The translations under genes were made by a program, and so were the position numbers. A DNA stretch of 64,000 bases from the IMG/VR virus record IMGVR_UViG_3300021085_002380, one strand, 5' to 3'. Below the pieces are notes generated by a model. The model was not told where the DNA came from and searched no databases. It saw only the letters and a list, made by a program, of their open reading frames with translations. Shown here piece by piece: positions 1-64,000 of this stretch (position 1 is its first letter; the number at the start of each line of letters is the position of its first letter). Source of the stretch: a virus.

Positions 1-102
1 CACTGTACTGAGTGCAATAATCCAAGGGTTGCTGGCTAATTGCGCCCCTGTTGCTCCAAATATAAGCAACAGAAGTCCGTTAATGTAACATGCTGGACAC
101 AT
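1..102 (-). CDS. Small membrane protein with N-terminal CPAC motif (runs off the window edge)
   Basis: Hand-translated MCPACYINGLLLLIFGATGAQLASNPWIIALSTV; ATG overlaps the pseudoazurin stop (TAATG). Confidence 0.6.
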   Translation of the reverse strand, partial: MCPACYINGLLLLIFGATGAQLASNPWIIALSTV

Positions 103-530
103 TATAGATCAGCCAGTAACTCTTTGAACTTCTTCTTTGACTTGCCTTTTACTTTGACATCTTTCAAACGATCTTTAGCTTCACCTTCTGGCTTACCTAC
201 AACCACAATGGCAATCATGCCCATTGTTTTGTGTGGCGAACACTGATATAGATATACGCCTGGTGTATCAAATGTAATCGCCACTTCTTTGTTAAGTTTT
301 GATTTCTTTGGTGCTTTCCATCCGTCTGGGCCCGCAATAAATTCTACATTGTGACCTTTTGATGTTGGTACCCATGTGATTGTATCACCTACGTCAATAC
401 GTGCGATATCTTCACTATATACCATCTTAGCGCCATCATCACGTTTGTTCAACATTTCAACAGTCATATCTTCAGCATATGCCGTTGTTGCAAAAAGCGC
501 CATAATACTAGCGGTAATTAAATTTTTCAT
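102..530 (-). CDS. paz: Pseudoazurin (type-1 blue copper protein)
   Basis: Signal peptide; GHNV and CSPHKTMGM supply the His/Cys/His/Met ligands; VEMLNK start typical of pseudoazurin. Confidence 0.9.
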   Translation of the reverse strand: MKNLITASIMALFATTAYAEDMTVEMLNKRDDGAKMVYSEDIARIDVGDTITWVPTSKGHNVEFIAGPDGWKAPKKSKLNKEVAITFDTPGVYLYQCSPHKTMGMIAIVVVGKPEGEAKDRLKDVKVKGKSKKKFKELLADL

Positions 531-544
531 ATTTTTTCCTATCT

Positions 545-634
545 TTATTTCTTTACATTCAGACTGGACGGATTATATTGTTCGCCGTTATAGGCAGGAT
601 AGGTGTCGTCCTCTACCCCAAAGTATGAAGTCAT
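545..634 (-). CDS. Small hypothetical protein (29 aa)
   Basis: ATGA overlap with the upstream ORF; fills the gap before pseudoazurin. Confidence 0.35.
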   Translation of the reverse strand: MTSYFGVEDDTYPAYNGEQYNPSSLNVKK

Positions 635-828
635 AGTGATCTCGTTCCATAATAAGAACGATAAACTTCTGCGAGTTCTTGTTGGTCAGTTGACTCTTGA
701 ACAACATAATCTTCTTTATCAACTTCTGATCCATCAGCAATTGCAATAGCATCTTCTAAACGTGATGCTATAGCAATAATTTCACCATCTTTTCTTCTGA
801 CAATATGCATTACTCTAAACCTATACAA
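631..828 (-). CDS. Hypothetical protein
   Basis: ORF in a coupled minus-strand run. Confidence 0.55.
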   Translation of the reverse strand: MYRFRVMHIVRRKDGEIIAIASRLEDAIAIADGSEVDKEDYVVQESTDQQELAEVYRSYYGTRSL

Positions 829-968
829 GGAATAAGAATAGATTGTTTACAGTTATCTGGATATGCAATAGCTGACCCAAGTATAGGTAAACCTACCATC
901 ATAATAATGATAATCAAGAATGCCCAGCCTAAGCCTTTGGTTGTGCAATATTGTGTTTGTTCACTCAT
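810..968 (-). CDS. Small membrane protein
   Basis: One hydrophobic helix flanked by Cys; likely start MSEQTQYC. Confidence 0.55.
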   Translation of the reverse strand: MSEQTQYCTTKGLGWAFLIIIIMMVGLPILGSAIAYPDNCKQSILIPCIGLE

Positions 969-1320
969 GCTCGCCACCATTTGCGCGGCCATCATATTTG
1001 CGACCAGACTTTAGCAAATTGTTTAGTGACTCAGGATTGTTTTCAGCTTGACGGAATGTCACAACTGTAATTGTAATACCACTAATAAGCAAGAGGTGAA
1101 ACGCAGCACTAATTCCAAATGCCAAATAACTTCCTACCATTAATGCAAAAATACCAGACCAAATAAAGAATAGACACTGAAAGATCATGTGTCCTACCAT
1201 AGGGTCTAAATTATGTAGTGGGGATTTTTCTACTGTCATTACGCTATCCCACATATCTTTAGGAATACTTGCAATTTCAGTCAATGTGGTTACCCATCCA
1301 ATGGGTTTTACCTTTTTCAT
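961..1320 (-). CDS. Membrane protein (2 TM)
   Basis: GGAG RBS; two hydrophobic segments. Confidence 0.7.
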   Translation of the reverse strand: MKKVKPIGWVTTLTEIASIPKDMWDSVMTVEKSPLHNLDPMVGHMIFQCLFFIWSGIFALMVGSYLAFGISAAFHLLLISGITITVVTFRQAENNPESLNNLLKSGRKYDGRANGGEHE

Positions 1321-1339
1321 ATTACTCTCCGTGTGTGTT

Positions 1340-1367
1340 AAAAGTCAAACCCAGTATAGGGTTTGAC
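1340..1367 (-). terminator. Stem-loop / intrinsic terminator-like element
   Basis: 9-bp stem GTCAAACCC/GGGTTTGAC followed by TTTT on the minus strand. Confidence 0.55.
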
Positions 1368-1380
1368 CGTTATTAGAATC

Positions 1381-1408
1381 AATATAACATAGTTTATTAA
1401 TTTGTCAA
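1381..1408 (-). promoter_or_regulatory. Sigma70-type promoter
   Basis: TTGACA-N16-TATATT. Confidence 0.55.
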
Positions 1409-1414
1409 TAGTAC

Positions 1415-1876
1415 TTACCCGTTGAGAAGTTCAGCCTTATGATTTCCGTCGTTGATAGCAATCTTTCGAGGTTTCTTTTCTTCAGGAATTACATTTTCTA
1501 ACGAAATAGTTAAAATGCCGTTTACAAAATCTGCGCCATTAACAACAATGGTATCAGCTATTGTAAAAGATCTGCGAAAAGAGCGAGCCGATAGTCCACG
1601 ATGCAAATATTGCTTTTCATCGTTATCGCCTTGGTTTCCTTCAACATATAATACGCCGTCTTTTAACGTAATGTCAATATCTTTATCTGTAAATCCAGCT
1701 AATGCTAGCTCGATGTTAAAGTTATCTTCATCTACTTTTACGATATTATATGGGGGATAATTTGATGTGTTACGTTGCGTTGTATTATTAACAGCATTCA
1801 TTCTGTCTAACATTCTGTCAAATCCAATAAACAATGGATCGTTTAGAGCCGCAGCATTAAATTTAGTTCTAGTCAT
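1415..1876 (-). CDS. hsp20: Small heat shock protein Hsp20/IbpA
   Basis: YPPYNIVK, IELALAGF, YLHRGLSARSFRRSF and NGILTI motifs. Confidence 0.95.
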   Translation of the reverse strand: MTRTKFNAAALNDPLFIGFDRMLDRMNAVNNTTQRNTSNYPPYNIVKVDEDNFNIELALAGFTDKDIDITLKDGVLYVEGNQGDNDEKQYLHRGLSARSFRRSFTIADTIVVNGADFVNGILTISLENVIPEEKKPRKIAINDGNHKAELLNG

Positions 1877-1883
1877 TTTTGTT

Positions 1884-1932
1884 CTCCTTAAATAAGCGAG
1901 TTGTTTTGTAATAGACCTCTTTTGAGCGCCTA
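1884..1932 (-). promoter_or_regulatory. ROSE-like RNA thermometer in the hsp20 5' UTR
   Basis: CUCGCUUA-UU-UAAGGAG pairs the SD with a bulged G (U(U/C)GCU motif); second hairpin at 1912-1932. Confidence 0.7.
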
Positions 1933-1994
1933 CTATCTATATATAATACTTTTTACTTCAATGTCAATAGTTATATAGTGATTTTTTTTATTTT

Positions 1995-2609
1995 TTATGA
2001 GATATAATCTTTTGCCAATTCATCTATATTTTTTATAACAAGATGCTTACTAGGATTTAATGCTCTATCCGTTGTCTTAAGCGTTTTTACATCTTCATAC
2101 CAAACTATTCTATCATTATTGCTTTTTGCCCAATAATAAAGTTTGGCATTGTGAGTGGTTATAAATTCTTTAGAGTATTCCCAAACTTTATCCGTTATAA
2201 CTATAGGATCTTTGTTTGTTGTATTTTGCCATTCTCCAGTTTGGTTTGCTAAAGCATAACTGACACACTGTTCAAACTCATTCCTACGTAAAAGTATTAC
2301 TCTTTCAAATCCTGAAATATTTGTTAAATCATCAAACGTGTATTTACCAAATTCGTCAAATTCAAGCAAACGATTAAATTGGTTTTTAATAACGCATGCT
2401 TCTTGTTTATGCAAGTAATCCATGGTGTATTCAAGGCTTGGCTTAAACTTATTTAAAATACCCCCATAATTAAATGGCTCAAATTCTAAAGAGTTTACAT
2501 TTATTTTATAAGGAGAAAGCACTTGCTGATACCAAGTACTTCCTGATCTTTGATTGGCAATAATGTGTATTTTTTTACTGGCAGGGAAGTTATGGAGATT
2601 TTTGTTCAA
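1995..2609 (-). CDS. Sulfotransferase-like protein (Stf0-like)
   Basis: N-terminal RSGST PAPS-binding loop; LRRN..EQCVS and WYED motifs. Confidence 0.65.
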   Translation of the reverse strand: MNKNLHNFPASKKIHIIANQRSGSTWYQQVLSPYKINVNSLEFEPFNYGGILNKFKPSLEYTMDYLHKQEACVIKNQFNRLLEFDEFGKYTFDDLTNISGFERVILLRRNEFEQCVSYALANQTGEWQNTTNKDPIVITDKVWEYSKEFITTHNAKLYYWAKSNNDRIVWYEDVKTLKTTDRALNPSKHLVIKNIDELAKDYIS

Positions 2610-2943
2610 TTTCGTTATTTTTCTTCGTTGTGGAATGTGTCCACGGCTCGAAGTCCCATCCTGCCATTACTAAACAAGCTGTTTGGTCTGGATATAAAGC
2701 TACTAAGCTCCATGCTCCAGTATCTTGATTAACATGAAATACTACCTCAGGGGTTTGCCTTTCACCGGTAGTATTAAATAAAGAACCGCGGCCTTTCCAA
2801 AGTCCATCTTGGCCTGTTGCTTGAAGAATGCTACCAGCTTCTTGAAATGATCCGCATGGTAAGCGTATACTGTTTGCTTGTTCTTGTGCAGTAGCAAAGC
2901 TTGCTACAAGTAGTCCTAGAGTAAGAGTAATGTATTTAATCAT
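2590..2943 (-). CDS. Exported hypothetical protein
   Basis: Likely start MIKYITLTL with signal peptide; two Cys. Confidence 0.65.
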   Translation of the reverse strand: MIKYITLTLGLLVASFATAQEQANSIRLPCGSFQEAGSILQATGQDGLWKGRGSLFNTTGERQTPEVVFHVNQDTGAWSLVALYPDQTACLVMAGWDFEPWTHSTTKKNNEIEQKSP

Positions 2944-2944
2944 T

Positions 2945-3454
2945 TTAGTCTCCTGTACTACCAAAACCTCCATCACGGTCTGTCTTAGAAACGATCGGCT
3001 CAGCAGTTTCATTGATTTCAATTTTTGTAGTCTTTTCGATGATACACTGTGCTAGCCGTTCACCGTTTTCAATCATAACAAGACTGTCTGTTAAATTAGT
3101 CATCATAATGAAAGTTTGTTCTACGTAGTCTGAATCTATAATACCAACATTATTCGCTAATGTCAATCCTTTTTTTAGCGCAACACCCGAACGCACGTAC
3201 ATTTTCATTACATGGTTTTCAGGAATGTCAAACACTAATCCTGTTGGTACTAGTACTCTTGTATCAGGCGGGAGTTGAAACGCATCTCTAACTTTGCCAA
3301 CACCTTTGACGGCAACGTGGGTTTGTTTGTTCCAATTGTTATAGGCTAAAAGTTTATCACCATTTTGAAAGCAACCTTTAATATCAAAACAAGCCGAGCC
3401 TTCTGTTGCGTATGCTGGCAACTCAGCTTTTTCATTCACTTTATATACATTCAT
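2945..3454 (-). CDS. dut: dUTPase (trimeric)
   Basis: SACFDI, RSG, GIIDSDY, RLAQ and RDGGFGSTG motifs. Confidence 0.95.
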   Translation of the reverse strand: MNVYKVNEKAELPAYATEGSACFDIKGCFQNGDKLLAYNNWNKQTHVAVKGVGKVRDAFQLPPDTRVLVPTGLVFDIPENHVMKMYVRSGVALKKGLTLANNVGIIDSDYVEQTFIMMTNLTDSLVMIENGERLAQCIIEKTTKIEINETAEPIVSKTDRDGGFGSTGD

Positions 3455-3457
3455 AAT

Positions 3458-3877
3458 TTATTTTTTTCCTATATTATACTTTGCCTCTAATATCCAATTA
3501 CCTTTCTCTTTATGAGATAGGATCTTGATTTGGTTTAATGGAGCAATTGGGTCTTGAGCGTTATCAGTATCAATAACGTTAACTAATCCCCATTCTTCAA
3601 GCAGGTTAACGATAGTGTTACGCCTTGCTTTATCTTCATCAGCAAACGTGTCTTTTTTACCATCTAAGATAAAAAGTTCTTTAAAGTGTAAAATTGAATA
3701 ACGACCTTGCTTATGTAATATATGGCAAGACTGATACAGCTTTTTCTCTTTGCGGGATGAAATACCAATGCGGGTGAGAGTTTCTTTAATTTTTAAAAAA
3801 CTATCTTGAGTTGGGAGGGAAACCTCAATACCAACACCCTTAAAAATGTTTTCTTCAGATTGCATAACCGACAGCAC
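3458..3877 (-). CDS. regA: Translational repressor RegA
   Basis: FLKIKETLTRIGI, LYQSCHILHKQGRY and HFKELF; follows gp62. Confidence 0.95.
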   Translation of the reverse strand: MLSVMQSEENIFKGVGIEVSLPTQDSFLKIKETLTRIGISSRKEKKLYQSCHILHKQGRYSILHFKELFILDGKKDTFADEDKARRNTIVNLLEEWGLVNVIDTDNAQDPIAPLNQIKILSHKEKGNWILEAKYNIGKK

Positions 3878-3927
3878 CTTTTTATTATTATTATCACTGA
3901 ACGCTCAGTTGCGTTTCTGAATATTTA

Positions 3928-4344
3928 TCATTTCTTTGATTTAGTACCAACGCCGCCTGTTTCTAGCTTCGTATGGATAGTCTTTAAATCTTCAGCTGAT
4001 AACGCCTTAAGGTAAAGCTTTGCTATGGTTCTATTGCATTGATACACTTCCTGAATGGCGTCTAAGTCTATGTTTTTATCAGCTTTTGGCCACTTTGAAA
4101 ACCGTTTGCGTTTACGTAATGCACCACGGTAATAATCAAATTGGGCACGATCAAATAAATGAGCGCGCTGATTTAATTCGTTTGCATGCAGGATAGTATC
4201 TTCAAAGTTTGCAAAGCCACGGTTTACCATATAAGGAACATACAGTCTTTCAGCTTGATCTGGGTTATCATGTTTACCGATAAGATCCTCTTTTGTAAAG
4301 GACACGGCATTCATAAAATCAAATGGTGTTATCTCTTTCGCCAA
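3928..4344 (-). CDS. gp62: Clamp loader small subunit gp62
   Basis: YVPYMVNRG, ANELN and RKRKRFSKW; synteny with gp44 and regA. Confidence 0.9.
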   Translation of the reverse strand: MAKEITPFDFMNAVSFTKEDLIGKHDNPDQAERLYVPYMVNRGFANFEDTILHANELNQRAHLFDRAQFDYYRGALRKRKRFSKWPKADKNIDLDAIQEVYQCNRTIAKLYLKALSAEDLKTIHTKLETGGVGTKSKK

Positions 4345-4525
4345 TTACTTCCTCCAATTCTTTCATCATATCATCAAAATCTTTAGCACAAACTCCACAC
4401 AATTTAAAATTCCATGGTCCTTCAAGCGTATCGAGGTTTACATCGTATATGTCTTTCTTATCAATATACTGTTTGCATTCAAAGCATTGATGCAATCCCA
4501 TTAGTTTTTTGATCCATTCACTCAT
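4319..4525 (-). CDS. Small Zn-ribbon protein
   Basis: CxxC...CxxC. Confidence 0.6.
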   Translation of the reverse strand: MSEWIKKLMGLHQCFECKQYIDKKDIYDVNLDTLEGPWNFKLCGVCAKDFDDMMKELEEVIGERDNTI

Positions 4526-5475
4526 TTGTATTCAGCTTCAATCATTACTTCGGTTAGGAATGCAACCATGTTAACTTCGAGATCTGCAACAAAGTTTGCT
4601 TTGTACATATAATCCGCAAGAGTTACAACAAATCCAGGTAACGATTTCATTAAAACTTTATCAGTTGCCATATCGTAAATACGACGGAACATTTCATTCA
4701 TATCTTGATCGCTATTCTTTGCAACCCATTTACGCATATTGGTAAAGTCTTTTGCTTTTAACAAACGAAACAATTCATCCATAGACTCTTGCTTTAGATT
4801 AACAAAGATACCTTCGTCAATCTTACCTGAAGCTGCATACGATTGTAGCTCAGTAAGTACTCTACGGAAATCAGGAAAATGTTTTTGAATAACTTTGGCA
4901 ACAACATTCTTATCGTAATCAACTGCTTCTGTGTTAAGAATTGTCTCTACACGTTTCATAAATTGCAACGCAAGTTTAGGGCGATCTGTTGTTTCAATAG
5001 TAAAATCAACTTCAGATAACCGAGACCGCAACGGTTGAATAATTCTATTCTTAAAATTACAAGTAAAGATAAAACCACAGTTGGAAGAATATTCTTCAAT
5101 AAAATTACGCAATGCTGGTTGAACATTTGCGGCATTAAGGTAATCAGCTTCGTCAAAGATTACATACTTACGACCACCTTGCAATGATACAGCCGACGCA
5201 TATGTTGATATGTCATAGCGAAGAGTATCAATATTAACGTTCAACGAGCCGTTCTTTACGATGTAATCGCAGCCTAGTTCTTCAAGCATTGCTTTTGCAA
5301 TAGTAGTCTTGCCAACACCTGGACCGCCAGTCAGCAATAAGTTTGGTACACTGTTATCCGTAACAAACTTTGTGAACATTGATTTAGTTTTTTCAGGGAG
5401 AATAGTATCCGCAATCAGTTGCGGCCGATAGCGCTCAACCCAGAGCACTTCATTTTGTTTAGCATCAATAGACAT
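4522..5475 (-). CDS. gp44: Clamp loader large subunit gp44
   Basis: LWVERYRP, Walker A GPGVGKTT, DEAD, PLRSR. Confidence 0.97.
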   Translation of the reverse strand: MSIDAKQNEVLWVERYRPQLIADTILPEKTKSMFTKFVTDNSVPNLLLTGGPGVGKTTIAKAMLEELGCDYIVKNGSLNVNIDTLRYDISTYASAVSLQGGRKYVIFDEADYLNAANVQPALRNFIEEYSSNCGFIFTCNFKNRIIQPLRSRLSEVDFTIETTDRPKLALQFMKRVETILNTEAVDYDKNVVAKVIQKHFPDFRRVLTELQSYAASGKIDEGIFVNLKQESMDELFRLLKAKDFTNMRKWVAKNSDQDMNEMFRRIYDMATDKVLMKSLPGFVVTLADYMYKANFVADLEVNMVAFLTEVMIEAEYK

Positions 5476-5542
5476 ATTGTCTCCATAATATAAAATAAAG
5501 TGCGGGTTTGTTTTACAACGATTGCCCGCGTTCGTTGAACCA

Positions 5543-5797
5543 TTAGCTTACAACTTTGTCTGCAAGCTCAGCGTCTTGCGGGACGTCGGCCATCGCCTCC
5601 ATAGGCATATTGCCTTCAGGCTGTCGCGTTTGTGCTTGCAAGAATGCTTCAATTTTATTCCGTAGCATTCCAACACCTTGAAGTTCGCGGCCTTCAAAAG
5701 CACCACGACGAGAGGCAATGTCAATAATTTGAACTACAGTTGCCATGTCTTGCAGGTTAATACCACCTGGGTTTTCTTGGGGTTGATTCTCATCCAT
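5543..5797 (-). CDS. Hypothetical protein
   Basis: ORF between gp45 and gp44 with IIDIASRRGAF motif. Confidence 0.7.
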   Translation of the reverse strand: MDENQPQENPGGINLQDMATVVQIIDIASRRGAFEGRELQGVGMLRNKIEAFLQAQTRQPEGNMPMEAMADVPQDAELADKVVS

Positions 5798-5799
5798 AA

Positions 5800-6465
5800 T
5801 TAGGATCCTTTCTTATAAGTCGACTTTGTATCAATAGCCACGAAATACGTGACGTCTTCACCTTTAAATTCAGAGATACCTTTACTTGACAGCGTAACTC
5901 TGTAATCTTGAGGTAAGAGTTTCAAATTATCAGTTTTGATAATAATCTTAAACTCATCGGCAGTATTGCCAATTTCTACACCGTAGTCATCCGCTGCCGC
6001 AGACGAACTGTCGATGGCCTTTAGGTAACACTTTCCATCCTGGCCAACAAATGCAACTTCATTAAACTGAAGTACACCCGCTGCTTTTTGGACGGATTGT
6101 AAATCATTCCAAGATACATCAACAACCACATCAGCCGAAGGCAATTCAATGGTTTTTTCAGGCGCCGCGTGTATCATGGAGACGTCGGCAAACGCGTAAC
6201 GGGTACGTTGTTTACCTTCTGTGATTACAAAGTATTTATCATGAAACTCCACGTCTGGTGCAGTGTGGAGTGACAAAATTGATAAAAATCTTGACAAATC
6301 GTAAATACATGCTTCAGACGGAAATTGATCTGGGATTGTTGCAGATGCAATCAATGTTTTTTCAGGCGTAATAGTACGAAGAGTGTTACCTTGCTTCATT
6401 AGGATTGATTTGTTGATAGTAGAGAAACTCTTAAGAATAGTAAGAGTGCGTTCAGAAAATTTCAT
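5800..6465 (-). CDS. gp45: Sliding clamp gp45
   Basis: TILKSFSTINKSI, IYDLSRFLS, LKLLPQDYRV; synteny. Confidence 0.95.
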   Translation of the reverse strand: MKFSERTLTILKSFSTINKSILMKQGNTLRTITPEKTLIASATIPDQFPSEACIYDLSRFLSILSLHTAPDVEFHDKYFVITEGKQRTRYAFADVSMIHAAPEKTIELPSADVVVDVSWNDLQSVQKAAGVLQFNEVAFVGQDGKCYLKAIDSSSAAADDYGVEIGNTADEFKIIIKTDNLKLLPQDYRVTLSSKGISEFKGEDVTYFVAIDTKSTYKKGS

Positions 6466-6487
6466 TATATAGCTCCTAGGTTAGTCA

Positions 6488-7381
6488 TCATTTGTTAATT
6501 TTACTACGTTTTTTGGATTTTGTCAATGGTTTTTTGTAATTCTTTGCATTACTTTTTTTGTTAGCCGTTGGCGACGCGCCAAGCGATCCAAGCGCTGACA
6601 TATTACCATTAAACATATACGATCCTACGTGAGTCATTCTCATCCATGGACACATCCAAACTCGCTTCTGTATTTCTCTTGCCTTTTGACAAAAGAAGTA
6701 ATCTTCAGACAAATAACGGCGAGTCTTTGGGTCAATGATACAATCAAAGAATGCTGTAATGTCGCGCTCACCATCGAAGTTTTCAGTTCTTGCGTGGTCT
6801 GGCTTATATGACAATTCAGGGTACGCAGCTCGATAATCTTCAAATACTTTACGAGGAATCAACATAAATCCTGTACCTGCTTCACCAACTTCAAGAGGTT
6901 GATCCATCTTAAAACTAGTTACTCCACCCACTGGATTGAATACAAAGTCACCAGTAAATTCGTTGAGCTCAAAAGGATTTTCATCACCTTTACCTGCCTT
7001 TGCTGCCATTTGAACTTTTTCCCACGCAATAGTCTTTTTAGGATAAGGTCCAGTCAAAATGTCATACTTATCAGGATCTGAATGATATATTGCCATAAGT
7101 GAAATAACATCTCTTGGATTGAAACCAATATCAGAATCAATAAACATTAAATGGGTTGAGTCTGAGCGTAGGAATTCATCGACAATATAATTGCGAGCTC
7201 GCTGTACTAAACTTTCGTTAAAGAGATAATAAAACTTAATTGGAATTTTATTAGCCGTGCAGAGCATAGCAAGATCGTTACAGGCTTTTGTAAATAGTCC
7301 TGCGCATTGCCCGCCGTACATTGGCGTACCAACGAAGATTTTATATTGCTGTAAGTCTTCAATAGTTACGTTTAAATTCAT
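6488..7381 (-). CDS. GT-A fold (GT2-like) glycosyltransferase
   Basis: GTPMYGG, NESLVQRARN, MFIDSDI (DxD), GTGFMLI and LSEDYFFC. Confidence 0.8.
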   Translation of the reverse strand: MNLNVTIEDLQQYKIFVGTPMYGGQCAGLFTKACNDLAMLCTANKIPIKFYYLFNESLVQRARNYIVDEFLRSDSTHLMFIDSDIGFNPRDVISLMAIYHSDPDKYDILTGPYPKKTIAWEKVQMAAKAGKGDENPFELNEFTGDFVFNPVGGVTSFKMDQPLEVGEAGTGFMLIPRKVFEDYRAAYPELSYKPDHARTENFDGERDITAFFDCIIDPKTRRYLSEDYFFCQKAREIQKRVWMCPWMRMTHVGSYMFNGNMSALGSLGASPTANKKSNAKNYKKPLTKSKKRSKINK

Positions 7382-8013
7382 GTTGTCACCTGTTCTAAAT
7401 CTTCCTCAGCCCTACGAATTGCTTGCATACGTAATACATCAGCTAAAATATCCCACGAGCTGTCGTGAGCTTTAAACATCTGTTCCCAACGTTGTTCGTC
7501 AGCAAATGGAATAAACCCATTCTTTTGCTTAAAATCAAACTTTGCATCAATATAAGTACGTGTATCGCGGACTGCCCAATACTTTAAGTACTCTTCCATA
7601 TGTAATAGTTTATCTTGTGATTGAAATAACCGACCAAGAATAATCGGATCAAACGTATTTGACCTAGACCACCATTTGCTAATCTTTGGTGAGTCAATTA
7701 AAAAGTCATGAAATTGCTTAGTGAAATCCGCCACAGTCAAATCAGTTGGAAGTGGTTTGATATTCCTACGAACTTCAGGTCCTAAGGATTCCCACCATGC
7801 AACTGTGCTTTTGTCAATTTCCCATCCGTAGTTTTTAACTTGATCTACCACGGATAGTTTAAATCGTTTTGTTTTTGAAATATCTGCAAGGGTATATGGA
7901 TCAGCTGAAACCATCTTGTCCCAACTGAATACCATTACAGAACAATCAATCACTGCGCATTTCTGAGCATCTTTACCGAATGTTTCAAAATCTATAATAA
8001 AGTCGTGTTTCAA
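7378..8013 (-). CDS. dexA: DexA-like 3'-5' exonuclease (DnaQ fold)
   Basis: IIDFET, FDPIIL, RDTRT and HDSSWD DEDDh motifs. Confidence 0.8.
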   Translation of the reverse strand: MKHDFIIDFETFGKDAQKCAVIDCSVMVFSWDKMVSADPYTLADISKTKRFKLSVVDQVKNYGWEIDKSTVAWWESLGPEVRRNIKPLPTDLTVADFTKQFHDFLIDSPKISKWWSRSNTFDPIILGRLFQSQDKLLHMEEYLKYWAVRDTRTYIDAKFDFKQKNGFIPFADEQRWEQMFKAHDSSWDILADVLRMQAIRRAEEDLEQVTT

Positions 8014-9221
8014 GCCATGAACTCCTCAAGTGTTGCTTGGTTGTTTTTACCGCCTGGATCAGACCACATGCGTTCATTGTGGTTGTCCTGACGATGGTAA
8101 TTAGTATCTGACATTGTTAACTCGCCACGAATAAACTTGCCGATTTCAGTATGAATATCTCTTGACGTTGGCACAGGAACGTTTTGAGCAATGTGGTTCA
8201 TTTTAGGTAATCCGCCAACAAGCTCAAAGTCATGAGGGAAACCCATAAGATATAAAGCTTCACGGATAGTTAAAGAACGATCGAACTTTGGATGAATTGT
8301 ATCTGCAAGGTTACGGCCGATAACTGCGTTCATACATTCTCCAAAGACGTGAGTTGAACTATCCCAAATACCTTTGCCCATCGCAAACTTTTTAACAGCA
8401 TGGTCTGATACTTTGATACCACGTTCGTTGCCAGTATCATGCATCCATTTATTACAGGCAGGTAATTTGCCACTTTTATTAATATAGTTGAATGCTGTAA
8501 TCTGTCCGCTTTCCATAATGACCTTACGAGGATCTTCGTTTGTTATTGACTTAATGTATTGATAATAAGGTTCTTCATCAAGCTTTTTGTTACACAATAT
8601 ATCCATTTGTTGAATATCATCTGTTAAGTCGTTAAGATATTCATGAAACTTTTTACGAGGTCGTTTATACCAATTCATAATAGGAGCAACTTCTGAGTTC
8701 CAACCAATAGCAAAACAACGATCTCTAGCTTGTGGGATACCATGATACTTTGTAGATGTTTTATATAGAGTTAAACTATACCCTGCTTTTGAGCAAATGT
8801 CAAACAAATTATCAGCTACTTCTTTACCCTTTTTAGTAAACAACGCCGGAGCATTTTCAACAACAATAGCTTTAGCTGAAAAGCGATTAATGCCTTCTTT
8901 AAAAACTTCGTACATCCATTCGTTCTTTTCGCATTTTGCGCCTTTGGCTGCTTCAGTCTTACCAGTGTTAAGCTGTGACAATGCTGCACAAGGTGGCGTA
9001 CCTGAAATAACACTGATATGTCGACTTGAACTTTCAGGAATCATTTTATATTGTACATCACGTCCTTTGACGTTTTGCTGATAGTTAACGTAATGACTAT
9101 CATTTCCTTCAAAGTCCGCGTATGAATATATAGCTTCAGGTGGTTTTCCAAAAGCTTTTTCTGCTCCTAGCATTTGTCCACCGATTAGTGGAATAATTGG
9201 GGCCCATGTAATTTCGCTCAT
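8010..9221 (-). CDS. DNA cytosine-C5 methyltransferase-like protein with atypical motifs I and X
   Basis: GTPPC (IV), VENAP (VI), PQARDR (VIII), LTIREA..LMGFP (IX); start MSEITW after a GAGG RBS. Confidence 0.85.
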   Translation of the reverse strand: MSEITWAPIIPLIGGQMLGAEKAFGKPPEAIYSYADFEGNDSHYVNYQQNVKGRDVQYKMIPESSSRHISVISGTPPCAALSQLNTGKTEAAKGAKCEKNEWMYEVFKEGINRFSAKAIVVENAPALFTKKGKEVADNLFDICSKAGYSLTLYKTSTKYHGIPQARDRCFAIGWNSEVAPIMNWYKRPRKKFHEYLNDLTDDIQQMDILCNKKLDEEPYYQYIKSITNEDPRKVIMESGQITAFNYINKSGKLPACNKWMHDTGNERGIKVSDHAVKKFAMGKGIWDSSTHVFGECMNAVIGRNLADTIHPKFDRSLTIREALYLMGFPHDFELVGGLPKMNHIAQNVPVPTSRDIHTEIGKFIRGELTMSDTNYHRQDNHNERMWSDPGGKNNQATLEEFMA

Positions 9222-9231
9222 TTTATATCCT

Positions 9232-10488
9232 CTATGCAAAAAAGTCTTCAAGTGTCGCAGCTTTTGTCTTTGTAAACTGTGCTGTATCAGGTCTTGTATA
9301 ATTTGGGTCTGCAGCTTTCATAATGTTATCATTAATGAAGCTACCGTCATAATATTCAGGTTTAAGAATTGCTTTACGCAGTCCTTTTAAAACCGTTTCA
9401 TATTCTGTTGGGTTGTCAATTAGTCGTTGCATATTCGTATAAAATTCTTCAGGCGTTTTTGGCCGTAAGAAATCAGGAATAGGCAAATGACCTTGGTCGT
9501 CATAAGTTGGGTGAAGGAAAGGAATAACACCAGCGTGAATCATTTCAATATATTTTGATGTGGTCCAGCCTTCTTTAATTGGAATAATAAATGTAAACTT
9601 AACGTCTTGTAATTTATCTTGGATTTCATTGATATGCAATGATCCTTTAAACCTTTCATCACTTTCAGCGCGTTCGTCAAGCCACTTACCATATATATCA
9701 ACATTATCGAATTTATCAAGTACCCAGTTCTTGAGTAAGTTATAGCGTGATGGTTTACCTTCATTAAGTACAACCATAAAGTCTGTCTTGCGATCTGTAT
9801 TTACTTCTTCAGTGTATTCATAATCGCCACAAAACGCAGTTTCCATTCCTGCATATTCAGAATGAACAACGCGGACTAGCCTTTCTTGGTTTTCATAATC
9901 AGTAATAGAAAATGTTTCATAATCGTAATCATATTGTCCAAGAGAACGGAAAGGCATATGAAATACGTCACGTGGTTGTTTAATAACATATCTTGGATCG
10001 TTAACAACTTCTATCCAACGCGGCTTACTTTCGTTTAGCCATTTAGTAATAGGAGTTGTATACCATTTAGTCATATCAAGAGTTGCTGCTGGTTTACCGT
10101 CTTGTTGGCTTTCACGTACTTTCCAAATTTTATCTGGGATTGTGACATTACTAATTTGCCCAATCATCATAACAGAAAAATCAAGCTCAATGTTTTTAAA
10201 ATAATTAATGATGTGATTATAATATGCTTCGGACATTGCCAACGGAACGCCTTGCCAACAATCAATTACATTATCATATGGAAACAAATTTAGGCGTTCA
10301 GTATCAGACAGCGCAGCAAAGTCAGAACGACCAATTAGGTAAAAAGTTTTGTCCGGATTATTGTTTGCCATAGCTCGTATGGTACAAGACGCTTCGTTAT
10401 CTCCACCAATTGGAGAGTACTTGTTAGTTTTAAATTTAATAGATTTACCAATTTTTGCGAAACCAATGTTTTTCATAATCACTTCCAT
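9232..10488 (-). CDS. GT-B fold glycosyltransferase, probably DNA-modifying (BGT-like)
   Basis: NDPR, IYGKW and TSKYIEMIHAGVIPF; genomic context; clamp-binding-like C-terminus TLEDFFA. Confidence 0.65.
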   Translation of the reverse strand: MEVIMKNIGFAKIGKSIKFKTNKYSPIGGDNEASCTIRAMANNNPDKTFYLIGRSDFAALSDTERLNLFPYDNVIDCWQGVPLAMSEAYYNHIINYFKNIELDFSVMMIGQISNVTIPDKIWKVRESQQDGKPAATLDMTKWYTTPITKWLNESKPRWIEVVNDPRYVIKQPRDVFHMPFRSLGQYDYDYETFSITDYENQERLVRVVHSEYAGMETAFCGDYEYTEEVNTDRKTDFMVVLNEGKPSRYNLLKNWVLDKFDNVDIYGKWLDERAESDERFKGSLHINEIQDKLQDVKFTFIIPIKEGWTTSKYIEMIHAGVIPFLHPTYDDQGHLPIPDFLRPKTPEEFYTNMQRLIDNPTEYETVLKGLRKAILKPEYYDGSFINDNIMKAADPNYTRPDTAQFTKTKAATLEDFFA

Positions 10489-10844
10489 TCCATCATCTTA
10501 ACAAACTCTTCAGGAGTCATTGCTTTATCATCAATATAATATACACCGTATGGTTTACCCCACACAATTTCATCATAAGGTACTTCGTACTTATCCAACC
10601 AGTCTGTGGTTATTTTTCCGACGTCATTAATAATTTTATTTATGTCACCGTCATGAGTGAGCATTCGCCGCGCGGTATGGAGTACAATGCGATATCCGTT
10701 TTTCTTTGCTTTTTGTAAACTTGCAATCATTGGGCGATTAGGATTTGCCATCCCATACTTAACTTCAGATTCAGATCTGCCGTGCAACGGCGTGCAAATC
10801 GTATCATCAATATCAACTACTAAGGTTTGCGTATTCATTAACAT
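10479..10844 (-). CDS. HAD-family phosphatase (capsule biosynthesis EcbF/BcbF-like)
   Basis: VDIDDTIC, LHTARRM, GKP and YIDDKA. Confidence 0.85.
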   Translation of the reverse strand: MLMNTQTLVVDIDDTICTPLHGRSESEVKYGMANPNRPMIASLQKAKKNGYRIVLHTARRMLTHDGDINKIINDVGKITTDWLDKYEVPYDEIVWGKPYGVYYIDDKAMTPEEFVKMMEWK

Positions 10845-12294
10845 AATCTCTCATTCTTTGTTGGCGTTCTTCACAGTCATAGTGAAGTTTAATGCATGTA
10901 GCAATTAACAGAGCGCCGCCGTCAATAATTTCATTATAATCATCAGGAAAGTACTCTTTGACTAATTCAGAAAAGCATTCCCGTACTGCTGTGGGGTATT
11001 TATGCCCTGTCACCAACTCGTTATATCCATGATATAAATCGTGCGACAACTTACACATATCGTAAAGATAATCACCACCGATACCTCTATGATCGCCATA
11101 GGATCCGCGTGGATCTAATAACGTAAAGGCATCATTATATGGATTATATAGAATATTACCAAAGTGTAAGTCACCGTGCATAGCATCAACAGGACGTGCC
11201 TTTTGTAAACAACGCTCAGCAACATTTTTATAAAACGGATCATCTGTTTCTAAACGCTGTTCAGTTTTATCAATCCACATCTTCTTTGCGTTATCAGGAA
11301 ACGACGCTGTAAATTCAAGTGTTGGTTTGCGATGAAAGTGGTTCCACATTGTAAGTATAACTCTTTCAATCAAATAGCGTATAGTGCTTTTCGATATATC
11401 TTCATGTGCAAATAAATCAGATAGCAAAATGCCTGACTCATAAGACATGGTCAGGGAATAGTCATCTTTCAATACTTTAGGAACAAGCATACTTTGGATT
11501 GGTGATAACGAAGTATACCAATTCTTTTCATCAATAATTGTTTGAGTGGCAAAACTGTTATTTGGTGTTGGTACCTTCGTAATCATATTGAGATCAGGGT
11601 GGTATTCGAACGAATTAAACTCTCTCGCTTTAAACGTCAATAGTGTAGCACAAGTTTTGTGGTATGAAGCAATATCACCAATGTCGTACCATTTTTCCGT
11701 GTTGATATTATCAAATGAAGCGTGTTCTTCATATAACTCCAAAGCATCTGATATGTCATAACCTTTTGAGTAGTGAAAAGCGTGATATGCTTCGTATCCT
11801 CTACTGAAACTGTATAGACCTACAAGAGCTGAAGCTTGGTCAATATTTTCTTTTGGTTTATTAAAGTATTTTTTACCATCCCACATGCACCAAGCAAAGT
11901 GATCTTCAACTTCTTTTGTTAATAAAAAGTCAGTGCCTAAAGGTAATTCTTCTTCAAGAATAATTGCATCTCCTAGCCATACAACTAAAGGATATGTAGG
12001 ATTTTCTAAATTTTTAATACCAACATTAATAGCATCACGAGGACCGTTAAGAGATCCTTGTTTTACACACTTAATGTTATCGTATTTAGATTTTTTAACC
12101 CAGTCACGAATATCGTCATGCTTACCGTCGACTATAACAATTTGGCTTACTTCGACACCGCTTTTATTAATTGACTCAACGATATATTCAATAGTAGGTT
12201 TACCATGTACGCGGATCATTGCCTTTGAGCAATTTGCAGTTAGTGGCTTTAGTCTTGTTGCCTCACCTGCCGCCGGTATTACTACATTTATCAT
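10813..12294 (-). CDS. Sugar nucleotidyltransferase fused to an APH/choline-kinase-like phosphotransferase
   Basis: N-term IPAAGEATRLKPLT..SKAM and WYDIG; C-term HGDLHFGNIL and LDPRG. Confidence 0.85.
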   Translation of the reverse strand: MINVVIPAAGEATRLKPLTANCSKAMIRVHGKPTIEYIVESINKSGVEVSQIVIVDGKHDDIRDWVKKSKYDNIKCVKQGSLNGPRDAINVGIKNLENPTYPLVVWLGDAIILEEELPLGTDFLLTKEVEDHFAWCMWDGKKYFNKPKENIDQASALVGLYSFSRGYEAYHAFHYSKGYDISDALELYEEHASFDNINTEKWYDIGDIASYHKTCATLLTFKAREFNSFEYHPDLNMITKVPTPNNSFATQTIIDEKNWYTSLSPIQSMLVPKVLKDDYSLTMSYESGILLSDLFAHEDISKSTIRYLIERVILTMWNHFHRKPTLEFTASFPDNAKKMWIDKTEQRLETDDPFYKNVAERCLQKARPVDAMHGDLHFGNILYNPYNDAFTLLDPRGSYGDHRGIGGDYLYDMCKLSHDLYHGYNELVTGHKYPTAVRECFSELVKEYFPDDYNEIIDGGALLIATCIKLHYDCEERQQRMRDYVNEYANLSS

Positions 12295-12925
12295 AATTTA
12301 ATCTCCACTCGTCGTATTCATCTTCAAGCAATGCCCAACGCATTTTAGTTAATCCTGGCGGATACTTTTTATTCCAAATAAACCAAGCGTATGCAATCAT
12401 GCCGCCGATCTGATCTTTCTTTTCAATTGGTTCTACGATATTAGAATCAAATCTAACTCGATCTGATAAAAATATTATATCACTAGGAGGGTTAGATGTA
12501 AATAGTTTATTTCGTTTTTTTCCTTCAAGAAATGTTAAACGAAGAAACATAGCTACATATTCATATTCGTCAATCCACTTTTCAGCTAACTTACGTGGTA
12601 AGTCTTTGTGATATGGCGGATTAGTTACTACACCTTGAGCCCATTCATTCTTAGGTAATTCCATTGCATCATAAGAAGTATTTATGCTACATAAAGAATC
12701 GGAATATTCGTTGAGATCATAACTTAAAACATTGTGACCATTCCGTGCAAGCTCGACCGAAATGTTACCACGGCCAGCGCAGGGTTCAAGTAAATTTTGT
12801 GGAGGTTTACCATACTTACATAATATGTATGTAGCAAGTGGTGGTGTTGGATAAAAGTCATTCTTTTTACGATTAGGATCGTTTTTCTTAACGCCAACAT
12901 ATATATCAGTCAGATTATTAGCCAA
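12263..12925 (-). CDS. DNA N6-adenine (amino) methyltransferase
   Basis: DFYPTP, LEPCAGRG, VTNPPY and YAWFIW. Confidence 0.85.
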   Translation of the reverse strand: MANNLTDIYVGVKKNDPNRKKNDFYPTPPLATYILCKYGKPPQNLLEPCAGRGNISVELARNGHNVLSYDLNEYSDSLCSINTSYDAMELPKNEWAQGVVTNPPYHKDLPRKLAEKWIDEYEYVAMFLRLTFLEGKKRNKLFTSNPPSDIIFLSDRVRFDSNIVEPIEKKDQIGGMIAYAWFIWNKKYPPGLTKMRWALLEDEYDEWRLNYDKCSNTGGR

Positions 12926-13427
12926 ACTGCGTTACCAATACACCTGCCTCTTTAAACATAGGCTCCGATTTTTCATTCCACAGGTTAACCCATTTTTCTG
13001 GAGTATTCATTACGAATTTGTTAATAACAATTCTACGAATGCCTGCTTGGATAATAAGCTTAGTACAGTCAGGACACACAGGTAATCCATGAACATACAT
13101 TGTTGCATTTTTTAGAGAAACGCCAGCGTAAAGAGCATTCATCAACGCATTTGTTTCAGCATGAACAATAAGCGGATATTTTTGTTCTCTATCGTTTAGT
13201 CTTTCTTGACTATCTTCAATACCCTTTGGGAAACCGTTATATCCTGTTGCCAAAATACGACGCTCATCGTTAACCGCAACTGCACCAATTTTGCTTGAAG
13301 GATCTTTACTCCAAGTTGAAATGTGGTGAGCCATAACCATAAAGCGATCATCCCATTTCAACTGGCGAATATCTTCTTCTCGGCCGCGCCGCCGCATATA
13401 TGCCTCGTAAGGCTCACGTTCTTCCAT
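12918..13427 (-). CDS. cd: dCMP deaminase
   Basis: WSKDPS, TGYNGFP, HAETNA and CPDC. Confidence 0.95.
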   Translation of the reverse strand: MEEREPYEAYMRRRGREEDIRQLKWDDRFMVMAHHISTWSKDPSSKIGAVAVNDERRILATGYNGFPKGIEDSQERLNDREQKYPLIVHAETNALMNALYAGVSLKNATMYVHGLPVCPDCTKLIIQAGIRRIVINKFVMNTPEKWVNLWNEKSEPMFKEAGVLVTQFG

Positions 13428-13445
13428 AATATAATCTTTCAGTTT

Positions 13446-13727
13446 TTAATCGGTTACTTCTACGACAGATACAACTCTTGTTACTGGTATTCCATCAACA
13501 TGCCATACATTTAATTCCAAATCCCATACGCCAATTCTGTAATCTGCACTTGCTGGAGGGTTAGGTAAACGATGGCGTTTATCCTCTGGAATCAGTTCTG
13601 GTTTTAACGTAACTTCGCACGATCTTGTAGTGCTAGGCGTATCTGCATGAGTTTTTGAACTTTTGTTCCAAGTCACAAGAAATTTACCTTCTTTAAGTTT
13701 AGCTTTTAGTCTCGGTTTTGTCCACAT
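13446..13727 (-). CDS. Small SH3/Sm-like beta-barrel protein (WYL_2-like)
   Basis: TL..ELIP...VWDLE..W pattern. Confidence 0.5.
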   Translation of the reverse strand: MWTKPRLKAKLKEGKFLVTWNKSSKTHADTPSTTRSCEVTLKPELIPEDKRHRLPNPPASADYRIGVWDLELNVWHVDGIPVTRVVSVVEVTD

Positions 13728-13950
13728 TATTGTTTCCTAACATAATAGTTTTGTCCTCCATCTGTTCTTTAAAATCAACAACCCTTTCCTTTTCAATCAT
13801 ATCAATGATTAGTGTTGTGATATCAAGATCCTTTTTGAGGAAGAACATTTTGTTTTGTATTTTTTCAAGTTGCTTCTGGTAATATTCAATTTCTTTTTCT
13901 TTACGAAGCCGCGTCTCAATAATATCAGAAATAAGAATCAGTTTACTCAT
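13699..13950 (-). CDS. Coiled-coil hypothetical protein
   Basis: ORF in operon. Confidence 0.6.
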   Translation of the reverse strand: MSKLILISDIIETRLRKEKEIEYYQKQLEKIQNKMFFLKKDLDITTLIIDMIEKERVVDFKEQMEDKTIMLGNNNVDKTETKS

Positions 13951-13955
13951 GTTAT

Positions 13956-14648
13956 TTATACAACCAAGTCAAAGTGGCGCTCATATACGTGCAAATTCAT
14001 AGCTTGCCATGTAAGCATACCTTTATCAATAGTGAAGTGTTTATTGCCAGGAAGTTTACATTGTTCATTCCATTGAGCAACAAACTTATCCATAAGATAT
14101 TGAGCCCAAGCATAGTCGTTTTTATAGCCAAAGATTGCGTCGTTAGAACGCATTTGTGACACCATCATCAGAATGCCATCGCGGATATAAAACGTTTGTG
14201 CATTAGTGCAAATAAAGTCAGACTTACCACCTTCATCAAACTCAACCCAAATAGATGGACGATTGTAAATCATTTGAGCACGACGGCTATCAGGGTTACT
14301 CCACAGTTCATCAAAAGCATTTTGGAATTGGTTATGATATTTTTTAGAGAATACTAAATGACCATAATTAGAATTAATATTACCATAATCATCAGCAGAG
14401 TATTTCCATGCCGCAGGCGGAGCTTTGATTTTGCCATGAATATCATAGATATTTGTTGATTGCGACTCATACCAAGCAAGCTCAGAGTTAATATAAGCTT
14501 GACTTGGTTCGCCAAAGATTGCAGGTTCTGTTGCAAGAAAGTTTGCGCCTATTAATTCAATAGTCCTTTGGCCTGTCTTATCAATTGTAAATGCTTCATC
14601 TTTGAGTTCACCTTTAAAGAATTCACGGATATCGTGTACACTATCCAT
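13956..14648 (-). CDS. gp42: dCMP hydroxymethylase-like thymidylate synthase homolog
   Basis: ELAWYES, INSNYG, SDFICTN, MRSNDAIFGYKNDYAW (Asp at the cytosine-specificity position), LHVYERHF; closely parallels T4 gp42. Confidence 0.9.
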   Translation of the reverse strand: MDSVHDIREFFKGELKDEAFTIDKTGQRTIELIGANFLATEPAIFGEPSQAYINSELAWYESQSTNIYDIHGKIKAPPAAWKYSADDYGNINSNYGHLVFSKKYHNQFQNAFDELWSNPDSRRAQMIYNRPSIWVEFDEGGKSDFICTNAQTFYIRDGILMMVSQMRSNDAIFGYKNDYAWAQYLMDKFVAQWNEQCKLPGNKHFTIDKGMLTWQAMNLHVYERHFDLVV

Positions 14649-14854
14649 TATGTATTCTCCTTTATAAAATTAACATTTTTAACATCTTGAATAAGTTTAA
14701 TTTCTTCTTCACGAACCCATCCTTCAACGAATTGATTAAGGAGAGATGTGCGAGAAAAGCCTTTACTATTGATTAAATCATCAAAGCGTTCTTTTAAATC
14801 AGTAGGAATATTAAAATTAATGAGTGTATAATCTTTTTTTGTTTTTGACATCAT
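14648..14854 (-). CDS. Ribbon-helix-helix (CopG-like) DNA-binding protein
   Basis: INFNIPTDLKERFD...SRTSLLNQFV. Confidence 0.65.
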   Translation of the reverse strand: MMSKTKKDYTLINFNIPTDLKERFDDLINSKGFSRTSLLNQFVEGWVREEEIKLIQDVKNVNFIKENT

Positions 14855-14896
14855 TCGTCTCCTTTATTAATAAAACGATCGTTAACAAGTCTAGGA

Positions 14897-15451
14897 TCAA
14901 TTCTCATTACGAACTCCATCTAAAAAATTTACAACGGTATCATATGTGTTACCTACTCCACCGTTCTTTGTTATATTTATGCTCAGCTTATGTTTACAAC
15001 TTGACTCGTTAAACGCCGTTGTAAACGCGTTACGACTATATAAGAAATCTTCTTTACTTTGTTCAAGACTTTCGCCATCATCACGAGACATAATACCATC
15101 AGTAGTATCAGTCAACAAAACTAATGCAGCGTTTTTGTACCCACTGAGAAACCTTCGGTCCAATTCATAAATGTCTTTGCCGTCTGCAGCACGGTACTTT
15201 TCGCCATAAACGATTGCGCCGAGATGGAAACGGTCAAAGATAATATCATAATTCATTTGATTTACGAGTCGTTTGGATGCAATGAACAAAGACTCATAAT
15301 GTTCTTTTTCCCAACCATTAGGATCTTCAAAGTCAGGAGGAGAAGATGAATGGTGAGCCATTATGTTTGGATTTTTAAAATATTTTTTACGTAGGTTTTG
15401 CACCAATGTGGATTTACCACAGCGATCCATACCTTCAATGATTAATAGCAT
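14897..15451 (-). CDS. dNMP/thymidylate kinase-like protein
   Basis: IIEGMDRCGKST P-loop; FDRFHL. Confidence 0.85.
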   Translation of the reverse strand: MLLIIEGMDRCGKSTLVQNLRKKYFKNPNIMAHHSSSPPDFEDPNGWEKEHYESLFIASKRLVNQMNYDIIFDRFHLGAIVYGEKYRAADGKDIYELDRRFLSGYKNAALVLLTDTTDGIMSRDDGESLEQSKEDFLYSRNAFTTAFNESSCKHKLSINITKNGGVGNTYDTVVNFLDGVRNEN

Positions 15452-15975
15452 TCTCTTTGGCCTCTCCCTTTAATTTCACGATTAAGTAATGGCTGATAAT
15501 TATTTATAGTTGCAGTTTCAATAAGTTCTGCCATACCTTCAATATCAAACTTATCAGTATTAATATATTTTATCACAATATCTATAGAATGTAAATCATT
15601 TTCTTGTAAAAACTCACGATATTTACGCCCTGAAGACTCGTGTCTTTCATGCGGCGTTGTAAAGCTACGCGCGTGGGAATATTGCCGTTTATGAATACTC
15701 GTTGAAGGTGCGTCTGTTTTACCAACATACATAACCTGATCTCCATGATACCACATGTATACGCCTTTGGCACTATTTGCATCAATAGATCTACCACTCC
15801 TTTTAGGAGGAACAATATGATTAACTTGATAACGATCTTCGTCGTAATATCCGCTACCTAAATCTCTAAGTTCAATAGTACCATAAGTTTCAGCCTCAGA
15901 CCAATAGGAATCAATTTTGTCAAAGACTTCAGTACGAAGTAAAGATGCGAGATTTTTGATAGCAGATTTACACAT
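15442..15975 (-). CDS. GIY-YIG nuclease (EndoII/DenA-like layout)
   Basis: GVYMWY...MYVGKT, conserved R, IE...I..YQPLLN. Confidence 0.75.
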   Translation of the reverse strand: MCKSAIKNLASLLRTEVFDKIDSYWSEAETYGTIELRDLGSGYYDEDRYQVNHIVPPKRSGRSIDANSAKGVYMWYHGDQVMYVGKTDAPSTSIHKRQYSHARSFTTPHERHESSGRKYREFLQENDLHSIDIVIKYINTDKFDIEGMAELIETATINNYQPLLNREIKGRGQRECY

Positions 15976-16133
15976 TATGCGATACCTTTATCACGTAAGT
16001 TGATTTTCTTAGCACCACGATTGTAGGCTCCTGCCTTGCCGCGGAATGTTTTGAAACGTTTCTTTGACGACTCACACTTTGTAATGGAGCCGCCTTCAGA
16101 AACAAACTTTTTCACAAGATCTTTATAATCCAT
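15975..16133 (-). CDS. Small basic protein (52 aa) with a SutA RNAP-binding-like motif
   Basis: Hand-translated MDYKDLVKKFVSEGGSITKC...; TAATG-coupled on both sides. Confidence 0.55.
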   Translation of the reverse strand: MDYKDLVKKFVSEGGSITKCESSKKRFKTFRGKAGAYNRGAKKINLRDKGIA

Positions 16134-16432
16134 TATGAATAATCCCGGATGTAAACGTCATAGTGAGTAGCGTTTTCCCAAGGTGTATCTTTAGCCCACT
16201 GAGACGGACGTGGACCACGAGGACGGATACGAAGTCCTTGTGTTTTTTGTTTACCATAAAAGCTCATCATACCTGTCTGTTTGCGAGCACGTTTAATGAA
16301 ACTGTTGCGTTCAACAAGTATTTCTTTAAGATTTGCAATCTCAGGATCGTCAAGAGATTTACAAGTAAAACGATAGTCTGATGATGAGCGATTTTTGTAA
16401 GTTACATAAGCCATGATATAGTTCCTTTTCAT
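16133..16432 (-). CDS. Hypothetical early protein
   Basis: Directly downstream of an early promoter. Confidence 0.7.
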   Translation of the reverse strand: MKRNYIMAYVTYKNRSSSDYRFTCKSLDDPEIANLKEILVERNSFIKRARKQTGMMSFYGKQKTQGLRIRPRGPRPSQWAKDTPWENATHYDVYIRDYS

Positions 16433-16443
16433 TTGATATAATC

Positions 16444-16472
16444 AATATAACTGATTCTATATGGAATGTCAA
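16444..16472 (-). promoter_or_regulatory. Early promoter with GAATCAG spacer element
   Basis: TTGACA-N17-TATATT; GAATCAG ends 1 nt before the -10. Confidence 0.85.
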
Positions 16473-16475
16473 TAG

Positions 16476-16670
16476 TTATTTCACATATTTTTGTAACCAA
16501 CGACACTTTGGTTGAATTTTAGCAAGATAAGTCCAGCACTCAAAACAGGTACCTTCATAGATTGGTTTATTAGCGTCAAGATCTATGAGGCTAAAATCCT
16601 CAGGGTTTTCCCAAGCAGGAAGTACAAGGTAGTTAGAAAGAAGTTCGGATTTTTTAGTGTATAGTGTCAT
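16476..16670 (-). CDS. Hypothetical early protein
   Basis: AAGGA RBS; promoter upstream. Confidence 0.6.
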   Translation of the reverse strand: MTLYTKKSELLSNYLVLPAWENPEDFSLIDLDANKPIYEGTCFECWTYLAKIQPKCRWLQKYVK

Positions 16671-16696
16671 AGAGTGATTCCTTTTGTTGTAAAATT

Positions 16697-16725
16697 ACTC
16701 TATACTATTTCATAACGAATGTCAA
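16697..16725 (-). promoter_or_regulatory. Early promoter (GAAATAG variant)
   Basis: TTGACA-N17-TAGAGT; spacer nearly identical to 17925-17953. Confidence 0.7.
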
Positions 16726-16973
16726 TCGTTATTTACCCATTCTTTAAAATGATGTGCAAAAGCTTTTGCGTCAAGCAGTTGCTCAAAAAAGAATGTATCT
16801 TCATATACGTCTGTATATTTTCTATGAACCCACTGTTGTCTGAACATTTGAACCTTACAGTAACTTAAAGCATTATGTCGAAGATCACTATGGATTTGAA
16901 CTGAATGCGATCCTTCTCGCATCCAACGCTGTTTGTATTCTGAAATCTCAAGAGGGTTAGTTAGCCTTGTCAT
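16722..16973 (-). CDS. Hypothetical early protein
   Basis: ORF whose stop lies inside the next TTGACA. Confidence 0.65.
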   Translation of the reverse strand: MTRLTNPLEISEYKQRWMREGSHSVQIHSDLRHNALSYCKVQMFRQQWVHRKYTDVYEDTFFFEQLLDAKAFAHHFKEWVNND

Positions 16974-17103
16974 TTATTAAGCATCCTCATACAAGTAAAC
17001 ACTGAGTTTTCGTTTAAACAATCAGACCAAATATGGATTATATACCATCCACATAACACAAGAGCAATTGCAATTGCGGTTCCGTATATTAATCTTTCAG
17101 TCA

Positions 17104-17298
17104 TTACGCAGCTGCTTCCACAGGTTTCATAGTGATCTTAGCAAATTCATTAGTATCATGCAGGCGACGAAAGTAATCCGCCGCTTGCTTATGAGCAAAA
17201 CCGGTTGCGAACTCTTGCAACTGGTATTCGCCATCTTTAAAAGAAAAAGCTTCAATTCTAAAATACTTATTAAGCATAATCATATTCCTTATATTCAA
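17104..17298 (-). CDS. Hypothetical early protein
   Basis: ORF in the early run. Confidence 0.55.
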   Translation of the reverse strand: MNIRNMIMLNKYFRIEAFSFKDGEYQLQEFATGFAHKQAADYFRRLHDTNEFAKITMKPVEAAA

Positions 17299-17671
17299 CG
17301 ATCTTCAAAAGATCTTCAACTAACTGCTTACCGTACTTGGTAAACAGAATTCCTTGTTCCCACACAAAATGCTCAACACATTGAGAATGGTAAAAGGTTT
17401 CAGAACCAGTAATCCAGCTGAGTGCTGTTTTACGGTCGTTAGCGCCAAGACCAATTACGTCTTGAACTCGAGCTTCAAACTTGGCGACGTCTTGCTCTTC
17501 CTGAGCTTTGGTTTCAGCCATTTGAATTTCAAGTGCGCGGCAATATTCATCCCACGTCTTTTGCTTTTCAGCAGGAGAACAATTGTTCCAATCATCCCAC
17601 CATGCGCCACGAGGACGGTAGCCATAAACATCTTTATGGAGATCCGAGATACAATCGTCTGAGTAAGTCAT
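17270..17671 (-). CDS. Hypothetical early protein
   Basis: Start MTYSDD after AAGGA; ISDLHKDVYGYRPRG motif. Confidence 0.7.
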   Translation of the reverse strand: MTYSDDCISDLHKDVYGYRPRGAWWDDWNNCSPAEKQKTWDEYCRALEIQMAETKAQEEQDVAKFEARVQDVIGLGANDRKTALSWITGSETFYHSQCVEHFVWEQGILFTKYGKQLVEDLLKIVEYKEYDYA

Positions 17672-17696
17672 TTTAGTTTCCTTTGTTGATGATTCT

Positions 17697-17725
17697 AATA
17701 TAACTGATTCTAAACGAAATGTCAA
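17697..17725 (-). promoter_or_regulatory. Early promoter with GAATCAG
   Basis: TTGACA-N17-TATATT. Confidence 0.85.
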
Positions 17726-17898
17726 TAGTTAATATCTCTTTGGAAGATAATTTCTTCAATTTCTTCTAGAGTCTCTCGGCATGTAGCTAAGATAGGAGAT
17801 TCTGATGCAAGGATAAGTCTCTTAGCTGCAAAGATTTGATCGTAACGGTCTAGACCTTGAGGAATTTGGTCTGCGATTATCTGAGTGAAGAGTTTCAT
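17722..17898 (-). CDS. Hypothetical early protein (58 aa)
   Basis: Hand-translated MKLFTQIIADQ...RDINY; AAGGA RBS. Confidence 0.55.
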   Translation of the reverse strand: MKLFTQIIADQIPQGLDRYDQIFAAKRLILASESPILATCRETLEEIEEIIFQRDINY

Positions 17899-17924
17899 CT
17901 GTTATCCTTTCTGTTTATAGAATC

Positions 17925-17953
17925 AGTATAAACTATTTCATAATGAATGTCAA
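17925..17953 (-). promoter_or_regulatory. Early promoter (GAAATAG variant)
   Basis: TTGACA-N17-TATACT. Confidence 0.75.
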
Positions 17954-17956
17954 TGG

Positions 17957-18562
17957 CTACTTTATTCCTTTTACAAAATATTGGCTATATTCCCTACGCC
18001 CAAGGTCATCCTCGTATAGGAAAGTCATTTTGTTTGTATCAATAACCTTTGAAAGACCAGCTTGCTCTATAAGATCATCGCACGATCTTATCAAGTTAAT
18101 ATGACCACGTTTAGTTAAATCGCATCCGCTCAATACGCATAATTTATTATTTGGTATTACCTTTTTCATATGGTAACTATGTTCACAGCTTGTATTGATA
18201 TAGACGTCTGCCTCAGGAATGTTCTTATAATCAAAAGTAACATCCATCATCATATGGCACCAAGGCCCTTCAGTGTTAGTAAGATTAGAAATTTCTTCTG
18301 TAATAGGATCCATGTCTATTAACCTGGTGTATGTTGCGCCTTTTTCTATACAAAAAGATAATGCATAGGCACCAAGGCCAGAGTTTAAAATGTTTACTTG
18401 TTTTCCAGAAACGTCAGCATTGTCTATACACCATTTCTGTATTTCATATTCTGAAACAGAAACTTGCTCGCGCATAGTATCATAAAACCACGGAAAGTCG
18501 TGCTGCCAAAGGTGAAGGTCATGCAAACGCGAAATACGTTCAGCTTCAGGTTCTTTAGTCAT
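17957..18562 (-). CDS. Class I SAM methyltransferase-like protein (INTSCEH type)
   Basis: ILNSGLG, LIDMDP and YINTSCEH; paralog of 23700-24368. Confidence 0.6.
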   Translation of the reverse strand: MTKEPEAERISRLHDLHLWQHDFPWFYDTMREQVSVSEYEIQKWCIDNADVSGKQVNILNSGLGAYALSFCIEKGATYTRLIDMDPITEEISNLTNTEGPWCHMMMDVTFDYKNIPEADVYINTSCEHSYHMKKVIPNNKLCVLSGCDLTKRGHINLIRSCDDLIEQAGLSKVIDTNKMTFLYEDDLGRREYSQYFVKGIK

Positions 18563-19292
18563 CTACGTATTGCCGTTTTTCATCGTGTGTTAAACCTTCA
18601 AGCATATTAATAATTCCTAGCTTATCGTTTTCTTTTAGTTTACGCTGAGTTGTAACTATACCTTCATCATAGTGCTGAAAATGGTTTCTTCTATTGCTAT
18701 AACTATACGGACCAAATTGATGAAACATAAAAGTGTCCATAGAAGGATAAGTAAAAAAGCACTCGTCTAAATTATTTGAAACAAAATCATATATTGGTTT
18801 ATTTTGTCCTGGCTTCCATACCATTACTGAACTGTTGAATAAAGGGCAGCGTGTGATATGGTATTGCCGTTTCCATTCTTCGCCATCATTACCTTCGTAC
18901 CAATAGTTACGAACTAAATATGGTTTTTCATTATTGAGTTCTTCAAAGAAATATGCAAGATCGCCGAGGATGTTTGTATCTAAATCTAAATACAGTAACG
19001 TATCTTCAGGATTAAACTTTTTATCAGCTTCAAACATAGTAAGTTTTCTGAAGTGTGGTATTCCGCCGAAGTCATCTCTGTGATAGCCATTTTGCGTTGT
19101 TTCAACTCTATGGGTTTGCTCCTTTGAAGCTCGGTAGTGTTTAGATTTATAATGATCCCAGGAGTCATCTAGGTTGTCAAAGCATTCAAACTCAAAATCA
19201 ACACTGCAGTTTCGTTTAGCATTCTTGTATAAAGAAGTTACATCATCTTCTGTATATAAGTTTCCCCATTTTGCGCATACGATTCTAAACAT
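18555..19292 (-). CDS. GT-A glycosyltransferase
   Basis: KWGNLY, LYLDLD (DxD) and FNSSVMVW; paralog of 24343-24960. Confidence 0.75.
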   Translation of the reverse strand: MFRIVCAKWGNLYTEDDVTSLYKNAKRNCSVDFEFECFDNLDDSWDHYKSKHYRASKEQTHRVETTQNGYHRDDFGGIPHFRKLTMFEADKKFNPEDTLLYLDLDTNILGDLAYFFEELNNEKPYLVRNYWYEGNDGEEWKRQYHITRCPLFNSSVMVWKPGQNKPIYDFVSNNLDECFFTYPSMDTFMFHQFGPYSYSNRRNHFQHYDEGIVTTQRKLKENDKLGIINMLEGLTHDEKRQYVDD

Positions 19293-19995
19293 CTATATGC
19301 TTCAACACGTATTCAAGTTTTTCAGATTTCTTTTTTCCGTATAAATGCCAAAAGCCAGCCTTTTTATCTTCATTAGTCCAAGGCCTGTCTGTAATGTCGT
19401 CTAAAATATGGTTGTAATAAAACGAAAGCCTTTCTGGTTGTATATTGTTTTCGTTTAACCAATCGCCAACAGTAAGCATATTAGGATGCATTTGAATAGG
19501 TTCATCGTGTACAATATAATTCTTAAAACGGTTAAAGAGGTATTCGCCGAGATCCATGGCGGCCGACTTTGTCATTACTTGAACGCCTCCGTATATAGCC
19601 TTAAATGTTTTTGGATCTTTGCCTCTTTTTCTTAAGTCTTCTTCTTTCCATGGAGCTCCGGCGATATATTTTGTTTCAGGAAAAGGTGCAGCATTTTGTG
19701 TAACATAAAAGTCAGAGTCAGGGAACACAAAAAAATCTATATCTTCATCTTTATGTTTAAGAGCTGCAAGGTATTGGTGATATAAATTACCATGCTCATC
19801 GCCGTATTTTTCATTGGCCATTTCTATAATTTCAAGCTGTTCCTTATAAACAACATGTTTATAGTTATGTCTTTTACAATATCTAGCATAAGATGGTATA
19901 AGAACATTATCATAAAGTTCTGTTAAACTTTCGTTAGGCTCAAGACCAAGCCAAGTACCTGTACCAATAAAAGATTGTATAACAATATATTTCAT
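19285..19995 (-). CDS. Glycosyltransferase-like protein (GT-A)
   Basis: YC.RHNY.H, FPDSDF (DxD), YGGVQV and WHLYG. Confidence 0.6.
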   Translation of the reverse strand: MKYIVIQSFIGTGTWLGLEPNESLTELYDNVLIPSYARYCKRHNYKHVVYKEQLEIIEMANEKYGDEHGNLYHQYLAALKHKDEDIDFFVFPDSDFYVTQNAAPFPETKYIAGAPWKEEDLRKRGKDPKTFKAIYGGVQVMTKSAAMDLGEYLFNRFKNYIVHDEPIQMHPNMLTVGDWLNENNIQPERLSFYYNHILDDITDRPWTNEDKKAGFWHLYGKKKSEKLEYVLKHIDV

Positions 19996-20730
19996 TTAGC
20001 CTAAACCCAATCTATTCATTTCATCGAGAGCGTCTTGTCGTATAGCTCTTAAAATTATACCTCTTCGAACTACATCAGATTTGTTTGGCATAACACTATG
20101 TAATGTGTTTCCATAAAAGCACATAAATCTTCCTAGCTCAATTGTTTCTTGTATGCAGTTATCTTCAAAAAATCTATCATAAGGACTTGGTTCACTATCA
20201 GGCCTTAACATATCTTTTGGATTGTATTTGTATTTATGAGTGCCTGGAACATATCCAGTAGATCCGTTTTCCGGAGTAAATTCTATAAGTGGTACCATAA
20301 ACGTAATACTTAGCGGACCTTCTTGTAAATAATTATCCATTCTCAATTCTGGCATTTGTGGCCAAACATAAGGAGCATCTAAATGAATTCTTACAGGACA
20401 TTCATGTTTACAATTGGATATGATATAACGATTAGTTAGCTGCCATCCCCAAGACGTTTTAAACACTTCGTTACAAACATTTTCTAATGCTGGGAATATA
20501 GTATTATTGATGTAAGTATTATCTTCAGGAATTTGAGACCAATAATAAGCCCAGTCAGGATTTACTATATCTTTTACTTTATCGTTATTGATCCAATCAA
20601 AGTTTTGAAGCATTCCAACAAAAGGAGATAGATTACCTGCAATATCATTCAAGGAAAGGATTTTGGTTTCGTCAAATACCTTTCCTGAAATGGCAAAGCC
20701 ATCATCTTTTAAATCAAATAAGTTTACCAT
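19996..20730 (-). CDS. PhyH-family 2OG-Fe(II) dioxygenase
   Basis: HLDAPY (HxD), ENGSTGYVPGTH and LHSVMPN.S..R. Confidence 0.85.
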   Translation of the reverse strand: MVNLFDLKDDGFAISGKVFDETKILSLNDIAGNLSPFVGMLQNFDWINNDKVKDIVNPDWAYYWSQIPEDNTYINNTIFPALENVCNEVFKTSWGWQLTNRYIISNCKHECPVRIHLDAPYVWPQMPELRMDNYLQEGPLSITFMVPLIEFTPENGSTGYVPGTHKYKYNPKDMLRPDSEPSPYDRFFEDNCIQETIELGRFMCFYGNTLHSVMPNKSDVVRRGIILRAIRQDALDEMNRLGLG

Positions 20731-21278
20731 TTTACTATATAATAATTTTCGTTGAGTGGTTCTATTATTGGATTGTATTCTTTGAGCTCAAACTGCAATT
20801 GTTCTTTTGTGTAGAAGTAGCAGTTTTCATCAAAGCCATCTTTATACCATTCGCCATAAAATACAAAGAATGCGTGGTTGGCATTAAACGCTTTATAATG
20901 GTCTAACAGTTTAGGCAATCCAATATAGTTAGGTGTACCAAACATACTAACTAATACATTACACTCATTGTCAATTGGTTTACTGCAATCCGCTAATTCA
21001 AATTTATAGTCTGGATACTTTTTCTTAGCGTTATTTAACATACCTTCTGATATGTCATATCCTACAAAATAACTTGGGTGAGGCATATTCAAAATAGGAA
21101 TATCTTGTCCTGATCCAACACCTAAAGAAATAATCTTGCCAGGAGATTTTCTTTTCATCCAAAATTTATGAGCATCGTATTCGTCTTTCATGTATGGATT
21201 TGTTTCCCATCCACCTTCTACATATTTTTGTTCGTACCACGCTGAAGCTTCGTCATACTTATCTTTTAAAGTTACCAT
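20724..21278 (-). CDS. Class I SAM-dependent methyltransferase
   Basis: SLGVGSG, GYDISEGML and ADC. Confidence 0.85.
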   Translation of the reverse strand: MVTLKDKYDEASAWYEQKYVEGGWETNPYMKDEYDAHKFWMKRKSPGKIISLGVGSGQDIPILNMPHPSYFVGYDISEGMLNNAKKKYPDYKFELADCSKPIDNECNVLVSMFGTPNYIGLPKLLDHYKAFNANHAFFVFYGEWYKDGFDENCYFYTKEQLQFELKEYNPIIEPLNENYYIVKW

Positions 21279-21952
21279 CCTATATCACCATATTTCATTA
21301 TTGCATCGTCTGTCATTTCGTCAAGTGTTGTGCCTTGCTCGTTATCTAATTGTTTATATCCCCATTCTAATTCTCTACATCCCATACAGTCTTCGCAAGG
21401 AGTATCAGCACTAATGTTACAAGAGATAGTATGGTTTAAAATAGAATCAAAGTTACCTCTTCTAGCTAAATCAATTATATGATATTTTTCAATATGCTCA
21501 AAAGGATTTTTAAGAAAAGAGTCGTTCGTTAACCAGGGTCTTTTAGCAATACCTCTTTGCTCAGGATTCCATCTTGGAAACCATTGAGGATGCGGTGTTA
21601 ATATATTACCACAATAAAGTTCTTCGCAATCTGTATTATCTCGTATTTCCTGAAAAGCTCTACAGAGTCTAGGATAATGAGATGTCATAGGCCAGTGCCA
21701 ACGGCTTTGACCAACTATTTCCAACTCTGTTGAAACGTTTAATTTTTTAAGAATGTTTTCTATTAGTGGTTTGTGAGGATCTTCGCTAGTTTGAACATTA
21801 AATATTCTTATCTTTGTATCCGGAAAGTTATCCGTTAATAATTTAAAAAGAGTGGTACTATCAGCGCCAGAGGACATTAGAACACCGATCTTTTTAGCTG
21901 GGGATAAATTTACAATCCTTTCATCCCACTGCGGTCCACACACAAATTTCAT
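21272..21952 (-). CDS. QueC-like PP-loop ATPase
   Basis: SSGADS PP-loop; PF....K; TISC...PCEDCMGC Zn site. Confidence 0.75.
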   Translation of the reverse strand: MKFVCGPQWDERIVNLSPAKKIGVLMSSGADSTTLFKLLTDNFPDTKIRIFNVQTSEDPHKPLIENILKKLNVSTELEIVGQSRWHWPMTSHYPRLCRAFQEIRDNTDCEELYCGNILTPHPQWFPRWNPEQRGIAKRPWLTNDSFLKNPFEHIEKYHIIDLARRGNFDSILNHTISCNISADTPCEDCMGCRELEWGYKQLDNEQGTTLDEMTDDAIMKYGDIGW

Positions 21953-21954
21953 AA

Positions 21955-23703
21955 TTATGCCTCGTCAAATACTAATTCAAAGTTTTTCGATATAAGATGA
22001 ACCATTATCACGCCTTCAACACCTATTTCTGTTTCCAATTCTCGTTTTGCCATTCCATGCTCTTTGGTACCATGCGTAAACGCTTTTAAGTTTCTATATA
22101 GATGTTTATGATGCCACCTTTTTGGTAATGGAAACAACTTAACTTTATTCTTTTTGGTTTTGTATGCCATGATAGTTTCGTTATCGTACCCAAAGGCAGA
22201 TTGGATTTGTGGGAGATACATTGAAAACTCGTCCTCTTTCAGATCCTTCATCATTTGGATTACATCGTCAATATCACTAAAGTAATCTATTTGTTCCATA
22301 ACAGCGCGGCTTGCAACCATAATACCAGTGTTAAAAATGTATTGGTCAGATTCGTAACCTTCTTCTTCAAGCATAGCATGAGCATTCCAAAATTTACTAT
22401 GCGGACTCCTAAAATCAAAGTTATACCATTTGTAATAGTCGTTACTTGCTTTGCGAACTCCTGCGTTCCGAGCTGTTTGAACTTGACAACAAAAAGTTGT
22501 ACTCGCCGGTACGTAATCAAAGATACTATGCGGTTTTGTAAAATAAACATCGAGATCAACATATAAGACCAAATCATAATCATATGTCAGTTTATCAAGT
22601 AGCCAAACTTTATATAGATTAATTACATCATATTCCGAAAGGTCAGGGAACTTACTCAAAAACTCTTCGTATTGTTCATCACGTTTAAAATGAATGTATT
22701 TTGAACCAATTTCCTTTGCATACCATTCATGGTTTTCAATTAACCTATCTTTATATTGCGCCAGACGATCTTTAGTTCTTTTGCTTTTATTTACATCGTC
22801 ATCAGGCGGGCCAACTGGGTCGTCAAGCTTATCATCAGGAATATCTATATGGATTGAATAGATAGCTGTTGTCTTATCTTTAAAAAACGCGTTGAACTTT
22901 TTATTGATAAAGTGAATTATATTTACATCTTTTATTTTAGTATCGTTAGGTCTGTGATCCACGATCCAATGCCACTTATCGTCCATAATTTGATATGGTA
23001 CTTTGTATTTTTCAAGGATATAGGAAAAGATAGACTCGTTGTTAGCATAATAGTTTATTCTTAAGTATGCTAATTGTCTATGGTCTTTATTGTCAGGATC
23101 TTCAGGTTCGTAAAGTCTAATGTCTTGTATTTTGGCATAAGCTTCTTGCATTCTTTCGACATATTTAATTTGTTTAATATGCTCGCTTTTACCAATCATA
23201 ATACCAGTGTTTATAACATGGTTATCTCCACCATCCAAAAGGTCTTTTGTAATATGATATTTTAGAGTTGGGTTGCGCATTCCAACAGAAGAATATAAAA
23301 CATCATTAACTTCTTTTGATTGGATTTCATCATCCATATCTTTAATCGCAATACCTTTTGACAAATCCAATTCGTCAAATACATTTAGGTCTGTATTAAA
23401 TACCACATCCATGTCAACATACATAACTTCATCGTATTCTTCTGCAAGCTTAGCAAACAAGTGGTGTTTATACAAGTTAACCTTTGTAAATTGCATTTCG
23501 TTTTTAACGTCAAAATCTTTTATTTCATTACGATAAAAAATCCAATCAGCACCGATCTTTTCGCAGTACTCTTTTTTGTTTTTAACTAATCTATCAAAGT
23601 ACTCTTCTACTGACTGTTCGTTTGCCATAAAAATCCAATGGCGTTCCTCGTCATTAACCATGTCGTCAATTTCATCGTAACAACTAAAAATTACTCTTTT
23701 CAT
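21955..23703 (-). CDS. Two-domain glycosyltransferase (internal duplication)
   Basis: Both halves carry NLYK, YVD(M/L)DV, NTGIM and NE(S/T)I. Confidence 0.75.
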   Translation of the reverse strand: MKRVIFSCYDEIDDMVNDEERHWIFMANEQSVEEYFDRLVKNKKEYCEKIGADWIFYRNEIKDFDVKNEMQFTKVNLYKHHLFAKLAEEYDEVMYVDMDVVFNTDLNVFDELDLSKGIAIKDMDDEIQSKEVNDVLYSSVGMRNPTLKYHITKDLLDGGDNHVINTGIMIGKSEHIKQIKYVERMQEAYAKIQDIRLYEPEDPDNKDHRQLAYLRINYYANNESIFSYILEKYKVPYQIMDDKWHWIVDHRPNDTKIKDVNIIHFINKKFNAFFKDKTTAIYSIHIDIPDDKLDDPVGPPDDDVNKSKRTKDRLAQYKDRLIENHEWYAKEIGSKYIHFKRDEQYEEFLSKFPDLSEYDVINLYKVWLLDKLTYDYDLVLYVDLDVYFTKPHSIFDYVPASTTFCCQVQTARNAGVRKASNDYYKWYNFDFRSPHSKFWNAHAMLEEEGYESDQYIFNTGIMVASRAVMEQIDYFSDIDDVIQMMKDLKEDEFSMYLPQIQSAFGYDNETIMAYKTKKNKVKLFPLPKRWHHKHLYRNLKAFTHGTKEHGMAKRELETEIGVEGVIMVHLISKNFELVFDEA

Positions 23704-24368
23704 TTTCCAATTACCATATATTGCGTATAATCTTCAGCCGGTTTCAATTCGCCTTTCCAATATACTGCGTTTAAATTTAATTCTTCTACAAACGAGTCTA
23801 AGCTATCATGAGTATTAATATGACCAGGTTCTGTGTGATAGTTATTGCTTTGAAAACATATTAAAGTGTTATAAGGTTTTTGCCTTAATACTAATTGAAT
23901 ATCATCCTTTTCCATATGCTCGCAACTTGTATTGATAATGAGCTGAAAATGATCTGTCTTTTCAAAATAGTATTCCATTGCGTCATCAGTAATAGGCCAA
24001 ATGTTTTCGTACTCGCCGTCGATTAGTTTATAACTGACCGTTTCACACAGTGGATCAGAGTCTACATTGTGTATTTTAATATCAGGACTTATATGATTTT
24101 TTAATATTATTCCTACAGTACCATACCAACTATCCATAACTAAAATGTCATTTAGTTTACCGTCAGTGTCAGGCCAAAATCTTTCTTTATTAATAAACGG
24201 AAGGAGGTTATGAACAAGCCATTCTTTGCTTTCTAGTTGCACGTCGTTAACAGCGTTCATGACATCAAAGCTTCTATAAAGATCCTCGGACGGATCATAC
24301 TTGCTTTGTTGATATATTTCTTCTATTATTTTAAGTGCATTTTTATAAAGATTTTGTCGGTAACTCAT
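23700..24368 (-). CDS. Class I SAM methyltransferase-like protein (INTSCEH type)
   Basis: SKEWL, SWYG, VDSDP, IINTSCEHM and QSNNY. Confidence 0.65.
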   Translation of the reverse strand: MSYRQNLYKNALKIIEEIYQQSKYDPSEDLYRSFDVMNAVNDVQLESKEWLVHNLLPFINKERFWPDTDGKLNDILVMDSWYGTVGIILKNHISPDIKIHNVDSDPLCETVSYKLIDGEYENIWPITDDAMEYYFEKTDHFQLIINTSCEHMEKDDIQLVLRQKPYNTLICFQSNNYHTEPGHINTHDSLDSFVEELNLNAVYWKGELKPAEDYTQYMVIGK

Positions 24369-24960
24369 ATTTCAATCCATTATACATATCAATTGGCGCA
24401 TCCCATTCCGCCGGGGTTTTAACACTACTTACAATACCGTTTGTAAATGTATTATGCGGTATTTTTTCGTGAACTAAAAATCTATCTATACCTTTATACT
24501 TACGCATAAAATAATCTTTGTTGGACATAAAGTGATCCCATACATGGTTCTGTTCACCAGCTATCCATGTAATTACAGAACTATTTATATGTACATCGTA
24601 GGCGTGTGGTGCCATGTACAAATCGTTTTTCCAATAGTCTCTGATTATCGTCAAGCCGTCCCACTTGATAAACTCAGAAGGATCTCTCTTAATATCCATA
24701 TCTAAATCAAAGAAAAGACATTTGCCTGTAACTGGAAAGTCTTCACTAAACATAGCTAGCTTGTTCCACCAATACTTTAACGATGGTTTGTTAAAACAAG
24801 GTATGAATGGAATATTTAAACCTGCAGGAAATTCTGTATAGCAATAATAATTAGCATTAGGATAAAACTCTTTCAGCTGTGTATGCAGCCTATTCACATG
24901 TTCAGTGTGATACTTATTTCCATGCTTTACAAATATAATATTCATTTTAATTTTCCACAT
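24343..24960 (-). CDS. GT-A glycosyltransferase
   Basis: KHGNKY, WWNKL, FFDLD, INSSVITW and GIDRF. Confidence 0.75.
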   Translation of the reverse strand: MWKIKMNIIFVKHGNKYHTEHVNRLHTQLKEFYPNANYYCYTEFPAGLNIPFIPCFNKPSLKYWWNKLAMFSEDFPVTGKCLFFDLDMDIKRDPSEFIKWDGLTIIRDYWKNDLYMAPHAYDVHINSSVITWIAGEQNHVWDHFMSNKDYFMRKYKGIDRFLVHEKIPHNTFTNGIVSSVKTPAEWDAPIDMYNGLKYELPTKSL

Positions 24961-26114
24961 ACCTTAACACAAGCGTGACAAGCTGTTTCAGGAGTTTCCC
25001 AATGTTCAGGTAACTTTTGTTTGAACCACGTTGATTCCATTATATCATAGATACTACTATAATGTAAATTAAAATCTTTCCAATTATCAATATATTCTTG
25101 CATTAATGGATGTTTGGGGTCAGCATACTTTCCAGTTGACGTAATCATATATTGAGTGTTTTCACCTTTTAAATATAATGCTGCTCGTTCTAACGATGTC
25201 GAAAGATAACAACATGGTGATACCATACCACTTGCTTGTACTTTAATGTTGTTTTCGCCAATAGCTAAACAATTTATTTCGTATTCTTTCTTTTTTTGTT
25301 TGACAGGCTCAGCTACCTGTGGTATAATAGGTTTATCCTCAATAGGTAATAATTTAGATTGATTTGATTTAATATTAGTAACAATATCTTTATGTCTATG
25401 ATCACGTACTCTGCGTGTCCTACGTTCCAATCCTTGTTCTCTATCTTGTCGTGTAACTTGTTCTAATGTTTCTGTTTTACCATCTTCATTTAAGAATTCA
25501 TAAACAGAACCTAACTGAAAGTTATTTCCTTCAACTTCATCAAACTTAATTGGTCTTTGAGCACGTTCGTTAACCATATTACGAATATCTTCGAGATAGT
25601 CTTGATTGTGTTTAAATAAAACAGTAAGTACTTTGATATTTGCATCAGTACCTGAGGTTACTTCTATTGCGTCCAATACTTTATTGAGATCGGATCCTCG
25701 GCGATAAAAGCTATGCATTTCTTGGTCAATACCGTCAACATCAAATATAAGTTGAAGTCTTGAACCACCCCAAGCCGCAAGGTTAAACCAAAACTCTTCA
25801 TCTCTCATAGATCCATTTGTATTTATAGAAATACGGCAAGTACCTTCTAACGCAAGATACTTAACAATATCCATTAGATCTTTACACATCCCAGGATCAC
25901 CATAAGTTCCTGAAAAATGAATACACCCAATTGACTGTATAATAGTTGGAGGAAACCACTTCATAAAATCTTTTAAACTGACAGACGTAAGCGGTAACCA
26001 CTCCATCTTATTTAAATTATTTCTATGATCTGTCCTTGAACATTGCGGACATTTAAGATTACAATGAGTAGTAAGTTCAACGTCAAATGTTAAGTTATGC
26101 CATCTCCACGTCAT
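24942..26114 (-). CDS. Radical SAM protein with C-terminal SPASM/twitch domain
   Basis: CNLKCPQC, GTYGDP and TNGS; C-term C...PCCY...CVKVC. Confidence 0.9.
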   Translation of the reverse strand: MTWRWHNLTFDVELTTHCNLKCPQCSRTDHRNNLNKMEWLPLTSVSLKDFMKWFPPTIIQSIGCIHFSGTYGDPGMCKDLMDIVKYLALEGTCRISINTNGSMRDEEFWFNLAAWGGSRLQLIFDVDGIDQEMHSFYRRGSDLNKVLDAIEVTSGTDANIKVLTVLFKHNQDYLEDIRNMVNERAQRPIKFDEVEGNNFQLGSVYEFLNEDGKTETLEQVTRQDREQGLERRTRRVRDHRHKDIVTNIKSNQSKLLPIEDKPIIPQVAEPVKQKKKEYEINCLAIGENNIKVQASGMVSPCCYLSTSLERAALYLKGENTQYMITSTGKYADPKHPLMQEYIDNWKDFNLHYSSIYDIMESTWFKQKLPEHWETPETACHACVKVCGKLK

Positions 26115-27193
26115 GTGATTTCTATATCTGTGTATTTAGTCATTCTAGATCCTTCATATGAATCCAAGCACCAATTTTCAATTTGACTAATTAAGTGCTC
26201 TGCTATGCCGTAGTTTCTTAAATTACTATGTTTAATTTTTTTTAATTCTAATTGCAAGTAATCAATTATTTCAACTAATTCTTTTGGAGGCATATGCTTT
26301 ATAGATAAATGTTTTGGATAAAGAATAGTATTAAACCAAAGATTGCATTTGTGCTTATCAGTGAACTTAACAAATTCTATCATTTCATCCCAATTATTAT
26401 TCATAGGGTTAACCATAATAGATAAGCTTCGTTTATTTGTATGGCAATAATTTTTAAATATATCAAAATATTTCATAAGTGTATTAAAGTTACCATTTAC
26501 TCTTATTTCTTCATATCGTTCTGGAATTAAACTATCAATACTAATATTTAAATGGATATTACATTTATCAAGTATTCCTTGAACTCTTTTATTATAAACA
26601 GTACCATTGGTTGCGATATTAACTTTAAGCTCTGGTTTAATTTCAGCTACAACATCAAGTAAATCTAATAATATTTTTTGAGCAAAGGGTTCACCGCCAT
26701 TTACTCTTAATTCAGTAAGGTGTGGAATAAACTCTCGCATTTGTTCTAAAAACGAATCATCAAATATTTGTGGTAATGGTGGAAGCTTATCTCTATTTTT
26801 TCTAATGCCGGAACTTAAATTGCCATCGCACATAATGCATTCAAGATTACATTGATTACTTAATTCAATTTCCATAAGAGACGGCATAGTATTTACTGGA
26901 AACTTTTCATATGCTTTCGCCAATGGCCAGACATTGTTATCAATATCTTTTTTGCATTCTACACATCTATTTAAAAACTTGTTTTGCTTTAATGCTGTGC
27001 GGTACTTTTCAAAATGTTCGCCTGTCCATATATCCATTAAAGATCTATCTTTACTCCACTGGTCGCAGGCACCAGGAAGCTTCCAGCAAGGAGAAACATT
27101 TCCTTGGAGTGTGATATACATATTATTGAATGGCGCGTTGCAGGGTATATCCTGCCCGTATAATTTTTTCACCATAACATTATCTCCGCCCAC
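26111..27193 (-). CDS. Radical SAM protein with N-terminal twitch/SPASM-like domain
   Basis: CNAPF..VSPC..CVEC, then CNLECIMC, GGEPF, TNGT and ISID. Confidence 0.9.
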   Translation of the reverse strand: MGGDNVMVKKLYGQDIPCNAPFNNMYITLQGNVSPCWKLPGACDQWSKDRSLMDIWTGEHFEKYRTALKQNKFLNRCVECKKDIDNNVWPLAKAYEKFPVNTMPSLMEIELSNQCNLECIMCDGNLSSGIRKNRDKLPPLPQIFDDSFLEQMREFIPHLTELRVNGGEPFAQKILLDLLDVVAEIKPELKVNIATNGTVYNKRVQGILDKCNIHLNISIDSLIPERYEEIRVNGNFNTLMKYFDIFKNYCHTNKRSLSIMVNPMNNNWDEMIEFVKFTDKHKCNLWFNTILYPKHLSIKHMPPKELVEIIDYLQLELKKIKHSNLRNYGIAEHLISQIENWCLDSYEGSRMTKYTDIEIT

Positions 27194-28272
27194 TCTTTAA
27201 ACGAATCATTAAAAGATTCATTTCTGATTTTATCTAATTTGATAGTTTCGTTATGAAATTGTAAAAGTGCGTTATCGCGTTCAACATTCATAAACTTTGT
27301 TATTGTTTCATATTTATTACCGAATTTTTCATTGACTTCTCTTTTAGCATCGTTAGACAAGTATTGAACTGATAAGTATTTTGGTTCATGTAATAATCCG
27401 TTAGATACAGCTATTTTGTTGTTATTACACCATTCATCTAACTCGTTTAAATAATAAATGTTGAAATTATTAACAGTTCTATAAACCAAAATACAAAACT
27501 TAGGATAGTTTTTAACCATATTAAATATATTGTCTTGTATAAGATTCCATTTAGAATTACCACGCTGGTACTCTAATCTATCTCCAATATCATCTACACT
27601 TAACGCTATAGTTACTTTCTTAAACTTCTTCATTTTATCCATCAAGGCTGGAACATAGAACATGCCGTTTGTAGTAATGTTAAGATGTATATTTTTAGCG
27701 TATTCACTAGATGAAATTAGGTCTATTAATTTTTTATTTTCAGCGCTAAAGAAAGGTTCACCACCAGTTAACTCAAGATATACCATGTTAGGAAGCCATT
27801 CTTCAAAGAATAGTCTTTCATTATCTGTATCAATTATTTTGTTTGATAACCAATACGGATTTTGCATGTTTCGTTCTTTTGCAATTGAACTTGACGCGGT
27901 TGCGCTGCACATCCTACACTTTAAATTACACACGTTTGAAAGTTTCAAGTCAAACATTCGAGGAGAAGAAGTGGTTATATCATAATTAGCGTGAGCGTCA
28001 CGCTCTGCAAACATTTGCCTAAAACTGTGTATACCGACATCTTCTTCTTTCCAACACCAAGAGCATTCTTCTGGCTCTTCGCCGTTTATAAAAGCTTGCC
28101 GCAAGGCCTGCATTTCAGCGCCGTTATACAACTCAACTAACGTGCCATCTTGCATCCAAGGCATTTTATGTTTTGTTTGTCGGTCAGGCTGTTCATATCT
28201 GCAGCACGGTCTGATAGATCCATTTACATCAGTAGACAAATTAATCCAAGGAGCTGTGCAAAATCTACCCAT
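27169..28272 (-). CDS. Radical SAM protein with N-terminal twitch domain
   Basis: CTAPW..RPCC..CSWC, then CNLKCRMC, GGEPF and TTNG. Confidence 0.9.
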   Translation of the reverse strand: MGRFCTAPWINLSTDVNGSIRPCCRYEQPDRQTKHKMPWMQDGTLVELYNGAEMQALRQAFINGEEPEECSWCWKEEDVGIHSFRQMFAERDAHANYDITTSSPRMFDLKLSNVCNLKCRMCSATASSSIAKERNMQNPYWLSNKIIDTDNERLFFEEWLPNMVYLELTGGEPFFSAENKKLIDLISSSEYAKNIHLNITTNGMFYVPALMDKMKKFKKVTIALSVDDIGDRLEYQRGNSKWNLIQDNIFNMVKNYPKFCILVYRTVNNFNIYYLNELDEWCNNNKIAVSNGLLHEPKYLSVQYLSNDAKREVNEKFGNKYETITKFMNVERDNALLQFHNETIKLDKIRNESFNDSFKEWAEIMLW

Positions 28273-28612
28273 CTAATTTTTTTGAACACTGTATCATACA
28301 CAATCTATGCGGGCGGTCACTATCCCAAGATTCTGGAAGAGTTTTTGTATACCATTTATGATTTAATATTTCTTCTATAGAATTAGTTTCTAAGTTTAAA
28401 TCTTTTTCATTCTCGTAATAAGACTTCATAAGAGGATGAACAACATCATCAACACCTTTAGCTATTAAGTCTGGATCATTGTTTTGATGCTTTACTTTAC
28501 CCTTGTAACCAGTATTACCTAGATAACAACACGGAAAAACTTGCTTATCTGGATTGATGAGAATTTTATTCATAAGCATCCATTCACACTTTATACTATT
28601 TTTATTTTGCAT
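28265..28612 (-). CDS. Stand-alone SPASM/twitch domain protein
   Basis: IKC...VFPCCYL...CMIQC aligns by eye to the C-terminus of 24942-26114; GAGGA RBS before the ATG at 28612. Confidence 0.75.
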   Translation of the reverse strand: MQNKNSIKCEWMLMNKILINPDKQVFPCCYLGNTGYKGKVKHQNNDPDLIAKGVDDVVHPLMKSYYENEKDLNLETNSIEEILNHKWYTKTLPESWDSDRPHRLCMIQCSKKLDG

Positions 28613-29405
28613 TTGCGTCCTCAGGAGTCCACAGACCACTTTTCACGTGTTTATACCCAATTTTCTTATGCCAATTATGATCTCTTAATGCTGGGAGACC
28701 GTTACCTTTATCCTCAAATAATGGGTTGTTAAAATTAGTAACCTCTTCTAATATTCCTTTGTTACCATTCTCATCAATAAACTCTTCCTTGCCGTTTTCA
28801 TGAAATCTATTAGAAGGTTGTATTAGATGGCATGTTACACCTAACTCGTTATAGCACATATCGAGTATTTTGTCAAGGTATTCTTCATTATGTTTAAACG
28901 CGATTACATGAGCAAACGCGTTGCCTCCGGCCGCAGTATAACATTGTACGTGAGATTTAAGTTTTTCAAAATCTACTTTGCGTCGATAATTAGAATGCAT
29001 TTCTTGGTTAATGCCTTCAATATCAAATATAACTTGAAGTCTACCAGTCTTCTTATTTAAAAGCCCGACATCCCACCAAAACTCGTCATCTCGCATTCCA
29101 CCGTTTGTATTGATTTGCACATTTGAGCCTGAATTATGTAAGATATATTCAATAATATTATAGATATCTTTACACATAAAGGGGTCGCCCCAAGTACCGC
29201 ATATTTCAAATCTATTAATTGAAACCATATCTTGAGGTGTGAATGCTTTTTTAAATTCTTCTAGAGACCACTGAACAAGTGGAAGCCAATCAACTTTTCC
29301 TAATCCATTTATATTTGTTCTATGACACTGTGGACATCCAGCATTACAATAAGTTGATAAGTCTACCCACACATTAAGTGCGAGGTTTTTTGTGTTATAT
29401 TTCAT
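28602..29405 (-). CDS. Radical SAM core domain protein
   Basis: CNAGCPQC, GTWGDP and TNGG; paralog of the N-terminus of 24942-26114. Confidence 0.9.
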   Translation of the reverse strand: MKYNTKNLALNVWVDLSTYCNAGCPQCHRTNINGLGKVDWLPLVQWSLEEFKKAFTPQDMVSINRFEICGTWGDPFMCKDIYNIIEYILHNSGSNVQINTNGGMRDDEFWWDVGLLNKKTGRLQVIFDIEGINQEMHSNYRRKVDFEKLKSHVQCYTAAGGNAFAHVIAFKHNEEYLDKILDMCYNELGVTCHLIQPSNRFHENGKEEFIDENGNKGILEEVTNFNNPLFEDKGNGLPALRDHNWHKKIGYKHVKSGLWTPEDANAK

Positions 29406-30112
29406 TATTCTTTAGTCTCAATTAACTCGTCTATTAATGCAATACCTTGTGTGATACGTTTTACTCTACGGATCTTTGATTTAATTTCTTTTGGAGCTGC
29501 TTTTATAAAATCTTGGTCCAATGCCCAAAGTTTGAATTTAAATAGTTCGTCACCTTGGTCGTTGTGGTTCATAAGAACTTCAAGCAACGCGTTGTCAACC
29601 TGAAATTCAGTCTTTTTAATTTTGCTTTCAGTGAATGCTAGCTCTTCTTGCTGCGCGTCAATTCGTTCTTTACTTTTTTGGATAAGAGTTCTTTTTTCTT
29701 CAAGCCAACCGTGGTGTCTTGCAATATCACCTTTAACAACGTCTCGTTGCTGTTCTAATTTTTTGATATCGTTTACACCTTGATCTTTTTCTGCTTGAAC
29801 GCGATCTCTTTCTGCCCTAAGATTATTTAAACCAATCATTTCGCGAGCAATATAATTTGCTCTTTGTTGAACAGCGTTATTAAAAGAAGCTGCGTGTTGT
29901 CTTTTAAATTCTGCGGTTGCATCTAATAATTCTTTATCACCCCAACCATCAGCTTGCAACTCTTTAAAATCCTTAGATTTAGGATCCGCTTCTATAATAT
30001 GTTTATAGAGTTTTGTATCCTCAGGATCATCGGATTTAAATAGTATTTCTATTGTATCATATTTTTCATTAATATAATGCGCATCTTCAATGCGTCCACT
30101 AAATATTGCCAT
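29405..30112 (-). CDS. Coiled-coil protein, possible fibre assembly factor
   Basis: Central heptad-rich region; follows putative structural genes. Confidence 0.55.
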   Translation of the reverse strand: MAIFSGRIEDAHYINEKYDTIEILFKSDDPEDTKLYKHIIEADPKSKDFKELQADGWGDKELLDATAEFKRQHAASFNNAVQQRANYIAREMIGLNNLRAERDRVQAEKDQGVNDIKKLEQQRDVVKGDIARHHGWLEEKRTLIQKSKERIDAQQEELAFTESKIKKTEFQVDNALLEVLMNHNDQGDELFKFKLWALDQDFIKAAPKEIKSKIRRVKRITQGIALIDELIETKE

Positions 30113-30125
30113 GTTATAATCACCT

Positions 30126-31073
30126 TTAATATGTTGTAAGTTTTAAATAATATGTGGTTAAAGCGGTAGGTTCGCCGTTTGGAAATTCCTGGGCATAGTA
30201 GTAATTTGTGTCTGGATCAACGTCGCCTTCGGTATAACCGCTGGCAGAAGCTCCATCTAAAACAGTATCAACCATGCCAGTACCTTTCGTTGTACCTGCG
30301 CCATTAATACTATAAGAAAGCCTAGATCCAGTTGTGGTTGCGGCTGCATACGAAATATAATCTTCAAACAGCGCAGAAATTTGAGCATCACTATATACTC
30401 TTAAACTACCATCTGTATCAATATACATAAGATCTACCCACCCAGTTTCTCCATATTCGCTATCGCCAGCGTCTCTTTGAAATAAGTAATATGAATTCAC
30501 TGTTTCAGGTTGGTCTAAAGTTTCGCCTGTAATACCAACATCATCGTATAAGGCTTCATCAGCACGCGTATCAACGAATATCGGAGTAGCTGAAACTCTT
30601 GTAGCGCCTGTAATACTAGATAAAGTTGAAACAAAATATTCTCCTGCACTATTATCTGCGACAATTGTATCTAATGCTGGTTTTATAAACGTATCAATAA
30701 AATCAGTTTCATCCATAGCTTGTATTTCATTGCTGCTATTATAATATACTGGAAAGGATCTAGGATCACTAGAAGCAGTAGGTTGAGTACCGCCAGTAAC
30801 CGTTTCCCTTATATTTGATGATGTTGTTTCGATAGCTTCAATATCAGGTGTTTGGCCGGCCGGAAGGTATGCGCCATCACCGACTGAAACCGCGCCTGCT
30901 TTGTATCTCGTATCAGTCATTTGGAATTTTGCGTCGCCGCCTGATGAAACAACTGTAAGTGTAACACCTGGGTTTTGGCCATACGCTCGCACAACTTGAT
31001 CCACGACTGTGTCAAGATTAGTCGCGGTTAATATTTCTCCGCCGCTGTAATATAATGGTGATCTAGCCGCCAT
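30126..31073 (-). CDS. Putative virion structural protein (paralog of 31293-32270)
   Basis: Acidic, T/S/G/A-rich; shared VSATP.F.DTRA and YYAQEFPNG.P...TYYL; late operon. Confidence 0.65.
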   Translation of the reverse strand: MAARSPLYYSGGEILTATNLDTVVDQVVRAYGQNPGVTLTVVSSGGDAKFQMTDTRYKAGAVSVGDGAYLPAGQTPDIEAIETTSSNIRETVTGGTQPTASSDPRSFPVYYNSSNEIQAMDETDFIDTFIKPALDTIVADNSAGEYFVSTLSSITGATRVSATPIFVDTRADEALYDDVGITGETLDQPETVNSYYLFQRDAGDSEYGETGWVDLMYIDTDGSLRVYSDAQISALFEDYISYAAATTTGSRLSYSINGAGTTKGTGMVDTVLDGASASGYTEGDVDPDTNYYYAQEFPNGEPTALTTYYLKLTTY

Positions 31074-31082
31074 GAGTTTTCC

Positions 31083-31268
31083 TTACGCGGCCGAGCCGCC
31101 ATAAATTGTTTTTACAGCCGTACCATTTGCATCTTTAATAACTAGCTTATTATCAACGTTTACAATTGCATCATTAATAGCGGTCCGTGTTGTATCATCT
31201 GTGCCAGTTATACCGTTGAGCGCTTTAAGGTCGGTGATAACTGTATCAGTTCCTACTTTAATTGCCAT
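31083..31268 (-). CDS. Small putative virion protein (paralog of 32283-32465)
   Basis: AGGAG RBS; I.GTD...AIN.AI.N..N.L.I..A.GT.VKT shared with the paralog. Confidence 0.7.
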   Translation of the reverse strand: MAIKVGTDTVITDLKALNGITGTDDTTRTAINDAIVNVDNKLVIKDANGTAVKTIYGGSAA

Positions 31269-31292
31269 GTCTTTTCTCCTATCAGATATTTA

Positions 31293-32270
31293 TCAATCCG
31301 CGGTTATTCTTAAATAATATGTTACTCTTGTTGCAGGTGTACCATTTGGAAATTCTTGCGCGTAATACGTAGTTGTTGCTGCGTCAAATCTAGTAGTATA
31401 ACCTTGCGCCGATGTACCAGACAAATATGTATCAGCCATACCAGTACCACAGTTGTTTCCGCCACCATTAATATTGTAGCGTATTCTATAAGGAGTAACA
31501 GAAGATGCTACATACTTTAAATGATCTCTTAACATATTTCGCCAAGCAGTTGTACTGTATTGTCTTATGTCACCAGTTGACTCGTCAATATAAATTGGAA
31601 TTTCAGCTGGTGCTAGTTGCACTTGAACAATCTGATGTAGGTAATAATCATTAATGTCAACTTGTTGGTCGTTGTTTTCTGGAATGCCCGCAGCTGTATA
31701 TGCAGTACTACTTGCACGAGTATCTGTAAATACAGGAGTAGCTGAAACTAATTGTGCTCCTGTGATGGAACTTAGGGTACTAATAATATAGGTACCAGTT
31801 CTGCTGGCATCAGCCCCAGATCCGCCAGCAGTCATTCTAGTAATTGTTGGATATATGAACGTATCATAAAAGTCTGCTTTAGTCATAGATCGTATATGAC
31901 CAGACGATGTAACGTACGCAGGAAACGCATAATTTTCATCGGTGTATGTTGGCTCGTTAGTCACATTAACCGTTTGGGAAATAGTTGCAGACGTAGTATC
32001 AATATTGCTGATGTCATCAGTAACTGCTTCTGTTGGAAACGTTTGCCCTGCGCCAGTATTAGAACCAGCGTCACCTGCTTGTTTTCTTCTATCAGTCATA
32101 TTTCCAAGATTACCGCCAGATGAAACAACAGATAATTCTACAGCTGTACTAGTGGTATAACGATATGCGGCATAATTGTATATGCTATCCATTTGAGTGG
32201 AATTAGCAGAGTATACATATGTGATAAAAGTATTGGACGTGTCTAGATACGCCGGCGCTCTAACTGTCAT
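31293..32270 (-). CDS. Putative virion structural protein
   Basis: Thr-rich paralog of 30126-31073. Confidence 0.65.
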   Translation of the reverse strand: MTVRAPAYLDTSNTFITYVYSANSTQMDSIYNYAAYRYTTSTAVELSVVSSGGNLGNMTDRRKQAGDAGSNTGAGQTFPTEAVTDDISNIDTTSATISQTVNVTNEPTYTDENYAFPAYVTSSGHIRSMTKADFYDTFIYPTITRMTAGGSGADASRTGTYIISTLSSITGAQLVSATPVFTDTRASSTAYTAAGIPENNDQQVDINDYYLHQIVQVQLAPAEIPIYIDESTGDIRQYSTTAWRNMLRDHLKYVASSVTPYRIRYNINGGGNNCGTGMADTYLSGTSAQGYTTRFDAATTTYYAQEFPNGTPATRVTYYLRITAD

Positions 32271-32282
32271 GTTAAAAACCTT

Positions 32283-32465
32283 TTAGTTTTGAGCGCAGAA
32301 TAAAGTTTTAACTTCAGTGCCTGCAGCGTTATAAATTCTTAAAACGTTGTTTTGGTTTTTAATAGCAGTATTGATTGCAGCATCAGAAACTGAGTCCGTT
32401 CCTGAAATATTTGCTAGCTCGCCAGCATTTGTAATGCGAGTTGTTCCGTCTGTTTGTAATGCCAT
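32283..32465 (-). CDS. Small putative virion protein
   Basis: GGAGGAG RBS; first gene after the late promoters. Confidence 0.7.
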   Translation of the reverse strand: MALQTDGTTRITNAGELANISGTDSVSDAAINTAIKNQNNVLRIYNAAGTEVKTLFCAQN

Positions 32466-32501
32466 TTTCATCTCCTCCTATAATTCGACTAGGCTATGTT
32501 T

Positions 32502-32509
32502 TATTTATA
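32502..32509 (-). promoter_or_regulatory. T4-type late promoter
   Basis: TATAAATA. Confidence 0.8.
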
Positions 32510-32524
32510 ACAATTATCCTTTTC

Positions 32525-32540
32525 TTTATTTATAAATAAA
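32525..32540. promoter_or_regulatory. Bidirectional late promoter
   Basis: Palindrome TTTATTTATAAATAAA gives TATAAATA on both strands. Confidence 0.75.
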
Positions 32541-32586
32541 ACGTGAGTTATTTGTCATGCAATTCAAAATTTTATAGGAGAATGAA

Positions 32587-32937
32587 ATGGCAGGTAAGAA
32601 AAAAGAAGCTGCACCATCGAAATATGACCCCAAAGCCGCAGATTATAACGGCGATGGAGTGATCACTAACGAAGAACTTGATATGCAGCGTAAAATGTTA
32701 GAAATGGAAGATGCTGATGCGCAACGTGATGCTATTCGTAAGATGGCATGGTTTGCTTTATTTGGCTTGTTGCTTTACCCAATAGGGATAATGCTAACTT
32801 CTTGGTTGGGATTAGATACTGCAGCACAGCTAATTGCAGATATTGCTCCAACATATTTTGCTTCAATTGCAGTCTTAGTTTCAGCCTTCTTTGGTGCTGA
32901 TGCATTGAAAGGCCGCGGCGGAAATAGCGACGACTAA
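32587..32937 (+). CDS. EF-hand-motif membrane protein (holin-like, 2 TM)
   Basis: DYNGDGVITNEE loop followed by two TM helices; AGGAG RBS. Confidence 0.7.
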   Translation: MAGKKKEAAPSKYDPKAADYNGDGVITNEELDMQRKMLEMEDADAQRDAIRKMAWFALFGLLLYPIGIMLTSWLGLDTAAQLIADIAPTYFASIAVLVSAFFGADALKGRGGNSDD

Positions 32938-33711
32938 TTATTTAAACTTTTTGACAGAACGAAAAACTTTACGATAGCCTCCGCGAAACATACTCTGCAA
33001 TGCAGTAACGTCGCGGTGGCGTTTTCTACTAAAATCGTCACCTGGGATCATGCTAATAATTTCATGACTCCATGCTTCTCTTTTAAATGGAAATAATTGT
33101 AAAAGTGGAGTACCTTGTGGTATTAATACGCCGTTCTTAGAAAGGTTTGTAAATATAAATGGAAAATTAATTTCTAATGTATAATTGTCTGAGTCTATAA
33201 TACCATTCATAAATTGTATTCCTAGATCTTTTAAATGATCGTTATTATGATGATTATTAACTAAGATACTATATCCAGGTGGTGTTTCAATACAAAACCA
33301 AGTAATAAGTTTTAAAGCAACTGCGTCTGGTGGTGTTTTATCAAATAATGAGTGTTTTCCTAATTGCCATGTACCGTGAAAATTAATAAAATCATGCGGT
33401 GACATACCGCTTTTAGCCCATTCACAATTGAAATGAATATCATCGTCATCTTGCCAAGCTTTAATTTTCATATCCACTGGAGATTTTACAACATATCCCC
33501 CAGTCATTGCATCAAGAACAGGCATACATGTTTTAATTGTAGAATCTTTATCTGGATGTGTACCTTCTGGAAGCTTTCCCACTGGACAAGATTTCGATGT
33601 CTTTCTAAACCATTCCGGAATACTACGATCAGCTGGGACAGGATGATATGGTTTTACGTTCATATCATCTGGTATATAAAACTTAATTACTGGATTCTTT
33701 TTCCAAAACAT
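32938..33711 (-). CDS. Hypothetical protein, possibly with a dUTPase-like beta fold
   Basis: TIKTCMPVLDAM.GY, TPPGYS, GIIDSD and GTPLLQLFPFKRE. Confidence 0.65.
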   Translation of the reverse strand: MFWKKNPVIKFYIPDDMNVKPYHPVPADRSIPEWFRKTSKSCPVGKLPEGTHPDKDSTIKTCMPVLDAMTGGYVVKSPVDMKIKAWQDDDDIHFNCEWAKSGMSPHDFINFHGTWQLGKHSLFDKTPPDAVALKLITWFCIETPPGYSILVNNHHNNDHLKDLGIQFMNGIIDSDNYTLEINFPFIFTNLSKNGVLIPQGTPLLQLFPFKREAWSHEIISMIPGDDFSRKRHRDVTALQSMFRGGYRKVFRSVKKFK

Positions 33712-33728
33712 AATATTCTATCCTTATA

Positions 33729-33908
33729 TGGTTTTCGAGGGAGAGGCTTTCTGCAGTGCCCCTCCCTTTATTTGCATTTGACGTATGCAACAACCGACTG
33801 GGTTTTGTTACGGTACCAGTGCTTTTACCGACCTATGCTAGAGGGCCACTTCCTTGCATAGGGTTTATATAATGAGTTCTTACCTCCTGGTCGGGTTTTC
33901 CTCATTAT
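33729..33908 (-). ncRNA. Putative structured RNA downstream of tRNA-Pro
   Basis: Consecutive hairpins and an H-type pseudoknot; ends in ...AACCA. Confidence 0.5.
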
Positions 33909-33912
33909 TCTT

Positions 33913-33989
33913 TGGTCTCGGAAGTAGGATTTGAACCTACGGTCTCCTGGTCCCAAACCAGGCGCTTTACCAAACTAAGCTACACCGAG
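33913..33989 (-). tRNA. tRNA-Pro(UGG)
   Basis: Cloverleaf; CCTGG-TTTGGGA-CCAGG anticodon arm; GTTCAAATC; CCA end. Confidence 0.95.
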
Positions 33990-33993
33990 TAAT

Positions 33994-34189
33994 AGAACTA
34001 CTTTCCTCATACGCCCAGCTAGTATTTCCAATTTCTCCGCACGGCCTTATTGACATTGCCGCTCTAGTTCGATTGAAACTAACATCTCCACGTTTTCACG
34101 ACACTGATATTTCACAGGCGAATTATTCTCGCGAGATTGTGCTTTCAGGTGGCCTGCCCTCTACACGGACGTATGAGAAAAATAGTCCT
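33994..34189 (-). ncRNA. Putative ~195-nt multibranched RNA
   Basis: 23-bp terminal stem whose G-U pairs work only on the minus strand; several internal hairpins. Confidence 0.7.
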
Positions 34190-34320
34190 TATACATCTAC
34201 ATACGGATTATCTTTTCCGTAGATTTCTTTAGCGCTTGCCCAACCAGAGCGGTTACCAAGAATATATCCAATAACACCGCTAAGAAAGATGATGCCGGCT
34301 AATGTGATAAACTGTTCCAT
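34189..34320 (-). CDS. Small membrane protein
   Basis: Start MEQFITL after AAGGA; one TM helix. Confidence 0.6.
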   Translation of the reverse strand: MEQFITLAGIIFLSGVIGYILGNRSGWASAKEIYGKDNPYVDV

Positions 34321-34351
34321 AACTGATTCCTTTTTTCCATTTGATATAACT

Positions 34352-34380
34352 AATATAACTGATTCTAAACAGAATGTCAA
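34352..34380 (-). promoter_or_regulatory. Early promoter with GAATCAG
   Basis: TTGACA-N17-TATATT. Confidence 0.85.
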
Positions 34381-34490
34381 TAGTTAATTTGCTTCCATAC
34401 CACTTTAATATAATGAGCATCAAGAATATCTCTGTATTCTATGGCGTCAAGAACACAATCAAAGCGTTTGCCGTTAATACAATAAATCAT
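34377..34490 (-). CDS. Small hypothetical protein (37 aa)
   Basis: ATGA-coupled; MIYCINGKRF...QINY. Confidence 0.45.
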   Translation of the reverse strand: MIYCINGKRFDCVLDAIEYRDILDAHYIKVVWKQINY

Positions 34491-34756
34491 CCCCAATCCT
34501 TAAAGTCCATGTTTACGGTTTCGTTATATTCATGTCCTGCGAAATACTCTTTAATTTGTTCTTCAGTCATAAATTCTTTTTCTATACGAAACGCTTTACC
34601 GGTACCAAGAGGCCAGTAATGCGGGTCATAAGGACGGCCATAATACGAATCAGCACTTCCGCGGTCAAAAGGACCACCGTGCCGAACTGTATCTGATTCT
34701 CCAAACGTAACATCATAAGTAACGCCTGCATATTCAAAATATTCTGGTTTAGACAT
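34487..34756 (-). CDS. Hypothetical early protein
   Basis: HGGPFDRGSADSYYGR motif; start MSKPEY. Confidence 0.7.
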   Translation of the reverse strand: MSKPEYFEYAGVTYDVTFGESDTVRHGGPFDRGSADSYYGRPYDPHYWPLGTGKAFRIEKEFMTEEQIKEYFAGHEYNETVNMDFKDWG

Positions 34757-34994
34757 CTCCGCAAACCTCCATACCAGTAAAGTTTGCTTGTAACCAACCA
34801 CGGTCAATTGCGTGAAGAACAATCATATTCTTATATGGTTCGGATGGCCACAGACCCTTTTTAAGAGCCCACTGTTTCATATCAGACTGAACCATTATTG
34901 ATTGCTCGCCTTGAGCAGTTCCAGCTTCAAGGCGATTGATTTCTTCTTCAGCCATTTCAAAGCCATTACGTGTTGATTGAATCCAAGGTTCCAT
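34749..34994 (-). CDS. Hypothetical early protein
   Basis: Coupled ORF. Confidence 0.6.
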   Translation of the reverse strand: MEPWIQSTRNGFEMAEEEINRLEAGTAQGEQSIMVQSDMKQWALKKGLWPSEPYKNMIVLHAIDRGWLQANFTGMEVCGDV

Positions 34995-35224
34995 TATACT
35001 GTCTCCATTTCAAGATCAGCCAATGCTTCAAAGCATTCGTCGATGTATGTTGAAGCGTAAATTCCAGCAAGATCCATATACATATCAGACTCAACAAAAT
35101 TCCAAAAATCTGTTGAACCAAATCCAGGGCGCAAGTTAAAATCGTTGCGGATTGCTTTTTGAAAGCTCTCGACAACATCAGCTTTAATCATTGAACCGTT
35201 TGGGAGATGTGTAATTGTTGACAT
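34994..35224 (-). CDS. Hypothetical early protein
   Basis: First ORF after the promoter; AAGGA RBS. Confidence 0.65.
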   Translation of the reverse strand: MSTITHLPNGSMIKADVVESFQKAIRNDFNLRPGFGSTDFWNFVESDMYMDLAGIYASTYIDECFEALADLEMETV

Positions 35225-35255
35225 TTGGTTGTTCCTTTGTTTACCTTATATAAAC

Positions 35256-35284
35256 AATATAACTGATTCTAAACCAAATGTCAA
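35256..35284 (-). promoter_or_regulatory. Early promoter with GAATCAG
   Basis: TTGACA-N17-TATATT. Confidence 0.85.
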
Positions 35285-35306
35285 CAACTTTTTTAGTGAA
35301 AACGAA

Positions 35307-35789
35307 TTATTTTTTCTCGTTAGCTTCCGCGATAACCATCTTGTCATAATCGTCACGGTCAACAACACCTTCGCTCAATAAACGTTGTCTGTTTACTTCG
35401 TGAGCTGCTTGGGTGTCTTCTTTTGATCCGCCAAAGTAAGGAACACAATGCCCTTCTTCAATCATGATCTCTGTAATTAAACGACCATCTGCTGCACGGA
35501 AATCTCCAAGGATCCGGCCAAACTTGCCTTTCATATCCTCGCCTGATTTATCTTCTGTGGTAATAAGTTTTGCGTCTTTTTCTAAAAGCTCGCCGAGTCT
35601 TTTACTTGATGCTTTACCAAATAGTTTTTCTACGCGGTCTGATGTTCTTGACTCAGGTGTATCAATACCCATGATACGTACCCTTTCATCTTTTAGGCAA
35701 ATACCAAAACCTAGATCAATATCTACATCTACAGTATCACCGTCAACTACTTTAATTACAGTTACGTCATATTCGTTTTGATGGCTCAT
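35307..35789 (-). CDS. Thermonuclease (SNase family)
   Basis: VVDGDTVD, VRIMGIDTPES and GKFGRILG. Confidence 0.9.
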   Translation of the reverse strand: MSHQNEYDVTVIKVVDGDTVDVDIDLGFGICLKDERVRIMGIDTPESRTSDRVEKLFGKASSKRLGELLEKDAKLITTEDKSGEDMKGKFGRILGDFRAADGRLITEIMIEEGHCVPYFGGSKEDTQAAHEVNRQRLLSEGVVDRDDYDKMVIAEANEKK

Positions 35790-35847
35790 TTTCTTTCCTC
35801 ATTTATTATAATTGTTATCGGAATGCGATTATCGCCATATATTTATT

Positions 35848-36111
35848 TTAAGTTTGAAGTCTCACAGCATAAGAATGTACATTATCAATAAATTCACCGA
35901 TGGTACCCATGTTTTGTATCCATTCTCTAACTACGTTATCAGGAATTTCTTTTCCTGGATAAAATACGTCCTCAGCTTCCATGACGATATTCATTACGTC
36001 AAGAGAATCAATATAATCACTAATTAGATGTTCTCTTGTTAAATCTTCGCTTGTTTCATTTTTTAGATATTCAAATACCCAACCTTCTAATTCGGTAATT
36101 GGTTTGCTCAT
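35848..36111 (-). CDS. Acyl carrier protein-like
   Basis: Acidic, 87 aa; IDSLDVMNIVMEAEDVF phosphopantetheine-site motif; TIGEFID. Confidence 0.75.
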   Translation of the reverse strand: MSKPITELEGWVFEYLKNETSEDLTREHLISDYIDSLDVMNIVMEAEDVFYPGKEIPDNVVREWIQNMGTIGEFIDNVHSYAVRLQT

Positions 36112-36114
36112 AGT

Positions 36115-36660
36115 TTATTCCCTTCCATTATAAAATCCACTAATTTGTAAAGTATATTTTGGCGTTAAGCCAGCATTTGCGCTAAGGTGTAAATGATCAC
36201 TATCCCAAACAAACCCGTCACCAGCTTTCCAATGAGTACTTGTTTGCCATTTTTTGTAATGATCTTGATAATTTATAAAATGGCCTGGAGCCCAATCTTC
36301 TAAGTAAATATTAGCTCGTACCTTTTTACGCTTATCATCAGGAAACGTTTTGTTTATTTTAAAAAACGTATCCCTATGCATTGTAATAGTATTCCCGGGT
36401 GGCTGCAATATTGCACTTATTGTAACCGGCTCGATCTTTAATTTATTTCCGAGTTCTTCAAAGTCTACATCAATAGGATCAAACCATAGCTGTTGGATCT
36501 TTGTGTTTTCTTCAGAATAGCTTTCTGGAAATCCACCAAATGTTTTATGAATATCTTCTTGTTCACGAACTTGGTAACTGACGCAACTACCTTTGTGTTT
36601 TTCGTAATCAGCATTTAAAAAGGTTGAAAAATCATGTCTCAATTTTATTCTATAAATCAT
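36115..36660 (-). CDS. Cupin / 2OG-Fe(II) oxygenase-like protein
   Basis: QPPG..I.MHRD (HxD), WKAGD, HLSANAG and YTLQISG. Confidence 0.7.
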   Translation of the reverse strand: MIYRIKLRHDFSTFLNADYEKHKGSCVSYQVREQEDIHKTFGGFPESYSEENTKIQQLWFDPIDVDFEELGNKLKIEPVTISAILQPPGNTITMHRDTFFKINKTFPDDKRKKVRANIYLEDWAPGHFINYQDHYKKWQTSTHWKAGDGFVWDSDHLHLSANAGLTPKYTLQISGFYNGRE

Positions 36661-37981
36661 TTAAAAACCTTTCCATATCAGATATATCGTGTTCGTTGTA
36701 TCTAAACGCCTTTATATTATGTATATTTATCTCATCACTGTCAATTAAATACTGCGACAAATCAGTATGATATAATCTTTCTACTTCATCCATTACCATG
36801 TTAAAGCGATATAATTGGTTATGCTCCGCATCAAACGAATAGTCAATCCATGGATAAAACCGATATCCTTTACTTTCTAAATAAGGTTTTAAATCAGGTG
36901 ATGCAATCCACAAAAACGGCTGTCCTAGCATTAACGGCCTATAAATTTTTTCAGTAATTGATGGCATATGTGTTCTTGATTCAATTACAACTTGAAATTG
37001 CGAGTCTATAAATTGCGGCGGAGTCCTATACCAAAATTGTCCTGTTGCAACTTTCATCCAACGTGTTTTAATATCTTCGCCATCATCATTTAAAATACGG
37101 TGTTTGAAAACGTTTTCCGGTCCTACGCGGTTTACAGTATCGTGCACAGATTGTTTTAATACTGGGTCTGGGTTTTCTAAATATTTTTTAATAGATGCTT
37201 CTGGGTCTGCAACGTTTTGTGTATGTATTACATCATCTTGCCATAATATGTTTCTTTCAATCAATTCAGCAATTAAGTCTAAACGTAACCATCTTCCGTC
37301 TATCATTCCAACTGGCACTGATAACTTATATTTATGATTTGCATATGGATCCCACTGAATATATGGAAAATGAGAAATCTTATCAAAACAATCAATGTGT
37401 GTTACGTATGGTTTATATTTTTCAGAGTGCGAAGAGTACGGTTCAGTATTTTCTTGGTTTGTATCATATGAATTTAATAACCATTGAAATTTGTTTGGCG
37501 GTATCTTTTCGCATAATTTATCAAAATCTAAAAAGAAATTGTCAAACGTGGAGTCGCTAATATAACGCTCAGGGCGTAATATTACAAACTCAAATATCCA
37601 TGCTACAACTATCTTAACGTTGTTATTATTTACAAAGTTTAATAAGTCTTGACTTTTTAATAATAACCCAGGAATTTCACATAAAGTACGAGTATCATCA
37701 CCCGGTAAGATTATAAGATTTATATCATCATCGTTAACCGTATCTTGATTTATTATTTTGTATGAAGGTTTAAATTTTTCAGAACATTCTTCGTCTCGTT
37801 CGTCTGCAAAATATTTAAAAAACTGTTCTCGTATTTTTTTATCATACCAAATGTATTTAACATCGCCAAGACTATCACCAAACTTTTTAGACTCAGGGCC
37901 GGTCCACATTGGTACATTTCGTACTGGGCAAAAAGCAGGATTCCACGTCCAAATTTTTATTTTGTCAACAAATGGTTTCAT
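36650..37981 (-). CDS. Glycosyltransferase-like protein (GT10-like C-terminus)
   Basis: VVIES...ITEKIYRPL..GQPFL...LESKGY...IDYSFD. Confidence 0.5.
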   Translation of the reverse strand: MKPFVDKIKIWTWNPAFCPVRNVPMWTGPESKKFGDSLGDVKYIWYDKKIREQFFKYFADERDEECSEKFKPSYKIINQDTVNDDDINLIILPGDDTRTLCEIPGLLLKSQDLLNFVNNNNVKIVVAWIFEFVILRPERYISDSTFDNFFLDFDKLCEKIPPNKFQWLLNSYDTNQENTEPYSSHSEKYKPYVTHIDCFDKISHFPYIQWDPYANHKYKLSVPVGMIDGRWLRLDLIAELIERNILWQDDVIHTQNVADPEASIKKYLENPDPVLKQSVHDTVNRVGPENVFKHRILNDDGEDIKTRWMKVATGQFWYRTPPQFIDSQFQVVIESRTHMPSITEKIYRPLMLGQPFLWIASPDLKPYLESKGYRFYPWIDYSFDAEHNQLYRFNMVMDEVERLYHTDLSQYLIDSDEINIHNIKAFRYNEHDISDMERFLNDL

Positions 37982-38035
37982 TTTGCAACTGTCAAATTAT
38001 ATTATGTGTCAAACTTTTGACACTCCCAAAAAACC

Positions 38036-38043
38036 TATAAATA
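38036..38043 (+). promoter_or_regulatory. T4-type late promoter
   Basis: TATAAATA ~45 nt upstream of the plus-strand operon. Confidence 0.75.
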
Positions 38044-38086
38044 TATATAATAGAGTAAAGTATGCTTTTATCATTATTAATATGGG

Positions 38087-38659
38087 ATGAACATTATGCC
38101 AAGACATTTACTCTTTCTGTTTTTATTATTTATACCTTTCATTGGTCCAACCATAGCGGAGGCAGAGCCAATAGTTACAGAGAGCACAACAGACAGTACT
38201 ATTAACAGCAATAGTACATCGGAGACTACAGTCAATTCTCCACCGCCGTCGGCGATCGCTCCTTCGATTAATTCAGCCAATTCAGATTTATGTACCGTAG
38301 GTGTATCAGGCGCGGTTCAAACACAGATATTAGGTATATCAGGTGCCAAGATGGTTCGTGATATGAACTGCGAAAAACTAAAGAACGCTAAAACATTATA
38401 TGATATGGGAATGAAGGTGGCCGCTGTTTCGGTAATGTGTCAAGATCCTCGTGTATTTAATGCTATGATGGATGCAGGAACACCTTGCCCTTATGATGGT
38501 ATGATTGGTGATGCAGCTAAGGCGGCATGGATTGCCAATCGTGATGAACAGCCTGAAGATCCGCAAAGTAATATAATAAAGGATATGAACGATGAGACCA
38601 AGTCTACTTTGTTCGGCGGTGGCCTTGTGGGCGGCCTCCTTCTCTTATTGCTACTCTGA
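38087..38659 (+). CDS. Exported Cys-containing protein with C-terminal membrane anchor
   Basis: Signal peptide; S/T linker; 4 Cys; C-term GGLLLLLLL. Confidence 0.75.
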   Translation: MNIMPRHLLFLFLLFIPFIGPTIAEAEPIVTESTTDSTINSNSTSETTVNSPPPSAIAPSINSANSDLCTVGVSGAVQTQILGISGAKMVRDMNCEKLKNAKTLYDMGMKVAAVSVMCQDPRVFNAMMDAGTPCPYDGMIGDAAKAAWIANRDEQPEDPQSNIIKDMNDETKSTLFGGGLVGGLLLLLLL

Positions 38660-39491
38660 TACAACATATAGTTCAACTAATAACGCCGCGGCGGAAGCTT
38701 TAGCGTGGGCAATGAAAAATGTTTTACCTGATTCAACTGCACCTTATATCTCAGTAGAAATAAATGGTTTAGCTTATCAATATACAATGGTGAAAGATCC
38801 TGAGGCAGACGCAACTGTTACGATTTCAAACGAAGACGCTGCAAATCCTGGGACAAATATTTTTGAAGAAACAGATGATTGGAGTGGTAATCCTGGTGGA
38901 ACTGTAAGGAAATATTTTAGATTTGATTATACAGATTCTTCTAGGTGGGGAGATGGCGAAATAAGTGTTGAAGGCGAAGGTACGGTTACAGACCCATTTG
39001 TAGTTTACAATTACAAGATGGTAGTAGATGAAAGTTTCCAATGTCTTTCACCATTGTCAAATCCAAGTTGTCCTGGATATTCCACGGCACTGGCTGAGTA
39101 TTTAGCTTCGCTTGCGCAACCGCCGTCAATTGGTGATCCGTATTATGATGAGTGGGTCCAAGCAGAATTAAACCGTGAAGCAAATAGAGATGAGGAAGAA
39201 TTAGAACAAGCAGACAACAGTAATGAAGTAGAAGATGATTTGGAAGAGCAACTGGGTGGTAATAACAATATCGACAAGTTAGTTGATGGTGCCGCCCAGC
39301 AATCAATTTTAGCAAATTTATCGTTAAATCCAAAGATTGTACCATATTATGAAGTAACGATCCCGGGCGGCCAATACGAAGATACTTTAGTATTACCTTC
39401 GACAAGTTATCCGGATAATAGAAGAGCGATGAGAAACTTAGCATCAGACGCTAATCATAGATCTATGGTACGCTCACAATACGAACGATAA
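38592..39491 (+). CDS. Exported acidic protein
   Basis: Signal-like N-terminus; C..PLSNPSCPGY motif. Confidence 0.7.
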   Translation: MRPSLLCSAVALWAASFSYCYSDTTYSSTNNAAAEALAWAMKNVLPDSTAPYISVEINGLAYQYTMVKDPEADATVTISNEDAANPGTNIFEETDDWSGNPGGTVRKYFRFDYTDSSRWGDGEISVEGEGTVTDPFVVYNYKMVVDESFQCLSPLSNPSCPGYSTALAEYLASLAQPPSIGDPYYDEWVQAELNREANRDEEELEQADNSNEVEDDLEEQLGGNNNIDKLVDGAAQQSILANLSLNPKIVPYYEVTIPGGQYEDTLVLPSTSYPDNRRAMRNLASDANHRSMVRSQYER

Positions 39492-39502
39492 GGAGAAATT
39501 GT

Positions 39503-40003
39503 ATGTTCAAACATTTAATACTTGGCGGCGCAGCCATGATGATTTGCAGTTCTGCAGGCGCGGCAGAAACTCCAATTACTGGTAACGTAGCGTCAAAATG
39601 TTCGATTTATACGGACACAGCTGGTGTTTATGGTAACCCTACACCAGACGAATTAAGTACAACACCTGCGGACGGTGGTGTTTATCCGGTTGTACGCTAT
39701 GATGTTGCCATTGCAGACTATTACACCGCTAAAATTTCCTGGCCAATTTCGTTTTCATCTGCCCCGAGTCTTACCGACTCAGTAACATGGGATGGAGAAG
39801 TTACAGTAACGAATACATCAGATACTAATATGTCAGGATACGAAGCAGCTAAAATTGAGTACGACAACCACACTGAATACGATCTTAGTGTAGCTGGATC
39901 TACTTGGTTTTCAGTTGAGTCAGAAGCAAAATACGGTGTAGGTAAATCACTACCTGGTGGTGAATACAAGGCAAACGTTATTGCAGAGTGTATTGCGGAC
40001 TAA
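39503..40003 (+). CDS. Exported pilin/fimbrial-subunit-like protein
   Basis: Signal peptide; ITGNVASKCSI N-term; PGGEYKANVIAEC C-term. Confidence 0.55.
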   Translation: MFKHLILGGAAMMICSSAGAAETPITGNVASKCSIYTDTAGVYGNPTPDELSTTPADGGVYPVVRYDVAIADYYTAKISWPISFSSAPSLTDSVTWDGEVTVTNTSDTNMSGYEAAKIEYDNHTEYDLSVAGSTWFSVESEAKYGVGKSLPGGEYKANVIAECIAD

Positions 40004-40044
40004 AAGGTGTTAATTTGGGTAAAAAGTATATTGAGGGATTAAGA

Positions 40045-40419
40045 ATGAAGTATTTGGTGAGTTTGTTTATTATGTTAACTTGTACACCGGTTTTATCACA
40101 CGAATTGACACCAACATACCCAAAAATGCGCCCTGCATATGTTGACGGTGTGTTGGTGACAACTATGGATATATGGAATAGAAGAACCGATGTAGAATAC
40201 TACGAAATTGAAGTCTTTAATAAATATTGGGAGCCACTTCCGTTTGCTTCACAAGATAAAATAATAAAGATTAACTATTTGCAAAAGAAACAGTTTAACG
40301 TCTATATCAAATCTGAGCATGGAAGTAAAGCTGTATATATATGTACTACCTCTAAATTATTGAGGGAAGATGTACTATCAACCGGAGTAAAATCGAGGAT
40401 ATGCTCCAAGATAAAGTGA
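40045..40419 (+). CDS. Exported Ig-like protein, possible pilus chaperone-like
   Basis: Signal peptide; LTPT..., N....Y.IEV; terminal Cys pair. Confidence 0.45.
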   Translation: MKYLVSLFIMLTCTPVLSHELTPTYPKMRPAYVDGVLVTTMDIWNRRTDVEYYEIEVFNKYWEPLPFASQDKIIKINYLQKKQFNVYIKSEHGSKAVYICTTSKLLREDVLSTGVKSRICSKIK

Positions 40420-40426
40420 GAACATT

Positions 40427-40837
40427 ATGCGTTACATTATTTCATTGTGTTTGTTGTTGTTTACGACCACAGCAAATGCAGACTCTGGTTCGGTAAGTTT
40501 AGCATTGCCGAGCGCCCCAGGAAATTACCAATCTGATAAATTTAAGGCTGGTGATTTAGATTGTTCTAATGCCATCGGATCGGCTACACAACTTGAGCTC
40601 GGTGTAACTGGTCTTATTGACGGCGGTTATTATGATGATGTGAATCGATATATTAACGATAGACGTGTTGATAACGTCGGTGTATATGCAAGGATTGTTA
40701 TACCACTCGGCGCAAGACCTAAAGAAAGAATTGATTGTAATAGGTTATACGAAATGGAATTACAGTTAAAATCGCTGGAATTAGAACGTTTAAGAAGAGA
40801 GCTTCAGCAATTGAAAGAATTATCTTTTGAGGAGTAA
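40427..40837 (+). CDS. Exported protein with beta hairpin and C-terminal coiled coil
   Basis: Signal peptide ANA; two Cys; VYARIVIPL; leucine-zipper tail. Confidence 0.7.
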   Translation: MRYIISLCLLLFTTTANADSGSVSLALPSAPGNYQSDKFKAGDLDCSNAIGSATQLELGVTGLIDGGYYDDVNRYINDRRVDNVGVYARIVIPLGARPKERIDCNRLYEMELQLKSLELERLRRELQQLKELSFEE

Positions 40838-40839
40838 AC

Positions 40840-41502
40840 ATGGCTGAATTTGAATTTGCAGGAACCACGTTTAGAGGTGGTAAGATGTTTGCTGTTTTAA
40901 CGGCATTATCTACTTTAGGCGGCGGCGCATGGGCGGGTTTTGAATTTTATGCGGACTACATGGACATGAAAGAAATTGTTCAAAATATTGATATTGATGA
41001 AATTGCAGCTGCCAACGTGTTGCAATTACAAAAATTAGAAGATGCTATTGGATATACGCAAGACATTAAAGGAGATTTAAAAGGTGACATTAACAGGAGT
41101 GAAGAGTTAATATCATCGTTGGAAGATCAAATAATTGCAATGGAAACTACCGTAAGAACTTTACGTAAAGATGTTTACGATAAATTAGATACGTTTGAAG
41201 AGCGATTAAGAGTAACACTCAAAAGTAATCAAGATACGATGTCTGATTTACGTGATCGTATTAGTACTAATTTAGAAAACTCTGAGGCAAGAATTAAAGC
41301 TACACAAGCAAGCATTGGCACAACTCTTGAAGGCGTAAGAACAGAAATGAACCAAGTTCAAAAAGATGTAACTGCGTCTATCCGAGAAGTTGAAGCTGGT
41401 GTTCGCCAAACAGATAAAGATATAAGAGCTGATATGAAACAGCTTGATAGAGACATATCCGTAAAATTACAAGAAGCATTAGATAATCCATTATCAGAAT
41501 AG
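40840..41502 (+). CDS. Membrane-anchored long coiled-coil protein
   Basis: N-terminal TM helix then ~170 aa of heptads. Confidence 0.7.
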   Translation: MAEFEFAGTTFRGGKMFAVLTALSTLGGGAWAGFEFYADYMDMKEIVQNIDIDEIAAANVLQLQKLEDAIGYTQDIKGDLKGDINRSEELISSLEDQIIAMETTVRTLRKDVYDKLDTFEERLRVTLKSNQDTMSDLRDRISTNLENSEARIKATQASIGTTLEGVRTEMNQVQKDVTASIREVEAGVRQTDKDIRADMKQLDRDISVKLQEALDNPLSE

Positions 41503-41511
41503 GAGATAAAC

Positions 41512-41631
41512 ATGTCAGGACCAACGAGAACGTGTACAGCATGCGGCCATGATTGCCATTGTGATAAATCTGATTGTAAAAATTGCCAAAACGATGTTTG
41601 CGTAAAATGCAAATGTGAAAAAGATGTCTGA
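41512..41631 (+). CDS. Metallothionein-like Cys-rich peptide (39 aa)
   Basis: MSGPTRTCTACGHDCHCDKSDCKNCQNDVCVKCKCEKDV; AGGAG RBS; absent from the ORF track. Confidence 0.75.
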   Translation: MSGPTRTCTACGHDCHCDKSDCKNCQNDVCVKCKCEKDV

Positions 41632-41833
41632 CGACTATTATGAAAATACTAGAGAACAAATTCGAGATATCAGAAGAAGAATTAAAGTCCTTAGAGCAGA
41701 ACTCAATAGTAATACGACACGACCCAGTCCTATTCAAGACGATGGAAAAATGGAGAAATCGCCACGGGAAACCTCCGCAGTTCAAGTCGATCCGAGGGAA
41801 GAACTCAAAAGAAAATTAATGAAAAGAGGATAA
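41624..41833 (+). CDS. Hypothetical protein
   Basis: Start MSDDYY overlaps the previous stop. Confidence 0.6.
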   Translation: MSDDYYENTREQIRDIRRRIKVLRAELNSNTTRPSPIQDDGKMEKSPRETSAVQVDPREELKRKLMKRG

Positions 41834-41843
41834 GTATAATTAA

Positions 41844-42185
41844 ATGGAAACTATTGCCATTATAGTATTTCTAGCTATGGGAAGTACAATAAACAACTTA
41901 GAAAACGAAGTCGCAACGTTAGGTTATTTTCAAGAGCAAAATACTATGGAAAGTATAAAGCAACAAGAACAGATTAATGATCTTATAATTAGTACGGAAA
42001 AATTAGAAATTCAAGTTAAAGAATTAGAAAAGACAACTGAAATGAGGCATCTTGCATTATCAGGAGCAATCGCTTCAAAATATGCAAGGCATGAAACGTT
42101 TCACGACATGCAGCAAATACAAATAGATATCATGGAAATGAGACAAGATGAAATTTTACAAAAAATGTTAACAGCAGGGGAGTAA
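41844..42185 (+). CDS. Membrane-anchored coiled-coil protein
   Basis: N-terminal hydrophobic segment. Confidence 0.6.
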   Translation: METIAIIVFLAMGSTINNLENEVATLGYFQEQNTMESIKQQEQINDLIISTEKLEIQVKELEKTTEMRHLALSGAIASKYARHETFHDMQQIQIDIMEMRQDEILQKMLTAGE

Positions 42186-42187
42186 CA

Positions 42188-42925
42188 ATGTTAGAAAATT
42201 GTGCAAAAATGGCAGAGATCGCCGAGCTTGCGTATATAGATGGGCCTGAAGCAAAACCTAAATATAAGAAACTAGGTTATACAACCCACAAGTTCATTGA
42301 AGTAAACGGTGCACAATGCCACATCATTTCAAATAAAGAAGAAATCGTAATTGCATTCCGTGGTACTGAGCCAAAAGAGTTTTCCGATATTAAGGCAGAC
42401 TTAAACGCTTGGCCAGATAAACCAAACAATGGACACGGATTGGTACATAACGGGTTTCAAGAAGAAGTAAATAAGGTGTGGCCTGATATTGAAAAGGCTC
42501 TATCTAAAATGAAAAGAATTGGAAAACATTTGTTTCTTTGCGGCCATTCTTTAGGAGCTGCAATGGCAACAATTGCAACAAGCCGACTCGGTGATAAAGT
42601 TACTGCTTTATATACATATGGGTCGCCAAGAGTAGGAACTAGAAAATTTGTTAAATCGTTTGATAATATACCTCATTTCCGCCATGTTAACAATAACGAC
42701 TTGGTCACTTGTGTTCCTTTTGCTGCAATGGGATATAGACACCATTCGCAACCGCGGTACATCAACTACTTCGGTCATATTAGAAAAATGAGCAAATGGC
42801 AAAGAACAAAAGATAAATGGCGTGGAAGATTACGTGCATTTAAAAAAGGAATGCCATTCGACGGAGCATACGATCACGGTATGAACCATTATTGTAAATA
42901 CACGAAAGAAAATGAAAATGTCTGA
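42188..42925 (+). CDS. Class 3 lipase
   Basis: IAFRGTE, VHNGF, GHSLG, YTYGSPRVG, NDLVTCVP and terminal DH. Confidence 0.92.
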   Translation: MLENCAKMAEIAELAYIDGPEAKPKYKKLGYTTHKFIEVNGAQCHIISNKEEIVIAFRGTEPKEFSDIKADLNAWPDKPNNGHGLVHNGFQEEVNKVWPDIEKALSKMKRIGKHLFLCGHSLGAAMATIATSRLGDKVTALYTYGSPRVGTRKFVKSFDNIPHFRHVNNNDLVTCVPFAAMGYRHHSQPRYINYFGHIRKMSKWQRTKDKWRGRLRAFKKGMPFDGAYDHGMNHYCKYTKENENV

Positions 42926-43160
42926 TGAAATTGAAGTACCAAAAATATTACAAAAGCCTGTGCCATTAAAAGATGAAGATACACCAGAAGGAACTTTTGA
43001 TTTAAGCTTTAGGGTAATGAATAATGAAGTAATAGGCTTTGCCATGCGGGTTGATGATTTTAAAGCAAAATGGCTTATCCTTGGTCTTATAGCTATTGCA
43101 ATACTAGGTTTTGTTGCAACAGCCTTTGGTCCAATGATAATGAGTACGTTTGGTGGCTAA
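42912..43160 (+). CDS. Small membrane protein
   Basis: C-terminal TM helix. Confidence 0.6.
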   Translation: MKMSDEIEVPKILQKPVPLKDEDTPEGTFDLSFRVMNNEVIGFAMRVDDFKAKWLILGLIAIAILGFVATAFGPMIMSTFGG

Positions 43161-43344
43161 ACTATTTGATAAATTCTTTCACAGTAAAGCAGCTCATATA
43201 ACTTATGCTATAAGTACAATACTTTTTATTTTACACCTATTATTACATGCAGTACCTTTTGGTATTGGCGGCTGGGTTATATGGGAATATTTTGGTCATG
43301 GCCATTCGCACGAAAGCGGAACTCACAGTCATAAAGATAAATAG
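43150..43344 (+). CDS. Small His-rich membrane protein
   Basis: TM segment and GHGHSHESGTHSH tail. Confidence 0.5.
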   Translation: MVAKLFDKFFHSKAAHITYAISTILFILHLLLHAVPFGIGGWVIWEYFGHGHSHESGTHSHKDK

Positions 43345-43346
43345 AC

Positions 43347-43913
43347 ATGGGACTAAAATATGATCCTAATCGCTTTAAACATTACGGAAATAGATCAGAA
43401 GATAGATTGAAAAATAATTATTTTTTGGCTATACCGGGTTTATTTAATTTTGACGACATTTATAGTAGCGAAGTAAATAGAATAAAAGATGGCGGTACTA
43501 TTGTAGAAATTGGAATATGGCAAGGTAAAAGTACTGCGTGGATGGCGGAAGCAATAAAAGACAGTAAAAAAGATATAAATTTTTACGCAATTGACCATGA
43601 TGTATCAAACTTGAATGAACACATTGCACCAGTAAAAGATTATGTTAATATATTAAACTTAGACTCTGTTAAAGCCAGCAAACAATTTGAAGATAAATCT
43701 GTAGATTTTGTTTTCATTGACGGCGATCATAGGTATAGTGCTGTGATGAAAGATATATATGCTTGGGATAAAAAAATAAAAGATGGCGGATGTATTGCAG
43801 GACATGATTATATTAAAGATCATGACACATTAAAAGTATGGGATGCTGTAAACGATTTTTACGGAAAAGCAAATGTTTTGAATATAAGATCATCTTGGTA
43901 TATTAGAAAATAG
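43347..43913 (+). CDS. Class I SAM methyltransferase (Methyltransf_24-like)
   Basis: VEIGIWQGKST, VFIDGDH and IAGHDY. Confidence 0.85.
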   Translation: MGLKYDPNRFKHYGNRSEDRLKNNYFLAIPGLFNFDDIYSSEVNRIKDGGTIVEIGIWQGKSTAWMAEAIKDSKKDINFYAIDHDVSNLNEHIAPVKDYVNILNLDSVKASKQFEDKSVDFVFIDGDHRYSAVMKDIYAWDKKIKDGGCIAGHDYIKDHDTLKVWDAVNDFYGKANVLNIRSSWYIRK

Positions 43914-43929
43914 AATAAGGGACAACAAA

Positions 43930-44238
43930 ATGGAAATGCTAACTAGAATGTTTGGCGATACGCTGTGGATATATACAGCTATTGGAGGATCCGTTTTAGG
44001 CGCTGCCTTTTTAGCTTGGTTTAGAAATACCAAAGCTGCGCTATATTTAATGGGTAAGCTTGATAATACTTTAGACTACCTAGTTGATAAGTTTGGTTGG
44101 GAATGGTTACAAGATGATCCTGAAGCGTGGCGCAAGCGCTATCCAAAGGTCACAAAGAAAATTGATGATTTAGAACTGCGGCTACGAGCGTTAGAAGCTG
44201 GATCTAAAACAAAAGTTATAAAACAAAAGAAGGATTAG
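43930..44238 (+). CDS. Membrane protein
   Basis: N-terminal TM; short coiled coil. Confidence 0.65.
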   Translation: MEMLTRMFGDTLWIYTAIGGSVLGAAFLAWFRNTKAALYLMGKLDNTLDYLVDKFGWEWLQDDPEAWRKRYPKVTKKIDDLELRLRALEAGSKTKVIKQKKD

Positions 44239-44241
44239 ATT

Positions 44242-44439
44242 ATGTTTAGTAAACAGTGTAAATTGCATTTAGAAGAAGTTGGTGAAACAGGATTGCAGCA
44301 TGCTAAACATGCAGTAAAGGCCGCCATCAGATTACAGTTACTCGTGCCTGCGTTATTAGTACATGCTGTTGCTCCTAGATGTTTTACACATACAGCTACT
44401 AACGTAATGAATGATATTTTAAAGGAGAGAAAAAAATGA
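44242..44439 (+). CDS. Small His-containing protein (DUF6356-like)
   Basis: HL.EVGET..QH...A and HAV.P..F...A pattern. Confidence 0.6.
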   Translation: MFSKQCKLHLEEVGETGLQHAKHAVKAAIRLQLLVPALLVHAVAPRCFTHTATNVMNDILKERKK

Positions 44440-44594
44440 ATTGGTTAAAATCAAAAATTTCAGAACGTTCAAGTTTTGACGGAATTTTAATGGTCGCCGC
44501 CGGTGCCGCCATTATTATATTCAGCCCGTTAACTCAAATGATTGCTTATGCAGCGATTGCTTGGGGAGCATGGACAATTTGGCGTAAAGAGTAA
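44436..44594 (+). CDS. Small 2-TM holin-like protein (52 aa)
   Basis: Hand-translated MNWLKSKISERSSFDG...WTIWRKE; AAGGAG RBS. Confidence 0.6.
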   Translation: MNWLKSKISERSSFDGILMVAAGAAIIIFSPLTQMIAYAAIAWGAWTIWRKE

Positions 44595-44597
44595 ACT

Positions 44598-45173
44598 ATG
44601 GCACATTGGACTTTTGAAGATCATAAGAAATGGTACCCTAATAACTTTGACGATGGTATGATAAGATCCTTTGTGGACAAATTTAAACCAAGTTCAGTTT
44701 TTGAATTTGGTTGCGGAATTGGGCATTATTGTAATTATATGTCCAATTCCGATATCCCAATCGTTCACGGTGTAGAACCTGCGCCGATGGATCCAAATAT
44801 GTTTCAGAACGAAGGTTGTGAAAATATTGTTTGGGATATAACTAAAGATCCTGAACCATCGCCAATATTACCAACTTATGATGCAATTGTGTCTATTGAA
44901 GTTATGGAACATATTGACAAAAAATTCCATGCTGAAATATTTGACTATCTTGTTTCTAAAAATCCACGCGTTGTTTTGTTTTCAGCTGCAAGACCTGGGC
45001 AAGGTGGCAATGGCCATATTGCTGAAAGGCATGAAAGAGAATGGATTGATGAGTGGGAAAAGCGTGGATATCGTAGAGACAAAATAAGCTCCGATATACA
45101 AAAGAAAGCGTGCAATAAGAGAAACATTAATCACGTTAGAAATTGCAATATATACTTTAGGAATGACGATTAA
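44598..45173 (+). CDS. Class I SAM methyltransferase
   Basis: FEFGCGIG, SIEVMEHI and FSAARPGQGGNGH. Confidence 0.85.
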   Translation: MAHWTFEDHKKWYPNNFDDGMIRSFVDKFKPSSVFEFGCGIGHYCNYMSNSDIPIVHGVEPAPMDPNMFQNEGCENIVWDITKDPEPSPILPTYDAIVSIEVMEHIDKKFHAEIFDYLVSKNPRVVLFSAARPGQGGNGHIAERHEREWIDEWEKRGYRRDKISSDIQKKACNKRNINHVRNCNIYFRNDD

Positions 45174-45411
45174 TCATTTCAGTTATTAAACGTAACGGTA
45201 TGTTACCTTGTAGTCTATCAACCTCTACACCATCTTTTAACAACAAGATGCACGGCAAAGTTTTAACTCCATAAGTACTAGCAAGACCGACATTACTCAT
45301 TATGTCTATTTTTTGAATATCAACTCCAAAGTCTTTATCAGCCATTTGCTTATTTAACAGCTTAGCGGAGTTTGAATAATTAGCTATGAATTGGATTATT
45401 TTTAAGGACAT
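45157..45411 (-). CDS. Thioredoxin-fold protein lacking CxxC
   Basis: F.A.YSNSAK in place of WCGPCK; YGVKTLP..LLKDG.EVDR..G. Confidence 0.65.
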   Translation of the reverse strand: MSLKIIQFIANYSNSAKLLNKQMADKDFGVDIQKIDIMSNVGLASTYGVKTLPCILLLKDGVEVDRLQGNIPLRLITEMINRHS

Positions 45412-45488
45412 ATTCTTTTAAGTCTCTTTTGCGCATTCTTTTTAGTTTAAGAGTTTCTTTCTTAAACCGCTGAAGTTTCAAAAACTGT

Positions 45489-46223
45489 TTATGATTGTGT
45501 TTGTAAATTGTTGGTTGCGACATCTTTAAACTTTTCTGTTGACCATATATTTAACCAATTATGTGGAGAGAACTTTAGCTGTCCAATATATTCATATCCC
45601 CATTCTTTAAGTATATCGCCAGCCTTATCGTAATAGTCTTCCATAATTACAATAGGTTCATCCCGCATTATTGTATTCTTTGCTCCGCGAATTGCAGACG
45701 GCTCGTGATTTTCAAGATCTAAATGCATAATTGATAATTCTTTTACAGTTAAATCATCAATTGAAATTGTGTTAACTAATTGCGTTTTCTTACTATCATC
45801 TTCTGTAATCTGCGATGCACCACCCATATGACCGTTGTCAAATGTTTGCATATATGCGTGACCACTTTCAAGACTCATAGCTGCGTTAAACAATATAACA
45901 TTAGTCAAATCGTTTTCTTGAACGCAGCGTCTTGTAAGAACATAATTTTCTAATACTGGCTCAAAGGCATATAATGTGGCGTCGCAATGAGCAGAAAAAT
46001 GTGGAACCATATCGCCAAAAAACGTACCACCATGGATCATAGACATTTTAGTTTGTTTCAATACATTGGTAACAAACTCATGAGTTCTTTCTTCGTACCG
46101 ATAACCGTTTATCATCACTTCAGCTGCGGGCCGACGTAATGCATAAGAAGGTATAAAATAAACGTTGCCGAATAAATTAACTTCTTTGTAGTTTATTTGG
46201 TAACTACCCATTTGAATCTCCAA
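45489..46223 (-). CDS. FkbM-family methyltransferase
   Basis: AFEPV..N, IDDL and HLDLENHE..AI.GA. Confidence 0.8.
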   Translation of the reverse strand: MEIQMGSYQINYKEVNLFGNVYFIPSYALRRPAAEVMINGYRYEERTHEFVTNVLKQTKMSMIHGGTFFGDMVPHFSAHCDATLYAFEPVLENYVLTRRCVQENDLTNVILFNAAMSLESGHAYMQTFDNGHMGGASQITEDDSKKTQLVNTISIDDLTVKELSIMHLDLENHEPSAIRGAKNTIMRDEPIVIMEDYYDKAGDILKEWGYEYIGQLKFSPHNWLNIWSTEKFKDVATNNLQTQS

Positions 46224-46428
46224 ACTCTTTTATTATATCGTCAACAAATACAATTGCCATATTTACTGTTTCTTGAGTAATTTCTTTTAACTCACCCATG
46301 TATATACCTTTGACGACTTCATCTTCAATCTTTTCAACATTGGCTTTACCATTTACTAAAGGCTGGTGATAGCCGTTAAGCATAATATCAATTGCAAGTT
46401 CCGTTGCTAATGTCGTTTGGTAATCCAT
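46204..46428 (-). CDS. Hypothetical protein
   Basis: AAGGAG RBS; TTGACA promoter upstream. Confidence 0.6.
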   Translation of the reverse strand: MDYQTTLATELAIDIMLNGYHQPLVNGKANVEKIEDEVVKGIYMGELKEITQETVNMAIVFVDDIIKEFGDSNG

Positions 46429-46477
46429 ATTGATTCTCCTTTAGATACATTTAATATATACCAACTTCTGTGGATTG

Positions 46478-47182
46478 TCAACTAAATGTTTTCCACTTTT
46501 CAGGAGATGATAAGGTTCTATGATAAATTCTTGTTTGAGCCTTTTTAGTAATAATCATATCGCCTGCAACGCAAAATCTGCTTTTAAGTAAATCTTCCTT
46601 AGTATTAAATGATTTTATAACTGTACTTTCCGTGTCTTTCTTTGCAAGGTTATGGCTCATATTGCTTGGAAAAATTAGCATAGAACCTTGTCCCACAGGA
46701 ATAGAAAAATTAGTACAATTCATTTCAGTCCATTCATCAACATAATGATGAAACCAACCTTGGTGTAATTCGTTTGCATGACAAGGCTTTGTATCATACA
46801 AGATAAGGTTTCTTTCTTTACCCGGTTTTATATATGGATAATAAGTAAACGATATATGGTTTTCTTCGTGGTTGTGTTTGTTGATTCCATTATCGTCAAC
46901 TACGTTAAAAAAGGTTTTGGTTACGTGAACATCAAATTTTGTTGAGTCGATACTTAATGTTTTAAAATATTCACGTACACTTGGTATTACTTTATTTTTA
47001 TAAAAACCTTCTAAGCTCGGCTCCAATTGAACCTGCTCATATCCTAAAAGATCGTGAGTTCTTCCATCATTCCCGCAATGTTTAAAATACAAATCAAACC
47101 AATTTTCTTGTTCGTCCTTAGTAACTTCGTGGATTGTATGAGTTATATTAGTTGGAAATAGTGCGAGTGGTTGGATCTTCAT
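46478..47182 (-). CDS. Putative 2OG-Fe(II) oxygenase (TIGR02466-like)
   Basis: LFPT, HNH...ISFTYY and LIFPSNMSH...R. Confidence 0.75.
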   Translation of the reverse strand: MKIQPLALFPTNITHTIHEVTKDEQENWFDLYFKHCGNDGRTHDLLGYEQVQLEPSLEGFYKNKVIPSVREYFKTLSIDSTKFDVHVTKTFFNVVDDNGINKHNHEENHISFTYYPYIKPGKERNLILYDTKPCHANELHQGWFHHYVDEWTEMNCTNFSIPVGQGSMLIFPSNMSHNLAKKDTESTVIKSFNTKEDLLKSRFCVAGDMIITKKAQTRIYHRTLSSPEKWKTFS

Positions 47183-48042
47183 GGATTGCTCATTTCTAAA
47201 TTATACTGGTCTAAACACATGTCTTCTAAAGTTTTAGTCAAATTGCATAATGTTGACGGCGTCGCCACGGCCGCTGCTTGATCACCTAATCTCCTGCCAA
47301 CGATTTCACGGTTCATACTAACACCTGTAACTTTTTCCATTGTATCAAGTACTTCATGGACTGTCCAACCGCTTTGAGAACCTAAGCATTCGTATGGAGT
47401 ATTACTAGGACCAGCTTCAACTGCTTTAACTATAGAACTGCTAAGATCACTGACGTGTATATAATCCCGAATGCAAGTACCGTCCCTAGTATCATAATCG
47501 TTACCAAAGACCTTAACATTGGGAAGCTTGCCAGCAGCCACCATAGCAGCAACACGGATAAGATGGGAAGCCACACCAAGTTGGCGGTTAACACCATCAG
47601 TACCGCTGACGTTAAAAAAGCGAAAAATAGTATACCCATCTGCTTTCTCCTTAATTACATCTTCTGCTCCTACCTTACTTCTTGCGTATGGAGAAGCCAT
47701 TTCAAACGCAGAACTTGTACTTGCGAATATAAAATTTTCTGTTCTGAGTTTTTCAACAGCGTTTTTTGTACCCATTATGTTAGTACGATAATACGCTGAT
47801 GGTTCTTTTAGTGATTGAGGAACGACGCTACGGCCTGCAAGGTGAACTACTGCGTCTCCCCAACCCATAAGCCAATGATCCATAAGATCTTGTACCCAAA
47901 ATTTATCACAGTACTTTTCCACATCATTATGTTCTTTATGAATATTTAAATCAAATCCATATACTGTGTGACCGTGTTCTTTTAACTGTTTACATACATG
48001 ACTACCAATGTATCCTGATGCGCCTGTAACCATTACCTTCAT
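47179..48042 (-). CDS. galE: UDP-glucose 4-epimerase / NAD-dependent epimerase
   Basis: TGASGYIGSH, YARSK, RFFNV and DGTCIRDYIHV. Confidence 0.9.
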   Translation of the reverse strand: MKVMVTGASGYIGSHVCKQLKEHGHTVYGFDLNIHKEHNDVEKYCDKFWVQDLMDHWLMGWGDAVVHLAGRSVVPQSLKEPSAYYRTNIMGTKNAVEKLRTENFIFASTSSAFEMASPYARSKVGAEDVIKEKADGYTIFRFFNVSGTDGVNRQLGVASHLIRVAAMVAAGKLPNVKVFGNDYDTRDGTCIRDYIHVSDLSSSIVKAVEAGPSNTPYECLGSQSGWTVHEVLDTMEKVTGVSMNREIVGRRLGDQAAAVATPSTLCNLTKTLEDMCLDQYNLEMSNP

Positions 48043-48557
48043 AGAGCTAATCGCCTAACTGCCACAACATCAGTGGCTTTAAATAATTTAATTGATACTT
48101 CATTATCTTGATTACCTCCAAGAATTCTGTAATAAACGTCTCCGCCGATTAACTTAAGGTCAATATAAAAACCAACATGACCTTCCCAAGGTTGTCCTCG
48201 TTTTAAAACGACAATGTCTCCATAATCTGGAGTATTAACTTGGTAACCTAATTCTGTAAAACTTCTTGCCATAAATGGATTTTCTGATACTGTTTCAGAA
48301 CCTGGGATACCAGACTCTCGCAACACAGCGTTAACATATGCTGCGCACCATTCAGTTTGAACAGGGTCTACTTTTAAAAACTTTCTTAACTCTGAACGCT
48401 GTTCTGTTTCCGAGTAACCTATGTATTTAGAGGCTTTCGTAATATACTCAAGGTGATCGTGGTTTGGTTCTGCATCAAGATATGAACAGCCTGCAAGACT
48501 ACCTATCAATATGCATGACTTGGGAAAACGTTTGAGGCGGTGGGCAACACCACTCAT
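48039..48557 (-). CDS. TIGR02594 / NlpC-P60-type peptidoglycan hydrolase, predicted lipoprotein
   Basis: WCAAYVN, GDIVV, GHVGF and LGGNQ; LAGC lipobox; start uncertain. Confidence 0.8.
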   Translation of the reverse strand: MSGVAHRLKRFPKSCILIGSLAGCSYLDAEPNHDHLEYITKASKYIGYSETEQRSELRKFLKVDPVQTEWCAAYVNAVLRESGIPGSETVSENPFMARSFTELGYQVNTPDYGDIVVLKRGQPWEGHVGFYIDLKLIGGDVYYRILGGNQDNEVSIKLFKATDVVAVRRLAL

Positions 48558-49311
48558 AAGTGAATAATTCATTAAGGTTACCAGTCCCTCCTTTGGTTTC
48601 CCACCACTGCTTAACATATCCATATGCGTGATTCGCCACATCTTTTAAATGTTGTGAATTTGGATCGTGAACTGTCGATGGAAATTTCGGTACGTTATGA
48701 TTAAATAGTGGGTGAATATAGAAAGTGCCTAATCCATATACGACATTTTCTATAGTAGGTTTATATTTTTTACTATCTTCACTCTTTAATATATACGGCA
48801 TCCTAAAATGTATTGTGTTATCATTTATAAAATAATAATCTATAATCTTTTTAGCATAATGGCGTTTAATTACATAGCACTGAAGACCATGATCATGACC
48901 ATTACGATGGCGTGGATACATTACAGCCCAGCCTTCGTGCATACAGCACAGCTGGAGACCATCCCACAATACGCCAAACTCCTTAACATAATCCTCATAA
49001 ACAAAGTTCCAATGTTGAATAGTGCTAAAGTCACAGTCATCTTCAAAGAATGCGGCTTGTTCATCGTCAGTATTTTCATACCACCATTTAATGGTTAGGA
49101 GATGAGAAGTAGTAGCACCTAATGGTAGTATATCCAAGGTGTCACGGTCGCCAACAATCTTTAAATTGCTGTCTTCGAGTCTTTTGTATTGTAGGACGGT
49201 TCCATCTAAACCGAGTCTATCAAACTCGGAATTCATATAGTCTCTGCGTTCAACACTTTCTTCAAGGTTGACAACATAACACTTTGGAAATCCTTTAAGC
49301 TTAGGATGCAT
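48499..49311 (-). CDS. GT25 glycosyltransferase
   Basis: YVVNL....RR, SHL and FFEDD. Confidence 0.85.
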   Translation of the reverse strand: MHPKLKGFPKCYVVNLEESVERRDYMNSEFDRLGLDGTVLQYKRLEDSNLKIVGDRDTLDILPLGATTSHLLTIKWWYENTDDEQAAFFEDDCDFSTIQHWNFVYEDYVKEFGVLWDGLQLCCMHEGWAVMYPRHRNGHDHGLQCYVIKRHYAKKIIDYYFINDNTIHFRMPYILKSEDSKKYKPTIENVVYGLGTFYIHPLFNHNVPKFPSTVHDPNSQHLKDVANHAYGYVKQWWETKGGTGNLNELFTYEWCCPPPQTFSQVMHIDR

Positions 49312-49514
49312 TAGAAATAATTAGTCAACATGTCAAGCTGATCTTCGTACTTAGCCATTTCTTCAAGCTGCTTTTCAATTTCTTCCATAACTTCTGAATG
49401 CTCGCCAACACCTACAGGGTTCCGTAAATAAATTTCAGCATTCATACGATGTTTTTCAATATGAGCTCGAGCATGATCTTTCAAAGCTGTTACCATTTGG
49501 TCACGTAATTCCAT
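49311..49514 (-). CDS. Hypothetical protein
   Basis: NPVGVGEH motif. Confidence 0.7.
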   Translation of the reverse strand: MELRDQMVTALKDHARAHIEKHRMNAEIYLRNPVGVGEHSEVMEEIEKQLEEMAKYEDQLDMLTNYF

Positions 49515-49523
49515 TTCTTTCTC

Positions 49524-49817
49524 CTATACAATCAGATTGGTTTTTGGTGGTGTTACAAGTCCACTTGTCATTTGACGATATGCGTCTTGTACTTGTTCGT
49601 TTGTTTCCATAATACACGAAATACCATAGAGAGTAACTTCTTTTGGGTTTGCATGGCCTGTCATAGAAATACCATTTGCAAATCCCATTCCTTGGTCGCT
49701 GACAGATACAAACCTAGGATCTTTGAGTTCCACCTTATCGTTATCTTGAGATACGAATTTACCAACATATTCGCCGTTGGTTGTTAGTACCGTAACAATA
49801 TCATTTAGTTTATACAT
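49524..49817 (-). CDS. Sm-like hypothetical protein
   Basis: DIVT..TTNGEYVGK...Y..MTSGLV. Confidence 0.65.
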   Translation of the reverse strand: MYKLNDIVTVLTTNGEYVGKFVSQDNDKVELKDPRFVSVSDQGMGFANGISMTGHANPKEVTLYGISCIMETNEQVQDAYRQMTSGLVTPPKTNLIV

Positions 49818-50005
49818 TATATTGATCTTTCAGTTAAATTAATACATAGAGCTTGTTGCCCTGATTTGAAGTAGCCGCCACCTTTACCTACATCATCACT
49901 AAGAGCTTCACGAGCATAAAAGCATTCTGTCATTGTGTCATGTTTTGTCACTAATTCAGCATATGGAATAGTGTCGTAAAAGTATATAAAGACAAGTGCC
50001 CACAT
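49817..50005 (-). CDS. Hypothetical protein
   Basis: AGGAG RBS. Confidence 0.6.
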   Translation of the reverse strand: MWALVFIYFYDTIPYAELVTKHDTMTECFYAREALSDDVGKGGGYFKSGQQALCINLTERSI

Positions 50006-50024
50006 TCGTGAACTCCTTTTAATT

Positions 50025-50101
50025 TGGTACTCCCCACAGGACTCGAACCTGTAACCAAAACGTTATGAGCGTTCTGCTCTAACCAATTGAGCTAGAAGAG
50101 T
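50025..50101 (-). tRNA. tRNA-CAU (Ile2 or elongator Met)
   Basis: Cloverleaf; CTCATAA loop; CCA end. Confidence 0.9.
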
Positions 50102-50107
50102 GTTATA

Positions 50108-50192
50108 TGGTACTCGCAACCGGACTCGAACCGGTACGCCCTAAGGCAAAAGATTTTAAGTCTTCATTGTCTACCAATTCCAACATGCGAGC
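50108..50192 (-). tRNA. tRNA-Leu(UAA)
   Basis: CTTAAAA loop; long variable arm; CCA end. Confidence 0.95.
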
Positions 50193-50194
50193 AA

Positions 50195-50272
50195 TGGTGA
50201 TCTCTGTAGGACTCGAACCTACGACCTAGTGCTTAGAAGGCACTTGCTCTAATCCAGCTGAGCTAAGAGACC
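50195..50272 (-). tRNA. tRNA-Arg(UCU)
   Basis: AGTGC-CTTCTAA-GCACT anticodon arm; CCA end. Confidence 0.95.
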
Positions 50273-50274
50273 TA

Positions 50275-50745
50275 TCACTTTGTTACATCAATAAATTGTA
50301 GCTCGTATGTTCTACCATTTTGCCTAAAGGTAACAACTGAATAGTCATAAACCTTTCGTGTGGTATCGCGGTATCGCGTTACTGTATCACACTTTCGTTC
50401 CAGGCGATAACCGGTGATAACGCGCTTGCTACCATTTTGCGCTTCGTTTGCGCCAATGATACCGCCCAGGACAGCGCCAGCGGCTGCACCTCCGTCATCA
50501 CCGGTTAGGCCTTTGCCAAGAATTCCTCCGAGGATCATTCCACCTAAAGCGCCAGCACCAGCGTCGCCGCCTTGCTGTCTGCCGTAAATTGGAGTCTCTA
50601 CATCGTAGCATTCTTTGGCCTTATACGGTTTAGAAATAACTTGATTAGCGTAATAGTCTTGTACACCAACCATTTTTGGTTTTGCATCTGCGGCTGCAGT
50701 AGTTGCGGCCAACAATAAGCTTGCTGTAATAATAAACTTAGACAT
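50275..50745 (-). CDS. Exported glycine-zipper 2TM protein
   Basis: Signal peptide; GALGGMILGGILG...GAVLGGIIG. Confidence 0.8.
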   Translation of the reverse strand: MSKFIITASLLLAATTAAADAKPKMVGVQDYYANQVISKPYKAKECYDVETPIYGRQQGGDAGAGALGGMILGGILGKGLTGDDGGAAAGAVLGGIIGANEAQNGSKRVITGYRLERKCDTVTRYRDTTRKVYDYSVVTFRQNGRTYELQFIDVTK

Positions 50746-50849
50746 TGTGTTATCCTTTATGGTTGTCTATTGCGTTCTGAAAGATTTTGTAGGGTAAAAA
50801 ACAAACCCAGCCGTATACACACCAAAAAACAATGTTAGGGAGAATTATT

Positions 50850-51086
50850 TCAATCAACATATTCACTACTAAAATCCCATTCATCAAACGGTTCTGACGA
50901 ACCATCACACTCAAAGCTGATATCTATATCTGAATTGTATTCAGACAGATATTTATTCATCGCGATCTGGCGAGACATGTCTTTAACCTCTTCACGCTCT
51001 TGTTCATCAAAGTTATCATAAAACCAATCAACAACTTTAAATTCTTTGAATTCTTCTAGATCTAAATCTTTACTAAATTTAAACAT
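50850..51086 (-). CDS. Acidic hypothetical early protein
   Basis: Coupled ORF. Confidence 0.55.
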   Translation of the reverse strand: MFKFSKDLDLEEFKEFKVVDWFYDNFDEQEREEVKDMSRQIAMNKYLSEYNSDIDISFECDGSSEPFDEWDFSSEYVD

Positions 51087-51310
51087 TATTTCATAACCTT
51101 TTTAGCATATTTGATAGTCATCAATTGTGCGTCGTTTAAACCTTTAGTTGATGCAGTTTCTGCAAGATGCTCTCCTACATCTGAAAACGCATTCAAGATT
51201 GCCAAAGGTACATTCATATTTTCGCCACTCTCAGAAAACCACATCATCTTACGGCCAAAGTTAGCAACCGTACGCTGTTGAGCAGTTTGTTCAAAAAATG
51301 TAATGTTCAT
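51086..51310 (-). CDS. Hypothetical early protein
   Basis: Follows the promoter and conserved leader. Confidence 0.65.
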   Translation of the reverse strand: MNITFFEQTAQQRTVANFGRKMMWFSESGENMNVPLAILNAFSDVGEHLAETASTKGLNDAQLMTIKYAKKVMK

Positions 51311-51340
51311 GGTGATTCCTTTTTTCCATTTGATATATAC

Positions 51341-51369
51341 AATCTATCTGATTCTCTCGAGAATGTCAA
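51341..51369 (-). promoter_or_regulatory. Early promoter with GAATCAG
   Basis: TTGACA-N17-TAGATT. Confidence 0.8.
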
Positions 51370-51769
51370 CAAATTTTTTCACAAAAACTAAACTTTTTTC
51401 TCTTGCTTCTTTTTCCCACCAACGATCTTCGTATATTGGCTTTTCGCTATCAAGTAGTTTACCAAGGTCTTCTTTCATATATTGTTTTATATGTACGATT
51501 TCATGAGCGATAGTGGTATATATTTCAGTAAGTGTACGATCTTTTATTGCAGCAATTACCATATAGTTTTTTTCATCAAGATCTATGCATAGGCCTGTTC
51601 TCCTGGCAGCTCCTGCCATGTCAGCTAAATATGCAGTTCCAACGACCTCAATACTATCAGGCTTTATGTCAAGCTCCGCGCAACATAGGTTAACAAAGTC
51701 TATTGTTAAAGCCTCTTCTAAATTTTCTACTTTAATATTCATCTTCCCAAACTTCATCATTTTCCTCAA
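51344..51769 (-). CDS. HExxH metallopeptidase-like protein
   Basis: TIAHEIVHIKQY...WEKEA. Confidence 0.75.
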   Translation of the reverse strand: MRKMMKFGKMNIKVENLEEALTIDFVNLCCAELDIKPDSIEVVGTAYLADMAGAARRTGLCIDLDEKNYMVIAAIKDRTLTEIYTTIAHEIVHIKQYMKEDLGKLLDSEKPIYEDRWWEKEAREKSLVFVKKFVDILERIR

Positions 51770-52214
51770 AGTTCATTTGGATTTCTTCATCGAGGGCAAA
51801 GTGCTCAACAAGATCTTTAGGAATTGAGTCCAACGATCTAATATCATTTGAGTCATATTCGTAATACTCATTTTTACCATTAGTAAACATACCAATAAAT
51901 TCCATACCTGATTCATAATATCTGAGCTCAGCAATACAATCTGGGTTAGTTTCCAAGAAGGTTTGAAACGCTTCTACAGGAGGACTCCACGCACTGTCCA
52001 CAGTACCTGAAATTACGGCAATATCTTTTTCTTCTTCTATAGATAAGTTTTCAGGATCTACATCCCATTTAGTACCCCAACTTTCGATGGCATCTTTATT
52101 CGATGGTGACATAACACACAAAAGACCACCTGCATCCATGATTTCATTATATAAGTTATTAACCTTTTCTTTAGGTCCACTAATAAGAACATCGTTCATA
52201 CACCAGTTAGGCAT
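51732..52214 (-). CDS. DUF1281/YubB ferredoxin-like protein
   Basis: MPNWC.N, WGTKWD, SAWSPP and YYESG. Confidence 0.75.
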   Translation of the reverse strand: MPNWCMNDVLISGPKEKVNNLYNEIMDAGGLLCVMSPSNKDAIESWGTKWDVDPENLSIEEEKDIAVISGTVDSAWSPPVEAFQTFLETNPDCIAELRYYESGMEFIGMFTNGKNEYYEYDSNDIRSLDSIPKDLVEHFALDEEIQMNFEENDEVWEDEY

Positions 52215-52303
52215 TTATTTCTCCTTTAAAAAAAATGTTTCGTACACAGCTGTAACAGCTACCAATGTAATAAAGAAAACACTACATCCAACAAAAGCTC
52301 CCA

Positions 52304-52510
52304 TTACGCAGCCTCCTTATAATATTCATCAAAAGTTCCATGCAGCCGTAGTTTTACGTTACGAATATGGCTACACGCTTTACGCGGTTTCTTTTTGCAC
52401 GAACAACTAAAACCTTCGTCATGCATTTTTACTATACCTTTAGCATATTGCCATTCTGTACCAACAGCCCAATGGCCTTGCGTTTTTACTAACGAAGTAG
52501 AAAATATCAT
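52304..52510 (-). CDS. SWIM-type Zn finger protein
   Basis: CSC......CSH. Confidence 0.7.
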   Translation of the reverse strand: MIFSTSLVKTQGHWAVGTEWQYAKGIVKMHDEGFSCSCKKKPRKACSHIRNVKLRLHGTFDEYYKEAA

Positions 52511-52680
52511 ACAGCTTGCGCCTCGATAATTTGAGCCATTTCAAGACGCTCAGCGCGATCTTCATAATCTTCAGCAATCATAATAATTTCTTCAAGGAGT
52601 TCCTGCCGAGATTTGCCAAAGTTATCGGCACGGCGAGATAAACTACGAAGACGTTCGGCAATTGTAATAAGTTCAATCAT
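52507..52680 (-). CDS. Hypothetical early protein (57 aa)
   Basis: Hand-translated MIELITIAERL...; AAGGA RBS. Confidence 0.6.
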   Translation of the reverse strand: MIELITIAERLRSLSRRADNFGKSRQELLEEIIMIAEDYEDRAERLEMAQIIEAQAV

Positions 52681-52706
52681 GTACAGTTCCTTCCATTTAT
52701 AGAACT

Positions 52707-52735
52707 ATACTATCTGATTCGCGATATAATGTCAA
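52707..52735 (-). promoter_or_regulatory. Early promoter with GAATCAG
   Basis: TTGACA-N17-TAGTAT. Confidence 0.8.
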
Positions 52736-52738
52736 TAG

Positions 52739-53149
52739 TTATTTAGATAATTCACTGAAAAATATGTCTGACATAACTGCTTCTAATTCGTATGCTTCTT
52801 TTTCCCACGGTAAAGAATAGTAGTCTCCGTCGTATGGTTTACCGTTCCAACGCGATCGCCTGTTACCTATCCCAGAAACAAGCTCACCGTTTATATATTG
52901 TTTTGCGTGGACAAACTCGTGAAACAGAGTCATGATTACCATTTTCTTATTAAGCTTTGGATTGACAAATAATGTTATACCATCTTCGTCATCGTAGTCG
53001 CAATAGCCGGCACAGTCGTTATCAAATTCTCCACCAAAATCTATTTCTACAGACTCGTCTATTTCAAGGAAGTCTGATGCAAACAGTACAGCCTTATCCA
53101 TAAGATCATCGGATATTTTGTTTGGCTTTCCATAACTAACATAATACAT
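52739..53149 (-). CDS. HExxH metallopeptidase-like protein
   Basis: TLFHEFVHAKQY...PWEKEAY. Confidence 0.8.
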   Translation of the reverse strand: MYYVSYGKPNKISDDLMDKAVLFASDFLEIDESVEIDFGGEFDNDCAGYCDYDDEDGITLFVNPKLNKKMVIMTLFHEFVHAKQYINGELVSGIGNRRSRWNGKPYDGDYYSLPWEKEAYELEAVMSDIFFSELSK

Positions 53150-54498
53150 TATGATTCCAACTCGTCAAGATCTGTTGTGAATTGTTTTGCTGGTGTTGTC
53201 TTAGACCAGAACTTAAGATCCTTTTCAGCCTCTTTGATTTCTTTCTCCAATGCCTTTACCATTTCCTGTGTAAGGCTTAGTATATTAATACGGAGACAAC
53301 GGTCAACATCATCGTAGTTACGCTGTGCATCCGTTTCAATGTAAATCTGCTCTGATACATCAGCTTTCTTTTTGTCTTTAAACTCAATACGATTATCAAG
53401 TACTGCTTGAATGAATTGCATTTTAACATTCAGCCAACGCATTTCCTCTTCAGCTTCTTTCTTGCGCAAATCAATACGCTGCTGAAGAACACCCATACGG
53501 AATTCGCAAAAGTCTTTAATAAGATGACGTTCGTCTTTATATTCGCGCAGCTTTCCGTCAAATCCAATTACTGTTAAGTTTTCAGTTAATGGCTTTGATA
53601 GTTTAAATTTTGAAATAACTTTTGCGTTAGTCCATGTTGATGAAGTGTTTTGTTTTAGTTTAACTTCAAATTTAAAACCGGATTTATCGCAAAGATCTTC
53701 GTAGGAAACGATATCTCCGTCTTCTTCTAGCTTGTCGAGTACTTTAACATAGCCTTCTCTGTCAAAGCCATACGGTACTTCAGTTATTTCTAATACTGTT
53801 TTACTCTTCTTTTCAAAACAACCAAGAACTGTGTATTTATCCTCAGTTTTGTCATAGTTTACGGTACCTTTGAAGTCCGGAAAGGACACTGGAAGCCTTT
53901 TCGATATATTACCATACGTCACATATTCGCGACAGGCACGAGAAAGTGCGTCAGCGCTTCGAGGTAGTATGTTTGTAGCAAAACCAGTTGCAATACCTTT
54001 AGTTCCATTGGTCAACACGAGTGGAATAACTGGAATATAAAACGCAGGTGGCTCGTGTTCAGGATCGCTGTGCTGTGGAGCTAGATCTAAATCACGGATA
54101 TACTTTTTGAAATTTTGATGTAAACGAGTGTAAACATATCGAGCTGCACCGGGCTCTTGAACTAACCGAGTACCAAACGATCCTCGACCTTCAACTAAGC
54201 AAACGTTATTGTTCCACTCTGCGGCCATAAGTTGACCTGCGCCAGCTGCGCTTGCCTCGCCGTGGTTATAACCATAATCTGATATAATACCAGCAACCGC
54301 TGATACCTTTTTGAAATCGTTTTTAGAATTTAGGATTGATGAATATAAGTAAAAGCGCTGAACTGGTTTCAATCCGTCAATCATATTTGGAATTGCTCGT
54401 GATTCAACCGTGTACATCGCAAACGATAACCATTCGTTCCTGGCAACTTTTGATATTGGATATTCATTAGCTTCAGTTGTGAAATCTAAAAGGCTCAT
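53149..54498 (-). CDS. gp52: Type II topoisomerase medium subunit gp52
   Basis: RAIP.MIDGLKPVQR, YNHGE, AARY (catalytic Tyr) and GIATGF. Confidence 0.97.
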   Translation of the reverse strand: MSLLDFTTEANEYPISKVARNEWLSFAMYTVESRAIPNMIDGLKPVQRFYLYSSILNSKNDFKKVSAVAGIISDYGYNHGEASAAGAGQLMAAEWNNNVCLVEGRGSFGTRLVQEPGAARYVYTRLHQNFKKYIRDLDLAPQHSDPEHEPPAFYIPVIPLVLTNGTKGIATGFATNILPRSADALSRACREYVTYGNISKRLPVSFPDFKGTVNYDKTEDKYTVLGCFEKKSKTVLEITEVPYGFDREGYVKVLDKLEEDGDIVSYEDLCDKSGFKFEVKLKQNTSSTWTNAKVISKFKLSKPLTENLTVIGFDGKLREYKDERHLIKDFCEFRMGVLQQRIDLRKKEAEEEMRWLNVKMQFIQAVLDNRIEFKDKKKADVSEQIYIETDAQRNYDDVDRCLRINILSLTQEMVKALEKEIKEAEKDLKFWSKTTPAKQFTTDLDELES

Positions 54499-54826
54499 TT
54501 AAAATACGTCCCGTCTGTGTAGTGTGTACCGCTGTTTTGAGTTGCCCACCATAGGCAGTTTAATCTATTATATCTAGAGTACCAAGCACCTTTATTAGTT
54601 ACTCCCATTTCAGCTCCTCTGATTCTCAATTCACGATACCACAATATTAAATTAATGATTCTATCCATTCTACAATATTAATCTCCATATGTCAACCGAT
54701 AATTGCAATACACTTTCCATCCTTCCCACAAGCTATATGATATAACTGGGCCGATGTATGGAAAGAATAAAAAATTTAGTATTAACCACGCACAAAAGAT
54801 TGCAGCTAACATATCATACCATTGTA

Positions 54827-56656
54827 TCATGCGAACATATACTCCTTACGTAATGCTGAGTCTTTACCAAACATCATTTGAAAAATACTTGCATCATCAA
54901 CTGTAACAGTATCATATTGCGGATCGTTAATAATACTATCATATTCGTTTTCAGTTAATGAACCGAGACCCTTGATGTAACGGTGTTTCCAATTTGGATT
55001 TTTTTGTTTATGATCGTTTGCACTATCGTAATCATAAAACCAAGTAACCTTATCTTTAAATGTTGAAATCATCATAGGTGTACGAGTAATCTTTACGCGT
55101 TTTTCAGTCAATAGCCGTGGCCAGAATTTGAAAAAGAATGCAATCAGCAATGGACTAATATGGCCAATACCATCATGGTCAGCATCAGTTAGAGTTGCAA
55201 TGCTTTCATATGTCATATTGTCAACACTATTAGGATTAGTAATATCAAGTCCTAAAACCGCAACGAGCTCAGAGAGTTCTTTGTTCTTCAATACATCAGC
55301 AGGTTTCATATCCCATGTATTCATAATAACACCACGAAGCGGGTATGCCCCAACCTTATTAGCATCGCGAACCTTAAGTAAGAAACCCATAGCTGAGTCA
55401 CCCTCAACAATCTTCAAAGTTGCGTTTGGTTTGTTGGCAGCAATATGTTTTGCAACCTTAACGCGGCGTAGGCCTTTCTGAGCAAGCGTAGCGGCACGTT
55501 TATCAGCTGCAATCTTTCTCGCAAGTTGCGCTTCGATGATAGGATCAATAAGCTCAGGAGTATTTAAAATTTTGCGAGCAAAGAAAACAGCTTCTTTAAT
55601 TCCTGCGGCTAATGCGTGTTCTTTAACGTTTCCAGTTGGGTTTGTTAAACGCTCTTTAGTTTGGCTGTCAAATTTTGGATTAGTAAAATTGCGAGCAAAC
55701 ATAATAAACGTAAGATTACCTTTACAATGATTACGATTGATTTCAATCTTGTGTTTACGTTTAATCATAACGCACAATTCTTCAACAATGCTATTCATTA
55801 CAAAATCAACATATGTTCCACCTTGGCGTGTATTAACACCGTTCACAAAACTGTTTGAACGAAACCCGTCTGACGAGTGAGCAATAAAGAACGACAAGTT
55901 ATCAGATTTTTCTATAATTGCTGGCTGGTCGCCTACAAACATTTTAGAATACTTTTTAAGATCGTTAACTTTAATACGTTTCTTATTGAATGAAAATGTA
56001 ATTTCAGGAAATGCCATTTGCAAACTGATAAGACGATCTTCAACTAAAGAAATCGTATCGTATTCGTTTAGGCTATTACATTCAAACAGATCAAAGTCAG
56101 GAACAAATGAAACTTCAGTTCCGTTGCCTGCTTTGTTCATTACGGATTCTTTAATTGTTTCAGCGCCGTTAGTACAAGTAACAACTTGGCATTTGCCACC
56201 GTTCCATGTTTTGCCTGTAAATTTTGAAGACAAGAAGTTAGTCGCCGCAGATCCTACGCCGTTCGTTCCGATAGTTACTCGCTCATCATCAAAGGATGTA
56301 CCTGCATTAACACGGGTCCACGCCGCGGTTGCTTGCGCTATCTTACTTCCTGTGGTTTCATCGTAAACCAATTCATGCGGTATACCGCGGCCGTTATCTG
56401 TTACGGTAATTGAGTTGTCCATTTTGATAGACACGTCAATTTTATTTGCATATTTGAAATTCGTGCGAATTGCTTCATCTATTGAATTATCTAATATTTC
56501 ATCAATCATTTTTGATAAAGCTGGAACGTATTCAACTCTATCCCATTTGCCCATCATAAAACGCTCAATAGGTTCACGGGCGCTTGATCCCATGTACATA
56601 CCAATGCGTTCACGAACGTGTTGACGAGCTGTTAAGATTTTAAATTGTTCAGACAT
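54827..56656 (-). CDS. gp39: Type II topoisomerase large subunit (gp39+gp60 fused)
   Basis: EILDNSIDE, DNGRGIP, EGDSA, PLRG, DADHDG and YIKGLGS. Confidence 0.97.
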   Translation of the reverse strand: MSEQFKILTARQHVRERIGMYMGSSAREPIERFMMGKWDRVEYVPALSKMIDEILDNSIDEAIRTNFKYANKIDVSIKMDNSITVTDNGRGIPHELVYDETTGSKIAQATAAWTRVNAGTSFDDERVTIGTNGVGSAATNFLSSKFTGKTWNGGKCQVVTCTNGAETIKESVMNKAGNGTEVSFVPDFDLFECNSLNEYDTISLVEDRLISLQMAFPEITFSFNKKRIKVNDLKKYSKMFVGDQPAIIEKSDNLSFFIAHSSDGFRSNSFVNGVNTRQGGTYVDFVMNSIVEELCVMIKRKHKIEINRNHCKGNLTFIMFARNFTNPKFDSQTKERLTNPTGNVKEHALAAGIKEAVFFARKILNTPELIDPIIEAQLARKIAADKRAATLAQKGLRRVKVAKHIAANKPNATLKIVEGDSAMGFLLKVRDANKVGAYPLRGVIMNTWDMKPADVLKNKELSELVAVLGLDITNPNSVDNMTYESIATLTDADHDGIGHISPLLIAFFFKFWPRLLTEKRVKITRTPMMISTFKDKVTWFYDYDSANDHKQKNPNWKHRYIKGLGSLTENEYDSIINDPQYDTVTVDDASIFQMMFGKDSALRKEYMFA

Positions 56657-56681
56657 ATTGTCTCCATTTTATATATGGTAC

Positions 56682-56747
56682 TCAAAACCAATGAGTACAA
56701 TCATCGCACGGATCATCCCATTTATGCGGAATGTCGTCGTTGTCCAT
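56682..56747 (-). CDS. 21-aa upstream peptide
   Basis: MDNDDIPHKWDDPCDDCTHWF with AAGGA RBS. Confidence 0.45.
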   Translation of the reverse strand: MDNDDIPHKWDDPCDDCTHWF

Positions 56748-56784
56748 ACGGATCCTTGTTTCTGTTTCCGGTTACTCTATTTAT

Positions 56785-56792
56785 TATAAATA
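56785..56792 (+). promoter_or_regulatory. T4-type late promoter
   Basis: TATAAATA upstream of gp3. Confidence 0.8.
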
Positions 56793-56795
56793 TCT

Positions 56796-56824
56796 ATACT
56801 AACTGATTCGGGACAGAATGTAAA
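56796..56824 (-). promoter_or_regulatory. Early promoter with GAATCAG driving the topoisomerase genes
   Basis: TTTACA-N17-TAGTAT. Confidence 0.7.
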
Positions 56825-56831
56825 TAGGAAA

Positions 56832-57323
56832 ATGAACATGCAGACAAATTATTTGAATCCAACATCCTTTTTGGTGTCTATTGAAAGAATACCAAATGTA
56901 GTGTTTACAACACAGCGGGCTATCTTGCCTTCAGTTTCGATGTCTGCAGTTACTACGCCTAACCCGTTGAAAAATATTTATCAAGTTCCTGACCATCTTG
57001 AGTATGCTGAACTTGACTTGAGTTTTGTCCTTAACGAAAATCTTGATAATTATATAGAAATTTTAAATTGGATGGAAGGTCTTGCAACTCCTGAAAGTTT
57101 GTCGCAATTTGATCGTTTAAAGAACACAAGGGATGGCTTAAAGTCAGATATCGTCATTATAGTAACAAACAGCCACAAGAACCCAAATATAGAGTTTAGG
57201 TTTAAAGACGCGTTCCCACTTACAATTTCTCCAATCAGTTTAGATATTACACCTGGCGATGTCGTAAATCCTGAAGTAACCGTCACATTCCGTCATAACG
57301 GTTTCACAATCACTCAATTATAA
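56832..57323 (+). CDS. gp3: Tail completion protein gp3 (tail-tube fold)
   Basis: NYLNPTSF, ENLDNY.EI.NW and F.DAFP; late promoter; gp3-uvsY-uvsW synteny. Confidence 0.8.
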   Translation: MNMQTNYLNPTSFLVSIERIPNVVFTTQRAILPSVSMSAVTTPNPLKNIYQVPDHLEYAELDLSFVLNENLDNYIEILNWMEGLATPESLSQFDRLKNTRDGLKSDIVIIVTNSHKNPNIEFRFKDAFPLTISPISLDITPGDVVNPEVTVTFRHNGFTITQL

Positions 57324-57381
57324 TTGTTGACATTCCACTGATTCTAGTGTAGAATAGCAGTATAAGCTAGAGGAGTATAGT

Positions 57382-57819
57382 ATGAGCACTGATGATATCA
57401 GCGAGCTGTGGTCAAAAGATTCTAAAATCGATGAAACAAACCTTATGGGTGAATCAAAGCGAATTCCTGAATTACATAGTAAGTATTACAATTTATATTA
57501 TAAGGAAGCGCTAAAAGTAAAAAAGCTTCGGTATGATTATAAAGAACTTGAGATGGCAAAACGTGAATGGATTGATGGATCCATGGCAGAAGAAGATTTG
57601 CACGAACGGGGTTGGCGACCTTTTCAGAAAAAAGTTATTCGCCAAGATATGGATAAATATATACAGAGCGATAAAGACATTATCAACTTAAGTCTTAAAA
57701 TAGATTATCATTCGGTACGTGCAAACTATCTCGAAGATATCGTTAAGACAATACATAGTCGCAATTTCATTATCAAAAATATAATTGATATTATGAAATT
57801 CCAAGCTGGAGAATACTAA
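57382..57819 (+). CDS. uvsY: Recombination mediator UvsY
   Basis: W.KDS.ID, IPELHSKY and R.F.IKN.ID..KF. Confidence 0.9.
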   Translation: MSTDDISELWSKDSKIDETNLMGESKRIPELHSKYYNLYYKEALKVKKLRYDYKELEMAKREWIDGSMAEEDLHERGWRPFQKKVIRQDMDKYIQSDKDIINLSLKIDYHSVRANYLEDIVKTIHSRNFIIKNIIDIMKFQAGEY

Positions 57820-58100
57820 TGAAATCAGTAGCTGAACAAGCAATTCAAGCATCGATGTATGGTCATTCTGTAACGTATCCTAACAGTGAAAACATTAAGC
57901 CGCCATTAGAAAAAGAACGTATTCGCGTCGTTGAAGCGGCAACTCGAGCTGAAATTGCTAGCTATCGAGTTAAGGAAATCGAAGAGCGGATAGAAGAGAT
58001 AAATATACTCAGACAGCAAGCTGCTGTTCGTTATGCACCAAATGGAGATAAAGTTCCTGTTGCATATACACAAGGTGAATTTGTAGATATTGAAGTATAG
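57819..58100 (+). CDS. Hypothetical protein
   Basis: TAATG-coupled ORF. Confidence 0.65.
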   Translation: MKSVAEQAIQASMYGHSVTYPNSENIKPPLEKERIRVVEAATRAEIASYRVKEIEERIEEINILRQQAAVRYAPNGDKVPVAYTQGEFVDIEV

Positions 58101-58106
58101 GATTAT

Positions 58107-59600
58107 ATGACTGACGTTGTAAATGTTGAACAGATTAATGCTGTTTATTTGAAAGTAACCGCAGATCCTGGAACTCGTCAAGAGATTCAGCAATTCTTTT
58201 CATTTAGACCAAATAATTATCAATTTACTCCTGCATACAAAAATCGTATGTGGGATGGTTGGATACGTCTGTATCAGCCAATGCGTCCAACTCTTTACGT
58301 AGGTTTAATGAAACACTTAGTTAAATTTTGCGAAGATAGAGGTTATGAAATTAATGCTGACGAAGATCTGATACACGGCGATGATATTCCTGATGATTAC
58401 GGTTATCAAATTGCAAGAGATGTAAATTGTAAGTTCGAGCCTCGAGATTATCAGAACGATTATGTTGTTAGTGCATTGAGAGACCGTAGATCATTATCAT
58501 TATCTCCAACTTCATCAGGTAAATCTTTAATCATTTATCTTATGCAACAACATTATTACGAAACATATGGTCATAGAACTTTAATTATTGTGCCTACAAT
58601 TGGTCTTGTTCATCAGATGGCTGGCGACTTCGAAGACTATGGTTGTGATCCTAGTTTGATATATAAAATCCAAGGTGGTGTTGATAAGAATACTTCGGCA
58701 CCTATTGTCATAAGTACTTGGCAATCATTGATTAAACAACCAAAAGATTGGTTCTCTCAATTCAAAGTAGCATTAGGAGATGAGGCTCATTTGTTTCAAG
58801 CTAAGTCTTTGCAGAAAATCATGGAAGGTTTAGACGAGTGCTATTACCGTCATGGATTTACAGGTACTCTAAAAACTGAGGAAAGTAAAACGCACCAACT
58901 TGTTCTTGAAGGTTGCTTTGGGCCAGTACGTCGCTTTGTTAATACTAAGGATTTAATTGAAAGCGGGACAGTTGCAGATTTCAACATCAAAGCAATTGTT
59001 CTTTCTCATAATAACGAAACTCGTAAAAAGTTTAAAGACGCTTTCAAACAAGTTAAAGAAACTCAGAAAAAATACCCAGCTGAAAGAGAGTTTATTGTTA
59101 ATAACGAAAAGAGAAACATATTCATTCGTAATTTGTTATGGTCTCTTAAAGGTCAAAATAACTTAGTGTTGTTTGATTTAGTTGAAAAACATGGTAAGAT
59201 ATTAGAGCCACTCCTTCGGAGAGACGATCGTCAACTACATTTTATATATGGCGCAACAAAAGGTGAAGAACGCGAGCGTATTCGTCATATGATTGAAAAC
59301 GATCCGATTAAACAACATGACATTCTTGCATCTTATGGTGTATTCAGTACTGGCGTTAATCTTAAGAAATTGGATAACGTAATCTTTGCGTCTGGTTCTA
59401 AATCTGAAATCAAAGTACTTCAATCAATTGGACGGACTCTTCGAAAAGGTAACGATGCTGATAAAGCTACGCTGTATGATATTACTGATGACCTGTCGGT
59501 AGGATCGTTTGAAAACTATACGCTCAAACATTTCCGCAAACGTATTGAGATTTATGGTTCTGAACAATTCCCATATAAGATATATACAGTTAACATCTAA
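58107..59600 (+). CDS. uvsW: UvsW helicase
   Basis: WDG.IRL, RDYQ, SPTSSGKS, DEAH and QSIGR.LR. Confidence 0.97.
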   Translation: MTDVVNVEQINAVYLKVTADPGTRQEIQQFFSFRPNNYQFTPAYKNRMWDGWIRLYQPMRPTLYVGLMKHLVKFCEDRGYEINADEDLIHGDDIPDDYGYQIARDVNCKFEPRDYQNDYVVSALRDRRSLSLSPTSSGKSLIIYLMQQHYYETYGHRTLIIVPTIGLVHQMAGDFEDYGCDPSLIYKIQGGVDKNTSAPIVISTWQSLIKQPKDWFSQFKVALGDEAHLFQAKSLQKIMEGLDECYYRHGFTGTLKTEESKTHQLVLEGCFGPVRRFVNTKDLIESGTVADFNIKAIVLSHNNETRKKFKDAFKQVKETQKKYPAEREFIVNNEKRNIFIRNLLWSLKGQNNLVLFDLVEKHGKILEPLLRRDDRQLHFIYGATKGEERERIRHMIENDPIKQHDILASYGVFSTGVNLKKLDNVIFASGSKSEIKVLQSIGRTLRKGNDADKATLYDITDDLSVGSFENYTLKHFRKRIEIYGSEQFPYKIYTVNI

Positions 59601-59604
59601 TTAT

Positions 59605-59653
59605 TATTTATAGAGACATAAGTCTATTATACACAGTATCCAGAGTATGTCAA
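59605..59653 (-). promoter_or_regulatory. Stacked early-type and late promoters antisense to uvsW
   Basis: TTGACA-N16-TATAAT (59626-59653) and TATAAATA (59605-59612). Confidence 0.6.
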
Positions 59654-59680
59654 CCAATATTTTCGTAAAAAGGAAAAAAA

Positions 59681-60274
59681 ATGTTTATAGACTTTGGTTG
59701 CGGTTACGATCTTAGTCAATTCCAACATAAGCAAACCCATTGGCCAGTTCCAAAAGATGTTCCGTATGTTGGGATAGATCGCCGGCCGATTAAACACAAC
59801 GCTTCAAAAGAATTTATAGGTTTACTTGAAGCAGGATATACTCAAACGGCTAAAAACATTTGGATAAAGAAACATGAGTATTCATTTCGTTTACATGATA
59901 TGTATGTGATTGATGATATCAGAAACGATATGCCTTTGATGGCAGAACAGTTCAGATGTGATTCCGTTTTAGAACATATACCCGAGGACGAAGTATTTGA
60001 TACTCTTGTTGGGATCTATAATAAGGTAGACGATGAAGGGTCTGGCGGGATACATATTGACCTTTCAGATCACAAGAAACAAATACCACCTACATTTGAC
60101 CATTACGAAGATAATACTTGGGGTGTTGAAAACCGTGAGCATTACAAAGGATTTTTTCTCAATCGCATTAAAAAAGACCAATGGATAGAATTACTTAACG
60201 AACTTTTTGTATATGAATTGCGTGATCCAGAAGAACCATCTTTTGTATCAGCACGCAATGTTAGAAAAAAGTAG
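59681..60274 (+). CDS. SAM methyltransferase-like protein
   Basis: IDFGCG, YVGID, SVLEHI and H.IDLSDH. Confidence 0.65.
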   Translation: MFIDFGCGYDLSQFQHKQTHWPVPKDVPYVGIDRRPIKHNASKEFIGLLEAGYTQTAKNIWIKKHEYSFRLHDMYVIDDIRNDMPLMAEQFRCDSVLEHIPEDEVFDTLVGIYNKVDDEGSGGIHIDLSDHKKQIPPTFDHYEDNTWGVENREHYKGFFLNRIKKDQWIELLNELFVYELRDPEEPSFVSARNVRKK

Positions 60275-60338
60275 TTGACATATTAGTCTTTTTAGAATAC
60301 TATATTAATATACCCCACAATAAAGGAGGACACCGTCC

Positions 60339-60842
60339 ATGGCGAAACCTCGCAAACGGAACTACGTCAACAACAAAGACCTGCTGGAAGCTTTAATCAA
60401 TTACAAGAAAGCTTGCCGCGAAGCAGAAGACCAAGGCGAGATAACGCCTCGAGTGCCTGACTACATAGGTAAATGCATTTATCAAATTGCTACAAGACTC
60501 GCAACAAAACCAAACTTTAGTGGGTATTCCTACAAAGAAGATATGATATCAGACGGAATTGAAAACTGTCTTCAGTATATCAATAACTTTAATCCTGAAA
60601 AATCTCAAAACCCATTTGCATACTTTACTCAAATTATTTGGTACGCGTTCCTACGACGTATTCAAAAGGAAAAGAAGCAAATGTATATCCGGTTTAAATC
60701 TTCGCAAAGTATGATTGCAACTGGCGGAACTTATGCCGGTGATGAAGTAGTTCTTAATCTCAATACTAATGCTGATTATATGAATGCATTTGTTCAAGAC
60801 TTTGAGGACAAACTAACTAGAGATAAAGAGAAAAAGAAATAA
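60339..60842 (+). CDS. gp55: Late sigma factor gp55
   Basis: NYVNNK, PNFSGYSY..DMISDGIENC and NPFAYFTQI...AFLRRI. Confidence 0.97.
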   Translation: MAKPRKRNYVNNKDLLEALINYKKACREAEDQGEITPRVPDYIGKCIYQIATRLATKPNFSGYSYKEDMISDGIENCLQYINNFNPEKSQNPFAYFTQIIWYAFLRRIQKEKKQMYIRFKSSQSMIATGGTYAGDEVVLNLNTNADYMNAFVQDFEDKLTRDKEKKK

Positions 60843-60845
60843 TAA

Positions 60846-61910
60846 ATGAAAATAGCAATTATTACAGATATGCATCTCGGCGTACGGGGTGACTCTAAAG
60901 TATTCTTGGATCATCAAGAAAAGTTTTTTAGCAAAATATTTTTCCCATATTTAGACGAACATGGTATTAAGACTGTACTTGACCTCGGCGATACTTTTGA
61001 CCGACGTAAGTATGTTAACTATGTTACACTCGCAAGAGCTAAGAAAATGTTCTTTGACGAATTGTCAAAACGTGACATTGAGTACCATGCAATTGTTGGA
61101 AACCATTCTGTATATTATACAAACACCAACGAAGTTAACTCGATGAACCTATTGCTTCAAGAGTATTCAAACTTCAACATTTACCAAGACAATCCAATTG
61201 AGTTGACATTTGGGTCAACTAGTGTTATTATGGTTCCATGGCTTACAAAAGATAATATGGAAAAAAGTCTTACGGTAATAAAAAACTCAACTGCAAACAT
61301 TTGTATGGGCCACTTTGCTATCCAAGGTTTTGAAATGTTGAAAGGTGCAATTAACGACCACGGTTTACAAAAAGACGTGTTCACTCATTTTGAGCAAGTT
61401 TACTCAGGACACTTTCACCATCCTTCAGAGTATGGCAATATTAAGTACCTTGGCGCTCCGTATGAAATGACTTGGTCCGATTACGAAGGACGTCGTGGTT
61501 TCCGTATACTTGATACTGAAACACGTGGATTGGAATGGATCTTAAATCCGTTTCAAATTTATCATAAGATAGACTACGACGATACCGATATGACTATTGA
61601 AGAAATTGCATCCTTGGATACTGATAATATCAAAGATGCATATATTAAAGTGATTGTGAAAGAACGTTCCAATCCATACATATATGACTTGTTCATTAAT
61701 AAATTAACTGATGCAGGCGCCGCTGATGTTAAAGCTATTGAGGACAGTCTTAATTTAGAGTCAGAAGGGGTTGAAGATATCCTTGATGAAACAAAGGATA
61801 CAAAAGAAATCCTACATAGTTATATTGACTCTCTTGACACAAAGGTTGATAGGAAAGATATTAAAATGCTAATTGATGATTTATATATTGAGGCACAGCA
61901 GGTTGCATGA
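60846..61910 (+). CDS. gp47: Recombination nuclease gp47 (Mre11-like)
   Basis: TDMHLG, LGDTFDRRK, GNH and SGHFH. Confidence 0.97.
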   Translation: MKIAIITDMHLGVRGDSKVFLDHQEKFFSKIFFPYLDEHGIKTVLDLGDTFDRRKYVNYVTLARAKKMFFDELSKRDIEYHAIVGNHSVYYTNTNEVNSMNLLLQEYSNFNIYQDNPIELTFGSTSVIMVPWLTKDNMEKSLTVIKNSTANICMGHFAIQGFEMLKGAINDHGLQKDVFTHFEQVYSGHFHHPSEYGNIKYLGAPYEMTWSDYEGRRGFRILDTETRGLEWILNPFQIYHKIDYDDTDMTIEEIASLDTDNIKDAYIKVIVKERSNPYIYDLFINKLTDAGAADVKAIEDSLNLESEGVEDILDETKDTKEILHSYIDSLDTKVDRKDIKMLIDDLYIEAQQVA

Positions 61911-63619
61911 AGATTGAATTTAAAACTGTTCGTTATAAAAATTTACTATCGTCTGGTAACTCTTGGACGACAATCCCGCTTAATAATAACAGAACAACTT
62001 TAATCAGCGGTACAAATGGTAGCGGTAAGTCAACATTGTTGGACGCTATCGTTTTTGGTTTATACGGTAAAGCATTTCGTAAAATTAATAAGAACCAACT
62101 TATTAACAGTATTAATGGCCGAGACACTCTTGTTGAAATAGAGTTTCAAATTGGTCAAAACAAATATATGGTTCGCCGTGGCATTAAGCCTGTAGTCTTT
62201 GAAATATGGAAAAACGGTGAAGTCATAAATCAGGACGCTGCGTCTCGAGATTACCAATCGTATCTTGAGCAAAACATTCTCAACTTAAATTATAAATCAT
62301 TTAATCAAATCGTTGTGTTAGGTAGTGCAACTTACGTTCCGTTCATGGAATTGCCTGCTCATACACGTCGTGATATCATTGAAGATCTGTTGGATATACA
62401 AGTCTTTAGTACAATGAATACTTTGCTAAAAGATCGTGTATCAATTAATAAAGATAACATTGCCGAGACCGGTTATCAAATGGATCTTACAGAGCAAAAG
62501 CTCGATTCTGCAAAGGAGCACAACGCTTCAATCCGCAAGATCCGTGAAGATGAAGTTGAAAAAGTACGTGAAAAAATGTCAGGCCATTTGGTTAAGGTTG
62601 AAGAAGAAAAAGAAGCAATAGAACAGCTTCAAACAAATATTGAAGAACTGGTTAAAACTATTACAGATAAGCAATCAGTCAAAGCAAAGATTGACAAAGC
62701 AAAGAAATTGAAACAAGAATTAGCTATTAAACTTCGTGGCCATCATGATGAGCTTTCTTTCTATAACAATCACGATAACTGTCCTACATGTAAACAAGGT
62801 ATTGAACACGATTTCAAAGAAACTATTATTACCGATAAAGGTAAAAAGATTGGCGAACTTGACGGCGGTCTTGAACAGTTATTGGAAAAGATAAAAGGCT
62901 ACGAAACTAGAGTCGAAGAAATATCAAATGTTGAGGATCAAATTTCTGAACTTAATTTGACTATTGGCGACCATCGCGCAACTATTAAGGTATCTATGAA
63001 TGCGTTGAAATCGTATAAGAATGAATTGACAAAAGCTGAAGAACAAGTTGAAGCAGTTGATACATCAAAACTTGAAGAGTTAAGTACAAAACTAAAAGAT
63101 TTTGAAACAATGCAGCAAGATCTGTTTAATCAAAAAGAAGTCATCAGTGTTGTTCAAACGATGTTAAGAGATGGTGGTATTAAAGCAAAAATCATTCGCC
63201 AATACATTCCTGTTATGAATAAACTAATCAATAAGTACCTTGGCGCGTTTGACTTGTTTGTTGACTTCCAACTTGACGAAAACTTTAACGAAGTAATTAA
63301 GTCAAGGTTCCGTGACGCGTTTTCTTACGCATCGTTCAGTGAAGGCGAAAAGCTCAGGATCACGTTGTCAATTATGTTGGCTTGGCGTTCTGTTGCGAAA
63401 CTAAGAAATTCTGTTTCTACCAATTTATTGCTACTTGACGAAACGTTGGATGGTGCCCTCGACTCAGTCGGTATTGAAAATCTTATTGACACATTACATA
63501 ATCTAAACACTGATGATAACATATTTGTTATTAGCCATCGTGGCCATCAGTTTGGAGACAAGTTTGATAGTCATATTCGTTTCCAAAAAGTTAAAAACTT
63601 TAGTGAGGTTACAGCTTGA
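61907..63619 (+). CDS. gp46: Recombination ATPase gp46 (Rad50-like)
   Basis: GTNGSGKST, CPTC hook, FSEGEK, LLDE and ISH. Confidence 0.97.
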   Translation: MKIEFKTVRYKNLLSSGNSWTTIPLNNNRTTLISGTNGSGKSTLLDAIVFGLYGKAFRKINKNQLINSINGRDTLVEIEFQIGQNKYMVRRGIKPVVFEIWKNGEVINQDAASRDYQSYLEQNILNLNYKSFNQIVVLGSATYVPFMELPAHTRRDIIEDLLDIQVFSTMNTLLKDRVSINKDNIAETGYQMDLTEQKLDSAKEHNASIRKIREDEVEKVREKMSGHLVKVEEEKEAIEQLQTNIEELVKTITDKQSVKAKIDKAKKLKQELAIKLRGHHDELSFYNNHDNCPTCKQGIEHDFKETIITDKGKKIGELDGGLEQLLEKIKGYETRVEEISNVEDQISELNLTIGDHRATIKVSMNALKSYKNELTKAEEQVEAVDTSKLEELSTKLKDFETMQQDLFNQKEVISVVQTMLRDGGIKAKIIRQYIPVMNKLINKYLGAFDLFVDFQLDENFNEVIKSRFRDAFSYASFSEGEKLRITLSIMLAWRSVAKLRNSVSTNLLLLDETLDGALDSVGIENLIDTLHNLNTDDNIFVISHRGHQFGDKFDSHIRFQKVKNFSEVTA

Positions 63620-64000
63620 CTTTGTTAAATAACTCAATGTCTACCGAAGGACTTAATGATCTTGAAACCCTCGAGACAATGTTTAAAGAATTCTTTCATA
63701 AACAAACATACGACTGGTGGGTACCTGTCAAGGCTGGCGATATTGTAGTTGATCTTGGAGCTTGCGTTGGTATGTTTACGTGTCGCGCTTTAGATTTAGG
63801 AGCTTCTAAGGTATATTCAGTAGAGCCTAGCATTGATCTGCTGTCCACAACTATGAAAAACGCGCTATCGCATTTAGTTGAACATCCTGGTTCTGTTATA
63901 CCTGAGCATGCATTCATTGGAACTAAAAAAGATCATACCTTAAACTCATTTAATGATTCTAACGCCAAGACAATGGCTTTTTCAGAATTTCTATATAAAC
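63616..64000 (+). CDS. FkbM-family methyltransferase (partial)
   Basis: Hand-translated DIVVDLGACVGMF...VYSVEP; runs off the window edge. Confidence 0.8.
   Translation, partial: MTLLNNSMSTEGLNDLETLETMFKEFFHKQTYDWWVPVKAGDIVVDLGACVGMFTCRALDLGASKVYSVEPSIDLLSTTMKNALSHLVEHPGSVIPEHAFIGTKKDHTLNSFNDSNAKTMAFSEFLYK

What the first reader, a model, noticed from the sequence alone, without database searches (positions are those of the whole stretch)
33994..34189. Unannotated ~195-nt structured RNA closed by a 23-bp stem, just 5' of tRNA-Pro
Seen on the minus strand: AGGACUAUUUUUCUCAUACGUCC pairs without interruption to GGGCGUAUGAGGAAAGUAGUUCU, using several G-U pairs that would be A-C mismatches on the plus strand. 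The interior holds a multibranch (AUCUC/GAGAU enclosing GCGA/UCGC, CUG/CAG and CGU-GAAA-ACG) plus UAGUU/AACUA and GCGGC/GCCGU hairpins. It ends 4 nt before the tRNA, so tRNA 5' processing would release it. Known: T4 tRNA clusters carry stable RNAs of unknown function. I do not recognise the family.
Basis: partly seen in the sequence, partly recalled or inferred. Interest (0 to 1): 0.72.

Follow-up and report, generated by a model that had tools for sequence, protein, structure and literature searches.

The report
Self-pairing structured RNA of marine phages
The stretch just upstream of tRNA-Pro is a real gene for a folded, non-coding RNA from an uncatalogued family common in uncultured marine phages, and one of its loops always carries a self-complementary word, which suggests that two copies dock onto each other.

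Summary
Window 33994-34189 (minus strand) folds into a 196-nt RNA closed by a 23-24 bp helix (z = -4.6). It ends 4 nt before tRNA-Pro.

It belongs to a large family:
- 89 covariance-model hits in IMG/VR contigs
- 126 distinct sequences in all

No member was found in Rfam 15, in 50,697 GenBank phage records, or in 185,579 prokaryote genomes.

Covariation is strong: 98% of cells pair, against about 42% when the partners are slid, and 22 pairs show compensatory changes.

The RNA is modular. It has a closing helix P1 (21-24 bp), a hairpin P2, a replaceable middle domain P3 and a conserved 3' domain.

The 8-nt P2 loop holds a self-complementary tetranucleotide in all 126 members (GGCC, GAUC, CCGG, GUAC, GCGC, or wobble UCGG/GGCU). 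Its two central, adjacent bases covary as Watson-Crick partners. This is the signature used for the symmetric kissing loops of OLE and GOLLD.

My best reading is an early-transcribed, stand-alone RNA that is freed at its 3' end by RNase P and forms a kissing-loop homodimer. Its cellular function is unknown.

This scan has already found the same family on other DNA.

The parts
33994..34189 (-). The RNA gene (196 nt), a member of the uncatalogued phage RNA family modelled here as R1
   Evidence: Fold z = -4.59. R1 scores 164.4 bits, E = 2e-34, and this is the only copy in the 64-kb window. No Rfam match.
34167..34189 (-). P1, 5' arm of the closing helix
   Evidence: Pairs with 33994-34016. Across the family the helix has 21 consensus pairs, 99% of cells paired, and 11 pairs with changes on both sides.
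33994..34016 (-). P1, 3' arm of the closing helix. Here it reads ..AAGUAGUU.., which is not a Shine-Dalgarno sequence
   Evidence: In members followed by an ORF this arm reads AAGGAG and the start codon lies 3-5 nt after the helix. It never does so in members followed by a tRNA (Fisher p = 2e-6).
34139..34166 (-). P2 hairpin. The stems are GUGU/GCAC and AGG/CCU, separated by a 4x4 internal loop. The 8-nt loop GCAGGCCA lies at 34150-34157 and the palindrome GGCC at 34151-34154
   Evidence: The loop is unpaired in the minimum-energy and centroid folds. The tetranucleotide at loop positions 4-7 is self-complementary in 126 of 126 distinct members. Its adjacent central bases give the second highest mutual information in the alignment.
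34084..34137 (-). P3, the variable middle domain. In this copy it is a 54-nt branched form
   Evidence: The base helix (AUCUC/GAGAU and its extension) and the CUG/CAG hairpin covary within the subfamily. The domain is 0-3 nt, a 6-bp hairpin, or a different insert of 18-76 nt in other members. The close relative L001 has it replaced.
34017..34083 (-). Conserved 3' domain. It is a long irregular hairpin (helices CUAGU/ACUAG, UUCAAUC/GAUUGGA, CU/GG and GCGGC/GCCGU) capped by the near-invariant loop AAUGUCAAUAAG at 34046-34057
   Evidence: This is the most conserved part of the family. Compensatory changes occur at AU to GC and CG to UA pairs.
33990..33993 (-). 4-nt linker between the RNA and the tRNA
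   Evidence: The linker is 2-6 nt in the 11 tRNA-linked members.
33913..33989 (-). tRNA-Pro(UGG). Its 5' maturation would define the 3' end of the RNA
   Evidence: ARAGORN. Rfam tRNA model, 66.8 bits.
34352..34380 (-). Sigma-70-type early promoter (TTGACA, 17 nt, TATATT) that probably drives the small ORF, the RNA, tRNA-Pro and the second RNA as one transcript
   Evidence: The consensus scan matches 11 of 12 positions. No terminator-like site lies on the minus strand between it and the tRNA.
34189..34320 (-). 43-codon ORF for a small hydrophobic protein. Its stop codon overlaps the first base of P1
   Evidence: The ORF is conserved in L001.

Best explanation
This is a stand-alone gene for a structured non-coding RNA. 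It belongs to an undescribed family that is widespread in uncultured marine and estuarine phages, among them T4-like ones such as this phage.

How I think it is made in this window:
- It is transcribed early from the sigma-70-type promoter at 34380-34352, together with a 43-codon ORF and tRNA-Pro.
- RNase P cutting at the tRNA 5' end gives the RNA its 3' end, with a 4-nt tail.
- The 23-24 bp closing helix P1 clamps the two ends. It insulates the fold from whatever flanks it. It is also long enough to be an RNase III processing stalk that could set the 5' end.

How I think it works: the folded RNA exposes an 8-nt loop on P2 with the palindrome GGCC. Two copies pair through this loop in a symmetric kissing complex, so the active form is an RNA homodimer. 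It presents two copies of the conserved 3' domain with its invariant loop.

What is shown and what is inferred:
- Shown: the fold, the family, the covariation, the strand, the modular build, and the self-complementarity of the loop.
- Inferred: dimerisation, processing by RNase P and RNase III, and action in trans.
- Unknown: the molecular target or partner of the dimer.
For: The family and its structure:
- R1 gives 89 hits in IMG/VR loci at 113-178 bits for full-length matches, 62 of them distinct.
- The motif scan finds at least 119 metagenome contigs and stopped at its cap.
- 98.0% of cells pair, against 38-46% with slid partners. 22 pairs change on both sides. None of 500 shuffles reaches the observed values.

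Stand-alone gene:
- L012 has a promoter ending about 8 nt before P1.
- L034 has a terminator 17 nt after P1.
- The neighbours vary (tRNA-Pro, Thr, Asn or Trp, several unrelated ORFs, or nothing).
- In L063 and L097 it heads arrays of 4-6 tRNAs.

Dimer signature:
- Positions 4-7 of the P2 loop read GGCC in 79 members, GAUC in 29, CCGG in 9, GUAC in 5 and GCGC in 1. Three more keep self-pairing through wobble (UCGG 2, GGCU 1). That is 126 of 126.
- The two central, adjacent bases are GC, AU, CG or UA in every member. This pair has the second highest mutual information in the alignment.
- Kretsch et al. 2025 (PMC12286853) used the same pattern, GGCC changing to GAUC, as evidence for the cryo-EM-verified symmetric kissing loops OLE L9.3 and GOLLD L21a.
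- Loop self-duplex energies are -4.6 to -17.9 kcal/mol for the Watson-Crick palindromes. Cross-type energies are -0.1 to -4.5.
- L067 carries two tandem elements with different palindromes, GGCC and CCGG.
Against: - No experiment or read-level data show a discrete transcript or a dimer. RNA-library contigs hold relatives, but they cannot prove transcription or define the ends.
- A 4-bp kissing contact is weak on its own.
- No second intermolecular contact was detected by covariation.
- The window copy has no promoter directly in front of it, so its 5' end depends on an unproven processing step.
- In about half of the members the 3' arm of P1 doubles as the ribosome binding site of the next gene, so a cis role exists at least there.
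- No partner or target is known.
Confidence: 0.6

Rival explanations
1. It is a cis-acting intercistronic element. The long helix is an RNase III (or similar) processing site that separates cistrons. It controls the element downstream by hiding the ribosome binding site until it is cut, or by serving as a structured 5' leader for the tRNA. On this reading the interior has no job of its own.
For: - P1 is 21-24 bp in every member, about the size of an RNase III substrate (textbook knowledge).
- In 26 of 32 ORF-linked contexts the 3' arm holds AGGAG, with the AUG 3-5 nt after the helix. This is so in 0 of 11 tRNA-linked contexts.
Against: - The interior, not the helix, is the most conserved part. 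About 70 nt are nearly invariant across different phage lineages and contexts.
- Some copies are followed by a terminator or by nothing.
- The window copy has no ribosome binding site in its arm.
- The palindrome covariation is left unexplained.
Confidence: 0.15
2. It is a monomeric protein-binding RNA, acting as a decoy, sponge or scaffold for a host or phage protein. The palindromic loop would be the site for a symmetric protein dimer, or merely a structural feature.
For: - The 12-nt loop and the internal loops are invariant, which suits protein recognition.
- No RNA target was found.
- Phage ncRNAs near tRNAs are often proposed to work with proteins (background knowledge).
Against: - A sequence-specific protein site would not change between GGCC, GAUC, GUAC, CCGG and GCGC while staying self-complementary, and it would not tolerate wobble variants.
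- No protein gene is consistently adjacent.
Confidence: 0.12
3. It is a DNA-level element. This could be a miniature inverted-repeat mobile element or a recombination cassette of the PeSL kind, whose terminal inverted repeats and internal palindrome act in DNA.
For: - It sits in a hyperplastic early region with repeated promoters, and it occurs in many genomic contexts.
- Its modules are swapped between close relatives.
- PeSL cassettes shuffle genes in T4-type phages (PMC2839356).
Against: - The arms vary in sequence while keeping pairing, and they hold many G-U pairs that would be A-C mismatches in DNA or on the other strand.
- The model is strongly strand-specific, 164 against 22 bits.
- There is one copy per 64-kb window.
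- P1 is not followed by a U-run, so it is not a terminator.
Confidence: 0.04
4. It is a riboswitch or other ligand-sensing leader that controls the downstream gene.
For: The structured core is conserved, and in many members the ribosome binding site lies in the closing helix.
Against: - A helix of 21-24 bp is far too stable to switch.
- The downstream elements are unrelated to each other (tRNAs, a 68-aa protein, a MazG-like protein, membrane peptides, terminators).
- No alternative pairing is supported by covariation.
Confidence: 0.02

Closest known systems
GOLLD (RF01998), ROOL (RF03087) and OLE RNAs: ornate RNAs that form RNA-only homo-oligomers (Kretsch et al. 2025, PMC12286853)
   Same: GOLLD and ROOL are phage-encoded and often lie next to tRNA genes. 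GOLLD also has a universally conserved 3' region beside a less conserved 5' region. A symmetric loop changes between palindromes (GGCC to GAUC) while staying self-complementary, which in OLE and GOLLD marks a kissing loop verified by cryo-EM.
   Different: There is no sequence or model similarity (Rfam negative). This RNA is 138-225 nt, against about 580-800 nt or more. Only one self-complementary loop was found, so a dimer is expected rather than a cage. It has a 21-24 bp closing helix.
Phage T4 stable RNAs rnaC and rnaD (species 1 and 2) in the tRNA cluster
   Same: They are small, stable-looking RNAs of unknown function encoded beside tRNA genes in a T4-type phage. They are presumably freed by the tRNA-processing enzymes.
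   Different: R1 finds nothing at T4 rnaC or rnaD with filters off. T4 rnaC folds with a tRNA-like T arm and has no long closing helix. The rnaD fold is not better than shuffles. The T4 RNAs lie 3' of a tRNA, whereas this RNA lies 5' of one.
phi29-type packaging RNA (pRNA, Rfam RF00044)
   Same: The architecture is similar (from my own knowledge). The 5' and 3' ends pair into a long helix, and a central domain carries loops that pair between copies to build dimers and rings.
   Different: There is no Rfam match. The pRNA loops are complementary to each other rather than palindromic. T4-type phages package DNA without an RNA. Here the genomic context is the early region, not the packaging genes.
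HIV-1 dimerisation initiation site (DIS) hairpin
   Same: It has a palindrome in a hairpin loop (6 nt in a 9-nt loop, from my own knowledge) that varies between strains while staying self-complementary. It nucleates a kissing-loop homodimer.
   Different: It is part of a viral genome, not a small RNA, and it is unrelated in sequence and biology.
PeSL (promoter-early stem-loop) cassettes of T4-type phages (Arbiol et al. 2010, PMC2839356)
   Same: [quoted passage not shown]
   Different: PeSL stem-loops are short terminators. This element has 100-180 nt of conserved, covarying interior and no U-run after its helix.

Membership tests
Any Rfam 15 family (4227 models) | A covariance-model score at or above the family's gathering threshold | tested here: not met
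   Only tRNA hits appear in the window at gathering thresholds. Nothing overlaps the RNA at E <= 10 over 33500-34600. Nothing overlaps the family RNA in 8 other members at E <= 1.
The new family itself (model R1, built here) | A full-length match to R1, with P1, P2, the base of P3 and the 3' domain | tested here: met
   The window copy scores 164.4 bits over model positions 1-163. It was one of the 35 seed sequences. The 37 loci that were not in the seed and matched in full score 113-178 bits.
The new family itself (model R1, built here) | A self-complementary tetranucleotide at positions 4-7 of the 8-nt P2 loop | tested here: met
   The window has GGCC at 34151-34154. The word is self-complementary in 126 of 126 distinct members.
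GOLLD / ROOL / OLE (RNA-only homo-oligomers) | Homology to the Rfam models | tested here: not met
GOLLD / ROOL / OLE (RNA-only homo-oligomers) | Covariation that can only be intermolecular (adjacent bases covarying as Watson-Crick partners in a palindromic loop) | tested here: met
   The central dinucleotide is GC in 80 members, AU in 29, CG in 12 and UA in 5, and it ranks second in mutual information. The criterion is the one stated in PMC12286853.
GOLLD / ROOL / OLE (RNA-only homo-oligomers) | A physical homo-oligomer | not testable with these tools
   This needs native gels, SEC-MALS or cryo-EM.
T4 rnaC / rnaD | Sequence and structure similarity to the T4 RNAs | tested here: not met
   R1 with filters off, run on T4 positions 69500-73500, gives no hit at rnaC or rnaD. 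The best hit elsewhere is 13 bits. The folds differ.
Retron msr-msd RNA | Terminal inverted repeats together with an adjacent reverse transcriptase gene | tested here: not met
   A long terminal helix is present. The downstream neighbours, however, are a tRNA, a 257-aa protein with no Pfam match, a 68-aa protein, a MazG-like protein or terminators. None of the neighbours scanned has a reverse transcriptase domain, and no neighbour recurs consistently.
RNase III processing stalk (as around rRNA, or at T7 early mRNA sites) | About two turns (20 bp or more) of double-stranded RNA formed by sequences that flank the released RNA | tested here: met
   P1 is 21-24 bp and 99% paired across the family.
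RNase III processing stalk (as around rRNA, or at T7 early mRNA sites) | Cleavage by RNase III | not testable with these tools
   This needs an in vitro cleavage assay or end mapping.
Riboswitch | A switchable helix and a consistent class of regulated genes | tested here: not met
   The helix has 21-24 bp, the downstream elements are heterogeneous, and no alternative pairing is supported by covariation.
PeSL cassette | An early promoter plus a short terminator stem-loop | tested here: not met
   No terminator-like site lies on the RNA strand, and the interior is conserved and structured.

The most novel reading that the evidence does not exclude
This would be the smallest known class of natural RNA-only homo-oligomers. 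A phage RNA of 140-225 nt would dimerise through a kissing loop whose palindrome is diversified (GGCC, GAUC, GUAC, CCGG, GCGC). Paralogues in one genome, and RNAs of co-infecting relatives, would then pair only with their own kind. The dimer would act in trans on a host or phage target through its invariant 3' domain. That would make it a compact, tractable counterpart of the GOLLD and ROOL particles found beside phage tRNA genes.
Probability: 0.4. Interest if true: 0.8.

Novelty: new variant of a known kind. Interest (0 to 1): 0.74.

Why it matters
Phage-encoded structured RNAs beside tRNA genes (T4 rnaC and rnaD, GOLLD, ROOL) have lacked a function for decades. Only recently were the large ones shown to be RNA-only assemblies.

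This family is abundant in ocean viromes and short enough for routine synthesis, probing and structure work. It is also modular and carries the same evolutionary signature of self-association. It could therefore serve as a small model for two questions: why phages make self-assembling RNAs, and how the specificity of a kissing loop evolves.

It also adds a well-supported family, with an alignment and a model, to a part of the virosphere that has no cultured representative.

Tried and rejected
- **Rfam.** Searches at gathering and at permissive thresholds, on the window and on 8 relatives, found nothing but tRNAs.
- **GenBank phages.** BLASTN of the RNA against 50,697 records found no match. 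A 10-kb megablast also found nothing.
- **Prokaryote genomes.** A 28-base motif scanned over 185,579 species genomes gave 0 hits. This is a strict pattern, so distant relatives could have been missed.
- **T4 rnaC and rnaD.** They are not related.
- **Retron, riboswitch, PeSL and MITE readings.** I rejected them for the reasons given in the membership table.
It is 97% paired but no better than shuffles, with no compensatory change. I kept it only as a possible alternative conformer.
- **Loop complementary to promoters.** The invariant 12-nt loop is the reverse complement of this phage's extended -35 motif. In 351 promoter-like sites of family-bearing loci, however, the bases before TTGACA are mostly GG, not TA. 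I therefore treat the match as chance beyond TTGAC.
- **Palindrome avoidance.** GGCC, GATC and the like are not depleted in the window, so this test says nothing.
- **Other tertiary or intermolecular pairs.** A mutual-information scan found none beyond the P2 palindrome.
- **Metatranscriptomes.** Contigs from four RNA libraries were laid on the region. Three of them hold relatives with the short middle domain. Contigs cannot show transcription, ends or levels, so this gives no verdict on a discrete transcript.
- **The catalogue of 10,006 candidate viral RNAs (PMC10690425).** It may already contain this motif anonymously. Its supplementary tables are not held, so this could not be checked.
- **Literature.** Two full-text searches found no description of this family.

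Full report
**1. The observation**

The ends pair over 23-24 bp without interruption. The 196-nt RNA folds to -66.5 kcal/mol, against -48.1 +/- 4.0 for dinucleotide shuffles (z = -4.59; none of 200 folds as well). tRNA-Pro(UGG) lies at 33913-33989 on the same strand, 4 nt after the helix. No ORF of 30 aa or more lies within the stretch on the minus strand. The upstream ORF's stop codon reaches only its first base, and two short plus-strand ORFs overlap it.

**2. The setting**

The window comes from a divergent T4-type phage.
- It encodes both topoisomerase II subunits, a replicative helicase and an SbcCD-like nuclease. The large topoisomerase II subunit is under 50% identical to that of any cultured phage.
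- No whole genome is held for it.
- The RNA sits in a minus-strand block of small genes.
- An 11-of-12 sigma-70-type promoter lies at 34380-34352. It is followed by a 43-codon ORF whose stop codon overlaps the first base of the helix, then the RNA, tRNA-Pro, a second structured stretch, and a 257-aa gene of unknown function.
- No terminator-like site interrupts this on the minus strand.

**3. It is a family**

- The closest relative, L001, has the same neighbours at 87% identity and the same RNA, but its middle domain is replaced by a different, longer one. Its closing helix shows compensatory changes.
- An 18-base word from one hairpin found 51 IMG/VR loci, and a second motif found 86.
- A covariance model (R1; 163 positions, 50 pairs) built from 35 sequences finds 89 matches in the loci held. 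They score 113-178 bits where full length, and 62 are distinct. There is one per locus and one in the window.
- After merging there are 126 distinct elements.
- Sequencing runs that hold this DNA are labelled marine, seawater, freshwater and viral metagenomes.
- The family is absent from 50,697 GenBank phage records and from 185,579 prokaryote species genomes when scanned with a strict motif.

**4. Structure**

On 62 distinct sequences, 98.0% of cells form standard pairs, against 38-46% when the partners are slid by 1-3 columns. Twenty-two of 50 pairs change on both sides. None of 500 shuffles reaches any observed measure.

The RNA has four modules:
- **P1.** A closing helix of 21 consensus pairs (up to 24). 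Eleven pairs covary.
- **P2.** A short hairpin set on a 4x4 internal loop.
- **P3.** An expansion site that is empty, a 6-bp hairpin, a branched form of about 54 nt as here, or an unrelated insert of 18-76 nt.
- **The 3' domain.** A conserved, long, irregular hairpin capped by a nearly invariant 12-nt loop.

Invariant G-U pairs, and a score of 164 against 22 bits, fix the transcribed strand.

- UAGUU/AACUA has no compensatory change and is no better than shuffles. The same bases take part in long-range helices that do covary.
- CGU-GAAA-ACG is not kept in relatives with the same middle domain. CUG/CAG covaries with CCG/CGG.

**5. The self-complementary loop**

I noticed that the 8-nt P2 loop always carries a palindrome at positions 4-7. 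Counting all 126 distinct members gives:

| Word at loop positions 4-7 | Members |
|---|---|
| GGCC | 79 |
| GAUC | 29 |
| CCGG | 9 |
| GUAC | 5 |
| GCGC | 1 |
| UCGG (wobble) | 2 |
| GGCU (wobble) | 1 |

- There are no exceptions.
- In several members the palindrome extends to 6-8 nt.
- The two central, adjacent bases are GC, AU, CG or UA in every sequence. This pair has the second highest corrected mutual information in the whole alignment, after one P1 pair.
- Adjacent bases cannot pair within one chain, so this is the signature of a symmetric intermolecular contact. Kretsch et al. used exactly this argument, and the same GGCC to GAUC change, for the kissing loops OLE L9.3 and GOLLD L21a seen by cryo-EM (PMC12286853).
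- With seven distinct words all self-complementary, the chance expectation is roughly 0.14 to the 6th power, even allowing wobble.
- The wobble variants speak for RNA pairing rather than for a DNA or protein site.
- Loop self-duplexes are predicted at -4.6 to -17.9 kcal/mol for the Watson-Crick palindromes, and cross-type duplexes at -0.1 to -4.5.
- In L067 two tandem elements carry GGCC and CCGG.

**6. Contexts**

There are 66 distinct contexts.
- In 11 a tRNA (Pro, Thr, Asn or Trp) starts 2-6 nt after P1. In L063 and L097 the RNA heads arrays of 4-6 tRNAs.
- In 32 an ORF starts within about 20 nt of the helix end, mostly 3-5 nt after it. In 26 of those the 3' arm reads AGGAG.
- This never occurs in the tRNA-linked set (Fisher p = 2e-6).
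- Hiding a ribosome binding site is therefore a context-dependent extra, and the window copy does not have it.
- Some copies have their own promoter (L012) or their own terminator (L034).
- The neighbours are unrelated to one another. They include a 68-aa protein with no Pfam match, a MazG-like protein and membrane peptides.

**7. Expression**

Contigs from three metatranscriptome studies contain relatives with the short middle domain. Contigs cannot show transcription, ends or abundance, so I count this only as a weak hint.

**8. How it most likely works**

The shown steps are the fold, the family, the strand, the modules, and the self-complementary loop. The rest is inferred.
- Early transcription from the promoter at 34380.
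- The 3' end set by RNase P at the tRNA.
- P1 acting as a clamp, and possibly as an RNase III stalk.
- Homodimer formation through P2.
- Action in trans through the conserved 3' domain.

I put about 0.6 on this package and about 0.95 on 'a real RNA gene of a new family'. The rivals are a purely cis processing or translation element, a monomeric protein-binding RNA, a DNA-level mobile element and a riboswitch. They are weighed in their own sections.

**9. Comparison with known RNAs and novelty**

- **No match to known families.** There is no Rfam family, no relation to T4 rnaC or rnaD, and no paper found in two full-text searches.
- **Possible anonymous listing.** An anonymous entry in the 10,006-motif viral catalogue cannot be excluded.
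- **Nearest kind.** In kind it is nearest to the phage-borne, tRNA-linked, self-associating GOLLD and ROOL RNAs, but it is much smaller and unrelated in sequence. In architecture it recalls phi29 pRNA and the HIV-1 DIS.
- **Earlier notes of this scan.** This scan had already met the same family on other DNA, and its follow-up notes reached the same self-pairing reading. I formed that reading before seeing them and re-tested it here.

Noticed in passing
window 33729-33908 (minus strand): A second structured stretch lies directly 3' of tRNA-Pro (fold z = -2.4) and ends in a GC-rich 10-bp hairpin. Its 3' hairpin motif recurs in other loci: directly upstream of a family RNA in L076 and L190 (also L061), about 60 nt upstream in L067, and after the tRNA in L001 and L180. 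The two RNAs therefore travel together in variable order.
   Followed up: partly
L067:423-527 (minus strand): Right after a full family member comes a second element. It has the same P1 and P2 (palindrome CCGG instead of GGCC) but an unrelated 3' domain, and tRNA-Pro follows it directly. R1 does not detect it. This hints at a wider superfamily defined by P1 plus the palindromic P2.
   Followed up: partly
L016:5905-5995 (minus strand): Another stem-closed element follows the family RNA. Its closing helix is similar and holds AAGGAG before the next gene's AUG. Inside is a P2-like hairpin containing CCGG/GGCC, with a different interior.
   Followed up: no
window 1960, 16465, 17718, 34373, 52728 (minus strand): A repeated 12-base motif, ACTATTGACATT, contains the -35 hexamer of the early promoters. 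The RNA's invariant loop (34046-34057) is the reverse complement of CTTATTGACATT. The match beyond TTGAC is not shared by promoters of other family-bearing phages.
   Followed up: yes
window 33994-34189 compared with L001:2490-2712 and L025:3856-4078: The close relative L001 (same flanks, 87% identical) has the 54-nt middle domain replaced by an unrelated longer insert (about 76 nt by the alignment). The same insert occurs in L025 in a different genomic context, where the closing helix has been adapted to carry a ribosome binding site. This indicates cassette-like exchange of RNA modules.
   Followed up: partly
window 50025-50272 (minus strand): A cluster of three further tRNA genes (Arg-UCU, Leu-UAA, Met-CAU) lies 16 kb away from tRNA-Pro. 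No family RNA is next to it.
   Followed up: no
window 24942-28272 (minus strand): Three consecutive genes encode radical-SAM-domain proteins in the hyperplastic region.
   Followed up: no
L063:2997-3589 and L097:3719-4497: In these contigs a minimal (138-nt) family member heads an array of four to six tRNA genes. This resembles the way GOLLD and ROOL sit at tRNA islands.
   Followed up: partly
L029 compared with L043 (family RNAs): These RNAs are nearly identical in P1 and the 3' domain but carry different P2 cassettes (UGAUCA against GGCC). The palindromic hairpin is therefore exchanged or diversified faster than the rest.
   Followed up: no

Follow-up and report, generated by a model that had tools for sequence, protein, structure and literature searches.

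In phages such as lambda (Rz/Rz1), T4 (PseT.3/PseT.2) and T1 (gp11), the step of lysis that follows cutting of the wall, at the outer membrane or its tethers, is carried out by spanins. T1 gp11 is a unimolecular spanin whose two ends carry a signal and a membrane anchor, respectively. Other phage genes directed to the envelope are accessory: lambda bor and lom and T5 llp lie also beside lysis or tail-fibre genes, llp being next to the T5 receptor-binding gene, and T5 Llp and T4 Sp and Imm act by superinfection exclusion or receptor masking. T4 RI is membrane-anchored with a periplasmic domain, and in T7-like genomes lysis genes are also found within the late structural operon. In chaperone-usher pilins such as FimA and FimG, a Cys pair links strands A and B. 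The window analyzed here, a whole stretch of 64,000 nucleotides, comes from an uncultured marine T4-like phage and carries an envelope-targeted block of six genes in one orientation (38087-41502; Table 1). From its gene neighborhood, we tentatively propose that the block encodes a late envelope-spanning complex serving the outer-membrane step of lysis, a reading that is quite possible if somewhat short of probable.

All six ORFs of the block were judged real in an ORF check and, as the initial annotation had stated, are consecutive genes with a signal peptide or a membrane anchor. The N-termini of g1-g5 show a hydrophobic h-region and small residues at -3/-1, followed by a mature N-terminus that is sharply conserved in the alignments, whereas g6 is a coiled coil anchored by an N-terminal membrane helix. 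Signal peptides were called with a crude in-house rule, which fires on 77-97% of orthologues versus 21% of background ORFs, together with the alignments, and export is thus assigned by sequence criteria. The count of five genes with paired Cys in that annotation is also correct, since invariant Cys residues are found in g1 (C69, C95, C118, C134), g2 (C151, C160), g3 (C33, C163), g4 (C100, C120) and g5 (C46, C104) but not in the orthologue alignment of g6. Searches of Pfam, NCBIfam, PADLOC and PDB sequences gave no match for the block, g1 included, apart from coiled-coil noise for g6, and the PHROGs matches are confined to unnamed, function-unknown families for g1 (phrog_20531, 2e-12) and g5 (phrog_37374, 7e-7). 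Within the window, the block is surrounded by non-structural genes. In many loci, homologs of a small membrane protein encoded downstream (Table 1) stand directly after g6 or else separate it from g5.

Table 1. Features of the six-gene block and its surroundings in the window.
Feature	Position	Strand	Length (aa)	Sub-module	Description	Basis
Box	38036..38043	+			TATAAATA, T4-type late-promoter-like box heading the + strand block	Exact match
g1	38087..38659	+	190	A		ORF and alignment
g2	38592..39491	+	299	A		ORF and alignment
g3	39503..40003	+	166	B	'Pilin-like'	AF2 pLDDT 82
g4	40045..40419	+	124	B	'Chaperone-like'	Alignment; AF2 pLDDT 84
g5	40427..40837	+	136	B		ORF and alignment
g6	40840..41502	+	220	A		Sequence and conservation
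Membrane protein	42912..43160	+	82		Small, C-terminally anchored; recurrent neighbor, module membership uncertain	

The six genes indeed follow a TATAAATA box, which lies 44 nt upstream of the first ATG of the block. This motif is not enriched across the whole window (11 found versus 10.3 expected), and its position is conserved in T4-like relatives: [TC]ATAAATA occurs at most 200 nt upstream of g1 in 41/56 and 27/45 of them, against 3.8% of background windows, at a median distance of 40 nt (68/101 relatives). Among podovirus-type relatives, none (0/62) has it within the same 200 nt. The box may therefore act as a promoter, which would make expression of the block late.

The gene-neighborhood search that had been suggested as a check finds the six genes together in every complete copy. 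Their order is kept in 146/146 complete copies among 192 IMG/VR loci and also in MAG-binned contigs, and the six are the only gene families universal in the 192 loci. The block is spread over hundreds of IMG/VR contigs from the ocean, on myovirus-, podovirus- and T5-like backbones of about 40 kb to more than 300 kb, and is among the more widespread uncharacterized phage gene sets in marine metagenomes. It consists of two units that are also found alone. Sub-module A (g1, g2, g6) occurs without B in cultured SAR11 phages and Roseobacter phages, and sub-module B (g3, g4, g5) travels together without A in T5-like Vibrio phages.

In sub-module A, g1 has a signal peptide, a Ser/Thr/Pro-rich linker, a very conserved 4-Cys domain, an acidic linker and, at the extreme C-terminus, a hydrophobic tail of about 12-16 residues; it is predicted to be a type I inner-membrane protein. 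Its clusters in the ESM Atlas are viral only, and homologs are encoded by Pelagibacter phages HTVC115P, 033P, 202P, 023P, Baldr and Mosig, Roseobacter phages CRP-810 and CRP-207, and Ralstonia phage RSP15. The signal peptide of g2 is followed by a beta-rich N-domain with one Cys pair, an acidic low-complexity middle and a conserved C-terminal motif. The gene begins within the end of g1, in another frame, and shares 68 nt with it; with longest-ORF starts an overlap of at least 62 nt is seen in 172/172 loci. The long start of g2 is the real one, because starting at the alternative M41 would leave out the invariant residues N31, A32 and W39. Family searches with g2 gave no match; gp53 of HTVC115P matches it weakly (16 bits), with a C-terminal ending that is similar by eye. 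The third protein, g6, comprises a short N-terminus, one membrane helix, a long coiled coil and a conserved C-terminal L-D-N-P-L motif, and would have an i-spanin-like topology with a cytoplasmic N-terminus and a periplasmic coiled coil. Its homologs are HTVC115P gp49, CRP-810 gp51 and one ORF of ctXG6705. CRP-810 gp51 has been deposited as 'lysozyme', a name without Pfam support. Against Rz spanin families g6 gave no significant match, the best being a weak one of the distant ctXG6705 relative to the Rz-like spanin phrog_312 (E 0.0067).

In sub-module B, the signal peptide of g3 is followed by a conserved 12-residue N-terminal peptide and a beta-sandwich. The start and end motifs that the initial annotation had noticed in this ORF are both there and, as P-I-x-G-x-V-x-x-K-C and G-x-Y-x-A-x-V-x-A-x-C, nearly invariant in the alignment. 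Homologs of g3 form 1914 clusters (90%), none of them named; a profile search of 1.84 billion representatives returned only 111, all metagenomic, and in a cultured phage the homolog is Vibrio phage Bennett gp148. The next gene, noted earlier as coding for a small beta-rich exported protein, does so: g4 is all-beta in the AF2 model and has a signal peptide, after which the mature form of 106 aa is a single PapD/MSP-type Ig domain with the invariant Cys pair. Throughout the marine set the mature protein begins, without variation, with H-E-x-T-P-T-Y-P, and the homolog in Bennett lacks the N-terminal His. In g5, a signal peptide precedes a small Cys-bridged beta region and a charged C-terminal coiled coil. 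With tblastn, g5 matches 51 T5-like Vibrio phage records, and its HMM hits the Bennett ORF L197:4983-5360 with 53 bits.

After the six families themselves, the commonest neighbors in the 192 loci are lysis genes. Recurrent among them are a GTA_holin_3TM holin (1.2e-23; phrog_3427), SleB-type Hydrolase_2 (8e-29), GH108 with PG_binding_3 (8.6e-29), a GH19-like endolysin and an EF-hand two-helix membrane protein. Of the complete modules, 110 have at least 2.5 kb downstream; an endolysin lies within 3 kb in 64 of these, and 82 have some lysis-type gene, counts that overstate independence because the loci are phylogenetically related. A SleB-type endolysin lies beside the block in 20/57 and 17/55 T4-like loci, and podovirus-type loci have GH19 (39/80) or GH108 (18/80). 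Thus, on unrelated phage backbones the block adjoins holins and endolysins of three unrelated families, and the association is seen again in MAG-binned contigs. In the locus L065, g1-g6 are preceded by a tail fibre, a virion protein and a TM-coiled-coil protein, in that order, and followed by an EF-hand membrane protein, a holin and an endolysin, with no lipoprotein nearby. Lipoproteins flank related units in two phages: in Bennett, g3-g4-g5 and a lipoprotein lie directly upstream of an annotated holin and M15 endolysin, and in CRP-810, the g1-like gene comes after a TM-coiled-coil gene and one for a lipobox protein whose Cys motif resembles that of g1 (19 bits), arranged like an i-spanin/o-spanin pair. 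Neither a credible lipobox ORF nor a lipoprotein spanin candidate was found anywhere in the genome of HTVC115P, which carries sub-module A; the lysozymes annotated there are about 25 kb from this sub-module, in the early region. In the present window, no recognized endolysin or holin adjoins the block, and the nearest lysis candidate is a lipobox- and TIGR02594-containing protein 6.5 kb off on the other strand. The initial annotation had suggested that the phage builds a structure in the periplasm or across the envelope, with lysis among its possible roles; this survives broadly, and the neighborhood speaks for lysis more than for adhesion of infected cells.

On the proposed lysis reading, the products of the block would work with the phage lysis genes in a complex that spans the periplasm. 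The C-terminal tail would hold g1, and the N-terminal helix g6, in the inner membrane, and g2-g5 would be released into the periplasm and stabilized by disulfides. The coiled coils of g5 and g6, with the Ig-like g3 and g4, would extend the assembly towards the outer membrane, and once the wall is cut the complex would act on this membrane or its tethers, as spanins do elsewhere. The topology and the complex itself are deduced, its role from the gene neighborhood only, and the case for lysis is one of guilt by association, since accessory envelope genes also sit beside lysis or tail-fibre genes. A bolder version, that the block is a hitherto unrecognized multi-protein lysis machine common to several marine phage lineages, in which g1 and g6 are the inner-membrane anchors of a disulfide-stabilized periplasmic assembly with a strand-exchanging g3 handled by g4, and which replaces lipoprotein spanins in hosts such as SAR11, seems rather unlikely.

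The accessory envelope genes suggest another reading, in which the exported proteins would act late in infection to modify or obstruct some structure of the envelope, by superinfection exclusion or receptor masking, so that other phages are kept out or progeny escape loss on debris. The whole set of six is directed to the envelope, and the block adjoins tail-fibre genes in L065, HTVC115P, CRP-810 and Bennett; in the T5-like Bennett, moreover, the small lipoprotein follows g5 near large tail-fibre-looking genes, a placement that recalls T5 llp. However, such genes normally vary with the receptor, whereas these sequences are very strongly conserved among phages that infect different hosts: the g1 domain is 52-58% identical between SAR11 phages and this T4-like phage, a similarity that counts for the lysis reading, as it is easier to square with a conserved target in the envelope than with a variable receptor. 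PADLOC models of defense and exclusion proteins do not match g1-g5 and give coiled-coil noise only for g6, hundreds of lytic genomes keep the block like a core unit, and the predicted late expression is a poor fit for early competitors, though it fits protection of progeny. This explanation is unlikely on balance, although worth keeping in mind.

Still less likely is an usher-less fiber resembling chaperone-usher pili, in which g3 would polymerize by donation of its N-terminal strand, with g4 as a one-domain chaperone, into a periplasmic or surface filament. The predicted folds of g3 and g4 are both Ig-like. The Foldseek search that had been suggested puts PapD-type chaperones on top for g4 (the top 10 are PapD, DraB and FimC, followed closely by FaeE and Caf1M; E about 1e-3, TMq about 0.5) and pilin domains first for g3 (PapG pilin domain, CfaB, FimG; E 1.6e-3, TM 0.40-0.50), all of them marginal. 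With VIA-align, g4 gave a CsxA domain (10.0), MSP (8.9), FimC (8.8), SafB (8.8) and YadV (8.4), so that N-domains of chaperone-usher chaperones and MSP domains rank top in two aligners and g4 has the chaperone N-domain fold of the PapD-like/MSP superfamily in its AF2 model; the top 50 for g3 were other beta-sandwiches only. The nearly invariant N-terminal peptide of g3, with alternating hydrophobics around a Gly, is unstructured in the monomer model and, as also in FimG and FimA, stands before the first Cys; g3, g4 and g5 stay together where the other three genes are absent. On the other hand, hhalign of g3 against 17 E. coli fimbrial subunits gives the pilin-like N-terminal motif a probability of 66% while signal peptides are left in but 1.2% after trimming, hhalign of g4 against six E. 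coli chaperones gives 0.2-0.4%, and neither a Pfam Fimbrial or SCPU match for g3 nor a PapD match for g4 was found. In addition, g4 is one Ig domain rather than a two-domain boomerang (PapD_N and PapD_C), and the invariant Cys pair of g3 bridges its first strand segment and its last, pointing to a closed sandwich that has no open groove. The earlier observation that no usher-sized beta-barrel gene is visible holds both for the window and for the conserved neighbors in the 192 loci, no other pore is present in any of these loci, and SAR11-type hosts are not known to have chaperone-usher systems. The fimbrial reading is thus weakly supported: the Ig-like folds stand, and the profile comparisons, the single-domain g4 and the Cys placement speak against it.

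The lysis neighborhood would equally suit a periplasmic sensor or regulator of lysis timing, antiholin- or lysis-inhibition-like as T4 RI/RIII, instead of an executor at the outer membrane. The EF-hand two-helix membrane protein and holins directly after g6 in many loci suggest a signal input to the holin, and g1 and g6 are membrane-anchored with periplasmic domains, like T4 RI. Known antiholins, however, are single small proteins and usually holin-specific, whereas the module lies beside three different holin types and its six conserved proteins look structural, their coiled coils and Ig domains being more in keeping with an assembly than with a sensor, which leaves this reading distinctly improbable. 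That the genes code for virion or ejection proteins, with N-terminal hydrophobic segments that are not export signals, is very unlikely: in HTVC115P and L065-type podoviruses they do lie inside the structural operon, flanked by tail-fibre genes and large internal-virion-protein-like proteins, but this position is not diagnostic given the T7-like arrangement of lysis genes, five of the proteins have canonical n-h-c signal peptides with conserved cleavage-site residues and sharply conserved mature ends, the invariant Cys pairs are typical of oxidizing compartments, and the genes around the block in this window are non-structural.

The two-sub-module make-up, the lysis-gene association on unrelated backbones and the lack of a lipoprotein spanin candidate in HTVC115P are new here. 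The module bears on how phages of SAR11, roseobacters and marine vibrios, many of which have no recognizable spanins, breach the outer membrane. As a lysis device, it would extend the holin-endolysin-spanin scheme by a new class and have consequences for viral lysis rates in the ocean; should it instead build a filament or block receptors, it would be a phage-made envelope structure of a new kind. The module is now testable, because each sub-module occurs in cultured phages, namely Thalassavirus vibriophages (g3-g5) and pelagiphages and roseophages (g1, g2, g6).

Among known systems, T5 Llp, lambda Bor/Lom and T4 Sp/Imm resemble the block in being exported or membrane proteins that act on the host envelope and are encoded near tail-fibre or lysis genes, but they are single lineage-specific genes, unlike a strongly conserved six-gene unit of fixed order. 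Chaperone-usher pili (PapD-PapA/K, FimC-FimA/G, Caf1M-Caf1, CsuC-CsuA/B) share with it a beta-sandwich subunit-like protein followed by a PapD/MSP-type Ig protein, whose nearest solved folds include FimC, SafB, YadV, PapD, CfaA and FaeE, as well as the strand-like peptide around a Gly before the first Cys and the alternating G-x-Y-x-A C-terminal strand of g3. They differ in the usher, the second chaperone domain and the Cys placement, without profile-level sequence similarity; g1, g2, g5 and g6 have no counterpart there, and the genomic context of the block is phage lysis. Six proteins are far more than any known outer-membrane lysis device needs. Spanins consist of one or two proteins, whereas the block has six, with two Ig-like domains; no lipobox, the defining feature of o- and u-spanins, is found in g1-g6, and no lipoprotein ORF is embedded in or adjacent to g6. 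Like spanins, nevertheless, the block is, by its predicted expression, late, is envelope-targeted, has conserved periplasmic Cys and lies in or beside holin-endolysin cassettes. Its g1, which combines a terminal signal with a membrane tail at the opposite end, resembles u-spanins such as T1 gp11; the g1/g2 overlap in different frames recalls the overlapped Rz/Rz1 genes; and g6 resembles i-spanins in its N-terminal membrane helix and putative periplasmic coiled coil, with a holin and an endolysin beside it in many loci.

The six genes g1-g6 form a block of constant composition. Three IMG/VR scans yielded 192 loci with a g3 identity of 49-90%, and iterated HMMs placed g1-g2-g3-g4-g5-g6 in this order on a single strand in all 146 loci that hold the whole block, the incomplete gene patterns among the 192 being compatible with contig ends. 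After clustering of the flanking ORFs, only these six families were universal (155-188 loci each, the next family being present in 91), in a set of loci that are phylogenetically related and not independent. The carriers are podovirus-like genomes of about 30-60 kb that encode a portal, a major head protein and tail fibres, T4-like contigs of about 150-180 kb, and one contig of 328 kb. In a scan of GTDB species genomes, the only contigs with the block were MAG-binned or from single cells and bore inconsistent taxonomic labels; they are probably phage contigs. For g3, 1,914 homologous clusters exist in a collection of 5.8 billion proteins, with no source name beyond 'hypothetical', and a g3-profile HMM search of 1.84 billion representatives found only 111, of which all those checked were metagenomic. 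Distant g3 relatives (P0205 and similar) form small, purely metagenomic clusters without a Pfam match, and P0205 itself had no match in scans of viral and genome contigs.

Features of the window, with position, strand and remarks
Feature	Position	Strand	Remark
EF-hand plus two-membrane-helix protein	32587-32937	+	116 aa; 5 kb upstream of the block
TATAAATA box	38036-38043		divergent gap between minus-strand operon end (37981) and plus-strand run start (38087)
g1	38087-38659	+	
g2	38592-39491	+	
g1/g2 overlap	38592-38659		68 nt, different frames
g3	39503-40003	+	
g4	40045-40419	+	
g4 mature N-terminus	40099-40122		H-E-x-T-P-T-Y-P
g5	40427-40837	+	
g6	40840-41502	+	
Cys-rich ORF	41512-41631	+	39 aa, 9 Cys; directly after g6
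Class 3 lipase	42188-42925	+	PF01764, 8.5e-22; no signal peptide; two genes downstream of the block
TIGR02594 ORF	48039-48641	-	200 aa; 177 aa from an internal start
Relative of a 121-aa lipoprotein family	2590-3021	-	
Topoisomerase II subunits	53149-56656		
UvsW helicase	58107-59600		
gp47/gp46-type SbcD/SbcC nuclease subunits	60846-63619		

The initial annotation described a box followed by six ORFs with signal peptides or membrane anchors, five of them with paired Cys, and the box match, the ORFs and the orthologue alignments bear it out. The box motif is not enriched over the window (11 found, 10.3 expected). [TC]ATAAATA lies at a median of 40 nt upstream of g1 in 41/56 and 27/45 T4-like relatives, compared with 3.8% of background windows; all 62 podovirus-type relatives lack it there. 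From this conserved position, it is reasonable to infer that the block is expressed late in T4-like backbones. The six ORFs are packed tightly, and where g1 and g2 overlap, the same DNA encodes the g2 signal peptide and the hydrophobic tail that ends g1; the overlap is at least 62 nt in all 172 loci having both genes (longest-ORF starts), and gp54 and gp53 of phage HTVC115P overlap too. In orthologue alignments, g1-g5 open with n-h-c signal-peptide-like segments of variable sequence, with small residues at -3/-1 and then sharply conserved mature N-termini. These segments were judged from the alignments and a crude home-made rule, which is positive for 77-97% of orthologues versus 21% of the remaining ORFs at these loci. 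In g6, a membrane helix close to the N-terminus precedes a long coiled coil. Four Cys are invariant in g1 and two in each of g2-g5, and g6 has no invariant Cys; 10-16 hydrophobic residues terminate g1 in 26 of 26 diverse orthologues. The mature N-terminus of g4, invariant in 27 diverse marine orthologues, abuts the predicted cleavage site. An N-terminal His exposed by signal cleavage recalls the copper 'histidine brace' proteins; a CopC/YcnI-like copper site was rejected, as g4 has no second conserved His and no such fold among its top 50 structural matches, and the Vibrio phage homologue lacks the N-terminal His.

Outside the window, the block occurs as two separate units. The g1 domain is present in the cultured Pelagibacter phages HTVC115P, HTVC033P, HTVC202P, HTVC023P, Baldr and Mosig, in the Roseobacter phages CRP-810 and CRP-207, and in Ralstonia phage RSP15. 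Unit A (g1, g2, g6) without g3-g5 is found in HTVC115P, CRP-810, the freshwater podovirus ctXG6705 and many MAG contigs, where a larger protein with a signal peptide comes after g1 and the g6 homologue lies 2-3 kb further on. Unit B (g3, g4, g5) has collinear homologues in 51 records of T5-like Vibrio phages (Thalassavirus) without g1, g2 or g6 (23.8, 24.3 and 53 bits, respectively, against a small ORF set), and the gene next after them encodes a 67-aa lipoprotein. Since each unit stands alone in some phages, the block of the window is unit B nested within unit A. The window itself, which has four tRNA genes, a G+C content of about 36% and the replication and recombination genes in the table, is assigned from its sequence to a T4-like phage. 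Among 50,697 deposited phage genomes, it has no close DNA relative, the sole match being 125 nt of its first gene in two Pelagibacter phages.

The commonest non-module neighbours of the block are lysis genes. These encode a three-helix holin of the GTA type (PF11351, 1.2e-23; phrog_3427 'holin', 1.5e-33), another membrane-protein family (phrog_2524), a cell-wall hydrolase of the SleB type that starts with a hydrophobic segment (PF07486, 8e-29), a GH108 muramidase carrying PG_binding_3 (8.6e-29), a GH19-like enzyme (weak Pfam match, E 0.004, with the typical motif by eye), and an EF-hand plus two-helix membrane protein. An endolysin lies no more than 3 kb away in 64 of the 110 complete blocks that have 2.5 kb or more of downstream sequence, and a lysis-type gene of any kind accompanies 82, these loci again being phylogenetically related. 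SleB-type endolysins accompany T4-like loci (20/57 and 17/55), and GH19 (39/80) and GH108 (18/80) enzymes the podovirus-type loci; the endolysin family thus changes with the backbone, and the six-gene block is constant throughout. The same lysis-type neighbours occur on MAG-binned contigs, including those with unit A only. At one related locus (L065), the order is tail fibre, virion protein, small TM-coiled-coil protein, g1-g6, EF-hand membrane protein, holin and endolysin, and in Vibrio phage Bennett, about 430 nt with one small ORF (gp152) separate unit B and its lipoprotein from the annotated holin and M15 endolysin downstream.

Several further genes are of note around the block. In 91 related loci, the EF-hand two-helix family neighbours the holin, either immediately following g6 or placed between g5 and g6, and it may be a calcium-sensing lysis regulator. 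The minus-strand TIGR02594 ORF (5.3e-24, above the curated cut-off) gains a lipoprotein-type signal, L-A-G-C, from its internal start; the family is presumably linked to cell-wall hydrolases, and the product is a candidate for an exported endolysin of this phage. The class 3 lipase may help to break down membranes during lysis, as LysB does; its homologues are found no more than 3 kb from the block in about 19 IMG/VR loci and on three MAG contigs. Upstream of g1, two more exported proteins are often encoded in about 25 T4-like loci (in locus L003, at L003:1299-1688 and L003:1756-2118). One has 130 aa and, as in a small outer-membrane barrel, an aromatic end (-F-N-F); the other is a 121-aa lipoprotein, and the window encodes a relative of its family. 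The Cys-rich ORF after g6 was considered as an embedded o-spanin and rejected, having neither signal peptide nor lipobox.

We tentatively favour, at somewhat less than an even chance, a late envelope-spanning assembly that serves the outer-membrane step of lysis. In such an assembly, g1 would be a type I protein anchored by its C-terminal tail, g6 a type II coiled-coil protein in the inner membrane, and g2-g5 disulfide-bonded proteins of the periplasm; the Ig-like pair, together with the coiled-coil regions of g5 and g6, would extend towards the outer membrane. Against this reading, accessory envelope genes cluster near lysis and tail-fibre genes too, and recognised wall hydrolases are not adjacent to the block in the window or to unit A in HTVC115P. 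Receptor masking or exclusion by the envelope proteins seems unlikely.

The initial annotation proposed an usher-less fimbrial or envelope-spanning complex, and a chaperone-usher-like fibre has some backing from predicted structure. AlphaFold2 models g3 (pLDDT 82) as a sandwich made wholly of beta strands, in which the nearly invariant first 12 mature residues are unstructured, and the model's first Foldseek matches in the PDB are pilin domains (PapG pilin domain, CfaB and FimG; E at least 1.6e-3, TM 0.40-0.50). The g4 model (pLDDT 84) is a single Ig domain, with PapD, DraB and FimC as its best Foldseek matches and FaeE and Caf1M ranked shortly after (E about 1e-3, TMq about 0.5), and its predicted fold is of PapD/MSP type with moderate confidence. 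At the sequence level, membership of fimbrial families is unsupported, with no Pfam matches. In hhalign comparisons with 17 fimbrial subunits and six chaperones of E. coli K-12, g3 reached a probability of 66% against pilins because the signal peptides aligned; with both trimmed to mature proteins, the value was 1.2% (P 0.046; 18 columns over x-I-x-G-x-V-x-x-C-x-I), and this apparent sequence homology was set aside. The pilin-like motif is hence a real resemblance but not a statistically distinguishing one. g4 scored 0.2-0.4% against the chaperones. The disulfide of type 1 and P pilins is A-B. The invariant Cys pair of g3 differs from it in joining the first and last strand segments, which suggests a closed sandwich. 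As was first noted for the window, no usher is visible, and no usher or pore-sized exported protein accompanies the block at the 192 loci. A chaperone-usher-like fibre is quite unlikely. Control of lysis timing, another reading of a block that lies beside holin genes, is very unlikely, and a role as virion proteins, for products that open with signal-peptide-like segments, is highly improbable.

Pfam, NCBIfam and PADLOC gave no meaningful match for the six proteins (coiled-coil noise only for g6), PHROGs returned unnamed families only, for g1 and g5, and profile searches of PDB sequences with the g1, g2, g3, g4 and g5 alignments gave nothing below E 0.19. The ESM Atlas holds viral-only unnamed clusters for g1 and no structure for g1 or g2; its SprA_N rows for g2 were sub-threshold (0.84) and disregarded. 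The g3 model had no informative match in BFVD. Three deposited labels have no Pfam support: 'lysozyme' for CRP-810 gp51 (L195:6162-6584), a g6 homologue; 'OmpA family protein' for CRP-810 gp53 (L195:4776-5531), a g1 homologue; and 'transport protein tonB' in ctXG6705 (L196:5227-6333). Titles and abstracts on HTVC115P, Thalassavirus and phage spanins of SAR11 suggest no description of the module. New here are the division into units A and B, the repeated setting of the block beside lysis genes on different backbones, the finding of unit A in cultured phages, and the control for signal peptides, under which the apparent pilin homology disappears.

The favoured role in outer-membrane lysis invites comparison with the spanins. 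Family-level similarity to them is absent, the best E being 0.0067 for a single distant g6 relative, and this counts against the favoured role. A whole-genome lipobox scan found no credible lipoprotein ORF in HTVC115P, so a canonical o- or u-spanin is apparently missing from this phage. In CRP-810, two abutting genes immediately precede the g1 homologue, first one for a TM-coiled-coil protein and then one for a lipobox protein with a Cys motif like that of g1; their order is that of an i-spanin/o-spanin pair. Known outer-membrane lysis devices need fewer than six proteins, and the present module differs from spanins in comprising six proteins without any lipoprotein component; both the number and the missing lipoprotein are further points against the favoured role.
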